Source: Eledone cirrhosa (Eukaryota). From it: a stretch of 64,000 bases of DNA. Both the position numbers and the translations under genes were made by a program. Location of the stretch: the NCBI GenBank assembly GCA_964016885.1, contig OZ024747.1, positions 77,872,001-77,936,000 on the forward strand. The letters run 5' to 3'. This document shows, piece by piece, positions 1 through 64,000 of this stretch. Positions within the stretch are counted from its first letter, which is position 1, and each line of letters starts with the position of its first letter. The notes under the pieces were generated by a model. The model made no database searches, was not told the origin of the DNA, and worked only from the letters and a program-made list of their open reading frames with translations.

Positions 1-169
1 CAAAAACCTAGCAAGTGAATGTCGGGAGATCACCTTCTGATGAGTTAAGTAGTACCATGTCATCTGCAAATTCCAACGGACTGATTTTACACCTGCCTGA
101 TTTTCAGACTACTTTCAACCCAGCTTGTTTGGAAAGTGTTTTTGTTGGCTTAAATTCTTTTTCTTCCAC

Positions 170-500
170 CTTTCTCTCCCTACCTTTTTCTCACTCAATC
201 ACTCCCTCTCTCTCTTTCTCTCACTCTCCGTCTCTCTCTCTTTCTCTCACTCTCCGTCTCTCTCTCACTCTCTTTCTCAGTCTCTCTCCCTCTCACTCAC
301 TCCCTCTCTCTCACACTCTCTCTCTTTCTCACAGTCTCTCTCACTCACTCCCTCTCTCTCTCTCACAGTCTCCCTCTCTCATTCACAGTCTCTGTCTCTC
401 TCACTCCCTCTCTCTCCCACAGTCTCTGTCTTTCTCACAGTCTCTGTCTCCCTCACTCCCTCTCCCACAGTCTCTGTCTCTCTCTCCCCCCTCTCTCTCA
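170..500. repeat. Degenerate (CT)n-rich microsatellite
   Basis: Continuous ctctct/ctcact units. Confidence 0.9.
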
Positions 501-1115
501 ATGGCTTGCTCAGTTGTGATTAATTAAGATTAGTAGTTAATGACAACCTTTGCCTCATTAGACATAGTTTTAATCACTGGAAGTTGTTGCCATAGAGATA
601 GCTTTGTTTTATCTTAAGTCATTTATCTTATTTGACTTCAAAGAGTGAAGAGGTGTGTGGGGGGGGGGGGGTGACAGTAACCCAGGTTACATATATTTCC
701 AGTATTTCTATTCTTTCCTCTCTGACAGTTTTGAGAGATTAAAATCTTGTCAAAATGAACTTTGTATTTCTTTTATTCTACCTATAGTGTGTATGTGGGG
801 GGGGGGGGTTAGTGTGTGTGTGGAGGGAGATGTGTTAGTGTGTGTATGAGTGGGAGATGTGTTAGTTAGTGTGTGTGTGGGTGCATTGGTGTGTGTATGT
901 GGGTGCGTTTGTGAGTGTGCATGTGCATATATTAGTGTGTGGCTGTGTGGTGCAGTAATTGAGTGACTAAAATAATGTTTGGTACAGGCTTGGCCCAAAT
1001 AAGCAAATGGGTTCTAGGCCCTCCCACCCCACAAATAATTGATCCTACCAAATAATTTTCTCTCACTAAAATAAGGAAATACACAAATATTTTCACTTTC
1101 TTTTCTCTTTTCCAG

Positions 1116-1267
1116 GAAGGTGGATGGCTATGGGTTTGAACGCTCAGACAGCTTCGACTATGGACTCAACAAGGAATTTATATCAACCTATAAACCCATC
1201 TTAGACCGACGAACCAAGCGATGGAGTGATAATGTTTCAAATTCAAAAATTCCTCACAACAGAAAAA
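1116..1267 (+). CDS. GRTP1: GRTP1-like coding exon (KVDGYGFERSDSFDY...IPHNRK)
   Basis: Polypyrimidine tract and ccag acceptor at 1112-1115; donor gtaatt at 1268; resembles GRTP1 IDPYGFERPEDFD. Confidence 0.9.
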
Positions 1268-1328
1268 GTAATTTTTATCTTTTTCTTTTGTTAGAATTAT
1301 TGATTATTTCAGGAATTGATCGATAAAA

Positions 1329-1630
1329 TCCCAGACCTCGTTCACTTACCGAGTGGGTGGAACTTGTCAACTCAGACCAAGGAAACAATGTTTCCATTGC
1401 TGATACTATCTACTAGTCATAGTTCCTGGCAGAAGAAGCAACATGAAATAAAGTGTCTTGCTCAAGGATTGATGAGATCCCAGACCTCGCTCACTTACCG
1501 AGTAGGGTGGAGCTCATCAAATCGGACCAAGGAAACAATGTTTCCATTGGTTTTTTTGATTGCTGATACTATCTACCAGCTGCAACTCCTGGCAGAAGAA
1601 GCAATATGAAATAAAGTGTCTTGCTCAAGG
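1329..1630. repeat. ~150 bp tandem duplication followed by SINE-like remnant
   Basis: cccagacctcg...gaccaaggaaacaatgtttccattg...atgaaataaagtgtcttgctcaagga occurs twice. Confidence 0.8.
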
Positions 1631-1907
1631 ACATAACACATCGTCTGGTCTGAGAAATGAACTCACAACCTCACAACTGAAAATCCAATTCTCTAATCAC
1701 TAAGCCATGTGCCTTAATTAAATATTATCATGTACCTATTGTTTACAAATTGGTTGAGTTCTTAGAGCATCTGATTAATTGCTTCTGTTTTTGTTCTGGA
1801 CCTACTTAGCCCTGAGTTCAAATCTCACTGAAGTCAACTTTGACTTTCATCCTTTTGAGATCAGTAAATATTGTATCAATCCAGGGGCTGGTGGTTTTGT
1901 AGAATCA

Positions 1908-2134
1908 TTAACCCTTTAGCATTTACATTATTCTATATATTCTATTGTATTTTTGTGGTAAAGGCTTTATCTTACAATTACCTCACATAATATTGAAGCT
2001 ATGAAATTTTGATATTACTTATTTTGAGAACAATACCTTAACATAAGTATGAGTAGCCAGTTACGACTGGTTTGAACAGAAAGAGGTGAGAGAATTCTGG
2101 CCAGATATGGCCAGTTTAAATGCTAAAGGGTTAA
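1908..2134. mobile_element. piggyBac-like MITE family A
   Basis: TTAA|CCCTTTAGCATTTA ... TAAATGCTAAAGGG|TTAA terminal inverted repeats with TTAA target duplication. Confidence 0.85.
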
Positions 2135-3017
2135 AGAGTCAAATGGAATGCCCTTGTCTTATCTGTTCCATCTCTGTATATTCTGAGTTCAAATCCTGCC
2201 TCCTGTCACTGGAAAAAGGGTGATGGTTCTGCCAGGAATTATGACCAACAGAGAGTATAACCCCACCCCCACCCAGCAGACTAGCCTCTCTGAGTAGTTA
2301 TTGGCCTAAAAAAGCAATAATGAATATTTTCAAATACCAATTGAAATATGTTCATAACTTGTACTCTGCTGTAAAAGGAAATAACAATTAGAAAAATAAA
2401 TAAACCCCAGAGATGGGTGTTGCCCATGGTTGTAAAAGTAATTTAGAATCTGTGGACTTCTTAGATGGGCCCCAGGTAACTTTACATCTATTAACACATT
2501 TTATTTAATTTTATACTCTTCTTTCCTGTTTTTCTCATACACAATTCTATATAACTTAACACTCCACTGTTTGTATTTTGTTCTTGTAACAAATAATCAT
2601 ATTTTTCTTTATTGTTTTCACAAATAAATTGGAATTTTTATCCTTAAATTCAGGTTACAACTAGTTTCTGTAGAGCTCAAGGATCTTTCTAAGGATTCTT
2701 GCTGTACTCGGCAGACTTTTGGATCAGCACTACATTTGTTGCTACTCCTTTGTCTTTCAGGAGTGTTTCTCTTCTGTTGATAAGTCTCTAAGACACCAGT
2801 AACAATATGTGGGGTGTGGAGTGGGAATACCTTTGTGGAGACAATTTATAATCTCCTTACTTCTCTAGCAAGATCCTGCTATTTTCAATATCTTCCTGCT
2901 CCATGTTGGTCAAGTTCATGTCAGCAGGAATGTCTATGTCAACAATTATACATACCTGTCACACACTGTCTATAATAACTGTCAGGTATTCTAGCCTGTA
3001 TTTTGTAGTCTGTTTAA

Positions 3018-3816
3018 ATAATTGTTTCTACTTTTGGCACAAGGCCAGCAATTATCCCAGTGTATTACTGGTACTTTATTTTATCGACCCTGTAAGGATG
3101 AAAGGCAAAGTTAACCTCGGCGGGATTTGAACTGAGACCGTAAAGGGGCGTAACTCTATGCTGCCATGCATGGCGTCTGACCCTCTACCGATACGTCTGT
3201 TTAAATAATTGTTTCTATTTTTGGCACAAGGCCAGCAATTACCCAGTGCATTACTGGTTTTATTTTATCGACCCCATAAAGATGAAAGGCAAAGTTAACC
3301 TTGGTGGGATTTGAACTCTGAATGGCAAGGGCTGTAACTCTATGCATCAAAGCATGGCGTCCGACCCTCTACCAATACTGCCAATCCACAACCTTAATAC
3401 GTAATACTATAATGACATGGCTTTTATTTATCTTGAAATACTTCACTCCTGTATATCAGGTGATAGCCTTAGTAAATATGATTTCTATGTTTAATTTCAG
3501 TTTGTTCAATTATTAGCAATTCTTTCTGTTTTGAAATGAATAAATGAAATTTACAGTTCACACCTATACAGAGTTCATTGACCTCCTGTGAGGTTGTATC
3601 TCAAGGGAGGGTTCTTGGGTGTTTTAATAATTGTTTCTACTTTTGGCACAAGACCAGCAATTATCCAGTGTATGACTGGTACTTTATTTTATCGACCCCA
3701 TAAGGATGAAAGGCAAAGTTAACCTCGGCGGGATTTGAACTCAGAATGGCAAGGGCCGTAACCCTATGCATCAAAGCATGGTGTCCGACCCTCTATCGAT
3801 ACTGCCAATCCACCGC
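3018..3816 (-). mobile_element. Three copies of a tRNA-derived SINE (about 3018-3195, 3205-3390, 3628-3816)
   Basis: Minus strand has A-box-like tggcagtatcgg, B-box gagttcaaatcc, core ctttgcctttcatccttayggggtcgataaaataaagtaccag and 3' end gtagaaacaatt. Confidence 0.85.
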
Positions 3817-4149
3817 CCCTCTGTTTTAATAATAATGCTGGGGATCTGTATCAAATACTCCATTTATCTGGTTTCTGTTTATCTTGAAATATATTTAGCT
3901 TGAAATATTTCACTCCTGTATTTACTAAATATACTTTCTATGTTTGATTTACACATTTTTCAGGATCAGTTAGAGCAGATTTATGCATGTCTGTTAGTAC
4001 ACCGTTACCTTTGTTGTTACAAATCATGCCTGAATAGGTTTAGCTACCCTTTCAGGCGGTTGTATCTAATAGGAGGTTTCTTGGTTTCTTGGTGGATTTA
4101 ATGATAAGGCTCCCAGTCCTCGACTGCTACTTTATTTATCTTCCTATAT

Positions 4150-4878
4150 GAGAAAGCTCCCAGTCTACACTGTAAGGTGATTGTGCTGTTGACACGAGAA
4201 AAAGCCCCCAGTCTACACTGTAAGGTGATTGTGCTGGTGACACGAGAAAAAGTCCCCAGTCTACACTGTAAGGTGGTTGTGCTGGTGACACGAGAAAAAG
4301 CCCCCAGTCTACACTGTAAGGTGATTGTGCTGGTGACACGAGAAAAAGCCCCCAGTCTACACTGTAAGGTGATTGTGCTGGTGACACGAGAAAAAGCCCC
4401 CAGTCTACACTGTGAGGTGATTGTGCTGGTGACACGAGAAAAAGCCTCCAGTCTACACTGTAAGGTGGTTGTGCTAGTGACACAAGAAAAAGCCCCCAGT
4501 CTAAATTGTAAGGTGATTGTGCTGGTGACACGAGAAAAAGCCCCCAGTCTACACTGTAAGGTGGTTGTGCTGGTGACACGAGAAAAAGCCCCCAGTCTAC
4601 ACTGTAAGGTGGTTGTGCTGGTGACACGAGAAAAAGCCCCCAGTCTACACTGTAAGGTGGTTGTGCTCGTGACACGAGAAAAAACCCCCAGTCTACACTG
4701 TAAGGTGGTTGTGCTGGTGACACGAGAAAAAGCCCCCAGTCTACACTGTAAGGTGGTTGTGCTAGTGACACGAGAAAAAGCCCCCAGTCTACACTGTAAA
4801 GTGGTTGTGCTAGTGACATGAGAAAAAGCCCCCAGTCTACACTGTAAGGTGGTTGTGCTGGTGACACGAGAAAAAGCA
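4150..4878. repeat. 48-bp minisatellite, about 15 copies
   Basis: Unit gaaaaagcccccagtctacactgtaaggtggttgtgctggtgacacga; 16-aa periodicity in the ORF track. Confidence 0.97.
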
Positions 4879-6080
4879 CTCAGTCCAATGATGATAGTGA
4901 TGGTGGTGGTATTGGTGGTTGTGGTGATGAGGATTATGGCTTGGAACCTACTTCCTTCTATAGTAACAGTTGGTAATAGTGGTATGATGATGATGGTGCT
5001 GGTGGTGATTGTGCAATGATGGTGATACTGTTGTTGAAGTCCCTAACAAAGTATGATACAAAGAAGGTGGAAAGGTTTCTATAAATTACTACAAATTATA
5101 TTTTTGTTTGTTTGTTTTTTCTTACACCTACCCCCTCCTCCTCCTTGACCCCCCCCCCCCCCCCTGTATTCTTTGTAGTTTCTTATCTGTCATGTACCAC
5201 AAGCTATCAACTGCCAAACTTCCAAATACTTTACTCTCATATCATTGGACTGTAAATCTTTCTTAAGTAGGACCTAACTACTCCCCACACCACCACCACC
5301 ACCACACTAATGGTTGGTTGTTTAATTTGTTTATTGTTGTTGTTTTACTTGTTTATAATGGACAATGAACATCTGCATTGCCAACACCTCCACTACCACC
5401 TCCACCATGGCAACTACCTTCATTGCCAACACCACTACAACCACCACTACCACCACCACCACCACTATCACCACTACCACCACCACCACTATCACCACCT
5501 CCACCACCACTATCATCACCACCACATACAGGCAGACAAATATGTCAATATATTGATAGACAGATAGATGGATAGTTAAGTTGCTATAAGTATATTTAAT
5601 GCAATGGACATTAAAAAAAGCTAATTATAAATAATTATGTGGTGAGGAAAAGATAATATTAATCAATGATTAATATTATTTTAATTATTCTGCCAAATAT
5701 GGGAGCCAGCTGTGGACAAGTGGCAGCTTGTAACAGCAGCACCATTCTTGTAGACTGTCAGAAAGTTGGTCGGCTTTGATAGTTGCCAGACCTGCTACTG
5801 TCACATTTGACAATGATTGATACCTAGATAGATAGTTTGATAGATAGATAGGTAGGTAGATAGATAGGTAGGTAATTAGGTAGATAGATAGATAGATATG
5901 TTTCTTTTATTTGCCACTAGGGCATCAAAAGTGGGACAAGTACAAAGGGGGGAGTTTACACAAAAAGGCGTCCTCAATAAGGAGGAGGCAATAACAAAAT
6001 ATAAAAATAAAATAAGATATAACAAAAAATAAAATTTAGATAGATAGATAGATAAATAGGTAGGTAGGTAGATAGATAAA

Positions 6081-8310
6081 TTTCTTTATTAGCCACAAGG
6101 GCACAAAAGAAGGGGACAAATACAAATGGGGAATTTACATACAGGTATATGAAAATAAAACTATTAATACAATAACAAATAACAATTGAAATCCACAATA
6201 GGAGGGAGGTGTTACATAGGGGTTGTACACACCCCAAAAAAATGTACAACCCTCATCTCCAGGAGCACCAAGAGTGAGTACTCCCTTCCTCTCTTCCTCT
6301 TTTTCCTCAACCTACAGGCTTATATAGAGAGAAGGCCCAACAACTCGGGCCATCTTTGCCACATTCACCCACCTTTTATAAAATTTGCTGGGGTACAGCA
6401 CCTTTCTCTCCATCCTGATTCTTCTTCCAAAATAATATTTGAAAAAACGAATCAGTTGCTCGCCGGAGAGAAAGGTGTCTGACCTCAGTCCTTTTAACCT
6501 CGTCCACCATATAACCTCTTTCACCATAGCCATAACACATAGGAAAACCGCCTCTCCCTCGTTTTTGAACATGGACTCGGTGGTCAACTGGATTGGTCCC
6601 ACCCGCGACAATAGTCTTCTACATAGCCCCACAGGTTGGTAACGCCCGGGCAGTGTACAAATGCGTGTGCGACGGTTTCCTGCGATGTGTCTGTAGAGCT
6701 TGTCTTGAACTAGTAGAGCTGCTCGGTAGCACTGCCAGGCCAGGGACTTTTGGAAGTTGTCCATTGGTCCCGGGCGGAAGGTCCTACCGAACAGACTGGC
6801 CAGTTCGTCCTCCTCTACACCTAGAGTTTCTCCGAGCGTGTCGTCGCACTTGCTGCGGACCAACCCTCTATAGATTGTCGAAGTGGAGTCTTCACTGATC
6901 GCCAGGTCCGTTTGCCAGAGGACTATGAGTGCCTGAGCACATTGGATATGCCAGTCGGCCATTTTCCTCAGTCTTTGCTTGACCCAGGACTGCAACTCGG
7001 TCAGTGAGACGAGTCGTGGGAAGGCTCGCCTCACGAACGGGGCCCACAGCGGTTGTCTGGTGAGGAATACGTGGAGGTGCCGCAGCCTGAGCACGTGTTT
7101 GCGCATCGTCAGCCACGGCCTCCCCAGCCCTCTGTTTGAAGGGTGTTGGCAGCAGATGGATCTTCTCACCAAAGGAGCCCGTTTCTTCCAAAGGAATTGG
7201 AAGAGCACACGCTTCATTTTGGTGAGCGTTTTGGCTGGACAAAGCACAACGGTCAAGCGGTAGTAGATGACGGACGCTATAAAAGTGTTCGCCACCTCCG
7301 CTCGACCTTTCAAGGATAGTTTGCACTCGGCCCACTTCTGTGTGAGCGCAAACACCTTGGCTGTCACCTCGTTCCAGTTCTTCTCCACCTGGAGGTCAGG
7401 ACCAAACCAGACCCCGAGCAGCTTTACTGGTCCTTCCGTCCAGCATCCGACGACGTCATCGGAAGGCATCGGTTTGCCTCTGCACATTCCGAGTTGCAAA
7501 CCGACGGATTTGTTCCAGTTCAGCTTCACTCCTGGGAACCTTTCGTATTCCTCCAGTAAGGTGCCGATCTCCCCGATTTGCGAGGTGCTCGACACCATTA
7601 CTGTCACGTCGTCGGCGTAGGCCGACGCCGCTTTTCGCAGTCCCGGTTCCAAACGGATGCCCTGCAATAGCTCCGACTTCCGCAGTAGTGGCTCGAGAGT
7701 CAGTACGTACAGAAGGGAGGAGAGAGGGCATCCCTGTCGGATGAATCGCGTGATATGGAACGGCTCCGAGAGGTAGCCATTCACCTTGACTCTTGAGCAG
7801 TTGTTGCTGTTGTGCATTGCATCAATCCAGCCCCTTAACACGGATCCGAAGCCTGCCGCCTCGAGCACCGCATCCAGGTAACGATGGTCAACCCTATCGA
7901 AAGCCTTAGACTGATCCAAGTTGATCAGGGCCCCACCGAAGCCAGATTTACACCCTACCCTCTCTATGATGTATCACATGAGGTGGAGGTTGTCGTGTAT
8001 GGACCTGGTCGGGATTGCGCATGTCTGCGCTTCTCTGACCAGGTTTTCGACGGCAAGCGCCAGCCTCTTTGCCAACACCTTGGCCAAAATCTGTAACTCT
8101 GTGTTGAGCAGAGTTATAGGCCAGAAGTTGCCTATGTCATCCCCCTTGTTCTCGTCCTTCCTGACTAATGTGATTACGCCCTTGGTCTCAGAACTGGGAA
8201 TTCTCCCGTTCTGCTGCCAGTTGCATTAGACCGCTTCCAGGAGACCAGAGAACAAGTCCGGCATTGCTGCGTAAAATTTGTAGGAGATTTGTGTTTGCCG
8301 CATTGGCTCA
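6081..8310 (-). mobile_element. 5'-truncated Tx1/L1-clade LINE (RT to 3' end), (TATC)n-tailed subfamily
   Basis: ORF 6312-7919 with DQSKAFD, RQGCPLS and AYADD; homologous to ORF2 at 59389; frameshifted; (TAGA)n on both flanks. Confidence 0.92.
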
Positions 8311-8812
8311 GATAGATAGGTAGGTAATTAGGTAGGTAGATAGATAGATAAATTTCTTTATTAGCTACAAGGGCACAAAAGAAGGGGCCAAATACAAATG
8401 GGGAGTTTACATACAGGTATATAGATAGATAAATAGGTAGGTAGGTAGATAGATAAATTTCTATTTATTGCCACGAGGGCACAAAAGAAGGGGACAAATA
8501 CAAGGGGGGGGGGAGTTTACACAAGAGAACGAGTAAAAGGCAAATAACAAATATAAAATTAACAATAAAGTCCTCAATAGGGAGGAGGTGTTTTGGGGTA
8601 GGTAGGTAGGTAGGTAGGTAGATAGATAGATAGATTTCTTTATTTGCCACAAGGGCGCACAAGAAAAGAGGACAATACAAAGACATGCCGAGGATTTTAC
8701 ATACAGTCGTGTAAAAAATATAAAGGTAGATAGATAGATAGTTTGATAGATAGATATATAGATAGATAGATAAATACATAGATAATTAGCTACCTAGCTG
8801 ATAGATAGATAT

Positions 8813-9746
8813 CTTTCTTTATTTGCCGCAGGGGCGTACAAAAATGGGACATTACAAGACGTGACGGCGGGGGTTTTACATAAAGATCATATAACTTTAA
8901 CATTAATAAATAACAATAAACTATATATAATGAAATAACAATTGAAGTCCCCAATAAGGGGTGGGGAACGTTACTGCAGGGTTGTTTTACACCCCGTGGA
9001 TAGAACAACCCTCAACACCAGGAACACGTTTTGTAGGTGTTCCCGTCTTGCCTCTTTTTATCTTCCTCAGCCTAAAGGTTTATATACAGAGAAGGCCCAT
9101 TCACTCGGGCCATTTTCACCACATTCACCCACCTTTCAGCGAATTTACTGGGGTGTAGCACCTCTCTCTCCACTCTCACCTTCCCTCTGAAGTGGTACTT
9201 AACGAAGGGGATGAGTTGTTGTCCGGAGAGAATGGTCTTTGCCCTCAGTCCTTTTAACCTCGTCCACCATATTACCTCTTTCGCCATAGCCACCAGACAG
9301 AGGAAAACCGCCTCTCCTTCATTCTTAAATGAAGGCGGCTGACAACTGGATGCGTCCCACACGTGACAGCAGCTGTTCGACATAATTCCACAGGTCGGTC
9401 ACCCCTGGGCACTGAACAATTGCGTGCAGAATGGTTTCGATGTCCTGCTTGCATCTTGGACAGGTCCTTTTGGCAAGATCTCTGCCAGGGCGTCCATGCC
9501 TGTAGATTTTGTCTCGAACTGGTAGGGCTCCTCAGTAGCACTGCCAGGCCAGAGACCTCTAGAAGTTATCCATAGGCCCTGGACAGAAAGTCAGTTCATC
9601 CTTCTTGAGGCCTAGAGTTTCCCCGAGAACATCGTCACACTTATCCTCCACCAATCCCCTATAGAATGTCGAAGTGGAGTCTCCGCTGATTGCCATTTCT
9701 GCCTGGTAGAGGGCTGTGAGTGCCTGAAGGCACTCGAGGTGCCAGA
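8813..9746 (-). mobile_element. Second 5'-truncated Tx1-like copy in (TAGA)n
   Basis: ORF2 C-terminal peptides (GEAVFLCLVAMAKEVIWWTRLKGL; GPMDNF) and 3' UTR ending aaataaagaaaga-tatctatc. Confidence 0.9.
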
Positions 9747-10604
9747 GACAAGCAGATAGATACATAGATAGGTAGATAGATAAGTAGACAGAGAAGCAGT
9801 AGAGAGATAGACAAACAGATAGGAAGATAGATAGATATGTTTCTTTATTTGCCACAAGGGTGCACAAGAAAAGGGGACAGTACAAGATGTGGCGGCGGGG
9901 GTTTTACATAAAAATTGTGTAAACTTTAACATTAATAGATTAAAATAGACTGTATTTAGATAGATAGGTAGGTAGATAGATAAACAAGGATATAGATATA
10001 TAGACAGATAGGGTGATAGCTAGATGGATAGATAGGCAAGCATGAAAATATACAGTGTGTGTGTGTGTGACAGACCATGTATTGTTTATGTGGTCAGACA
10101 ATATGTAATACCTTTGGCCTTACCTTGATAATTTAGAGCTAATATGGTAACGGTGCACTCTTATATTCCTATCTCCACTTGACCTTTCTTGTTACAAGGT
10201 GCCAAATGATTCTGCTGCATTTTTGACAAGAAAATTATAGTACATGAGATCTGAAATTCATGACATGCTTTTTATGGAGTGTATGTGTATATGTTACTAA
10301 TAAAAGCCACCAAATAACCTTTACGGTAGTATTGTTATAGTTTAGTTTATCATTTATAGTAATCATGGAAAAGTCATTTTAGCCATTCAGAATCACACAA
10401 ACACTATTAACTTTACATTATAATTATCATTTATGTTTTGGTGTCAAAATATTCATCATACAGTTTAGAATTATGCCAGTGAGCAGACACAAAAAACATG
10501 AAAATTTTGACATAAAAAATAAATGATAAATATAAAGTTAACTTAACAGTTTTGTGTGTTTTGAATGGTTAAAGTGATTTTTTTCACATTGTAATTGCAC
10601 GGGT

Positions 10605-11010
10605 AATAACCGAAAAAATACGATTGCAAATGCAAGCAACTGAAATGAGGTTCCTCCAAAGTGTCTTTGGAGTAATGTTACTCGATAGTGCATGGCTCAG
10701 AGATCAGAGAGTCACTCCAGGTAGAGCTACTATGTATTCAATTTGAGAGATCATAGCCTCTGCTATTACAAGCATGTGGTTAGAATGTCTGAGGAAAGAA
10801 TTGCTGGACAGATTTTATGGGCAAAACTCAGGAGACCCAGTGGTAGACCCTGAGCAAGATGGTTGGATAACATCCATGAGCTTGACTGGTCTCGCTTGGG
10901 AATCCAACCAGATCAATTGAAGATGGTTGCGTCTGACAGAACCCACTGGAAGGAGTGTTTGAGGACTCTTCCCCCATGACCCTCTTAAGAATAAGTGAGC
11001 GAAGAAGAAG
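10605..11010 (+). mobile_element. Decayed RTE-type LINE 3' fragment, (GAA)n tail
   Basis: QATEMRFLQ-like remnant; homologous to 37708-38185 on the opposite strand. Confidence 0.7.
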
Positions 11011-11598
11011 AAATAATTGCTTTAGTTTTAATGTAGTCTCAGGTGTAATTTACCAATTTACCACACAAGAACAACTACAAAATTTATAGTAATTTTTCAA
11101 GAAAACTATTTTGCCTGTCTGTCTTATCACAGATGTTGTTCTCTGTCCTTAGTCAAGATAATTAACTCTCTCAATGGAGAAGTACACTGAACTGAAAATG
11201 GAAGTACTGTTGTTGTAGTGGAGCTCTGAATGAGCAGACCTCATATGATCAAAGACATTCCCCACTGTGACCTGACTTTCTTTATTTCAGGCAGTGCATC
11301 CAAGATTATGTTGCTAAATGTGTTAAATACTTCTCTTGATTTGGGGACAGAATGGTTAATATTGGGACAACATCCCCTTGATTACAGAATGGGAGTTGGG
11401 GTGGGAAACATTGAATCTAGCACCACTTTATTTAATATTGGGACAAATATTTCCCTTGATTATGTAACAGATTGGAGCTGGGAAGTGAAATATTAAATGT
11501 GGCCCTATTTCGTTTTTTAAATATTTTGATATGAATTTTTTTTTTTTTTACTGTCAAACTTTTAAGTCTAATTTAATGTTATTTCTCACCTATTTCAG

Positions 11599-11645
11599 TA
11601 AAACGCTTTTGTCGGAAAGGTATACCAAATGAATATCGGTCAGCA
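11599..11645 (+). CDS. GRTP1: GRTP1-like coding exon (IKRFCRKGIPNEYRSA)
   Basis: tttcag acceptor, gtaagt donor, TBC motif RKGIP, phase matches previous exon. Confidence 0.92.
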
Positions 11646-12604
11646 GTAAGTATAAAGTTGTTAAAGCAACAATCCAAACATAGAACACATTTCTAATATA
11701 CTTTTTATGTTAGGAAGGGCATCCAGCTGTAGAAACCAAGCCAGAAATGGTTCTGTGTGAGCAAGACACAGTCATCTGATCTGACTTGTCTCACAACGGG
11801 ACAGCTTGTCAAACCCATGCTAACATGGAAAATGGACATTAAACAGTGATGATGCTGATGTTTTCAAATGAAATATATAATTAAATGCTGAAAGTTTAAA
11901 GATTACAGTAATAGTTCGTTTTATTACTAAGTACTAGAATTTATACACCTATGTGACACCTTAGGCAAGTTTCTTCTACCATAGTCTCAGGTTGACTTAG
12001 ACCTTGTCAGTGAAGTTTTGTAGATGGAAACTATGTGAAAGCCCATTGGTGGAGACATCCATGCTCTTTGATAACAGGTTATCCAGTTTATATAGGATTG
12101 ACAAGAAATAATAAAGATAAAACTTGTGTGTGTATACATGTGAGTGTAAGGTGGTATAAAAGTTGTATGTATTTGTGTGTGCATGCATCTGTATGTGTGG
12201 AGTGTTTCTGTGATAGGGGAAGTTTTGTAATGGTCCAATATGAGATTGGTTATATAATTAGTAAGTTAATTCTGTAGATTAAAGATAAGAAGATGGTCGA
12301 CATAACTGAGAGATACAAACAACAAAAGCAATGATTTGTTATAACCATCTAAGACATTATATAAACATGATGGTCCTTAGAAAGAGAACTTGTTTAATTT
12401 AGTTAACCTTTTCATCACCATGTTTCTAATGAAAGACATTGTCTATGATTTTCAAATAATTATCAAAATTATCAAAAATTTAGAAGGATTTAGTAATAAA
12501 CTAAGTTTCTTGTCATTAAATTGGTATTTGGAACATAACTTATAAAGGTTCTTCTATAAAATTATAATTAAAGCACACATTTCTAATGAGTCAGTCATGG
12601 AAAG

Positions 12605-14348
12605 TATAGAGGTATAAACTATAGAGGTATAAAGCTGATGGACCAGGTCATGAAAGTAACAGAAAGAGTTATAGCACAGTTGATTAGGGACCGGGTGAAA
12701 CTAGATGAGATGCAATTTGGGTTTGTACCAAGAAGAGGCACCACTGATTCCCTCTTCCTTGTGAGGCAGTTACAGGAAAAGTACCTAGCTAAAAGTAAGC
12801 CACTCTACCTGGTATTCGTCGATCTCGAGAAAGCCTTTGACAGAGTTCCACGTGCTGTAATCTGGTGGGCTCTTAGAAAACTAGGAGTAGATGAATGGCT
12901 TGTGAAAGCTGTACAAGCTATGTATAGGGGAGCAGTCAGCAAAGTTAGGATTAGCAATGAGTATAGCGAGGAATTTAGCATACAGGTTGGTGTTCACCAG
13001 GGCTCTGTTCTTAGCCCTCTCCTGTTCATCATAGTCCTGCAGGCAATAATGGTGGAGTTTAAGACCGGATGCCCATGGGAACTCCTGTATGCTGATGACC
13101 TCGCACTTATAGCTGAATCTATGGTAGAACTAGAGAATAAATTCCAAACTTGGAAGCAGGGACTAGAAAGAAAGGGTCTCAAAGTCAACATGACAAAGAC
13201 TAAGGTCCTTGTAAGTAGATGAGAAAACAGAACCCAGATCCCCTCAGGGAAATGGCCTTGCTCAGTATGTAGGAAAGGTGTAGGTAGGAACTCCATTCTC
13301 TGCCCCAAATGCAAACAATGGGTACACAAGAGATGTAGTGGGATCTCAGGTTGCTTAATTAAGAATGTAGGCTTCACATGCAGCAGCTGTACTGGGACAG
13401 CAAGCAGCAAACAGCCACAGGAAACAAGTACCACCAATCTCTGGGAGGGCTCTGTAGAAACAGTAAACAGCTTCTGCTACCTAGGTGACCGAATTAGCAG
13501 CAGAGGTGGGTGTTCAGAAAGTACAATAACTAGGGTAAGAATGGGATGGAAGAAGTTCAGGGAACTACTGCCACTGCTAGCTGCAAAAGGCTTCTCCCTC
13601 AAAATGAAAGGCAGACTGTATGATGCGTGTATCCGAACAGCAATCTTACATGGTAGTGAGACCTGGGCACTGAAGGTGGAAGACTTACGTAGATTAGAGA
13701 GAAACGAAGCCTGCATGCTCCGATTGATGTGTAACAGTAATATACGTGAACGACAAAGCATAAATGAATTGAGAGAGAGACTGAGCATAAGAGGAATCAA
13801 ATACTGTGTACAGGAGAGGCGGTTGCGTTGGTATGGACATGTGATGCGTATGAAGGATGACAGCTGCATAAAAAGGTGCAGAGCACTAGAAGTCGATGGA
13901 AACCGCGGAGTGGGGAGACCCAAGATGACCTGGGATGAGGTGATAAAAGCCGACCTTACCCTATTACACCTCTCCAAGGCGATGACACACGACCGTGACC
14001 TCTGGCGTCACGCAGTAATACAGAGTACCTGACCTCCCATGGGTACAAGCTGAAGCATATAGACAATATGCCCCCACACCCTCCCACTGCAAGGTGGTCG
14101 TGGAGGTGCCACGGCAAAAAAGCACCCAGCCCACACTGTAAAGTGGACGTGTAGGCGCCACGAAAAAGCACCCAGCACTCACTGTAAATGAGGTTGGTGT
14201 TAGGAAGGGCATCCAGCTGTAGAAATCAAGCCAAATCAGTTCCTGTATGAGCAAGGCATGGTCAACCGACCAGACACTGCCCACAACAGGACAACCCGTC
14301 TAACCCATGCTAGCGTGGAAGAACGGACGTAAAACGGTGATGATGATG
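12605..14348 (+). mobile_element. 5'-truncated RTE LINE family A
   Basis: RT motifs QFGF, FVDLEKAFD, GVHQGSVLSP, LLYADD, LHGSETW and RLRWYGHV; nonsense codon at 13220; (GAT)n tail. Confidence 0.95.
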
Positions 14349-14824
14349 GGTGGCTCATTAGACACAGGTTGCCCATGGGTCAATCATGGGTGGCTCATTA
14401 GACACATGTTTCACATAGCTCACTGATTATTCTGTACTACACTGCAACAGATTGCTAGCTCGGGGACCCAGAATACTAAAAGTCTTCACTGCTTTAGGTT
14501 CAATGACTGACCGATCCAAAAACTGATGATACTTCAACAGCTTGTAATCTTTAGCTTGTCAGGCATTAAAACCTGGGTCTGTTGCTGAATTTATCACATG
14601 GTTGCTGGTTGAAGTGTTACTGTATGTTGTGACCCAGAAAAAAAGGTTTACCACTGTGAAACAGGAAGATTGTGATGTCATCTGGCTGTTTTGTTTTATA
14701 TGTTGAACATCAGAGATATTACATGAAGACTTTACTTTGTTACATTGCTTTTGTTGGTTGTGTTTTGTTTTATGTATTTTTGTATAATCTTGCTTGTAAC
14801 TATGTATATTATGGAATTTTCTAG

Positions 14825-14936
14825 GCCTGGATGTCATTATCCTCAGCAGACAAACGTATGAAGGAGAACCCAAACTTATATCAAGAACTTCAATCACAGA
14901 CCTTGGACCAGAAAGTTGAAGAAAGCATCAAACTAG
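14825..14936 (+). CDS. GRTP1: GRTP1-like coding exon (AWMSLSSADKRMKENPNLY...EESIKL)
   Basis: ttctag acceptor, gttgga donor, phase 0 to 1. Confidence 0.9.
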
Positions 14937-15975
14937 GTTGGAATGACTTGTGTGTTATACTAACTTGTTTTAATATTATCAATTTATATAGGCTTTGACT
15001 TTTACATCTACCTACCTCCTTCACTCGTGAAAACAGTCCTTAGATACTTGAACTTATCCACCTGCTTCAGTGGAACTCCACTCACATGCAGAATGCACTA
15101 TGCAGGTTTTCTTGAGAGATTGAATATCTCAGTCTTTGCAACACTGATTTTCATTCCAACCATTGCAGTACTCACAGAAAACCTAGCAAGTGAATGTCAG
15201 GAGATCACCTTCTGATGAATTAATGATATAAATTATGATAATGAAAATTAATGGTATAAATTGGTTACTCTCTGTTGGTTACTCTCTGTTATATTTACAA
15301 AGGAATTTTGAAAAGTTTTCATCATCATCATCATCAACATCAACATTTAATCTTCATTTTCCCTGCTAGCAAAGTTTAAATGGGTTTCTACAGATCAAGC
15401 CAGCACTTAATCGGAGACACTGAATTCTCAGGAAGGAGGTCTGCTTCTCCCTTATATATATTCCCACATTCTACAAAGTACATCGAGTGCATTTCATCAT
15501 GGAACCAGCACTACGAGGTTGTTATGTCTTTAATACAACTGCAGAGTCATTCTTTTGTTTGGTAGGTTTTCTACAGCTGGATACCCTTCCTATCACCAAT
15601 CACTTTACACAGTGTACTGTGTGTGTTTATCATGTAGATCACCAACACAGTGTATTTCATGATAAATATGGTAATGGAAGGGTTAAACTTTAACATGTTT
15701 TATTTTATATAAATCAAACTTCCTCACAAAATGTGTGTCAATATTTTAGCAAGGATTTAGCAGAAAATATCTATCAAAAAACAAGTTTGTTAAATCAAAT
15801 GTTTATAATATCTTTACTAGTGGACAGATCATTATGAAAGTTTGTAGTATTAGACTAAAGACTTCAATGTTTAATGTGATACAGTCATAGTGATATTTTG
15901 TATTTTTCAAGAATGTCTTGTTAATGCGGTTTCATGTGGTACAGGATGTTAAGAGTTAAAATTCTTTCTTTGTAG

Positions 15976-16106
15976 ATCTTCATCGAACATTTCCAGAGAA
16001 TATTTATTTCAGTGAAACAAATGACACAGACAACAGCTTGCAGCTTCCACTTTACAATGTTCTTAAAGCCTTAGCAATAAAGAATAAAAAAATAGCATAC
16101 TGCCAG
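15976..16106 (+). CDS. GRTP1: GRTP1-like coding exon (DLHRTFPEN...IAYCQ), Arg and Gln fingers
   Basis: tgtag acceptor, gtaaag donor; DxxRTFP and YCQ TBC catalytic motifs. Confidence 0.95.
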
Positions 16107-16142
16107 GTAAAGATCTTAGTTTTCAGATTTTTAACACCAGCA

Positions 16143-16320
16143 ATAATTGTTTCTACTTTTGGCACAAGGACAGTAAATATCTCAGTGTATTACTGGTACT
16201 TTATTTTATCGACCCCATAAGGATGAAAGGCAAAGTTAACCTCGGTGGGATTTGGACTCAGATCATAAAGGGCCGTAACTCTATGCTGCAAAGCATGGTC
16301 GTCCGACACTCTACACCAGC
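16143..16320 (-). mobile_element. tRNA-derived SINE copy
   Basis: Same consensus as the 3018-3816 copies. Confidence 0.8.
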
Positions 16321-16649
16321 CCCAATCTGCTTGTTAATCAAGCAAAACCAGAAATTTATCTGAAACCTCGCCTTGTTCTTAATGTGTACATTCTGTTATA
16401 CCATAGAGTGCTAATATTGGTACCTCCCTCAGTAAATCACCTAACACACACATATATATATATCTGTGTGATGTTGTTAGATGTGAGAATGTGTACTCAA
16501 TACTGAAGTAGAGTTTAGATATTCTTTATTATGGGTAAATGATAAGTCTTGTTACTCCGGAGTTTCACCTGTGAGAACACAGGTAAAATTCCAGAGTAAC
16601 AAGACTCCTCCCTTAACCATATTAAAGAATATTATCTCACTTTCTCTAA

Positions 16650-19235
16650 TCATCATCATCATCATCATCATTTTACGTCCGCTCTTCCCTGCTCGCAAGG
16701 GTGGGACGGGTCTTATTCAGCACGGCATCTCTCCACTCGTCACGGTCCTTCGTCATCTCCACCGTGAGCTTCAACGATCTGAGGTCTGTTCTCACCACCT
16801 CCGCCCATGTTTTCGTGGTCTACCTCTACCACGTCTTCCTTCAACTGGCATTTCCTGGCACTTCTTCACCCATCGGTCATCCTCCATGCGCATCACATGT
16901 CCATACCACCTCAGTCTTCTCTCCCGTACACTACATTCTATCCCTCTCAGACACAGTTTCTCTCTCAACACATTCATGCTGGGTCGTTCACGCACATTTA
17001 CACTGCACATCCAACGGAGCATGCTTGCCTCATTTCTCTCCAGCTGTCGCATATCCTCTGCAGTTGCTGCCCATGTCTCACTACCATGCAGCATCGCGCT
17101 CCTCACACAGGCATCATACAACCGGCCTTTTGTACGCAGGGAGAAACCCTTCTTCGTCAGCAGAAGAAGCAGCTCCCTAAACTTTTTCCAACCTGTCCTT
17201 ATTCTAGATACTATGGCCTCGGAACACCCTCCTCCCATGCTAATCTGATCTCCTAGGTACCGGAAGCTATCCACCACTTCTATAGCACTCTCCTGCATTT
17301 GAAAAATGTGTCTATCAATGCGACTTCTACTGTCTAATTTCCCTGTACATCTACTGCATACATATTTCTCCCTACCTGTTAGTTTGCCTGCTATCCTGCT
17401 ACATCTCTTGTGTACCCAGGATCTGCATTGTGTGCATTTTATAGAATTTATGCCAGTTCCTTTTCTGCATATTGAACATGGCCATTTCCCTGATGGAATC
17501 AGAGTTTTGTCCTCTTTTCTACTCATCAACACTTTTGTCTTAGCTAGGTTCACTCTCAGTCCTCTTGCTTCCAATTGCTGTTTCCATAGCCAGAATTTAT
17601 TCTCTTGCTCCTCTACTGATTCTGCTATAAGAACCAGATCGTCAGCATATAGAAGTTCCCATGGACAGCCAGTCTTAAACACCTCTGTTATGGCTTGGAG
17701 GACTATAATGAACAAGAGCGGGCTGAGGACTGAACCTTGATGTACTCCTACTTGTATCTGGAATTCCTCACTAAACTCCATTCCTACCCTGACTTTACTG
17801 AGTACCTTTGTACAAAGTTTGCACTGTCCTCACAAGCCATTCCTCAACACCTAGTTTCCTTAGGGACCACCAGATGACAGATCGGGGTACCCTATCAAAG
17901 GCCTTCTCTAGGTCAACAAAGGCTAAGTATAGTGGCTTATTTTTCTCTAAGAACCTTTCTTGCAATTGTCTCACCAAGAAGAGGGCATCTGTTGTACTCT
18001 TCCCAGGCACAAAACCAAACTGCATCTCATCTAGTTTCACCCTTTCTCTAATTAGTTGTGCTAATATCCTTTCTGCCACTTTCCTAACCTGATCCATCAG
18101 TTTTATACCCCTATAATTGCTCCTCTCCAAAGCATCCCCTTTACCTTTGTAGCAATTTATGAGAATACTGCTGCACCAGTCTTTGGGTATGACTCCACCA
18201 TATATAGCCCGATTGATGATGTGTGCAACCAGTTTAGTGCCTACGTCCCCTGATGCCTTCAGCATCTCAGCAACTATTCCCGATGGTCCAGCAGCCTTAC
18301 CATTTTTCATTTCTTTAATTGCCTCTTGGACCCTATATTCGTCAATCTCAATAGCTGGTCCCTCTGTCGGATCTACTAAGGGTAATTTCTCTCTCTCCCA
18401 TTCGTTCTCCACATTCATCAGTCTCTCATAATGACATTTCCAGGCCTCCTTTTTCTGATCATTCGTGACACTAAGTACACTGGCATCATTCCGGACACAT
18501 TTATCTCAAACAGCATCCTGATTTGCATTGCAATGTGGAACACCGCACGCCTCTGATCTTCCCGTCACAGAACATTGGCAAACCTCCTACTCTCAGCCTC
18601 CCTGCGTGCTAAGTACACCTGACATCTAGCTTCTCTTTTAGCGGCTGTATATTCTTCCATACTCCCACCCTTTTTCCAAGCCTTCCATGCTAGTCTTTTG
18701 TCTCTAATGGCATTATCTACTGTGCTGTTCCACCACCAGGTCACTCTCTGTCTGGTTGGAGCTCTGCTCCAGCCACAAGTTTCATCAGTAGCCTGCAGCA
18801 AGTTGTCACGTAAGAAATTCCAGTTATTATCTATGTCATACGTCTCTAAATCGTCTTCTTTTTCATCATATACATCTTGAAGGGCTTTCCTAAATTTGTA
18901 TTTTAGTGAAAGGTCTTTTAGCTTCCAGACCTTTCTTTTCCACACCTTCCTGTATGTCTCATTCCATCTCTTGCTTACTGAGATATCACTAACGACTAAC
19001 CTATGCTGTGGGGTACATTCTTCCCCAGGGTATGCCTTGGTATTAGACACTATCTGCCTGTCCCGCTGCCTAACTAGTAAGAAGTCAATCTGGCTTATGT
19101 GCTCGCCAGATTTGTAGGTTATTAGGTCATTGGCAGGTTTCTGGAAGTTTGTGTTGCAAATAGTCAGTGTACTTGCATCACAAATTCAAGAAGTCTCACT
19201 CCTTCTTCATTTCTTGAGCCGTAACCGTGCCCACT
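16650..19235 (-). mobile_element. 5'-truncated RTE LINE family B (end of APE domain plus RT)
   Basis: ORFs 18565-19050, 17795-18418 and 16792-17781 are frameshifted pieces of one RTE ORF; (GAT)n tail. Confidence 0.95.
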
Positions 19236-19244
19236 ATATATATA

Positions 19245-20040
19245 TCATCATCATCATCATCATCACCGTTTTACGTCCGTTCTTCCACGCTAGCATGGGT
19301 TAGACGGGTTGTCCTGTTGTGGGCAGTGTCTGGTCGGCTGACCATGCCTTGCTCATACAGGAACTGATCTGGCTTGATTTCTACAGCTGGATGCCCTTCC
19401 TAACACCAACCTCATTTACAGTGAGTGCTGGGTGCTTTTTTGCCGTGGCACCTCCACGACCACCTTGCGGTGGGGGGGGGGGGGCATATTGTTTATATGC
19501 TTCAGCATGTACCCATGGGAGGTCGGGTACCCTGTATTACTGCGTGACGCCAGAAGTCACGGTCGTGTGTCATTGACTTTGAGAGGTGTAGTTGGGTAAG
19601 GTCGGCTTTTATCACCTCATCCCAAGTCATCTTGGGTCTCCCCACTCCGCGGTTTCCATCAACTTCTAGTGCTCTGCACCTTTTTATGCAGCTGTCATCC
19701 TTCATACGCATCACATGTCCATACCAGCGTAACCGCCTCTCCTGCACGCAGCATTTGATTCCTCTTATGCTCAGTCTCTCTCTCAATTCCTTTATACTTT
19801 GTCGTTCACGTATATTACTGTTACACATCCATCGGAGCATGCAGGCTTCGTTTCTCTCTAATCTACGTAAGTCTTCCACCTTCAGCGCCCAGGTCTCACT
19901 ACCATGCAACATCGCTGTTCGGATACACGCATCATACAGTCTGCCTTTCATTCTGAGGGAGAAGCCTTTTGCAGCTAGCAGTGGTAGTAGTTCCCTAAAC
20001 TTCTTCCATCCCGTTCTTACCCTAGTTATTGTACTTTCTG
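19245..20040 (-). mobile_element. RTE family A 3' fragment, inverted relative to 13515-14348
   Basis: ORF 19502-19951 almost identical to 13541-14032; same 3' UTR and tail. Confidence 0.95.
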
Positions 20041-20076
20041 AGTACTTTCTGTACTTTCTGTACTTTCTATATATAT

Positions 20077-20258
20077 GTTTATCCCGGGTTCAATCGGAGG
20101 TAACCAAAGCAGAGTATAAGTATTTAATATAGAAAAGCTTCAACAGGACTAGAACTGTTTCATTCAGGAGAAATCATCAGGAAGCTCTTCCTGATGCTTC
20201 CTGATGATTTCTCCTGAATGAAACAGTTCTAGTCCTGTAGAAGCTTTTCTATATTAAA

Positions 20259-20260
<2 letters not shown>
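20077..20260. mobile_element. Palindromic Penelope-like element remnant in (TA)n
   Basis: 65-bp inverted arms 20121-20185 and 20196-20260 containing hammerhead cores; related copy at 32765-32950. Confidence 0.7.
20196..20244 (+). ncRNA. Minimal type I hammerhead ribozyme motif
   Basis: GCUUC-CUGAUGA-uuucuccugaau-GAAA-CAG uucuaguc CUG-UA-GAAGC; stems I and III pair; GUA triplet at 20237-20239; stem II weak. Confidence 0.72.
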
Positions 20261-20316
<56 letters not shown>

Positions 20317-21909
20317 TGATTTCTTCATGTTTTTCCATGCTGGAATGGTTTGAATGAGTCTTACGGCTTGGCCTTTGTCATCTCCTCTGTGTTTTCTGAG
20401 ATCTGAGATCAGCCTTCACCACTTCATCCCATGTCTTTTTTGGTCTTCCTCTTTTACAGGTTCCTTCCCCTTGGATTACTAGACCCTTCTTTACCAAACT
20501 GTCATCTTCTGTATGCATCACCTGTAGTTTCTTCACTTACATATTATATCAGATTCCTTAAATGTTATCTTAGCTCATTTATGCTCCACCATTCAATGAC
20601 ACAACATTACACATCCAACAGTGTGTACTCGCTTTATTTCTTCCTCCATTCTTGTACATTTCCAATGTCCATGTTACTTTACCATACAATATCTTATAGC
20701 TTATTCATGATAATTTATAATAAAGTAGAGCGTGAAACGTTTAATGAGATAAGGATTTATTTACCATAACCAGTATTTAATCATGACCAACAAACAGCTT
20801 CAAAATATACTGAATTCTCTAGAGCTAGGAAATTAACTGACATTTTTGTGAGGCTAGTTAATAGCAATAAGCCAAGGAAACAGAGAAAAACCAGGAACTA
20901 TTAATGATATAAATTTCAATAAGAAAAATTAATGGTATAAGTTATGATAATGATGGTCTAATAATTCAAATGATACAATGATGAGAAATATGTCAGAGTA
21001 ATCATTATGACTCTGTTGGCAACAATTCTGGAATTTCCATGGGACAAGCTACTAAATATAATAACTAAATAAGAATTAAAGAGATAATTATTTTAAATAT
21101 AATAATAATGATTTTTCATTTAGGCACAAGGTCTTGTTGTATGTCTAAGTTGTTTTTTTCACCTTTTAGAGTAGTGAATCCCAAAATGTGACTCGAGGAA
21201 GAACAGGAATGTAAGGAGGAAGGAGAGAGATAGAGTGGGAGGCAAGGGACAAAGAAATACCTATTAGTTGTTGTTTGTAAGACTGTCTGACTGTGTGGTT
21301 AGCGAGTTTACTTTTCAACCACATGATTTTGCATGGTACCTTAGGCTTGTGTCTCCTGCTATAGCCTCAGGTTGACCAATATCTTCTGAGTGGAATTTGG
21401 TAGACAGAAACTGTGTAGAAGTCCATTGTTTGTATGGGTGGGTGTGTAATTGTGTTAATGTTTACTGCTTGTTTATACTCCCGTTACTTAGTTACTTAGC
21501 GGTTTGACAAAACGAGATCAATAAAATAAGTACCAAACATGAAAAATATATGAATTGGGGTGAATATAAATAATAATGAAATTATTGTGTACAGTGCTCA
21601 GGTGCACTACAACTCATCAAAGGTGCATGTATAGTACATAGAATAATATACAAATGTCAGGGAAGTGAATAGTCATGATATACATGTGTGTGTGTGTATG
21701 GAGGGGGAATATTAGGTGTAGTGTTGGCGAATCAATAATATATGAAATATCAATAATATATAAAATAATCTAATGACTAAGATCAGTCAATGACCATAAT
21801 CTAATGACTAAGATCAGTCAAAGAGTAATACATTAACCCTTCTATCAAGTATTTAAAACCCTTTTAATGCCAAGCTTCATGAAACTGTCCCTGTTTAAAA
21901 GGTCATATC

Positions 21910-22298
21910 TTAACCCTTTAGCATTTACATTGCACTATATATACTATTATATTTACTATTGGATTTTCACAGTAAACACTTTACCTCACATAATTACCTC
22001 ACATAATATCGAATCTGAGATTTTTATATTATTTATTTTGAGAACAATACCTTAACATCAGTATAAATGGCCAGTTACATCTGGTTTGAACAGAAAGAGG
22101 TGAGAGAATTCTGGCCAGATTTGGCCAGTTTAAATGCTAAAGAGTTAACCCTTTAGCATTTACATTACTCTATATATACTATTATATTTTCACAGTAATA
22201 TCGAATCTAGGAGATTTTGGTATTATTTATTTTGAGAGCAACACCTTAACATCAGTATGAGTGGCCAGTTACAGCCGGTTTGAATGCTAAAGGGTTAA
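21910..22298. mobile_element. Two tandem piggyBac-like MITE A copies sharing the TTAA at 22145-22148
   Basis: Same TIRs as 1908-2134. Confidence 0.85.
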
Positions 22299-22324
22299 AG
22301 TCATTTGCTTTTCATTTCAAACAG

Positions 22325-22421
22325 GGTATGAATTTTGTGGCTGGTTTGTTGCTTATAACTGTGAAAAATGAAGAAAAAATCTTCTGGTTAATGGATACTT
22401 TAATGACAGAGATTTTACCAG
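22325..22421 (+). CDS. GRTP1: GRTP1-like coding exon (GMNFVAGLLL...EILP)
   Basis: acag acceptor, gttagt donor; GMNF and FWL motifs. Confidence 0.95.
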
Positions 22422-22812
22422 GTTAGTTTATATTCCTCATGTTTATTTAAGAATAAAACATGCTACCAATAATTTTGTTTATTTAATTCAGAAATTGGTA
22501 CTGTTGTCACCTCTTACTGCCACTCTCTCTCTCATACTATTGATACTGCCACTCTTTCTTATACTATTACCACCTCTTACTTCCATTCACCTACCTCTGC
22601 CCTTCTCTCCTTTGTCTTTACTTGCTTGCTTTCTATTTCTCCTTTCTACCTCTCTCATTCTCTCTATCTCCCTCATTCTCTTTATCTCAGTCTATCTCTC
22701 TCATTCAGTCTATCTCTCTTTTCTATCTCTCTTCTTTCTATATTGACTGAATATGTTTTGTTTTTATTTTTATCTTTATTTGAAACGATTCTATCCTCCT
22801 CTTTTGTTGTAG

Positions 22813-22876
22813 ATTTTTACAACCCCGACATGAAAGCACTCAAAGCTGAACAGGAGTTGCTAGGACAAATTGTCAG
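22813..22876 (+). CDS. GRTP1: GRTP1-like coding exon (DFYNPDMKALKAEQELLGQIV)
   Basis: tgtag acceptor, gtttgt donor, phase 1 to 2. Confidence 0.92.
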
Positions 22877-22947
22877 GTTTGTCTCTTTAAATGTTCTTAT
22901 CTTTATTAGTTACATAAAACATACTACATGCCAAAGGGGTTAGTTAC

Positions 22948-23338
22948 TTAACCCTTTAGTTACCAACCTTGCCAAAACCAGTTCTGGTTCTATGAAATAA
23001 AACCACCTGTTTTAAAGGTTTCCAATTTAAATTAAAATCTTCCAACATAATTTGATATAATTAAGTTACTATTTTGCGGTGGATTGGCAGTATCGGTAGA
23101 GAGTCGGAGCCATGCTTTCCAGCATAGAGTTACGTCCCTTTACGGACAGTTCAAATCCCGCCAAGGTTAACTTTGCTTTTCATCCTTACGGGGTTGATAC
23201 AATAAAGTACCAGTAATGTACTAGGGTAATTGTTGGCCTTGTGTCAAAAGTAGAAACAATTAAGTTATTATCTTAGTAATGAAATAATTAATTTTTGTAA
23301 ATCCTTCAAAATTTTTCATTAGTCATGAAAAGGGTAAA
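22948..23338. mobile_element. TTAA-CCC MITE family B interrupted by a SINE (23076-23262)
   Basis: Starts ttaaccctttagttaccaacc; SINE flanked by target duplication aattaagtta(c/t)ta at 23059 and 23258; inverted relative at 27876-28113. Confidence 0.78.
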
Positions 23339-23490
23339 ATGTTCTACATGCCAAACACATTTGATGTGTTAATTTCACACACACACACAACCTCATTTAT
23401 TTCAAGGGAAATAACTGTTGACTACCTTAACAAAGGAAATAACTCCCAATTATTAAAAGTAGGACAACGTAAGAATACGCGGTCTCACAT

Positions 23491-23710
23491 CTACCCTTTC
23501 AGTCTTACATCCCCTGTAAAGGTAACAGCTCTATTCTTTCAGTGCTACCTCCTCTGTAAAAGTAACAGCTCTACTCTTTCACAGTCCTACCTTCCCTGGT
23601 AAAGGTAACAGCTCTAGCCTTTCAGTCTTACCTCCCCTGTTAAAGGTAACAGCTCTACCCTGTCACAGTCCTTCTTCCCCTGGTAAAGGTAACACTTCTA
23701 CCCTTTCACA
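23491..23710. repeat. ~40-bp degenerate minisatellite, 5-6 copies
   Basis: Recurring cagtcytacctcccctgtaaaggtaacagctcta. Confidence 0.85.
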
Positions 23711-23908
23711 AAACCCTCAAAGCCATGAACTTTACAGCACCCTTCGTATCTTTGTTGCAACCCTACCATATTTAGGATTTGGACTCTGAATATAGAACAA
23801 TGAAACTAAACACTACAACACATCTAGTTCTACAACAACACAACAAACATTTTAAGGCCATTTTCCCTGCTAAAACAGGGGTTAACCTTGCAGGCCCCCA
23901 TGGCAGGC

Positions 23909-24126
23909 CTAACCCTTTAGCATTTAAACTGGCCATATCCGGCCAGAATTCTCTCACCTCTTTCTGTCAAACCAGCCATTCATACTGATGTTAAGGTATT
24001 GTTCTCAAAATAAATAATATCAAAATCTCATAGATTCGATATTATGTGAGATAATTATGTAAGGTAAAGATGTTAATGTGAAAATATAATAGTAGATATA
24101 GAGTAATGTAAATGCTAAAGGGTTAA
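23909..24126. mobile_element. piggyBac-like MITE A, opposite orientation
   Basis: Reverse complement of the 21910-22148 internal sequence with the same TIRs. Confidence 0.85.
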
Positions 24127-24157
24127 TACTCATCATGAGACCTTTTTATTTTTAAGT

Positions 24158-24350
24158 AATAATTGTTTCTACTTTTGGCACAAGGCCAGCAATTATCCCA
24201 GTGTATTACTGGTACTTTATTTTATTGACCCCGTAAGGATGAAAGGCAAAGTTAATCTCAGCAGGATTTGAACTCAGACTATAAAGGGCCGTAACTCTTT
24301 GCTGTAGAGCATGGCGGCTGACCCTCTACCAATACTGCCAATCCACCACC
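24158..24350 (-). mobile_element. tRNA-derived SINE copy
   Basis: Full consensus match, inverted relative to 23076-23262. Confidence 0.85.
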
Positions 24351-24394
24351 CTTATTATTTCTAAGTAATAATATTGATTCATCATTCATTCTAG

Positions 24395-24503
24395 ATGGAA
24401 ATTACCAGAAGTTCACAGACATCTTGTATCGTTGGGTGTACCTTGGATGCTCATTGGAACTAAATGGTTCATTTGTATGTATGCAGATGTTGTTCCAATC
24501 GAG
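24395..24503 (+). CDS. GRTP1: GRTP1-like coding exon (WKLPEVHRHL...WFICMYADVVPIE)
   Basis: ttctag acceptor, gtgaga donor. Confidence 0.94.
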
Positions 24504-25045
24504 GTGAGAAGTTTTAGAGTTCCCCTCACTCTTGTCTATTTTATGGAAATATGTAAACATTGAAATGTTAGAGTTATATAACCAATCAGTTTAATAACTT
24601 ATTGATGAACATATTGGCTCATATCTTATCAATTATACTGCTACATTCTCCACCCCACCACCAACACTACCACTGCCATCACCACCACTACCACCGCATT
24701 ATCACCACCACTACCACCACTATCACCATCATTACCCCCACTACCATCACCATCACCACTCGCTCTCACCCTCACTCATCCTCACCCTCACTCACCCTCA
24801 CCCTCACTCACCCTCACTCACCTTCACCCTCCCTCACTCTCACTCATCTGCACACTCTCACTCCCTCCATACTTTCTCACTCACCCTCACACTCTCTCTC
24901 ACTCATTATCTCCCCCTCACACTTCCTCCCCACTATCTCACTTGCTCCATATTCTCTCTCTCACTCATCCTCACACTCATCCTCACACTCTCTCTCACTC
25001 ACTCTCACTCTTTTCCTCATTCTCTTTTCTCTTCTCTTTTTACAG

Positions 25046-25231
25046 ACTGTTTTACGTATTTGGGACTCCTTGTTTTATGAAGGTTCTAAGATTCTACTGC
25101 GAGTTGCTTTCACTTTGATCTCAATGAACAAAGACAAAATTCTGGCCTGTAAAGATTTTCCCGAAGCTGTTCACACAATTCAGAGTTCAGTGAAACATCC
25201 TTTGGTGAAACATTGTCATAGTTTCATGGAG
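25046..25231 (+). CDS. GRTP1: GRTP1-like coding exon (TVLRIWDSLFYEGSKILLRVAF...CHSFME)
   Basis: tacag acceptor, gtaagc donor; C-terminal TBC motif. Confidence 0.95.
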
Positions 25232-25449
25232 GTAAGCATCATCATCATCATCATCATCATTTCTTTTCTTTTTCTAGCTCTCATTCTATATTTCAATGAA
25301 GGACTAACGTCAGAAACTTTGACACTTTTCCTACTATATTTAACTAATATATATCTATATTTAACTAATATATATCATCATTGTACTGTATTCTTTTCCC
25401 ATGTGGTTTTTCCTTGTTGACTTTTCTCATATATTTCTACATATATATT

Positions 25450-27288
25450 CATCATCATCATCATCATTTTACGTCCGCTTTTCCCTGCTTGCAAGGGTGG
25501 GACGGGTCTTATTCAGCACAGCATCTCTCCACTCGTCACGGTCCCTCGTCATCTCCACCGTGAGCTTCAATGATCTGAGGTCTGTTCTCACCACCTCCGC
25601 CCATGTTTTTCGTGGTCTACCTCTACCACGTCTTCCTTCAACTGGCATTTCCTGGCACTTCTTCACCCATCGGTCATCCTCCATGCGCATCACATGTCCA
25701 TACCACCTCAGTCTTCTCTCCCGTACACTACATTCTATCCCTCTCAGACACAGTTTCTCTCTCAACACATTCATGCTGGGTCGTTCACGCACATTTACAC
25801 TGCACATCCAACGGAGCATGCTTGCCTCATTTCTCTCCAGCTGTCGCATATCCTCTGCAGTTGCTGCCCATGTCTCACTACCATGCAGCATCGCGCTCCT
25901 CACACAGGCATCATACAACCGGCCTTTCATATGCAGGGAGAAACCCTTCTTCGTCAACAGAGGAAGCAGCTCCCTAAACTTCTTCCAACCTGTCCTTATT
26001 CTAGATACTATGGCCTCGGAACACCCTCCTCCCATGCTAATCTGATCTCCTAGGTACCGGAAGCTATCCACCACTTCTATAGCGCCCTCTCGCATTTGAA
26101 AAATGTGTCTATCAGTGCGACTTCTACTGTCTAATTTCCCTGTACATCTACTGCATACATAGTTCTCCCTACCTGTTAGTTTGCCTGCTATCCCGCTACA
26201 TCTCTTGTGTACCCAGGACCTACATTGTGTGCATTTTATAGAATTTATGCCAGTTCCTTTTCTGCATATCGAACATGGCCATTTCCCTGACGGAATCAGG
26301 GTTTTGTCCTCTTTTCTACTCATCAACACTTTTGTCTTAGCTAGATTTACTCTCAGTCCTCTTGCTTCCAACTGCTGTTTCCATAGCCGGAATTTATTCT
26401 CTAGCTCCTCTACTAATTCTGCCATAAGAGCCAGATCGTCAGCATAGAGAAGTTCTCATGGACAGCCAGTCTTAAACTCCTCTGTTATGGCTTGGAGGAC
26501 TATAATGAACAAGAGCGGGCTGAGGACCGAACCCTGATGTACTCCTACTTGTATCTGGAATTCCTCACTAAACTCCATTCCTACCCTGACTTTACTGAGA
26601 GTACCTCTGTACAAAGTTTGCACTGTCCTTACAAGCCATTCCTCAACACCCAGCTTCCTTAGGGACCACCAGATGACAGATCGGGGTACCCTATCAAAGG
26701 CCTTCTCTAGGTCAACAAAGGCTAAGTATAGTGGCTTATTCTTCTCTAAGAACCTCTCTTGCATTTGTCTCACCAAGAAGAGGGCATCTGTTGTACTCTT
26801 CCCAGGCACAAAACCAAACTGCATCTCATCTAGTTTGACCCTTTCTCTAATTAGTTGTGCTAAAATCCTTTCTGCCACTTTCATAACCTGATCTATCAGT
26901 TTTATACCCCTATAATTGCTCCTCTCCAAAGCATCCCCTTTACCTTTGTAGCAATTTATGAGAATACTGCTGCACCAGTCTTTGGGTATGACACCACCAT
27001 ATATAGCCTGATTGATGATGCGTGCAACCAGTTTAGTGCCTACGTCCCCTGATGCCTTCAGCATCTCAGCAACTATTCCCGATGGTCCGGCCGCCTTACC
27101 ATTTTTCATTTCCCTAATCGCCTCTTGGACCCTATATTCGTCAATCTCAATAGCTGGTCCCTCTGTCGGATCTACCAAGGGTAATTTCTCTCTCTCCCAT
27201 TCGTTCTCCACATTCATCAGTCTCTCATAATGACATTTCCAGGCCTCCTTTTTCTGGTCATTCGTGACACTAAGTACACCGGCATTCA
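25450..27288 (-). mobile_element. 5'-truncated RTE LINE family B, second copy
   Basis: ORFs 26456-27289 and 25469-26425 in one frame separated by one TGA; near-identical to the 16650-18490 part of the first copy; (TA)n at both junctions. Confidence 0.95.
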
Positions 27289-27309
27289 TATATATATATA
27301 TATATATTC

Positions 27310-27341
<32 letters not shown>

Positions 27342-27875
27342 ATATATATACACATATATATATATATATACACATACATGCATACGTTCATTCCAAGCAT
27401 AGAGAGTGAGAGAATGGAAGTGAGAAAGAGTAATTATAGAATACTAAGTTGAATAATTGGTTTTACTGGTCTTAACTACCAACATATCAACATCATCCAT
27501 CTGTTTTGCCTCCTAGCAAGGGTTGGACAGGTCTTCACAGACTTAGGCAGTACTCAAGAGCTATGTAAAGGGACGTAACTATATGCCACAAAGCATGTTG
27601 TCTGACACCCTTCTGATTACTGCCAATCCACCATCCATTAGACGCATTCAATAATGAAGTCCTGAATACATTGTGTTAGAGAAAAAATATAAAATATGGG
27701 CTGGTCACAGCTGGAACAACTATAATAAAAGGTCTGCTTGGCTTATATTGACCTAAGGATGACAAACAAGAAGAACCACCACACAGGGACTTGTATAGTT
27801 TCCTCAATACTTCTGTTGTTAGATGTATTAACAGCCACACTTATATATTAGCAGCCAAACTTTTTCACTCCACCT

Positions 27876-28113
27876 AACCTTTCATGATCATATTTCTAAT
27901 GGAATACACTCTATTTTAATTAATTATTGTAGAATTTTGAGGTATTTTCTAAAATAATTAATTCTTTCATTACTAAGATAGTAACTTTATGTAAAGTTCT
28001 TATATAAAATTATTTTGGAAGATTTAAATTTAAATTGGAACTCTTTAAACTGGGTGGTTTTATTTCATAGAACCAGAGCTGGTTTTTTTCCAGGTTGGTA
28101 ACTAAAGGGTTAA
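27876..28113. mobile_element. MITE family B, inverted copy
   Basis: Ends ggttggtaactaaaggg|ttaa; reverse complement of 22948 onward. Confidence 0.75.
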
Positions 28114-28216
28114 AAAACAAAACAAAACAAAACATTTTTATTACAACAGCAAATAAATATTTTAATTTTATATTTATTCAATTTATTTTCTCATTTTTTC
28201 TTTTTTTTGTTTCCAG

Positions 28217-28297
28217 TTAATTTTCAAAGAAACTGGATCATTTCCTCACAGTGAAATTACAAAAATGAGAAAAGGCTGTATTGAGAAAATAACCTAG
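28217..28297 (+). CDS. GRTP1: GRTP1-like terminal coding exon (LIFKETGSFPHSEITKMRKGCIEKIT*)
   Basis: Long T tract and ccag acceptor; TAG at 28295-28297; resembles GRTP1 C-terminus IFSEPGSL...LRESC; candidate AATAAA at 28785. Confidence 0.88.
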   Translation, partial: LIFKETGSFPHSEITKMRKGCIEKIT

Positions 28298-30159
28298 CAT
28301 GCAAAACATAAATTACTTATATAATATACAAAGGTTGTTAACTTTTAGCACGCTGAATCTTTTAATGAATTGCTTCCCTTGACACTGTATTAAGGGGAGA
28401 TTACTCTATTGGCGACATAAGGTACCTAGAGTGCGCTGAAGGTTAAAATATTATCTGGTTCAGAAATCAATGAAAAATTATTGACAAGATCCAAACAAGA
28501 TAGTCATGACTCTTTATTTATAATTTTCCTAAATTTACTCTTTCTACAGAGTCCTTTTTTCTCCATACATATTTTGTTATCTATTGGTAACATTCACTAA
28601 AACAATCAACCGACACCCCAAACAAAATGGAATTTATTATTTATTACATTCTGTTCTGTCTTAACTTTTGTTATTTACCTCTTACCCCAAACAGTCTTTC
28701 CTGTTGACCATAAACCCAACCAGTGTCTTTATTTCTGACAAAAGTTCAGGCAGATTGTGTGTGTCTAAGGGAGATTGTTGTTGCAATAAAATATCTTTTT
28801 TTAAATCTGCAATTTTAATTGAATCAAACCAGAAATCTTTTTTAAATTTTCTTTAAATTTTCATTAATTTAGTTTCAGAATATAAAGGAAAGAAGAAAAA
28901 ATATTTTTAAAAACATTTACTATTGGCAAGTTAATTATTTTCTCTGACTGTGCTGTGTATTGGGATAACAGTCTCTTTTATTTAACTGTGAATATATACC
29001 ACACACAGGTACAGAAACACTCTACATGTTAATGAGGGTGCTTCTATATAGTCACTTGACTTGCTAGAAATAGCAGCCAATTCTTTTTTAAATCACACCT
29101 CACTGTCTTCAAAACATGATCACAGCATGGCCAAATATTTAAGAGGTTCACTTTGAAATCATAATCTCCTGGGTTCAGTCCCACGTTTCTCCAGTATATT
29201 CAGCTAAGAGTCAGTACCAGCAGTAGCTGGGAATTAAACCTGCGATAAACTGGCATCCTATCCAGGGAGAATCTTGTACTCTGTCATTTAACACCAAGGA
29301 AACTGGGGATAAGCACCGGCATGACGAGCATTCAGCTTAGAACAGACTTTAACTTTAAAGCAGCTAGTGGGGTTACCCCCTACAATGGACTGATGTTCAA
29401 TTAAGTTGGGGTTGGAATTAACAGATTTTGGTATCAAATTGAAAGACACAATTCTTAAAAAGCTGCTTCTGAAATTGAAATGATTGTAGCACAACAAATA
29501 ATTACATTTTTTTTACTAAACTGAAAAGAATATCAGTATGTCAGTATGGCAGAATATAAGAATGCCACAAAGCATGTTGTCTGACACCCTACTGATTACT
29601 GCCAATCCACCATCCATTATGTCAGAATATCATAATATAAGAATGTCCCACCCTTGCAAGCAGGGAAAAACGGACGTAAAAAAATGATGATGATGTCAGT
29701 ATGTCAGAATATCATAATACCAGAATGTCAATATGTCTGAATATCAGTACGGCTGAATGTCAGAATGTCATACATGTATTTATTTAGTGGTTTATGAGAT
29801 TCTCCATTTCAAAAAATGTTTCTTTGTATTCACTATCACAAGCCTCGGGTGTGTGTGTGTGTGTCTGTGATACATACATACATACATTCAGACAGACAGA
29901 GAGAGAGGGAGACAGAGTATTTGTTATTAATACTGTTAGCTTTAAGTTGCCAAACCTCAGTTTTTCCACACTGTTTTGGAAAATAGGTAACTTTGGTGAA
30001 ACTTCAAATTCAACAGTCACTACTAATAACACATACTATGTTGACTCTATAAACAATATATGAATCCTGCATCTTTCATTCAGTGATGTCTAGTGCTCTT
30101 ATTACCCAAGACCCATAAAACAAGCATTGATATGTGTGTGTGTGTATATATATATATAT

Positions 30160-30445
30160 TCTTGCTCTTGCTCAACGAGGCTGGAGTCATCCTAAGCCAG
30201 CGATCCCAAAGTATCGTCGTGCCTAGAGCCGACCAGGTCCACCAGCGTCCTCCAAACTGGCGGTCTCGTGCCAGCTCCTCTACATCCTCCAAGATGTTGT
30301 TGAGCCGCCAGAGATCTTTCCTGGTGATATCCAGCCATCTGGCATGGGGCTTGCTGCAGGGCTTCTTCCAGCCTGCAGCTGCTGTGTCGAACGACAATAA
30401 GGCCCTGGTAGGATGATCTGGTGGAAAGCAGAGGACATGTCAGCT
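30160..30445 (-). mobile_element. Decayed RTE-like LINE 3' fragment
   Basis: Remnant peptide WKKPCSKPHARWLDITRKDL...ELARDR, typical of RTE C-termini. Confidence 0.6.
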
Positions 30446-31515
30446 ACCTTAACCAATAACTATATTTATCCAAAGTATGCTTTAAAATATCCTACTTTTC
30501 TTTTTAATTTAAAGTTTTAGTTATTATATAGTCTGTCATTTTGTGTATTACATTCCTTTCAATAACGTAATTCCAAAGATTTTATTTTAGCCGAATTTAA
30601 GGCCTCATAACGTAAAATTATAAACTTTCTTTAATTATAATGCAAGAACGGTGTTTGTAAAGGTAGTTAACTATTGTCAGATTCGTCAGTTGATTATCTC
30701 AGCTGGAGTTATTCCCCTTAGTAAATTTTTGTTTTTGTTGTCTTTGTACATTAGTTTCACAGAAGTTAAATCAGTTTTCTGCTGAGATTGAAGCAGTTTG
30801 AATCTTTACACACACACATAGACATATACACTATGAGGATGAACGCTTATACAAGAGACAACGACACTTTCCTTTTCTTTACAACCTTGCGACCGGGAAG
30901 GTGGCCGGTCAAAAATAAACTTAAAATTAAGAGAACGCACACAGACACACGACAGTTCGGCAAATTCGTTCAAACAATTCCCCTCACAAGACATTAGTCT
31001 ACGCGAGGCTATAGTAGAAGACACTTGTCCACGGTGCCACATACTGGGACCGAACTTAGAACTCCGTGGTTGTGAAGTGAACTCCCTAACCACACAGCCA
31101 TGCTTGAACCTATGTTATTTATTTCTACGTTCGATGTTGAAATTTTACCATTTGCTTTTCATTTCTCTAAGTTAATAAAGTACCAGTAATATTCTGGGGA
31201 AATTTTATCCAATCAACTTTCTTTAAAAGAAAGTATTTTGTCTAATTAAAATCAATCAATAATTATTGATCTCACACAAGTTTTATAAACAGTTGACTTC
31301 CTAATTAAATGCTTCCATTATGGGAGATTACTCTGGCAATGTTAATAGACAAAGTAATTTATTTAATAAAACATAATTTATCTAAATTAACAACGTTTCT
31401 CTTTGATTAAAGTATTATTTTTTAATTTCTGACTTTATCTAAATATCAAATGTTTGAGATAGTAGACTTTACCCATTACCTGGTCTAACACAACTAAATG
31501 ATCCTTGTGTGTTTT

Positions 31516-31702
31516 GGCGGTGGATTGGCAGTATCGGTGGAGGGTCGGACGCCATGCTTTGAAGCATAGTTACCCCCTTTATGATATGAGTTCAAATCCC
31601 GCCGAGATTAACTTTGCCTTTCATCCTTATGGGGTCAATAAAATAAAGTACCCGTAATGCACTGAGATAATTGCTGGCCTTGTGCCAAAAGTAGAAACAA
31701 TT
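31516..31702 (+). mobile_element. tRNA-derived SINE copy
   Basis: ggcggtggattggcagtatcgg...gagttcaaatcccgccgag...gtagaaacaatt. Confidence 0.85.
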
Positions 31703-32190
31703 ATCCTTATGTATTTTTAACGGAGTTCACTCTGTAGTAAACATTTAAACTAGTTCCTCCTATTGAGAATACTTATAGTTTGTGTCTTCGGTCAGTTTTC
31801 TTGATCACATTTTATAACTACAGTGTTTAACTCTGGACTTAACTCTTTAGCATTTAAACCGGTCATATCTGGCCAGAATTCTCTTACCTCTTTCTGCTCA
31901 AACCTGCCATAACAAGCCACTCATACTGATGTTAAGGTATTGTTCTAAAAATAAATAATATCAAAATCTCAGATTCGATATTATGTGAGATATTTATGTA
32001 AGGTAAAGCCTTTACCACGAAAAGACTATAATGGCAGTGTTGGTAGTGGTAGTGGTAGTGTGAGGCAGTGTTAGTGTTGGTGTTGATGGTAGTGTGAGGT
32101 AGTGGTGGTGGTGTTGATTATAGTGCCTGTGAAGGAGGTGGCAGTTTAACAATCGGAACAGAAAATGTGGATGGGGAGGAGTGAGAGACA

Positions 32191-32248
<58 letters not shown>

Positions 32249-32526
32249 GTACACATAGAGATACACATATGCACGCACACACACGTACACATGTATATCT
32301 ATGTGTTTGAGTATATATATGGAGAGAGAGAGTTTGTGTGTGTGTCAATGTGACGTCATTGCTGTGCCAAGGAAATGATGGTCCCTCGCAAGTAGGTGAG
32401 AATGGACAGGAAGTTGAATAGCAGCAACAGCCTGGCAGGAAGTCTTTAAAGTGGGGGAAAATATGATTCAGCGTTCACCAGTGATTAGTTATAAAGATAG
32501 ATACATTGACAGCTATATATATAGAG

Positions 32527-32684
32527 AGAGAAAGGGTGAAGTTGGAAATAGCACGGAAAATATATTTAAGGGTCTGTTTTTATTTTTTTATTTGATTCGT
32601 CAAAGTGACATTATTGAAAAGGATAAAAGACAAACAGACCGTTAAATATATTTTCCGTGCTATTTCTAACTGCACCTTTTCTCT
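32527..32684. repeat. ~55-bp inverted repeat (foldback/MITE-like)
   Basis: agagaaagggtgaagttggaaatagcacggaaaatatatttaagggtctgttt versus aaacagaccgttaaatatattttccgtgctatttctaactgcaccttttctct. Confidence 0.8.
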
Positions 32685-32728
32685 ATATCCACTGTTTTGT
32701 ATAGAACCTTACTTCCCTAATATATATA

Positions 32729-32764
<36 letters not shown>

Positions 32765-32771
<7 letters not shown>

Positions 32772-32950
32772 GGCTTCTACAGGACTAGAACTGTTTCATT
32801 TGGGAGAAATCATCTGGGCTTCCTGATGATTTCTCCCTAATGAAACAGTTCTAGTCCCGTAGAAGCCATTTCTATATTAAATATGTATACTCTGTTATAT
32901 ATTGAGTACCTTACCTACTGTGGTTACTCCCGATTGAACCCGGGATAAAC
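32765..32950. mobile_element. Second palindromic Penelope-like remnant with hammerhead core (+ strand 32817-32867) in (TA)n
   Basis: ggcttcCTGATGAtttctccctaatGAAAcagttctagtcccgTAgaagcc plus inverted arm; shares the cccgggataaac end with 20077. Confidence 0.7.
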
Positions 32951-32964
32951 TTATATATATATAT

Positions 32965-33459
32965 GTACGAGTATATACAGTGTATTTTGCAGTACACTGT
33001 ATGCTTAATTAAAAGCATTTCGAAGACCTTACGCTATTGTTTTAGAGTAGTGACAGTCTCACTTACTTTAAATTTTCAGAAAACAAGGGGAGATAAAGCT
33101 GAAAGAGCTCTGTTTCGTACTTTTTGGTACTTATCAAAGCTAAGTACTCCACCTGTTTGCTGAAAATCATGAATGTTTGATTCTTATAGAATTGTATTAA
33201 TAATCAGGAACTGATTATACAGAGCGGTTGCCGGTCAAGCAGAAATTAAAAATTAGAATTGGTGCTCTGAAATAGCGATATATATATGAATGTATATACA
33301 GTGTATTTTGCGATACACTGTATGCTTAATTAAAAGCATTTCGAAGACCTTATGTTATTGTTTTAGAGTAGTGACAGTCTCACTTACTTTAAATTTTCAG
33401 AAAACAAGGGGAGATAAAGCTGACAGAGCTCTGTTTCGTACTTTTTGGTACTTATCAAA

Positions 33460-33460
<1 letters not shown>
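32965..33460. repeat. ~170-bp direct duplication (about 32970-33140 and 33292-33460)
   Basis: tatatacagtgtattttgc...ggtacttatcaaag occurs twice. Confidence 0.88.
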
Positions 33461-33520
<60 letters not shown>

Positions 33521-34429
33521 TTGGACGTTTAGTCTGACCATGTTCAACTAAGTATTCGATACTTGGGAAAGTAGAGTGTATGTTTCATAAATGGTTAATG
33601 TCCGAAGATTGAGCTCACGCCGAATATATATATATAAACAACCGGTTGACTTCCGAGGTATTGGAAAAATTTGAAATTTAAAATGTAGTCATCCCAACAG
33701 AAATAACCATAATAATATTTAACCACTTTATATAATAGTTGAGAAAATTGTGTAAAGTATTCCTGGAAACGGAAAAAAGATGTCTGAAGCACCTGCTAGG
33801 AATCGAACCCTGTATCTGTTGGTGAGTGCGTGAACCACTAAACTAACGGGTCGCTGGCACCAATTCCATCTTTTTAGAAGATTTTAAGCCTGTAAGAAAC
33901 CAATTGACTTCAAAAATGTCCACAATAATAGTTCCAACGGAAATGACCATAATAATAGTTTTCCAGTATCAATATTAGTTTAGAAATCGAATAATGTACT
34001 CCCGAAGAAGGAAAAAAGTGGATTTTCCTCACGATCATCATATCTTAAGTCACTTTTCGCAGAATGAAACATTTATGTAAATGAAAGTTTTTCTTGATGC
34101 CCCGTATTTCAGGATTTCTCCGGGAGAGAAAACACTTGTCAATGTTCACGTGTTGTCTTCTTGGTGTAATTTAGTGGTTCCCAACCTTTTGTGTACCTTG
34201 CCCCACCTCAACATGGACACACCGCAACCCCGGTGATAAAATGCAAGCTTGCGTTGCCAAACTTCGGCTAATATATCTACCAACCTATCGTCCCAGTCAA
34301 TGCGAACCTTTCTCGATGCTGATATTAATTGTGCTAAGAAAATGTAGCAGTTATTCCCTTTGGATTCTGGTACATATATATAGTACACATAATATCTGTG
34401 GAAACATAGAAATGAGAAAGTTATAGTCT

Positions 34430-34638
34430 ACTTTAGCATCTAAACCAGCCATATCCAGCCAGAATTCTCTCACCGTTCTGTTCAAACCAGCCGTAACTGG
34501 CCACTCATACCGATGTTAAGGTATTGTTCTCAAAATAAATAATATCAAAATCTCATAGATTTGATATTATGTGAGATAAAGCCTTTACTACAAAAATGTA
34601 ATAGTATATATAGAGTAATGTAAATGCTAAAGGGTTAA
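34430..34638. mobile_element. piggyBac-like MITE A copy (a further partial copy at 31839-32012)
   Basis: Same internal sequence and right TIR tgctaaaggg|ttaa. Confidence 0.8.
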
Positions 34639-35207
34639 AAAGGCCAAATGTCTCTTCTGCTGGTCCTTTTCACTAGCTTAGTTAAAATTCTACTCTCTAT
34701 TGAAAAATGGTTACATTTTAACCAAGCGCTATTTTTAAAAAAAGAAACACTCTCCGTTTTGGTTAGTTGCATCTATATAGAGAAACATTTTCCAGAAGTG
34801 ATCGGCTATTAATATTTAAAGGACCCGTTTAAGATGCGGTGTTGACCGAGGTAACAATATATTACCAGTATTTGATTAGCAACTAAGTTACAAGTACATG
34901 AGATAAGTGTCTGCCAGAACGAAACTACAGCCAGATAAGTGTTTACCAACTTAATTCTCATTTCAAAAATTTTATGATCTTGACCTAGAAGTGCCATGTA
35001 TGTATGTATGTATGTATAAGATCTCTGACCTAGAATAGTTATATATATATATATATATTAGAATATATGTTTAATATACCATAGGATTCAAAAGTATTCA
35101 CTAACTGAATGAGTGCCAATACTAGTGGGGTGAGTGTAGAATTTTATTTTTTTAAGTAGAAAAGTAGTGGATTTGAAGTTTCAGTTTGATCACTTACACA
35201 CACACAC

Positions 35208-35258
<51 letters not shown>

Positions 35259-35391
35259 GAGAGAGAGGCAGAAGGAGTAATGTGAAATTTAGTGTCTTGC
35301 CCAAGGACATAATACATCGCCCGGTCCAGGAGTTGAACTGACAACGTCACGATTGCGAATCCAATTCTCTAACCACTCAGCTACGTGCCTT

Positions 35392-35438
<47 letters not shown>

Positions 35439-35501
35439 AAGAGAGAAAGTGCGAGTGTTTGTGAGTGAGTGAGAGATAGAGAGAGAAATAGAGAGAGAGA
35501 G

Positions 35502-35544
<43 letters not shown>

Positions 35545-35851
35545 GTGTGTATAATATGTCGTTCAATGAGATCTTCTGAACAGCAATCCTCCTCAGTCAA
35601 GCAGTTACTTCTTCTCTTCAACAATATCACTAAAGCAATACCGTCTCTAAAACTAACAATGTGCCCTCTTTCAATAAAAGGTAACTCCACCTATTACCTA
35701 CAACTAATTATTTTATTCTAAACCTCATCTTAGATAAACAAAACATCAATCGTCTCATACCGTTTTACGCGACACTAGATTATATACTACCTGTCATCAC
35801 ATAATACAGGTATATATTATTGTAGTACATCTGTCTGACTGCCCGCACCCC

Positions 35852-35901
<50 letters not shown>

Positions 35902-35994
35902 TTATATATATATATATTTATTTATATATATATATATTTATTTATATATATATATATTTATTTATATATATATATATTTATTTATATATATATA

Positions 35995-36033
<39 letters not shown>

Positions 36034-36035
<2 letters not shown>

Positions 36036-36237
36036 CGAAGGAAATGTGGTAAGGAACCAGGTGGACCATAACGCACCAAAGTACTCAATACATAGGGTAG
36101 TAGAGTGGGTAACAGGAACGAGTAGGACTCCGACGGCTGAGCTCAAGCCGTTTCGACGGCTAATTCTGGACGCTAATTCAGTCCAGAATTAGCCGTCGAA
36201 ACGGCTTGAGCTCAGCCGTCGGGGTCCTACTCGTTCC
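36034..36237. mobile_element. Palindromic remnant of another Penelope-like family in (TA)n
   Basis: Arms about 36113-36170 and 36181-36238; each has GAAACGGC-ttgagctca-GCCGTC, the 3' half of a hammerhead. Confidence 0.55.
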
Positions 36238-36261
36238 TATATATATATATATATATCTATA

Positions 36262-36360
36262 CAGGGTCTCCCAAAAAATGTATACACACCTCAACATCAT
36301 TCTAATAAATATTGCCTGTACAGGTAATCAAAGTATGTATATACTTTTCGAGACACCCAA
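36262..36360. mobile_element. Tc1/mariner-like mini-MITE
   Basis: TA|cagggtctcccaaaaaatgtatac ... gtatatacttttcgagacaccc imperfect TIRs in TA context. Confidence 0.6.
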
Positions 36361-36702
36361 TATATATATGTATGTATGTGTGTGTGTGTATGTGTGTGTG
36401 TGTGTTGATAAGCTATGTGTGTGTGTGTTGATAAAGTAACACAAGTTGAGAATTGTATCCCTATTACTCAAAGGAAGTAAAAAGCATGTAAGCCCTGCAG
36501 TCAGGCTTAACCCTTTTTAAATGACTTAAGCTTGACCGTAGGGCTTACGTGACACACACTCACCCAACCACACATACACCCCCCCCCCACATATATATAT
36601 ATATATATAGGTATGATCACATTTACTTATATATCTATATATGTATTTGCAATTATGTATGTTTATGTGTATGCATACATATAGATAAAAATAGATACAA
36701 GG

Positions 36703-36855
36703 GGGTGCCCCAGCCTGGCCTCAATCGGATGGTGGTGCCCCAGTATAGCCTCAGTCGGATGGTAGTGCCCCAGCATGGCCTCAATCTGACAGTGGTGCCA
36801 TAGCAGGGCCTCAGTCGGGTGGCGGTGCCCCAGCATGGCCTCAGTAGGATGACTG
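36703..36855. repeat. 30-bp minisatellite, 5 copies
   Basis: Unit ggtgccccagcatggcctcagtcggatggt. Confidence 0.9.
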
Positions 36856-36926
36856 GAACAAGTATATGGTGATGGGGTTGGATTTACACATATTTAGTTA
36901 GGACGGATTTTTTAAATGAATATGTG

Positions 36927-37012
<86 letters not shown>

Positions 37013-37292
37013 CAGGGGCGGTGGAAGCATTTCTAAATGATTTCCCAAGCGCCCCCGCCCCCCTTCTTGCCACCCCTCCTTACGGGGTCGATAAAATAAA
37101 GTACCAGTAACAATCTGGGGGTCGAGTTAATCGACTTTCCCCTCCCCCCAAAAAAAACTGCTGGCTTGTGCCTAAATGAGAATGGTAGTATAGAATTTCT
37201 TTTTTTTTCTTAATTCCTGGTGAATTCCTGGTTTAGTCTAAACAATTTCTCACTAAAGAAATTCTGGCAAGAGCAACATAAGTTGTGTTAAA

Positions 37293-37636
37293 AACTCCAA
37301 TATATTGGCACTGACGCAAGGGCAGACAACTCCAATATATTGGCACTGACGCAAGCAGCAGAGAAACTTCCATTACGTCATTTGACACTGACGCAAGGGC
37401 AGACAACTCCAATATATTGGCACTGACGCAAGCAGCAGAGAAACTTCCATTACGTCATTTGGCACCGTCGCAAGGGCAGACAACTCCAATATATTGGCAC
37501 TGACGCAAGCAGCAGAGAAACTTCCATTACGTCATTTGGCACCGTCGCAAGGGCAGACAACTCCAATATATTGGCACTGACGCAAGCAGCAGAGAAACTT
37601 CCATTACGTCATTTGCACCGTCGCAAGGGCAGACAA
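37293..37636. repeat. 77-bp tandem repeat (35+42 bp subunits), about 4.5 copies
   Basis: gggcagacaa recurs at 37320, 37397, 37474, 37551 and 37627. Confidence 0.95.
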
Positions 37637-37707
37637 TGTCGCTTGAGACTTGCTAAGAGATCAAGGATCCCATAATATACCTACACACAGTCATATCACA
37701 CACACAC

Positions 37708-38185
37708 ACTTCTTCGCCCACCTACTCCTGAGAGGGTTGTTGGAGCAGAGTCCTCAAACATTCCTTCCATCAGGTCCTGTCAGAAGCAGCCCTCTCCAAC
37801 TGATCCGGCTGGATCCCCAAACGAGACCCGCCAAACGTTTGGATGTTATGTAACCATCTTGATCGGGGTCTACCCTTGGGTCTCCCGCCGATTGGTTTTG
37901 CCCGTAAAATCTGTCCAGCGATTCTTTCCTGAGACGTTCTAACGATATGCCCATAGTATCGGAGCTGTAATCTCTCAATTTGGAGAAGTAATGGCACTAC
38001 CTAGATTGTCTCTCTTATCACCGAGCTACGTACTTTATCGAGTAACATTACTCCAAAGACCCTTCGGAGGAACTCCATTTCGGCCGCTTGTATTCGCGAT
38101 TCTATTCTTTCGGTCATTACCCAAGATTCATGGCCATAGGTAAGGGTTGGCACGAATACCGAATTGAAGACAGCGAGTTTGTCTT
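37708..38185 (-). mobile_element. RTE-type LINE 3' fragment
   Basis: IERLQLRYYGHIVR...GGRPKGRPRSRW; related to 10605-11010. Confidence 0.8.
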
Positions 38186-39616
38186 TTACACCTACCTTCC
38201 TTTTTCTGATTACAAGCTAAGGCAAGACAGAAAACCAAAACTTACCTACCTATTATTGCAAGTTTACCTTCTCCACAACACCAATGTTGTCCGAGGGAAA
38301 AACAAGGGCCATTAGAGCTTCACACAGGTGTTGCCATGAGTGGATATGCGCTACAATTTATGTACTTGTCATGTTTATCGCACATCGAAGTTTTCTTACC
38401 ATTTTATGAAACATATATACACACATACAAACATATACACAGGGACACATACACACAAAGACCTCTACAGACATGCACACACACAGACACCACACACACA
38501 CATGTATGTACATCCAGCCAAACACATACACACATATATAGTATCACAATTGTGTCACAGATAAGTCTTGTCTCAAGTACTTAGCATAAAGAGAGTTGCT
38601 AAGGAGTTGATGGTAAAATATTCCTTGTTTTATGATCGGGGACCCTCATTAGCATAGTCCCCCCGCCCCATGCTAATCTGTGTATGTGGTGACATGCTGC
38701 CAGTAAAAAAACAAATACTTATACTAAAATATAAAATTTATAGTTTAGCAGAAATATTTACTAGAAATATTTATAGTATAAACATTTCTAAGAAAATATT
38801 TCTTTAGTATGTGTTAAACTAAAGAAAATGTTTTGTAATTAAGGCTAACTAGGCAGTCAGCTACAGCCCAGACCTCTAATTGGTCCTCTAATTTCTGATG
38901 GGGTCGTAGGGACACCGTATTGACATATGGCATTTCTTGGACATTTTAAGCCTGGCAGAGCCCAACCATCTCCAGATTTTGTCAAATTAAATTAAATATA
39001 AAACAATTTCCTGCAGTCAATAAATAAATTATTAAACATCTTTGTCTCTTAGCAGTATTGCGGAAATATCCAAAGTGATAGAAAAGATGATATGATGTTA
39101 TGACCAGTCACTTGAGTTGACGTGGGTGAATGTTGACTGTGTAGTAGAAAATGCAGGCTAAGTAATGTTCTTAGTGTGGTCAGAACAAGAAGTGTCTCAG
39201 AATATATGTTTGTCAGCTTGCTAAACTGTAAATTGAAATTATTTTATTTCAGAGAATGGGGCGCATAACTGGGAGAAGGGGGCGCACATTGTAGAGCTGG
39301 CCTAAGGTACTAAATACCGAGGTGACGGCTCTGCATAATAGATTACATACACACGTGACTAAATACTTTTCTGACTACACACTCACGTGACTAAATACTT
39401 ACGTGACTACCTAGTTGTTTAAATGTTAATGAAAGAGTGTTGCCTTAGGCTAGAAACCAATTCTTTCTCTATTGGTGAGAACATTATAAAATAAAACTAG
39501 AACATACATACATGTATACATACATACATACATACATACATACATACATACATACATACATACATACATACATACATGCATGCATACATACATACATACA
39601 TACATACATACATACA

Positions 39617-39646
<30 letters not shown>

Positions 39647-39647
<1 letters not shown>

Positions 39648-42600
39648 GGCGACCGTTGTGGTCAGTGTCCGATAATCGGACGTGTGTAATTACGGCTTAC
39701 ATGAAGGCAACATACCATATATTGGAAAAAGTTGAGCTACATTACGCGGTAAGATTACATACAATAATTCTACATAAGTGTTTGAACTGTAAGTGTGTTG
39801 TAAAACACCTATTTATATGAACGATACATACACTTATGATATATGAACGATACATATACTTTAACATATAAATGCAACGTTGTTATATTACATTTATAAA
39901 GAAATATAAAAGTAACGTTTTCGATTCAGAAACAAAAATATAAGTGTTTGAACTGTGAATGTTGTGAATATGTTGTAGAACACCTATTTATATGAATGAT
40001 ACATAAACTTTAACATATAAATACAGCGTTGTTATATTATATTACATTCGTAAAGGAATATACTAAGTAACGGTTCTTTTTGTTCTCGATTCAAACGATT
40101 CAAGAACAACGTTTAAAACACAGTTGTAGAATTAAAAACTAACTGAAAAGAAATATTACCCAAGCTGTGAATAACTTTAAATTTGATTCTGACAGAACTT
40201 TGTCGTAACTTTTAAAGAAGATCATCGACTATTTAAAAAAAATAAATACAAAATATTAGTGAATAGACGAACTCATCATGGCAAAAAGTACAAGTCTCCT
40301 TCGACCAAATCGCAATTACAACCGTTGTATACAGTGGAGCTGCGAGCTTAACAAAGAATTATATGAAGCATACAAACAATCTGAACCTCAAAAGTTCGGT
40401 TTTATGCAAAGGCTAAAAACTTTATGGAACTCCAAACACCCAGAATTAGACTTTTCTCCAAAGCATCTAAATGAACAGGCAAAACGTATCATTAGATGTA
40501 AATTGATACATCTAACGGAATCGAGTGATACTACAAATACAGCCCTTGTAGACAAGCACCCCACCTCCACTGACAGACAAAGAGAATGGCCAGCTAAATC
40601 TAACAGTGAACAGCTCACCAACAATTTTGCTGAAATCCATCCCACTTCCACTGAAGAACAGCGAGAAAGGTCAGCTGACTCTAGTAGTAATTGTCACCAC
40701 ATCAACAACGAGGCTGCAATTCATGACTCTACTGAACAAACAGAGCACCAAAAACTTGTGGGCACCCTACAAGTGATATGGAACGATATGTTTCAAGAGA
40801 TACACAGCCTTAATGTGAGTGACAGACCATACAACACTAGAGTCAGTAAAGAACCCACTAAATTGGAATTGGAAGCGGTGAACGAAATAGCTGGCAATTA
40901 TCTGAAGGCTATACGATCTAAAGGTGTAGAAACGACATTTGAAACGCTCAATGTTTTGTTATATGTTTCAGCTGTCACATTGCTATCATATAACACACAT
41001 CTAAAACCACGCAATCAAGATACAAACAGAAAGCCTGAACCAGCGTGGATGCGAAATTTAAAAACCAAAATTTTGTCCCTGAGACGAAGTATCTCACACA
41101 TCGCAGTCGTTATGAAATGCAACATAGAGAGAAACTTCACACGACACCAGGAAGACCTAAAGAAAAAGTTAGAGAGACGATTTGGAGATACCAAATTTAA
41201 AACTTTGAACTCCAAATTACACCAGTTGAAACAACAACTCACAGCTACAACAGAAAGACTAAAATATAAGTCAACAGCCCATAAACGACAAGTGCTAAAT
41301 AGATTGTTTGCCAGAGATCCTAAATCAGTTTATCGCAGCTTCGGTGGCAAAAGCTCAATCCCTGTAAACGACACCCCTTCAAAAGAACAGGTTGAGAACT
41401 AATGGAGATCTGTATGGGAAACGGATGACGGATTCAACAGACAAGCTAATTGGCTAAAACAACTGGAACAGGACTACTGCCAACATGTCCAGACAAAACA
41501 ATATGACATAGATGGGTCAATACTGGAAACAGCTCTACAGAAAATGTCGAATAGGAAATCGCCAGGCCCAGACCTCATTACAGGATACTGGTTGAAGAAT
41601 TTCACTTTCTATCGGCAAGATCTCATACGGCTGTTTACAGAAACCATTAAGGGCACACAAGAACTGCCCAGATGGTTATCAACTGCCACTACTCTCCTCA
41701 TTCCCCAAAATAGCCAAACCACCCTTGCTAAAAATTACCGCCCAATTGCCTGCCAAAACATCATGTATAAATTATATACTGGGTGCCTTAACCTGTTCTT
41801 ACAGGATCACTGTGCTACCAACAACATCATAACACCTGAGCAAGCTGGTGGAAAGAGGGAGGTGTGGGGTTGCATAGATCACCTACTAACTAACAAAATG
41901 ATTCAGGAAAAAACAACAAAGAATCGCAGAAACATGACTGTCGTGTGGCTGGACTATCAAAAAGCATTTGATAGTGTACCTCATGGGTGGATTATTAAGG
42001 CTTTACAGTTAGCTAAAGTCCCACAACCATTAGTAGCTGCTGTTGAACGCCTGACCAAGAACTGGTACACCAATTTGATCCTTAGAGGTGAGAAGGAGCA
42101 GGTTAAGACTGATAGGATACATTACCAGAAGGGCATCTTTCAGGGTGATAGCTTGTCAGTACTACTCTTCGTTCTCTCACTGAATCCACTATCTTACCTA
42201 CTCAGGAAACAAGGCGGACAAAGAAGTGGGCCCAGAAGTATCTCCCATCTTTTCTTTGTTGATGACCTGAAGTTGTATGGGCCAAATATCAATGACATCA
42301 AGAAACAATTGGACCTCATTACACAATTTTCAACCGACATCAAAATGAAATTTGGTGAGTCCAAGTGTGCATATTTGGCAGTAAAACGTGGAAGAGCTGT
42401 GCCCTCCTCTAGAAATCTAGATATGAACGGCCTGACAATACAACCTCTGCAGTCAGGTGACAACTACAGATATCTTGGACAGGATGAGAATGTCAGATAT
42501 GATGGACCCATAAATAAGGAGAGAACCAGAACTGAATACCTCAGAAGAGTAAAAAAAATATGGTCATCAGAACTGTCAGCATACAACAAATACATTGCCC

Positions 42601-43868
42601 ACAATACCTATGCTGTGCCAATTCTAACGCCAACATTTGGCCTACTGAACTGGTCATTGCAAGAACTAAGTGAGATGGATGTTAGAACTCGAAAACTTCT
42701 CAGTGTTACTGGGAACTTTAACATCAATGGTGATGTGGATAGGCTATACTTCTCACGCAAGGAAGGTGGCCGGGGTCTAAAATCAATATTAACAACATAT
42801 GAGACCCGGATAGTAACACTGAAGCAACACCTTCAACAGAGGAAAAAGGTTGGCGACCATCTTGCTCAGGTTTATGAGCATGAAAAAAGAAATATCATTA
42901 GAATAGCGACTGATCTGGAGGAGAGATATGGAATAAAGCCTGATATAAATCTCTCACCCAGAGAAATCGGAAGATCCTATTCAATGTTCAAACAAGAAAA
43001 AAAAATTGACCAATTTACAGAGAAAGTTGTGCATGGATACTTGAGGCGTAAAACACAGACCATAGAGGGGATAAACCACTCAAAAAGCCTGGCATGGAGT
43101 TCCGACAAGTTTATGACATCACACCTTGAGGGATATCTCTATGCAATACAGGAACAAGAACTCCCTACCAAATATCTGCTGCACAAAAGAGGAGGACCAG
43201 CAGCTGACAATAAATGTAGGCTATGTAAAACAAAGATCGAGGATGTAAGCCACATTGTTGCCAGCTGCGAAAGAATGTCATCTCGCTACTACCTCCCCAT
43301 GAGACACGATGGGATAGCTAGAACTATCTGGAACGCACTTCGGAAAACAAAATTAACAACAAACGAGGAAGAATATATTGAGACAGATGGCACTAAAGAA
43401 TACTGGTGGAACCTGAAAATAAAAACTGCCACCAAATTAAAGCACAACCGGCCTGATATTGTAGTTTGGGACCACACATTGAAAACGTGTTCTGTTGTGG
43501 AGATCAGCTGCCCACTTGATGTAAACGTTGTCAGAAAAATACAGGAGAAGGAGGACATCTACGGACCATTGATGAGGAGCTTACAAATCCAGTATCCAAG
43601 ATACACCTTTAGCTTCATACCCATCATTATTGGTGCTACGGGTTATATACCAACCCGCTTGGACCAAAGTATGACCGAACTTGGATTTGCGGACAAAAAG
43701 CGCAGCTCCCTAATTCATAGTCTACAAATGGCTGCGATAGCTGGCACCTTCAAAATATGCAAAACATTCTTGCGATTCAAGGGATGACAATTTCTTTTCT
43801 TTTACAACCTTGCCACCAGGAAGGTGGCCGGTCAAAAAAATATACTCGAAATTAAGAGAAAGAGAAAA
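39647..43868 (+). mobile_element. Apparently full-length RLE-encoding non-LTR retrotransposon (R4/Dong-like) in (CATA)n
   Basis: 630-nt 5' UTR, single long ORF, 80-nt 3' UTR with hairpin gccacc-aggaa-ggtggc; (CATA)n on both sides. Confidence 0.92.
40278..43787 (+). pseudogene. R4/Dong-like polyprotein (Myb-like, RT, CCHC, RLE), 1170 codons including the terminal stop, one premature TAA at 41400-41402
   Basis: ORFs 40278-41402 and 41544-43787 are in the same frame and the gap is open. Motifs KSPGPD, NYRPIAC, GIFQGDSLS, FVDDLK, GGRGL, CRLC..H...C, RHD, HNRPD, EISCP and IIIGATG. Confidence 0.92.
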
Positions 43869-43934
43869 CATACATACATACATACATACATACATACATA
43901 CATACATACATACATACATACATGTATACATACA

Positions 43935-43968
<34 letters not shown>

Positions 43969-43974
43969 CATGTA

Positions 43975-44008
<34 letters not shown>

Positions 44009-44030
44009 CATGTATACATACATACATGTA

Positions 44031-44064
<34 letters not shown>

Positions 44065-44320
44065 CATGTATACATACATACATGCATACATACATACATA
44101 CATACATACATACACACATACATACGTACATACATACGTACATACATACATACATACATACATATATACATACATATATACATACATACGTACATACATA
44201 CGTACGTACATACGTACATACGTACGTACGTACATATATACATACATACATACATACATACATACATACATACATACATACATACATACATACATACATA
44301 CATACATACATACATACATA
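43869..44320. repeat. (CATA)n microsatellite with variants
   Basis: Direct. Confidence 0.97.
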
Positions 44321-44460
44321 ATGGCTGCGATAGCTGGCACCTTCAAAATTTGCAAAACATTCTTGCGATTCAAGGGATGACAATTTCTTTTCTTTTACAA
44401 CCTTGCCACCAGGAAGGTGGCCGGTCAAAAAAATATACTCAAAATTAAGAGAAAGAGAAA
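44321..44460 (+). mobile_element. 140-bp 3' end of the same R4-like element reinserted in (CATA)n
   Basis: Near-identical to 43728-43868. Confidence 0.92.
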
Positions 44461-44476
44461 ACATACATACATACAT

Positions 44477-45078
44477 GGTGGCTGCCAACTCGTTTTCGAG
44501 TACGGCCACTACTTTATATCCATGTAGGAGAACCCCTACCAATGCGCTGAACGAGTGTGACTTTTTAGTCCAGCCAGCGACTTGAAAACTCTGGTACAAA
44601 CACTACACTTGTGACAATTATTGACACATAGTGCTGGGCCCATGGTACCATGTGACGACAAGTGTAGAGAGATCTCCAGATATAAAGCAATGCCTGTGCT
44701 GTGAAGCTTTTATAGTGAGCAAAGGCACTGCACAAAGCCAGTCCCACTCTCTTCACCAAGATGATATTTACCAAAAAGAAGAACAATTCAACATCATTGG
44801 ATACCATCAGGGTTGCAGGTGTTATATCAGAGTTTTCCTTCTCCTAGAATTCTGCCTTGACAAAGGCTAAGGGGTCATCTCTCCCGGTGATTTTGGATGG
44901 CTATTGACTCTTAAGAGCCCCTTTGCCTTTTGACAGGTTTTGTTTTTAGTCCTGCAGGATGTCCAAAGCCACCCTCCTCACCAAGAAACCTTGGTGGGGT
45001 TGCCAGTTTAGTCGCCAACGACCCGACCATGAGACAGGTTGTACTGTGTCAGGTCACCAGTTGGTGCTACTGGTAACA
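44477..45078 (-). mobile_element. Short non-autonomous RTE-derived element, copy 1 (terminal 32 bp inverted)
   Basis: Matches 47908-48516; C2H2 remnant and (ATGT)n tail on minus strand. Confidence 0.75.
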
Positions 45079-45145
45079 CATACATACATACATACATACA
45101 TACATACATACATACATACATACATACATACATACATACATACAT

Positions 45146-47710
45146 AAGTGAAGGTACCCTTGAGACTATGATAGGAAAACTCCAAGATAAGAAAACACCA
45201 GGAAGAGACATGATTGTCGGCTACTGGTACAAAAAAACTAATATTCTATCGGAGGTATCTTACTGACTTCTACCAACAAGTTCTTAAGGGAGATACACTT
45301 ATACCAGAATGGTTGACATTAGCACAAACGTTACTGGTCCCCAAGAACAAAGACACCCACTTGGCAAAAAACTACCGACCCATTGCATGCCAGAACCTGA
45401 TGTATAAGATGTATACAGCCTGTCTGAACCTATTCCTCCAAGATCACTATGAAAATAATAACATCATCACAGATGAACAAGCAGCTGGAAAGAAAAGGGT
45501 TTGGGGATGTGCTGAACAACTCCTAATCAACCAAACTGCGATGTCGGAGGTGCGACAACTTAGGAGGGATATGGCTACAGTCTGGCTGGACTACAGGAAA
45601 GCTTTCGATTCTGTTCCCCACTCTTGGATGATAGAGGCCCTCCAACATGCTAAAGTCCCAGACATTATTGTCAGAGCCATAGAGAGGCTGTCTTCTTCTT
45701 GGGCTACTATCCTAAAGTTAAAGACAGGGAGAGAGGACTCTATTTTCACTGATAAAATAAAATATCGTAGGGGTATATTTCAGGGGGACAGTCTCTCTGT
45801 GATATTATTCATCTTGTCATTAAATCCCTTGTCCTTTCTGCTCAAGAAATGTGAGGGATACATCATTGTCTCACAGGAGGACAGAAATACGAACCTAACC
45901 AATAATTTCTTTGTGGACGATCTGAAACTCTATGCCAAGAACATGGATGGGATGAAGAGAAATCTTGACCTGGTTACAACGTTCTCAAAGGATATAGGAA
46001 TGGAGTTTGGCCAAGATAAATGCTCATACATGACTGTAAAGCGGGGAAAAACAACAACCCAATCTAGCAACATTGTCATCAATGGTCTAACTGTTTCACC
46101 GATATCTGATGAGGACTGCTACAGATACCTGGGGATAGATGAGAACATATCCTATAATGGTATCTGTAATAAGGAACGCGAAACCAGGGAATACTACACC
46201 CGATTAAGAAAGATACGGTCATCGGAACTCTCTGCGCAAAACAAAACAGTGGCTCACAATGTGTTTGCTGTGCCTGTACTAACACCAATATTTGGACTAC
46301 TCAATTGAACGATAGACGAAATCCGAGCAGTTGATGTTGGAACTCGAAAAATACTAAACAACACCGGAAACTTCCACATCAACAGTGACATAGACCGCCT
46401 TTACTTGAAACGTAAGCAGGGAAGCAGAGGCCTAACATCAGTCCAGACAGCATTTGAATGTCGCATCATATCCCTCCGACAACATCTACGAACCTCGAAG
46501 CGTAGGAGCCCGTTTCTCGAGCAAATCTATCTGCATGAAACAGATAAGATCATGAGAGTTGGGAAGCAACTCCTCGAGAGATATTCTCTGTGTGATAATC
46601 AAAACTCACACCCAGGGAAGTCGCTCAGCAGTATCGCAGTGAATCCATGGATGAAAAACTGCATGCTTATCAGCAAAATATCATGCATGGATATGTTGCC
46701 AGGAAGCTGCAGAGAGAGAGAGAGAGTAATATAGATAAGGAAAGTAGTCTATCTTGGACCAACAACCGCTATATTGGCTCCCACTTTGAAGGATACGCTT
46801 TTGCAATCCAAGAACAGGAGATTAACACGAAATACCTGATTCACAAAAGAGATAGGGATGCAGGCAAAACACCTAGATGTGATAACAAGTGCAGACTCTG
46901 CAGAACTAACATTGAGGTTATCACCCATGTCATCAGCAGCTGTCCAAAGATGTCATTGCGGTATTATCTACCTATGAGGCATGATGTAGTGGCCAAAACA
47001 CTGTACAATGCAGTTCGTAAAAAAATAGCCCTAATAATAAACGCATTAAAAGCTACAGCACTGTGGAAGACATCCACGTACATAATATGAAAGAGTACTG
47101 GTGGAATGTTCCAGTAAAAACCCCAATAAAATGCAGGCATAACAGACCAGATATTATGATATGGGACAGGGAGAAGAAAGCATGCACAGTAGTGGAAATT
47201 AGCTGCCCAGCAGATGTCAATATAATATCAAAGATTAGTGAAAAGGAGAATATTTATGCAGAACTGATGAGAAATCTGCAGATACTCCACCCTGATTACA
47301 CCTTCAGATTTATGCCTGTGATTATTGGGGCACTGGGGTATGTTAGTAACTGCCTCAATACAAATCTTGAGAATCTAGGCTTCACAGGAACAGAAAGAAC
47401 ACAACTAGTTAGGAAATTACAAGTACAATCCATTAATGGAACAGTAAAAATATGTAAAACATTCCAAAAATGTTGCATCTAATAATTGCATATACACATG
47501 TACAGATACAAAGCATATACACATGCACACATACAACTCAAAACATACACATCCACACATACAATAACATCCATATCTACACATGCATGCATACATAATC
47601 TACCTAGTTGATGTGTAAATTCCAATGAGAGAGTTTTGTATCTATGTTAGAAACCGACTCCCTCTCTATTGGGAAAAAAATTTGTGAAATTATAAAACCA
47701 GAAGAACACA
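45146..47710 (+). mobile_element. Second, divergent R4/Dong-like family, 5'-truncated and disrupted
   Basis: ORF pieces 45214-46308, 46405-46734, 46647-47090 and 47063-47482 with RT, CCHC and RLE motifs; (CATA)n-type flanks. Confidence 0.92.
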
Positions 47711-47907
47711 CATACGTACGTACATACAAACATAAGTACGTACATTCATACAATTTACGTACGTACGTATATACATACTTACATCCATACATGCATACAT
47801 ACATACATACATACATAAGTACGTACATTCATACAATTTACGTACGTACGTATATACATACTTACATACATACATGCATACATACATACATACATATTTA
47901 TATATAT

Positions 47908-48516
47908 GGTGGCTGCCAACTCGTTTTCGAGCACGGCCACTACTTTATATCCATGTAGGAGAACCCCTACCGATGCGCTGAACGAGTGTGACTTTTTAGT
48001 CCAGCCAGCGACTTGAAAACTCTGGTACAAACACTACACTTGTGACAATGATTGACACACAGTGCTGGGCCCATGGTACCATGTGACGACAAGTGCAGAG
48101 AGATCTCCAGATATAAAGCAATGCCTGTGCCGTGAAGCTTTTATAGTGAGCAAAGGCACTGCAGAAAGCCAGTCCCACTCTCTTAACCAAGATGATATTT
48201 ACCAAAAAGAAGAACAAGTCAACATCATTGGATACCATCAGGGTTGCAGGTGTTATATCAGAGTTTTCTTTCTCCTAGAATTCTGCCTTGACAAAGACTA
48301 AGGGGTCATCTCTCCCGGTGATTTTGGATGGCCATTGACTCTTAAGAGCTCCTTTGCCCTTTGACAGGTTTTGTTTTTAGTCCTGCAGGATGTCCAAAGT
48401 CACCCTCCTCACCAAGAAACCTTGGTGGGATTGCCAGTTTAGTCGCCAACGACCCGACCATGAGACAGGTTGTACTGGGATACATGTTACCAGTAGCACC
48501 AACTGGTGACCTGACA
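47908..48516 (-). mobile_element. Short non-autonomous RTE-derived element, copy 2
   Basis: Minus frame 48044-47967 reads HKCSVCTRVFKSLAGLKSHTRSAHR*; no RT; microsatellite flanks. Confidence 0.75.
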
Positions 48517-48586
48517 TAATATACATACATACATACATACATACATACATACATACATACATACATACATACATACATACATACAT

Positions 48587-49062
48587 GGTGGCTGCCAACT
48601 CGTTTTCGAGTACGGCCACTACTTTATATCCATGTAGGAGAACTCCTACCGATGCGCTGAACGAGTGTGACATTTTAGTCCAGCCAGCGACTTGAAAACT
48701 CTGGTACAAACACTACACTTGTGACAATGATTGACACACAGTGCTGGGCCCATGGTACCATGTGACGACAAGTGCAGAGAGATCTCCAGATATAAAGCAA
48801 TGCCTGTGCCGTGAAGCTTTTATAGTGAGCAAAGGCACTGCACAAAGCCAGTCCCACTCTCTTAACCAAGATGATATTTACCAAAAAGAAGAACAAGTCA
48901 ACATCATTGACGGGTTTTGTTTTTAGTCCTGCAGGATGTCCAAAGTCACCCTCCTCACCAAGAAACCTGGGTGGGGTTGCCAGTTTAGTCGCCAACGACC
49001 CGACCATGAGACAGGTTGTACTGGGATACATGTTACCAGTAGCACCAACTGGTGACCTGACA
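48587..49062 (-). mobile_element. Short non-autonomous RTE-derived element, copy 3 (internal deletion)
   Basis: Same termini as copy 2; lacks the segment equivalent to about 48230-48360. Confidence 0.75.
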
Positions 49063-49067
49063 TAACA

Positions 49068-49099
<32 letters not shown>

Positions 49100-49102
49100 C
49101 AT

Positions 49103-49905
49103 CCTAAAAATTAACAACCACCACCAAATTAAAACACAAGCGACTTGACATTGTTGTTTGGGACCATACATTAGAAACATTGTCTGTTGTAAAAGTCAGC
49201 TGCCCAGTTGATGTCAATGTGGTAAGAAAGATACAAAGGAAGTAGGATACCTACGGACCATTGACGAGGAGTTTGCAGGTCCAGTACCCAAGATACACGT
49301 TCAATTTTATGTATGTATGGTCCAGTAACTCCTGATAGAGTCGTAAGACAGAAGGCGTTTCTTGGGCATTTTAAGCCTGGCGGAGCTCATCCATCTCCAG
49401 GCCTGAGTACAGTAGATTTCTTCCAGTGAAAGATAGGAAGTTAGAGAGAGGAAATGAGAAAGAGATATAGAGGAAGAATCGACCCCAGTACATTACTGGT
49501 ACTTTTCATTATCGACCTCGAAAGGATGAGGCAAAGTTGACCTCGGTGGGATTTGAACTCCGAGAGCAGAGAGTCGGAACGAATGCCATAAAGCTTTCTA
49601 TTCGACGTTCTAACGACTCTGCCAATTTACCACCTATTATTATTGGAACTACAGGATACATATCAACCCGTCTGGACCAAAGTATGACTGAACTTGGATG
49701 CTTGGAGAAAGAACGCAACCCCCTAATTCATAATCTTTAAATGGCCACGATATCTGGAACCTTCAAAATCTGTAAAACATTCTTAAGATTGAAAAGATGA
49801 ACGATTGTACATGGACAACAGAAAATTCCTTGTCTTTACAACCTTGCCACCGGGAAGTTGGCTGGTTCAAAATAAACTCAAAATTGAGAAGGAAAAAAAG
49901 ACAAA
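49103..49905 (+). mobile_element. R4-like 3' fragment (RLE plus 3' UTR) split by a later insertion that includes a SINE (about 49309-49631)
   Basis: 49103-49308 and 49632-49905 align with 43412-43868. Confidence 0.8.
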
Positions 49906-49939
49906 ACATACATATATACACATACATATATACACACAC

Positions 49940-49997
<58 letters not shown>

Positions 49998-50030
49998 ATA
50001 TATATATATGTGTGTGTGTATATATATATA

Positions 50031-50099
<69 letters not shown>

Positions 50100-50217
50100 G
50101 TGCCCTTGGGTGTTTTCGTTCACACATATGTCAATGGTGATCGTGTGAGTTTGTAAGTTTGTGAATTCTTGTATATTGCGAATGGAGTGTATACGTGCAT
50201 GCTGACAACATCAGTAT

Positions 50218-50277
<60 letters not shown>

Positions 50278-50290
50278 ATATTTATAATAA

Positions 50291-50333
<43 letters not shown>

Positions 50334-50649
50334 ACACTGTAAGTAGTGTAACTGTTTATATTTCTTAATCCAGAGAAACAACAATGAAGAAATTGTAACT
50401 AATAAAAATCTGAATAATGACCTTCTGACCTTTGACATGTTGATAAACCCAACTTCTCGTCACCACCGAAACACACAGATATCTTCACTTAACGTAACAA
50501 AAAGCTGACAAGCTATAAATATATTTTCTTATTTACGGAGGGGCGTAGCTTAGTGGTTAGGGGGAGGGGATTGCCCTCACGATCGTAAAGTCGTGGGTTC
50601 GATTCAAAGCAGGTTTAATTTTTTTTCAGCTGGAAAAAATGAAGGTATT

Positions 50650-50815
50650 AGCGTCAGACACCATGCTTTTTAGTATAGAGTTACGGCCCTTTGAGTTCTG
50701 AGTTCAAATCCCGCTGAGGTTAACTTTGCCTCTCATCCTTACGGGGTCGATAAAATAAAGTACCAGTAATGTACTGGGGTAATTTCTGGCCTTGTGCCAA
50801 ATGTAGAAACAATTA
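50650..50815 (+). mobile_element. tRNA-derived SINE copy
   Basis: B-box and core consensus as above. Confidence 0.8.
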
Positions 50816-50943
50816 TAGAAAGACATCCAAACCGGTTTCAGTAATAATTTTTTTTTCTTCGTGTACTATCAATTAAACTTACTATCTAATATGGTGCAAT
50901 AATATAATTGTCTCTCTTTCTCTCTCTCTATATATATATACAG

Positions 50944-51066
<123 letters not shown>

Positions 51067-51495
51067 AAGAGAGAGATAGTTGATAAAAGAAACAAAACAA
51101 ACACAGGGATGCAAAAATACAAAGTCATGGTTCACGCTTGGAGTAAGTGGAGGAGGGTTCTACGTTTCGAACGGAAGTCTTTCAGCAGAAAAGTTCGGAT
51201 AATACAGAAATTATTAATTAATCTTTTTGTTTTTGCTTTGTTTTGGCAGCTATGGCGAATGAACAATGAAGTAGTGTAGTGTTGTAAATGACAAAGAAAG
51301 AGAGATTCCGAGGAACCGATTTTGAGAGCTGGTTTTCTTATAATGTAATTTGTCCTTATAAAGAGACCACGTCACCAATATCATTTGGGAATAAAATAAT
51401 ACAGCATACGTCACATACAACACACAAACAGACAAAAAGTTGTGGTACACGTCATCAATATATGTGGATTTCAACTTTCATAAATATACGTATAT

Positions 51496-51543
<48 letters not shown>

Positions 51544-51644
51544 GTGTAGATATTATACACTCACACACACGTATATGTATATATGTATGTTTGTATATGT
51601 ATATCTAAATCTATATCTATATGTGTGTATACGTGAGTGTGTAT

Positions 51645-51708
<64 letters not shown>

Positions 51709-51778
51709 ATACATATACACATACAGTATTTTTCATGCATATTCTTGCGTGAAGCTGTAGAACTTTTTTGCCATAAAT

Positions 51779-51869
51779 ATGGGTCTGGACTTCTACGATA
51801 AACTCCACACACGTATTGCCTGGAAATTAAGGCAAGAGAATTACTTCTTCCACCCAAGATATGAAGATG
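51779..51869 (+). CDS. Candidate exon 1 of an unknown basic protein (MGLDFYDKLHTRIAWKLRQENYFFHPRYED)
   Basis: ATG 51779; donor G|gtatgt in phase 1, matching the acceptor at 52796. Confidence 0.45.
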
Positions 51870-52796
51870 GTATGTTGTTAATCATAATGGAAGGGATATT
51901 TCCTTTTGAATTATTTCTTCTTGGCTTTTTTTGGAAGAAAGGGGGTCATTGTGACGCCCTTCATAATCCTTCTGATGACATTGAGACTAAAGTGGTTGGG
52001 TTTTTTTAACAACTGCAAGGAAAACTATTGTAGAGAGATGACAATATTGGGAGGGAGCACTGGGTAAAAATGGTAAGTGCAGGGCCTAAAGTGACTGGAA
52101 TGTGGTTTTTGTATTGCTGTTGTTGTTGGACATCCGTCAGTTTCGACGATCAATTTTCCAGTTGTTTGAATAATGTGGCTATGCATACCCCAAGCACGTG
52201 TACTCTTAACGTAGTTTTCAGGGTGATTTAACGTGGCACAGTGTGTGACAAAGCTGGCCATTGAATTACATGTATAATTCATTTTCGCCCGCTGTCACCT
52301 TTTTTTCGTCTCCCAGAAGATTTGAACCCCGTACTGTACACCAACAGAACACTGATCACATCCACAGCATCACCGCAACTTACAGCAGTCAATAATACCA
52401 TCCTGCTTACATTCAGGTGAAGAGTTAAAAGCGAAGTGTAGACGAATGTAAGATTATGACAGGATACAAACACATGACAGCTTTTCATCCCAATTGACTC
52501 AACCACGTTCGGTGTTTAATGTATCTTGACTACAGGCCAACGAAACAAACAGCCGTTAGTTTCACAGTGCTCCCGCTGCTTACTGTTCTGAGTACAGATT
52601 GTTTTTTACTAGATTCTAGTTAGATGACATTGATCATAGAGAGTTAAGTGACATACCCAAGGACATAATATAATACAGGTGACAGAATCATGTTTGTAAA
52701 ACTATAGAAAATGAAAATAGATAAAATTAAAACCGAAAAACCAAAATAAATAAGTAATTGAATAACTCAATATTTTTTAATGTAAATATTTTCCAG

Positions 52797-53353
52797 CGAT
52801 TCTTGCAGCAGAAAAAGTTAAAAAATACCGAAGACGTAACCCAGGGAAAGACATTCCTCCATACATTCGAAGGAGGAGGAGAAATATATATTATCTTATG
52901 CCCAAAGCACCGCGTATCTCACAAGGAATTATTAAAAAAATACCTGTGAAATTGGCAATAACGAAAAAAACTGTTTCATGTTCCAAACCTTACCGACCTC
53001 GGCAGTTTTTAAGAAAAGTAGCATTGCCCAAATCAATATGTTTGCGTGAAACCGATGTCCGCCCTTTCTTCGTAACTAATTTTGAAAAACACACTAAATT
53101 TTATACGGAGTTTTTCCCCCTCATCGGTGAATGGACGGAACCTAAAATAGAATCTCTTTCAAAAAGTATTGAGGATAATCATTTCGACGATAATACGTAT
53201 GAGGCCCAACAGTCATTCTGGATAAACGTGAAGAAATTTCAGCAAGCTTATAGCTCAAAGCTAGATCAAGCTTTTAAAAGGTTGACTAACTCAAAAATAG
53301 CTTCTCATCTCAATTCAGATGTGTTTTATCCGTGGAGATGGGAATTACCATAA
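52797..53353 (+). CDS. Candidate terminal exon of an unknown basic protein (ILAAEKVKKYRRR...YPWRWELP*)
   Basis: ttttccag acceptor, then 557 nt of non-repetitive frame, open up to the terminal TAA, in AT-rich DNA. Confidence 0.55.
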
Positions 53354-53382
53354 AGGTAATAATAATAATAATAATAATAATA

Positions 53383-53819
53383 ATTTCATTTATTGGCCAC
53401 AAGGGCCGACATGTAGGGGACAATACAAAGACAGGGACAGTGGGGGGTTTACAATAAGGTCGACTAAAAGTGCACAATGGCAAGACTAATTTTACAATGA
53501 AGATATAAAAATATAAAATAAACTATGCATAAATATAACAAAATAAATTCCCCTATAGGGGGTGGACGACCCAGGGGTAACTCAAATACCCCACCAATCC
53601 TGAACCACCCGACGCTTCGAGAGCACCCGGAAAGGGCACCCCTCTCCTCCTCAAATTTACCCACCTACAGGCGCATGATCAGAGTAGGCCCACTCACACG
53701 GGCCATTCTCGCCTCATTCACCCACCTTTCAACAAATGTACTGAGGGGCAGCACTTCTCTCTCCACCCTCACCTTCCTTTCCAAATGAAACTTGAAAAAG
53801 TTGATAATAATGATGATGA

Positions 53820-53853
<34 letters not shown>

Positions 53854-53948
53854 GGTGGTGGTGGTGGTGGTGGTGGTGGTGGTGGTGGTGGTGGTGATGG
53901 TGATGACGATGGTGATGGTGGTGGTGGTGGTGATGATGGTGATGGTGG

Positions 53949-53997
<49 letters not shown>

Positions 53998-54250
53998 AAC
54001 GATGGTGATGATGGTGGTGATGATGATGTTGATGATGATAACGATGGTGATGATGGTGGTGATGGTGGTGTTCGACATAAGTCTACAAGTCAGCAATACT
54101 CGGACACTGGACGAGTGGAGGACGGTCTCGCCACCCTGCACACATTTCAAACAGGCCCGACTGACGGCACTTCCATTCCTGTACAGTTTATCTCCAGCCG
54201 ACAATACTCCCGGTCCCCGGTAACATTGTCAGATCAGGGCTTTCTCAGAT
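53383..54250 (-). mobile_element. Decayed Tx1-like 3' portion, (TTA)n-tailed, interrupted by a (GAT/GGT)n tract
   Basis: DKLYRNGSAVSRACLKC and FFKFHLERKVRVEREVL match the ORF2 C-terminus. Confidence 0.85.
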
Positions 54251-54292
54251 TTATTCATGCAAAAGTCCTCCAGAAAAGTTATGAAAATCTGC

Positions 54293-54975
<683 letters not shown>

Positions 54976-55870
54976 GTATTTTGATGTGGGTTATTGCACT
55001 ATGCGAGGCTTCTTTTAGTTCTCGTGGCGAGTTCTGTTGTAATGATGGCGAGGTTTTTTTGGTGGTGGTGGGGGGGATTATGTTGCGGCTGTGATTGTTG
55101 TTGATGCTGTTGATGTCACTACTGACTCTGGTGTTGTGGTGGTGAAGTGTTTGCAGTGTTATCAGTAAGGGGATTCTCCATTTTGTCTCTTGGGTCGTTT
55201 GCCTGATACGACAATTCTTGTACGACAAGAAAACGCGCCGCGGACCTTTAAGAAGCATGAAGTAAGCAGTATTTACAGTTCTGACCAGTTTTTGTGGTGG
55301 TTGATTTGATCTTGGCCATTCCCCTATTTTCTCCAGGTCACCGCTTTGTACTGGATGTTTGCATAGAAATCATACGTCCTATATTGTGATATTGGTTATA
55401 CCCCATCCCATATAAAATGGCAGCAAAAGCTACTCTACAAATACACAGTCTCATTGGTAGAACTTTTCCGAATTTCACCCTCTCTTTCCCTGCCATATAT
55501 TACTTTATATGTCTTTCAGACAGCTCTCACCTTGTGTCGGTGTTCAATTGTTCACGAGCCCTAGTTTAGACAATACGCACCTTGTGTTCTCACCAGAAGG
55601 CTTTTGTCTCCTGATGATGATGTATGATCCAGAACAGCGTGGTGACATTTGTGGACGAAATATGTTTGTTTGAGATCGCTGTGTTTGTGAAACCACTGCT
55701 TCTTTTGCCACCGGCAGCTGACAGAAAAGTCGCTCTCCTTGCGTTGTTGTTGTAGCCATAGACGCGTTACAAAAGCTTCTATTACTGCTACTCTTCCTAC
55801 ACCTCCTCACCTTTGCTGTTATTTCTCCCTTTTCATCTTCGGTAGGTTGTTCTTATAATGCCACTCGGCC

Positions 55871-55907
<37 letters not shown>

Positions 55908-56099
55908 GCTAATGCCACCCGCTTTCTCTTATGTAAAACCAGTGTTAAAGGTGGTTACTTTGCTGACTGGGAGGAGAAGTCGATTTTAGCGAAAGAAATG
56001 AGAGGGAGACCTCCCACCAAATTACTGGCCTTGCGCCTATAGTAGAAATCAACATCATCATCATTATTATTATTGTTATTATTGTCATTATTGTTGTTG

Positions 56100-56985
56100 T
56101 TCTTTGAGTCTCAGTCATTGATGTTATTTAACTGGAAAGTTTGTTGAAATGAATATCAAGCCACTACCTGCAGCCTCAGACATTCGGGACGTATCGGAGG
56201 GTTCTTGCTGTTCCCAGAAAGCATCCCTTTTGAAGTGTTCCAAAAAGCGGGGCTGGACTAATCTCCTTTGACCATCCTTGGAAACTCTTTGAGATAGTAC
56301 CTAGTGCGCCTATGACAATCGGGACGACCTTGATTTTATGACAGTTCCGAATCCTTTTTACCTCCCACTTTAAATCCTGGTATCGGTTAATTTTCTCCCT
56401 CTCCTTTTCTTGCACTCTCGTGTTGAATGGGCAGGCTACATCTACAATCAGGCACAATCTTTTTTCCTTGTCCAAAACCACCAGGTCAGGACTATTGTGT
56501 TCTAATTTCTTGTACGTCTGTATCCGAAATAATTATTATTATTATTATTATTATTGTTGTTATTACTCTTTGAGTCTCAGTCATTGATGTTAGTTAACTG
56601 GAAAGTTTGTTGAAATGAATATTAAGCCACTACCTGCAGCCTCAGATATTCAGGACGTATCGGAGGGTTCTTGCTGTTACCAGCAAGCATGCCTTTTGAA
56701 GCGTTCCAAAAAGCGTGAAGGGGCCAATTTTCTTTAACCATCCCTGGGAACTTTTTGAGATAGTCCCTAGTGCGCCTATGACAATCGGGATCACTTTGAC
56801 TTCATGGCAGTTCCAAATCCTTTTTACCTCCCACTTTAAGTCCTGTTATCGGTTAATTTTCTCCCTCTCCTTCTCTTGCACTCTCGTGTCGAATGGGCAG
56901 GCCACATCCACAATCAGGCACGATCTTTTTTCTTTGTCCACAACCACCAGGTCAGGTCTATTGTGTTCCAGTTTCTTGTCCGTCT

Positions 56986-56987
<2 letters not shown>
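56100..56987 (-). mobile_element. Two tandem 3' fragments (RLE domain plus 3' UTR) of a third R4/Dong-like family in (TAA)n
   Basis: HN(S/R)PDLVV.DKEKR.CLIVDVACPF..K...VPIVIGALG; copies about 56100-56527 and 56568-56987 separated and flanked by (ATT)n. Confidence 0.88.
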
Positions 56988-57032
<45 letters not shown>

Positions 57033-57250
57033 GAATGCTATGGTTGACGGAGGCTCGGCTCTGTAAGGTATTGTGAATTTTGAACGCTATAACAATTGTA
57101 AATCGTTTAAAACTTTAACGAACTTGTAGACAAAAACACCCTCCTCCTCGTGAGAGGGGTCTTTCTGCCCGTTATTTGGCCCTTCGGGGTTAAATAACTG
57201 CTTATTGGGGTTTTGTGCCCAATATTTATTTTAAAGAAAAAAAAAACAAC

Positions 57251-59353
57251 ATGGCTACGAAAAAGAATTTTCATAGGTCACTCCCACTCATTCCGTCTTC
57301 TTCTTCCTCAATCATCACTACAGCAGAGAGAAGATTGTCTCTCTCCCTCCCTTCTTTAAATGTGTCTCTCTCCCTCCCTTCTCTTTCGCAAGCGACGACA
57401 AAAAAGAAAAGTCTCGTGCAAAGCGTGCAAGATTTCTCCACGACGACGACGACAACGACGAAACAGGTGTGCGGGAAATACGAAAACCCAGTTCATTCGT
57501 CTGACGTCAGGAATAATAGCAGTAGCAGCCGTAATAACAACAGCAACAGTGACAATGAAAACAACAGTAGCAGCCGCAACAGCATCACCAGCAGCATAAA
57601 CAACAACAGCATTAGCAGCAGCAACACCAACAACAACCACAACAACAGCGGCGGAGGCAGTAGTCGTAGTACTTGCAGCAACAACAAAAGTAACAGCAGC
57701 TCTGACGACAACAACAACAACAGCAGCAAAGAAAAACCAATCTCATTTGCAGGTATTGCGAAAAACCTGGAAACAATCCTCATGACAAATGAGGAATTAG
57801 AGGAAGCGAAGAAGATGGTGACAAAGAATGGACACCGAGCAATCTGCAAGGCAGCGGAAAATTTTTTCGAGACCCAACAGCACTGTACGGTCACGTACCG
57901 TACAGTAAGTACAAAATCCCGTAGGGTTGAAAGAGCCACAGAGGCTCAAATACAAAAAGCCTTGGGGTCTGTGTGGCAGCGGAAAACGCACATCACCCGA
58001 GGCAAAAAATATGCCACCGTAGACGTACTTTTTGCCACACCCCAGGAGGCAAAGGCTCAATCCGTAGTGACCCTAAGGAGCGAGGAAATGGTGTTGGTGC
58101 CCTCCTACTGCGGGCAAAAAATTGTGAGGGTCAAACTGACCCACGTCCCCCCCGGGATGGCCCCTTCTTGGCTGGCCGCGTCTGTCCTCGTCGGAATCGA
58201 GGACAAAACAACTGTACTGCAAGTACAGAAAAAAGTAAGAGAAGATTGGGTCGGCACCTCCATTGAGATGCTAATCCAAACCAACCAGGAGTGCATCGAA
58301 GCTATCCCGGATGTGATAGACTTTGATAACGGCACTCAACTGCCCATAAGTGTTGAGGGCAAACGCCCGAAATGCTTTCGCTGTGGATCGAAGACTCACC
58401 TCAGGGCCTTCTGCAACGAGAAGACCCTGAGAAAGGAGAAAACCCCCCTCCTTCCGAAACCGGCTCCACGGCTACCAGCAACAGGACAAGCGGCAACCAG
58501 GAACGATAGGTCCGTGGCACCCATACCCACGCCACGGAAATCAAAAACAGCAGCAGCAGTGGAAATATTAACAACAACAACAGCAATACCAAATGCAGCT
58601 GCAACAGAGACTCCAGTGCAAACATTACCAACAACAACAAGTGAAAGAGTGGAGCTGGTACCCCTCCCCGACCTCACAGAATCAGACATGGAGTGTGAGG
58701 TGGGAGAGGGATGGCAAAAGGTCGTAAGAAGGCACAAACGCAGAAGCAGCGCATCGTCGCCTTTGAAAAGGGAGGAAAGAAATGAGAAAAGGGTAAAGTC
58801 TACTGCAAAGAGACTCACAGCAGCAACACCACCAACACCATCACCACCCACACTAGCACCACCATCACCACCGGCGACAACCCCACAGCCAACAACACCT
58901 TCAACACCACCACCACAAGCACCAACATCGCAAACACAACAACAAAACACACACACCCAGCAACAACGACAAGAAAATAGCAGAACCACACCCCACCCCC
59001 AGAAAAACAAATGCACGGCAATAAATACACACAACAAGAAACTAATGACTTACATAATTGAACACACAGACATTTCACAACACGACTACATAATACCAGC
59101 ACCAATCAAAACGCCAACTAACATCAGACTGCTAAAAATAACACAGAAACAATACACAAACATTAAAACGAAATTCCCCAACGCAGTTGGTGATTTCAGG
59201 GACCTAGGAGGAACTATCAATCGAAGAGTATATTCGGACATACTCATAGAAGAGCCGACGACCAGCCGAAGGGACGATTCAACGGTCCCTTCACCAGACG
59301 ATCAAGTGAAAAGGGATGTAAAAACCATCCCTCCTCTACGAAAAGTACGATAA
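57251..59353 (+). CDS. LINE ORF1 (gag-like, CCHC zinc knuckle, Ser/Asn and Pro/Thr low-complexity tracts), 700 aa
   Basis: ATG 57251; CFRCGSKTHLRAFC knuckle; W.KV.RR motif; 35 nt upstream of ORF2. Confidence 0.88.
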   Translation: MATKKNFHRSLPLIPSSSSSIITTAERRLSLSLPSLNVSLSLPSLSQATTKKKSLVQSVQDFSTTTTTTTKQVCGKYENPVHSSDVRNNSSSSRNNNSNSDNENNSSSRNSITSSINNNSISSSNTNNNHNNSGGGSSRSTCSNNKSNSSSDDNNNNSSKEKPISFAGIAKNLETILMTNEELEEAKKMVTKNGHRAICKAAENFFETQQHCTVTYRTVSTKSRRVERATEAQIQKALGSVWQRKTHITRGKKYATVDVLFATPQEAKAQSVVTLRSEEMVLVPSYCGQKIVRVKLTHVPPGMAPSWLAASVLVGIEDKTTVLQVQKKVREDWVGTSIEMLIQTNQECIEAIPDVIDFDNGTQLPISVEGKRPKCFRCGSKTHLRAFCNEKTLRKEKTPLLPKPAPRLPATGQAATRNDRSVAPIPTPRKSKTAAAVEILTTTTAIPNAAATETPVQTLPTTTSERVELVPLPDLTESDMECEVGEGWQKVVRRHKRRSSASSPLKREERNEKRVKSTAKRLTAATPPTPSPPTLAPPSPPATTPQPTTPSTPPPQAPTSQTQQQNTHTQQQRQENSRTTPHPQKNKCTAINTHNKKLMTYIIEHTDISQHDYIIPAPIKTPTNIRLLKITQKQYTNIKTKFPNAVGDFRDLGGTINRRVYSDILIEEPTTSRRDDSTVPSPDDQVKRDVKTIPPLRKVR

Positions 59354-59388
59354 GTGGTCTTTCCCATCTTTTCCACTCTATTTTAAAC

Positions 59389-62300
59389 ATGACCTCACTC
59401 AGAATAGGCAGCATAAATGCGCGTGGCTTGGGGTCGTCATGGAAGCAGGGTCACCTGCTCAACGACCTCAGGTCACTAAACATAGATGTAGTGGCCATCA
59501 GCGAGACCAGAATCTCCGAAGCACGGGCCTTCGCACCGATCTTCGGCGGCTACGATGTGTACGCATCTCCCAGCCGTCCTGGATCGGGTGGAGGAGTTGC
59601 TGTGCTTTTTCGGAGAGGTTTGCATCTCGCCATACGGGCCATCTTCCTGGAACCAGAGGGTAAGCTGGTGGTGCTGGACGTGACCAGCGGAGACGGGCAA
59701 GCTTTCAGGCTAGTGGCCGTCTATGCCCCGACAGGAGCAGGGCGGCCTGATTTCTTCCGGCGTCTGGAGACCTTTCTTGGAACGTCCCGCTCTTTAGTGT
59801 TAGTGGGCGACTGGAACGGGATCTTAGATGCACGCTGGGACTGTGTGGGATTAGCGGATAGGGGTGGAGGGTGCAAGAGCCTCACCAACCTGCTCAGGCA
59901 TTTTGAACTGTCTGACAGGTACCGATTGGATTTCCCGAATGTGCCAATGTGGACTTGGACAAACCGCATATGGTCATCCAGATCATATCTAGATAGAGTA
60001 TTTTGTAGGGAAATAGATAGGTCTAGCATAGGCTGTCCACAATTCAAGATAGTCAGCTACACGGACCACAAATTCGTGATCTGTGTGCTTGACTTAGATA
60101 GGCTTCATAGACGAGGACCCGGCTACTGGAAGCTAAACGCATCCTTACCAGCGCGCAAGGCCTACAGAGACCGGATTAGCGAACTAGTTAAGCGGGCGTT
60201 GACGGGGGCCATCGTCAACAACAAGTGGTGGTTTGCTCTGAAAAGAGCGATTAGAATAGAATCGATTAGGTTTAGTAAGGCTTTAGCAATAGAGAAAAAT
60301 AGAGCAGAGGGAGAACTAGTTAGAAAATTAGACGAGGCGCTTAGCAAAGGCATTGCGACCGACGTGCTTGCGGCGAAATTGGCCCTTGACCAATTCTTCA
60401 ATGCAAAGCACGAAGGCTGCGTTGTCAGAGCAAGGGTGCGTGCTCTCAGACACGAGGGGACGAAAGCCGTTCAATGGGCCCGAGTGGCGGAGGCGCGTCG
60501 TGGCAACAAAGCCACGATCCGGTCTTTGGTGGACCACGACGGGCGCATGCTACTCGATCCCGGGCAAATGTGTGAAGCTTTTCAGCGACACTTCGCTCAG
60601 CTGTTCGGGGGCAGCGGTGGGCCGGGTAGAGGGATGGACTTTAGTGTCTACCTCGACGGACTGCCGCGGCTCTCGGCCACTGAGGCGAAGTGTTGCGAAA
60701 AGCCGATAACAGCCGCTGAAGTAAGGGAGGCAATGACTGGCTGCACAAGGGGTAAATCGCCTGGTTTGGATAGTCTGCCCTATGAACTTTACGTACAGAT
60801 GCCAGACTTGTTCGGAGGCCTCTTGGCGGACGTCTACTGCAACTGGCAACAGAACGGGAGAATTCCCAGTTCTGTGAGCCGAGGAGCGGTGGCACTGCTG
60901 AGAAAGGATCCGAACAAGGGGGATAACATAGACAATTTCCGGCCCATAACTCTGCTAAACACAGAGTTCAAGATTTTGGCCAAGGTGCTAGCAAAGAGGC
61001 TGGCGCTTGTCGTTGGTGGTCTGGTGGGAGAGGCGCAGACATGCGCCATTCCCGACAGATCCATCCACGACAACCTCCACCTCATGCGATACATCGTAGA
61101 GAGGGTAGCTAGGGAACCTGGCACGGGTGGGTCCTTGATCAATTTAGATCAGTCGAAAGCTTTCGATAGGGTCAACCATCGTTACCTAGCGGCAGTCCTG
61201 AGGGCGGCTGGCTTTGGGCCCGTCTTCAGAGGCTGGATCGCTGCCATGCACAGCGACATCTGCTCTGTGGTGAGAGTGAACGGTCACCTGTCGGAACCGT
61301 TCAACATCATGCGCTCGGTTCGCCAAGGATGTCCCCTCTCGTCCCTCTTGTACGTATTGACTCTCGAGCCATTACTGCACAAACTGGAGACGTTGAGGGG
61401 CGTCCCGCGCGAACTAGGATGCGGAAGATCCGTGTCAGCATATGCGGACGATGTCACCGTAGTGGTGTCGAACGCCAAACACATCGAGGCGATCGGCACT
61501 ACACTAAGAGAATACGAAGCGGTGACAGGAGCAATGATCAACCAGGAAAAGTCAGTGGGCCTGCAGCTCGGCACCTGGAGAGGCAGGTCCATGCCGTCCA
61601 ACAGCGTCGTCGGACGCTGGACGGACGGACCGGTTAAATTGCTAGGGGTCTGGTTCGGTCCGGACCTCCAGACGGACAAAAACTGGGACGAGGTGACGAG
61701 CAGGGTGGCTTCTCTCACCCAGAAATGGGAGGAGAGGAAGCTATACCTGAAAGGTCGAGCGGAGGTGGATAACGCGTACATCGCGTCTGTCATCTGCTTC
61801 CGCCTGACCGTCGTACCTTGTCCTAAGCCTCGCCTGACTGCGCTGGAGCGTTTGCTCTTTCGCTTTTTGTGGAAGGGACGCGCTCCAATGGTCAGGCGGT
61901 CCATCTGTTGTCAACACCCGCTAGGTGGAGGGCTGGGCATGCCGTGGCTGATGATGCGCAGGCACGCGCTCAGCCTACGACATCTCCACCTCTTCCTCGA
62001 CGGTGATCAGGTGTGGTCGCCGTTTTCTAGACACGTATTTCCCCAGCTCGTTTCCTTGACGGAGCTGCAGTCCTGGGTCAAGCGAAGACCGAGAGGGAGC
62101 GCCTGGAGACTGGAATGTCTTCAGGCGCTCACAGCCCTCGACCAATCGGGCAATGTGATCGGTGGAAACTCCACCTCGGCGTTCTATAGAGGATTAGTGG
62201 AGGGGAAGAGCGACGACGTACTTGGGGAAACTCTAGGCGTCGACGAAAATCAACTAGCCAATCTCTTCGGAAGAACTTTCGGGCCAGGGCCTATGGACAA

Positions 62301-62664
62301 CTTCCAGAAATCTCTGGCCTGGCAGTGCTACCGAGGAGCCTTGCTAGTTCGGGATAAACTCTACAGTCATGGAGGTGCCGTCAGCCGGGCATGTCCGAGA
62401 TGCGCGCAGGGCGACGAAACCGCCCTGCACGCACTCGTCCAGTGTCCGAAAATTGCTGACTTGTGGGTTTATGTCGAACACCTGCTGTCGCGTTTAGGAC
62501 GGATCCGGCTATCATCTGAGTCCATCGTGAGGATTGCCCCGCCCTCCTCCTTTAGCCGGGAAGGGCAGGCAGTTTTTATCTGTCTGGTGGCCATGGCGAA
62601 AGAGATAGTATGGTGGACACGTTTGAAAGGGCTGAAGACGAGCACTTACCTCTTCGGTGATTGA
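59389..62664 (+). CDS. LINE ORF2 (APE endonuclease, RT, C-terminal Cys motif); a late frameshift displaces the last ~45 aa, which continue to 62800
   Basis: SINARGL, ISET, VYAP, GDWN, YLDR, TDHK, RQGCPLS, AYADD, CPRC..ET..H....C. Confidence 0.95.
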   Translation: MTSLRIGSINARGLGSSWKQGHLLNDLRSLNIDVVAISETRISEARAFAPIFGGYDVYASPSRPGSGGGVAVLFRRGLHLAIRAIFLEPEGKLVVLDVTSGDGQAFRLVAVYAPTGAGRPDFFRRLETFLGTSRSLVLVGDWNGILDARWDCVGLADRGGGCKSLTNLLRHFELSDRYRLDFPNVPMWTWTNRIWSSRSYLDRVFCREIDRSSIGCPQFKIVSYTDHKFVICVLDLDRLHRRGPGYWKLNASLPARKAYRDRISELVKRALTGAIVNNKWWFALKRAIRIESIRFSKALAIEKNRAEGELVRKLDEALSKGIATDVLAAKLALDQFFNAKHEGCVVRARVRALRHEGTKAVQWARVAEARRGNKATIRSLVDHDGRMLLDPGQMCEAFQRHFAQLFGGSGGPGRGMDFSVYLDGLPRLSATEAKCCEKPITAAEVREAMTGCTRGKSPGLDSLPYELYVQMPDLFGGLLADVYCNWQQNGRIPSSVSRGAVALLRKDPNKGDNIDNFRPITLLNTEFKILAKVLAKRLALVVGGLVGEAQTCAIPDRSIHDNLHLMRYIVERVAREPGTGGSLINLDQSKAFDRVNHRYLAAVLRAAGFGPVFRGWIAAMHSDICSVVRVNGHLSEPFNIMRSVRQGCPLSSLLYVLTLEPLLHKLETLRGVPRELGCGRSVSAYADDVTVVVSNAKHIEAIGTTLREYEAVTGAMINQEKSVGLQLGTWRGRSMPSNSVVGRWTDGPVKLLGVWFGPDLQTDKNWDEVTSRVASLTQKWEERKLYLKGRAEVDNAYIASVICFRLTVVPCPKPRLTALERLLFRFLWKGRAPMVRRSICCQHPLGGGLGMPWLMMRRHALSLRHLHLFLDGDQVWSPFSRHVFPQLVSLTELQSWVKRRPRGSAWRLECLQALTALDQSGNVIGGNSTSAFYRGLVEGKSDDVLGETLGVDENQLANLFGRTFGPGPMDNFQKSLAWQCYRGALLVRDKLYSHGGAVSRACPRCAQGDETALHALVQCPKIADLWVYVEHLLSRLGRIRLSSESIVRIAPPSSFSREGQAVFICLVAMAKEIVWWTRLKGLKTSTYLFGD

Positions 62665-63049
62665 CTTTTTCAAATTTCATTTGAAAAGGAAAATCAGAGT
62701 AGAGAGGGAAGTGTTCTCTTCCCAGCATTTTGTTGAAAGATGGGTGAGAGAAGCAAGAATGGCCCGAGTGAATGGGCTTACTCTGAGTATATATCTGTAA
62801 ATTAAAGGTGGAAAACTGGGAGAGGGCACTTGCCTTGGTGGTCAGGGTCATTGTGGCCTTTTACTGGGCTTTCTCCACAAATGTCCCTCCGAAGTCTCCC
62901 CCCTATTCGGGAATTTTTCATTGTTATTTTTTGTTACATCCTCTGTTTTTGTTTTTTACACGCAGAAATGCCCATTTGTACCGTCCTGTATTGTCCTGCA
63001 CTGTCCTTAATGTCTACTTTATGTAAACCCTTGTGGTTAATAAAGAAAA

Positions 63050-63110
<61 letters not shown>

Positions 63111-63660
63111 AACGTTGTGGATTGGCAGTATCGGTAGAGTATCCAACGGACAATATTCTGTTGCGGCATATAGTTACGGCTCTTTACTGTCCTGGTGCCA
63201 AATGTAGACATAATAATAATAATTGTTTCTACTTTTGGCACAAAGCCAGCAATTATCCCAGTGTATTAATAATAATATTTATTATTATTATCATTAATTT
63301 CTTTATTTGCCACAAAGACAGAAAGGTGATTAGGATGACACATGGACAAGATAAAAAAAACACCGATAGGGGCCCATGTGGTCATGTAAAAATAAAATAA
63401 AATAAAAATATAACAACGCAGAAAATGTCCCTCGATTACATGTTTCCTTTCCATTGTTTAAATGATGTACATGCTTTCTGATGGAAACCCAATTAGGTTA
63501 CCAAACCAGTTAAAGAGATTTATCTTTATCTTTTTTCAATTTACAGGGAAATACATATATTTGACATATTTACATATATATATACCAAATGTGTGAATCT
63601 ATATACATATCTACGCAGTCTCAGTTACCGCTATTCTGTCTATATACAGATATTTCATGA

Positions 63661-63812
<152 letters not shown>

Positions 63813-64000
63813 GTATATATATTCCAATTGTACCTTGGTATTTTGCAGTGATGCTTAGTAACCCAAGCATGAACCTCTTTGTTAGCTATCTCCAATCCCC
63901 ATATTTTTTTTTATGATTGTTCATGTCACTAAGTTACTGTGGAGCTTATACTCAACACGGTGTTTGTTGAGCTCTGATGATTCGTGCCTAAAGGTGAGGA

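What the first reader, a model, noticed from the sequence alone, without database searches (positions are those of the whole stretch)
39420..49905. 10-kb (CATA)n landing pad with a nearly intact site-specific R4/Dong-like element
At least five co-oriented R4-like pieces lie here: a family-2-like 3' end at about 39450-39503, the full element 39647-43868, 44321-44460, 45146-47710 and 49103-49905. Each is bounded by CATA repeats. The full element differs from an intact ORF of about 1170 codons by a single TAA (EN*WRSVWE), so one substitution would restore it. A tetranucleotide-targeting RLE is a candidate new specificity; I know Dong as (TAA)n-specific.
Basis: partly seen in the sequence, partly recalled or inferred. 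Interest (0 to 1): 0.75.

Follow-up and report, generated by a model that had tools for sequence, protein, structure and literature searches.

The report
Active retrotransposon family targeting (ACAT)n microsatellites
This 10-kb stretch is one (ACAT)n microsatellite filled with copies of a young, high-copy retrotransposon family that across the genome sits only inside (ACAT)n repeats in one orientation; the family is likely a Dong/R4-type element that changed its target, and would be a natural RNA-templated inserter aimed at a four-base repeat.

Summary
Window 39407-49905 is a chain of co-oriented retrotransposon pieces separated by (ACAT)n tracts. It includes a full-length 4221-bp element (39647-43867). 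Its 1169-codon ORF is broken only by TAA at 41400-41402.

Genome-wide sampling shows true target specificity:
- 34 of 34 3' ends abut (ACAT)n.
- 24 of 26 5'-truncation junctions lie in (ACAT)n, and 0 of 26 in (ATGT)n.
- 29 of 30 full-length 5' ends lie in (ACAT)n.
- The background is 6 of 5246 windows.

The stop is private to this copy. 29 of 29 other sampled copies carry a sense codon, and 11 of 14 copies fetched whole keep the entire frame.

A second family, 47-55% identical in protein, shares the target. A (TAA)n-flanked relative in the same genome is only 31-33% identical.

The architecture fits published R4/Dong elements: an N-terminal three-helix Myb/SANT-like domain without zinc fingers, RT, a CCHC motif and a restriction-like endonuclease. 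RT phylogeny against reference elements could not be run.

I found no paper describing (ACAT)n targeting by an RLE element. Waldo, an unrelated APE-type element, targets ACAY repeats. Repbase and Dfam could not be checked.

Verdict: a real, active element and a new variant of a known kind.

The parts
39407..39502 (+). short 3'-end fragment of a family-2-like element
   Evidence: 71% identity to family-2 positions 2454-2557; followed directly by (ACAT)n
39502..39646 (.). (ACAT)36 tract upstream of the full-length element
   Evidence: TRF period 4, 36.2 copies, 95% matches
39647..43867 (+). full-length family-1 element, 4221 bp
   Evidence: 10 of 14 genomic copies fetched whole align over 1-4221 at 98.9-99.7%; the 5' end TGGCGACC... 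is shared by 30 of 30 sampled 5' ends
39647..40277 (+). 5' UTR, 631 nt, with an internal ~149-nt-spaced direct repeat
   Evidence: repeats D9, D10; no HDV-like ribozyme found
40278..43787 (+). single ORF of 1169 codons plus TGA, interrupted by one TAA
41400..41402 (+). in-frame TAA (codon 375), private to this copy
   Evidence: 29 of 29 other sampled copies have a sense codon; 27179 of 27186 contig depth in run X1 reads another letter at 41402
40320..40517 (+). [quoted passage not shown]
   Evidence: pLDDT above 90 over residues 21-70; best VIA rows are mainly Myb/SANT/trihelix domains, Z 4.3-5.8; motif conserved in homologues
41712..42476 (+). reverse transcriptase domain
   Evidence: Pfam RVT_1 E 1.9e-24; best solved relatives are R2 proteins, E 1.1e-28
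43215..43268 (+). CCHC motif (C-x2-C-x8-H-x4-C)
   Evidence: Pfam zf-RVT E 3.9e-06; aligns with the R2 CCHC
43449..43571 (+). restriction-like endonuclease motifs (RPD ... VVEISCP ... EKEDIYGPL)
   Evidence: the reading as PD-(D/E)xK motifs is recalled knowledge of R2-type RLE and was not computed
43788..43867 (+). 3' UTR, 80 nt, with predicted hairpin GCCACC/GGUGGC and a closing pyrimidine/purine stem
   Evidence: MFE -19.2 kcal/mol, z -2.94; core conserved in three sub-families
43868..44320 (.). 453-nt (ACAT)n tract
44321..44460 (+). 140-nt 3'-terminal fragment of family 1 (extreme 5' truncation)
   Evidence: 97.9% identity to positions 4077-4221
44477..45077 (-). 611-nt non-coding element, copy 1; its last 32 nt are inverted relative to copies 2 and 3
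   Evidence: the sense strand is inferred from the truncation pattern
45078..45146 (.). (ACAT)17 tract
45147..47705 (+). family-2 element, 5'-truncated, reading frame broken
   Evidence: RVT_1 E 1.4e-24; 47-55% protein identity to family 1 in three frames
47706..47907 (.). degenerate ACAT/ACGT tract with an 83-nt duplication
47908..48520 (-). 611-nt element, copy 2 (complete)
48521..48586 (.). (ATAC)16 tract
48587..49065 (-). 611-nt element, copy 3, with an internal deletion (positions 324-453 missing)
49103..49905 (+). 5'-truncated copy of a family-1-like sub-family, interrupted at 49311-49631 by an unrelated insertion
   Evidence: 73-80% DNA identity and 76-77% protein identity

Best explanation
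Family 1 is a young, high-copy non-LTR retrotransposon with a reverse transcriptase and a restriction-like endonuclease, and in the genome it is found only inside (ACAT)n microsatellites, always with ACAT on its sense strand. It likely integrates by target-primed reverse transcription after its endonuclease nicks the (ATGT)n strand.

Shown:
- Anatomy: 631-nt 5' UTR, one 1169-codon ORF (three-helix N-terminal domain, RT, CCHC, RLE motifs) and an 80-nt 3' UTR.
- Hundreds to thousands of copies that are 99-100% alike.
- A 5'-truncation series.
- (ACAT)n on both sides of independent insertions.
- Many copies with the whole frame open.

Inferred:
- The Myb/SANT-like N-terminal domain reads the repeat, as the Myb and zinc-finger N-terminus does in R2.
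- The RLE nicks the bottom strand at a fixed phase. 33 of 34 3' junctions read ...GAGAAA|ACAT.
- A read-through (ACAU)n RNA tail, or the 3' UTR hairpin bound by the protein, positions the RNA for priming.
- 5' joining is imprecise. It shows microhomology at truncated junctions and 0-7 extra A/T bases before full-length 5' ends.

Each insertion leaves (ACAT)n on both flanks, so an array can be hit again and again. That builds chains like the 10-kb one in this window.
For: Copy number and youth:
- 883 candidates for the 3' 228 nt, 624 for the 5' 200 nt and 1186 for the 41300-41500 region.
- Every one of the 40 scored matches per search is 99.5-100% identical.

Target (flanks printed):
- 34 of 34 3' ends are followed by at least 3 ACAT units.
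- 24 of 26 5' junctions, at many different truncation points, are preceded by an ACAT-rich 45-mer. None of the 26 is ATGT-rich.
- 29 of 30 full-length 5' ends are ACAT-rich upstream.
- The background is 6 of 5246 windows.

5' truncation: contig depth rises from 3449 to 474838 along the element in run X1, and from 7492 to 337052 in X7.

Coding integrity: 29 of 29 other copies have a sense codon at the TAA position. 11 of 14 copies fetched whole have an unbroken 1174-codon stop-to-stop frame.

Domains.

Shared target in a diverged family:
- Family 2 is 47-55% identical in protein.
- 28 of 31 of its 3' ends have at least 2 ACAT units downstream, and 5 of 5 full-length 5' ends follow (ACAT)n.

Contrast: a (TAA)n-flanked RLE family in the same genome has 19 of 19 3' ends followed by TAA-type repeats. 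It is only 31-33% identical.
Against: - No empty (pre-insertion) allele was seen, so the target is inferred from flanks only.
- The genome search scores only the best 40 candidates. The samples are therefore the youngest copies, and they came from a few large contigs.
- No RNA run was available, so transcription is not shown.
- No 5' HDV-like ribozyme, reported for R4 and Dong, was found by Rfam at E up to 1 or by my own crude descriptor.
- The Myb/SANT assignment rests on modest scores: Foldseek gave no match at E up to 0.001 and the best VIA Z is 5.8.
- Families 1 and 2 differ considerably in the third helix of that domain although they share the target. The domain's role in specificity is therefore unproven.
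- For family 2, 3 of 21 alignment starts have unrelated upstream sequence.
Confidence: 0.85

Rival explanations
1. The (ACAT)n is the element's own 3' tail, made by the reverse transcriptase as in CR1/L2/RTE-type LINEs, and insertion sites are random.
For: Every 3' end carries (ACAT)n. Some downstream tracts are only three units long (L002, L011, L012).
Against: Upstream flanks of 24 of 26 independent 5'-truncated copies and 29 of 30 full-length copies are also (ACAT)n, in the same orientation. A tail cannot explain that.
Confidence: 0.03
2. Passive accumulation or local duplication. The elements merely survive in repeat-rich, low-recombination DNA, or the chains arose by unequal crossing-over, without sequence-specific integration.
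For: Tandem head-to-tail pairs occur (L008, L020 and L024; pairs 4-5.6 kb apart). The pair of (TAA)n-type copies at 56066-57030 is a 466-nt tandem duplication.
Against: Junctions fall inside the repeat at nucleotide level, at different truncation points, on many contigs, with 0 of 26 in the opposite orientation. Copies are 99-100% identical, so there has been little time for selective retention.
Confidence: 0.05
3. The mechanism is as in the best explanation, but the family belongs to another RLE clade (HERO or an unnamed lineage) rather than R4/Dong.
For: - The only (TAA)n-type relative at hand is separated from families 1 and 2 by long branches (2.4 plus 1.13 changes per column) and 31-33% identity.
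- Some HERO families are reported to be microsatellite-specific (PMC4640811, passages read).
- No 5' ribozyme was found.
Against: - The N-terminal Myb/SANT-like domain without zinc fingers is what PMC7998251 (passages read) reports for R4/Dong.
- The (TAA)n family shares this N-terminal motif.
- In Octopus vulgaris, Dong-R4 is the RLE class with over 1000 recent ~4.2-kb insertions, whereas Hero has 13 (PMC13282606, Table 1 passage). This carries over only if the genomes are comparable.
Confidence: 0.25

Closest known systems
Dong (Bombyx mori) and Dong-like elements of insects, snails, cnidarians and ostracods (R4 clade)
   Same: - Single ORF with RT, CCHC and RLE.
- N-terminal Myb/SANT-like domain without zinc fingers.
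- Strict insertion into a microsatellite in one orientation.
- Chains of elements within one array.
   Different: - The published target is (TAA)n (PMC3812793 and PMC7998251, passages read), whereas here it is (ACAT)n.
- Identity to the (TAA)n-flanked family of the same genome is only 31-33%.
- The 5' HDV-like ribozyme reported for Dong (PMC3774820, passages read) was not found here.
R4 (Ascaris) and R2 (28S rDNA-specific RLE elements)
   Same: RT plus CCHC plus RLE order. R2 proteins are the best solved-structure matches (E 1.1e-28). The presumed mechanism is target-primed reverse transcription.
   Different: Their target is a unique site in 28S rDNA. R2 also has N-terminal zinc fingers, and none is seen here.
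Waldo (R1 clade, APE-type) of mosquitoes and earwig
   Same: Targets ACAY microsatellites, which is the same class of repeat (PMC3812793, passages read).
   Different: Waldo has an apurinic/apyrimidinic-type endonuclease at the N-terminus. The window element has no such domain and carries a C-terminal RLE. This is convergence, not kinship.
Togen (fish, (TG)n) and microsatellite-specific HERO families (leech)
   Same: RLE-type elements aimed at microsatellites (PMC4640811, passages read).
   Different: They have different repeat targets. Their relationship to the window family was not tested.

Membership tests
RLE-type (R2-group) non-LTR retrotransposons | single ORF with reverse transcriptase followed by a CCHC motif and a PD-(D/E)xK restriction-like endonuclease; no APE domain | tested here: met
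   RVT_1 and zf-RVT; R2 proteins are the best PDB hits, including the CCHC stretch; CCHC, RPD, E and K motifs located; no other Pfam domain in the N-terminal 374 aa
R4/Dong clade (RepeatMasker LINE/Dong-R4) | N-terminus without zinc fingers | tested here: met
   no Pfam zinc-finger hit in the N-terminal part; by my reading, the sequence shows no CCHH pattern
R4/Dong clade (RepeatMasker LINE/Dong-R4) | diverged Myb/SANT-like domain near the N-terminus (PMC7998251) | tested here: inconclusive
   confident three-helix bundle; VIA rows are mostly Myb/SANT/trihelix domains and include DMAP1 SANT (Z 5.2, rmsd 2.2, 53 aligned), but the best Z is only 5.8; Foldseek found nothing at E up to 0.001
R4/Dong clade (RepeatMasker LINE/Dong-R4) | site-specific insertion into rDNA or a microsatellite | tested here: met
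R4/Dong clade (RepeatMasker LINE/Dong-R4) | RT domain groups with reference R4, Dong and Rex6 in a phylogeny | not testable with these tools
   no named reference sequences could be obtained; the tree holds only unnamed database proteins and in-genome families
R4/Dong clade (RepeatMasker LINE/Dong-R4) | HDV-like self-cleaving ribozyme at the 5' end (PMC3774820) | tested here: inconclusive
   no Rfam ribozyme match at E up to 1; own descriptor found 0 hits, while 14 of 200 shuffles gave hits; both methods are weak for this fold
Dong in the strict sense | target is (TAA)n | tested here: not met
   the target is (ACAT)n; a separate (TAA)n-flanked family exists in the same genome
Waldo (R1 clade) | N-terminal APE-type endonuclease | tested here: not met
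   no such domain; the endonuclease motifs are C-terminal and of the RLE type
R2 | insertion in 28S rDNA; N-terminal zinc finger(s) plus Myb | tested here: not met
   flanks are microsatellite; no zinc finger
HERO | RT domain groups with HERO references | not testable with these tools
   no reference sequences were available

The most novel reading that the evidence does not exclude
Families 1 and 2 mark an old, cross-species clade of RLE retrotransposons dedicated to (ACAT)n. In one search their smallest common clade also holds 10 unnamed proteins from other sources. The clade would be distinct from (TAA)n Dong, not yet catalogued, and still fully active with hundreds of intact copies. That would make it a compact natural 'writer' for a tetranucleotide microsatellite. 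The (ACAT)n arrays would then act as a shared safe-harbour niche that a 611-nt element also exploits in the opposite orientation.
Probability: 0.45. Interest if true: 0.65.

Novelty: new variant of a known kind. Interest (0 to 1): 0.5.

Why it matters
- Target switching. Site-specific RLE retrotransposons (R2) are being developed for RNA-templated gene insertion. A relative with a different, very short and widespread target, and with naturally intact copies, shows how specificity can change within this protein architecture. Here two families with the same target and one with (TAA)n can be compared within a single genome.
- Detection of activity. Activity of such families may be missed by short-read insertion callers, because new copies land in microsatellites. 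A Dong element in Octopus bimaculoides showed few non-reference insertions with MELT (PMC9115989, passage read). This link is my inference.
- Repeat-island growth. It shows how a single microsatellite grows into a 10-kb repeat island.

Tried and rejected
- RNA evidence: no RNA holder was listed for the element, so expression is untested.
- Rfam at E up to 1 over 39000-50500 gave only sub-threshold microRNA-model hits on the simple repeats. It found no ribozyme and no tRNA or 5S head in the 611-nt element.
- My own HDV-like descriptor gave 0 hits.
- Foldseek on the whole N-terminal model gave nothing at E up to 0.001. VIA-align on that model gave only long-helix look-alikes over residues 252-350. 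Foldseek on the isolated domain gave nothing at E up to 0.001.
- Pfam finds nothing in the N-terminal 107 aa.
- The protein atlas gave only generic RVT_1 clusters.
- Earlier findings of the scan: none.
- Literature: no paper was found that links ACAT, CATA, ATAC or TACA repeats with a non-LTR target other than Waldo's ACAY. The octopus repeat papers mention Dong-R4 abundance but no target.
- A search for an autonomous partner of the 611-nt element in five loci found no coding capacity.
- Empty-site detection with Logan contigs was judged unworkable, because 31-mer contigs cannot cross the arrays. It was not run.
Full report
**Observation**

The window is G000:C7:77872001-77936000 of a 3.0-Gb animal genome. 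The only closely related protein that carries a species name is from the octopod Argonauta hians, at 64% identity over 61% of the query. A cephalopod host is therefore inferred, not shown.

It holds co-oriented pieces of RT-encoding elements separated by (ACAT)n tracts.

The full-length copy is 39647-43867 (4221 bp). Its parts are:
- a 631-nt 5' UTR;
- an ORF at 40278-43787, 1169 codons, broken once by TAA at 41400-41402;
- an 80-nt 3' UTR.

The other pieces are:
- a 96-nt family-2-like 3' end (39407-39502);
- a 140-nt family-1 3' end (44321-44460);
- a 5'-truncated copy of a second family with a broken frame (45147-47705);
- a 5'-truncated copy of a family-1-like sub-family (49103-49905), split by an unrelated ~320-nt insertion.

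**What it encodes**

- Pfam finds RVT_1 (E 1.9e-24) and zf-RVT (E 3.9e-06).
- The best solved relatives are R2 retrotransposon proteins (E 1.1e-28). That alignment reaches the CCHC motif.
- Downstream of the CCHC (43215-43268) lie RPD, VVEISCP and EKEDIYGPL. From recalled knowledge of R2-type enzymes I read these as the PD-(D/E)xK endonuclease motifs.
- The N-terminal 374 residues have no Pfam match.
- With an alignment of 34 homologues they fold into a confident three-helix bundle (residues 22-74, pLDDT above 90), a disordered linker (82-148) and a helical domain.
- Foldseek found nothing significant for this part.
- VIA-align on the isolated bundle lists mainly Myb, SANT and trihelix DNA-binding domains: Zeste Z 5.8, DMAP1 SANT Z 5.2, TRF, R2R3-MYB, RAD, Tbf1 and c-Myb. 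No Z exceeds 5.8.
- The motif (R-x-N-R-x-Y ... W-x-x-E-L-N ... G-Y/F-x-x-R-x-K-x-x-W ... Q-A) is conserved in the database homologues.

**Is (ACAT)n a target or a tail?**

I sampled the genome with the element's 3' end, its 5' end and the region around the stop. The three searches gave 883, 624 and 1186 first-look candidates. Forty matches were scored each time, and all were 99.5-100% identical.

In the fetched loci (counted):
- 34 of 34 3' ends are followed by at least three ACAT units. In 33 the flank starts exactly with ACAT.
- 24 of 26 visible 5' junctions, at many different truncation points, are preceded by an ACAT-rich 45-mer. None of the 26 is ATGT-rich.
- The two misses are a copy that follows another copy's tail plus three ACAT units (L020) and an old 88%-identical copy whose alignment breaks (L029).
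- 29 of 30 full-length 5' ends are preceded by (ACAT)n. The exception (L046) has a small element fragment between the array and the 5' end.

In the window outside the region, 6 of 5246 40-nt windows meet the same criterion.

Upstream repeats next to variable truncation points cannot be part of the element. The repeat is therefore the target, and insertion is strand-specific.

Contig depth in public runs rises about 45- to 140-fold from the 5' to the 3' end of the element. This is the signature of 5' truncation.

**The stop codon and the state of the family**

- The window's copy scored 363 bits against itself, and all 39 other scored copies scored 359 bits.
- In the 29 other fetched copies the codon at the TAA position is a sense codon.
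- At 41402, 27179 of 27186 contig depth in run X1 reads another letter. So does essentially all the depth in X3, X5 and X7.
- Of those 29 copies, 14 were open over the whole 3.2-kb segment held.
- I fetched these 14 in full. Eleven have an unbroken 1174-codon stop-to-stop frame, and 10 align over positions 1-4221 at 98.9-99.7%.

The family therefore has many intact members and is very likely active now. The stop is a private lesion, or an assembly error, of this one copy.

Near-identical pieces occur in runs labelled with four different organism codes.

**Depth of the specificity**

Family 2 is 47-55% identical in protein to family 1. It gave 1704 candidates, and its copies are 92-98% alike.
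- 28 of 31 of its 3' ends have at least two ACAT units downstream.
- 12 of 21 alignment starts are ACAT-rich upstream.
- Of the nine misses, four are internal alignment breaks, two lie in degenerate arrays and three have unrelated sequence.
- 5 of 5 full-length family-2 5' ends follow (ACAT)n.

In a quick maximum-likelihood tree of 45 rows, the smallest clade holding families 1 and 2 (SH-aLRT 100) also holds 10 unnamed database proteins. Family 1 is sister to P0001 rather than to family 2. If the specificity arose once, those relatives are predicted to share it.

**An internal comparator**

On the minus strand at 56066-57030 lie two 5'-truncated copies of another RLE element, flanked by (TAA)n.
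- This family gave 3698 candidates, and 19 of 19 fetched 3' ends are followed by TAA-type repeats.
- It shares the N-terminal motif.
- It is only 31-33% identical to family 1 over RT-RLE, and it sits on a long branch in the tree.

By target, this is the classical Dong type.

**Comparison with the literature**

These are passages I read in the named papers:
- PMC3812793 lists the microsatellite-targeting non-LTR elements known in 2013. They are Waldo (ACAY), Mino (AC), Kibi (TC), Koshi (TTC) and Dong (TAA, in silkworm, mosquito and a snail).
- PMC4640811 adds Togen ((TG)n) and some HERO families. It states that the CRE, R2, R4 and NeSL clades are mostly target-specific.
[quoted passage not shown] Its best HHpred hit was a DMAP1-like SANT family. 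It says the Dong target is (TAA)n in most insects, molluscs and cnidarians.
- PMC3774820 reports 5' HDV-like ribozymes in R4 and Dong.
- PMC13282606 counts 5 recently active Dong-R4 families with 1129 insertions covering 4.73 Mb in Octopus vulgaris, about 4.2 kb each. Its supplement gives 92.7 Mb of Dong-R4 in 51 families. No target is mentioned.
- PMC9115989 found a full-length Dong in the O. bimaculoides repeat library.

My searches for ACAT, CATA, ATAC or TACA together with non-LTR terms found no description of an RLE element aimed at this repeat. Repbase and Dfam could not be consulted, and most subscription papers are not in the library.

**Mechanism**

Shown are the architecture, the copy structure and the junctions. 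The rest is inferred by analogy with R2:
1. The N-terminal domain binds the repeat.
2. The RLE nicks the (ATGT)n strand at a fixed phase.
3. The freed 3' end primes cDNA synthesis on the element RNA.
4. The RNA's 80-nt 3' UTR is predicted to form a hairpin (z -2.94). The hairpin core is conserved in three sub-families, and the closing stem seems to co-vary. This rests on only four sequences.
5. 5' joining is imprecise.

No ribozyme was detected, so how the precise 5' end is made is open.

**Verdict**

This is a real, active, site-specific RLE retrotransposon lineage with (ACAT)n as its target.
- It works like Dong and has the published R4/Dong architecture.
- It fails the strict Dong criterion of a (TAA)n target.
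- Clade membership by phylogeny is untested.

I rate it a new variant of a known kind, of moderate interest.

Noticed in passing
window 44477-45077, 47908-48520, 48587-49065; loci L105-L134: A 611-nt non-coding element (2534 first-look candidates, copies 97-100% alike). It always sits inside (ACAT)n, (AT)n or other AT-rich microsatellites, with the same repeat on both sides. In by-catch copies the GGTGGCTGCC end is fixed and the other end varies. It is therefore probably a minus-strand retroelement whose 3' end abuts (ATGT)n, opposite in orientation to the Dong-like elements. No tRNA or 5S head and no coding partner was found.
   Followed up: partly
loci L004, L006, L035, L109, L111, L121, L133, L145, L154, L157, L158: Related short elements begin with GATGGCTGC next to (ACAT)n. 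Their sub-terminal hairpin keeps its stem through different sequences (ACTCG/CGAGT, CTCG/CGAG, AACTCT/AGAGTT). This suggests a conserved RNA stem-loop recognised by an unidentified partner LINE.
   Followed up: partly
window 45047-45078 versus 48485-48520: The last 32 nt of 611-nt element copy 1 are the exact reverse complement of the same stretch in copies 2 and 3. This is an inverted terminal hairpin. A similar case is L042.
   Followed up: no
window 56066-57030, minus strand: Two 5'-truncated copies of a (TAA)n-flanked RLE element (classical Dong-type target) form a 466-nt tandem duplication. The family gave 3698 first-look candidates genome-wide.
   Followed up: yes
window 49311-49631: An unrelated insertion of about 320 nt splits the family-1-like copy. 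By eye its minus strand looks tRNA-derived (SINE-like), and 49347-49400 is 87% identical to 38922-38975.
   Followed up: no
window 30863-30935: An old 73-nt fragment of the family-1-type 3' UTR (85% identity) lies between degenerate ACAC/ACAT-like tracts.
   Followed up: partly
window 57194-62664, plus strand: Two long open frames lie here. One has 719 aa and is rich in low-complexity sequence. The other has 1156 aa, and its sequence looks like an APE-plus-RT LINE ORF2. This is another retrotransposon and was not analysed.
   Followed up: no
window 12617-13048: A weak RT-like match, 26% identity to family-1 residues 486-638. It is probably a remnant of a different LINE.
   Followed up: no
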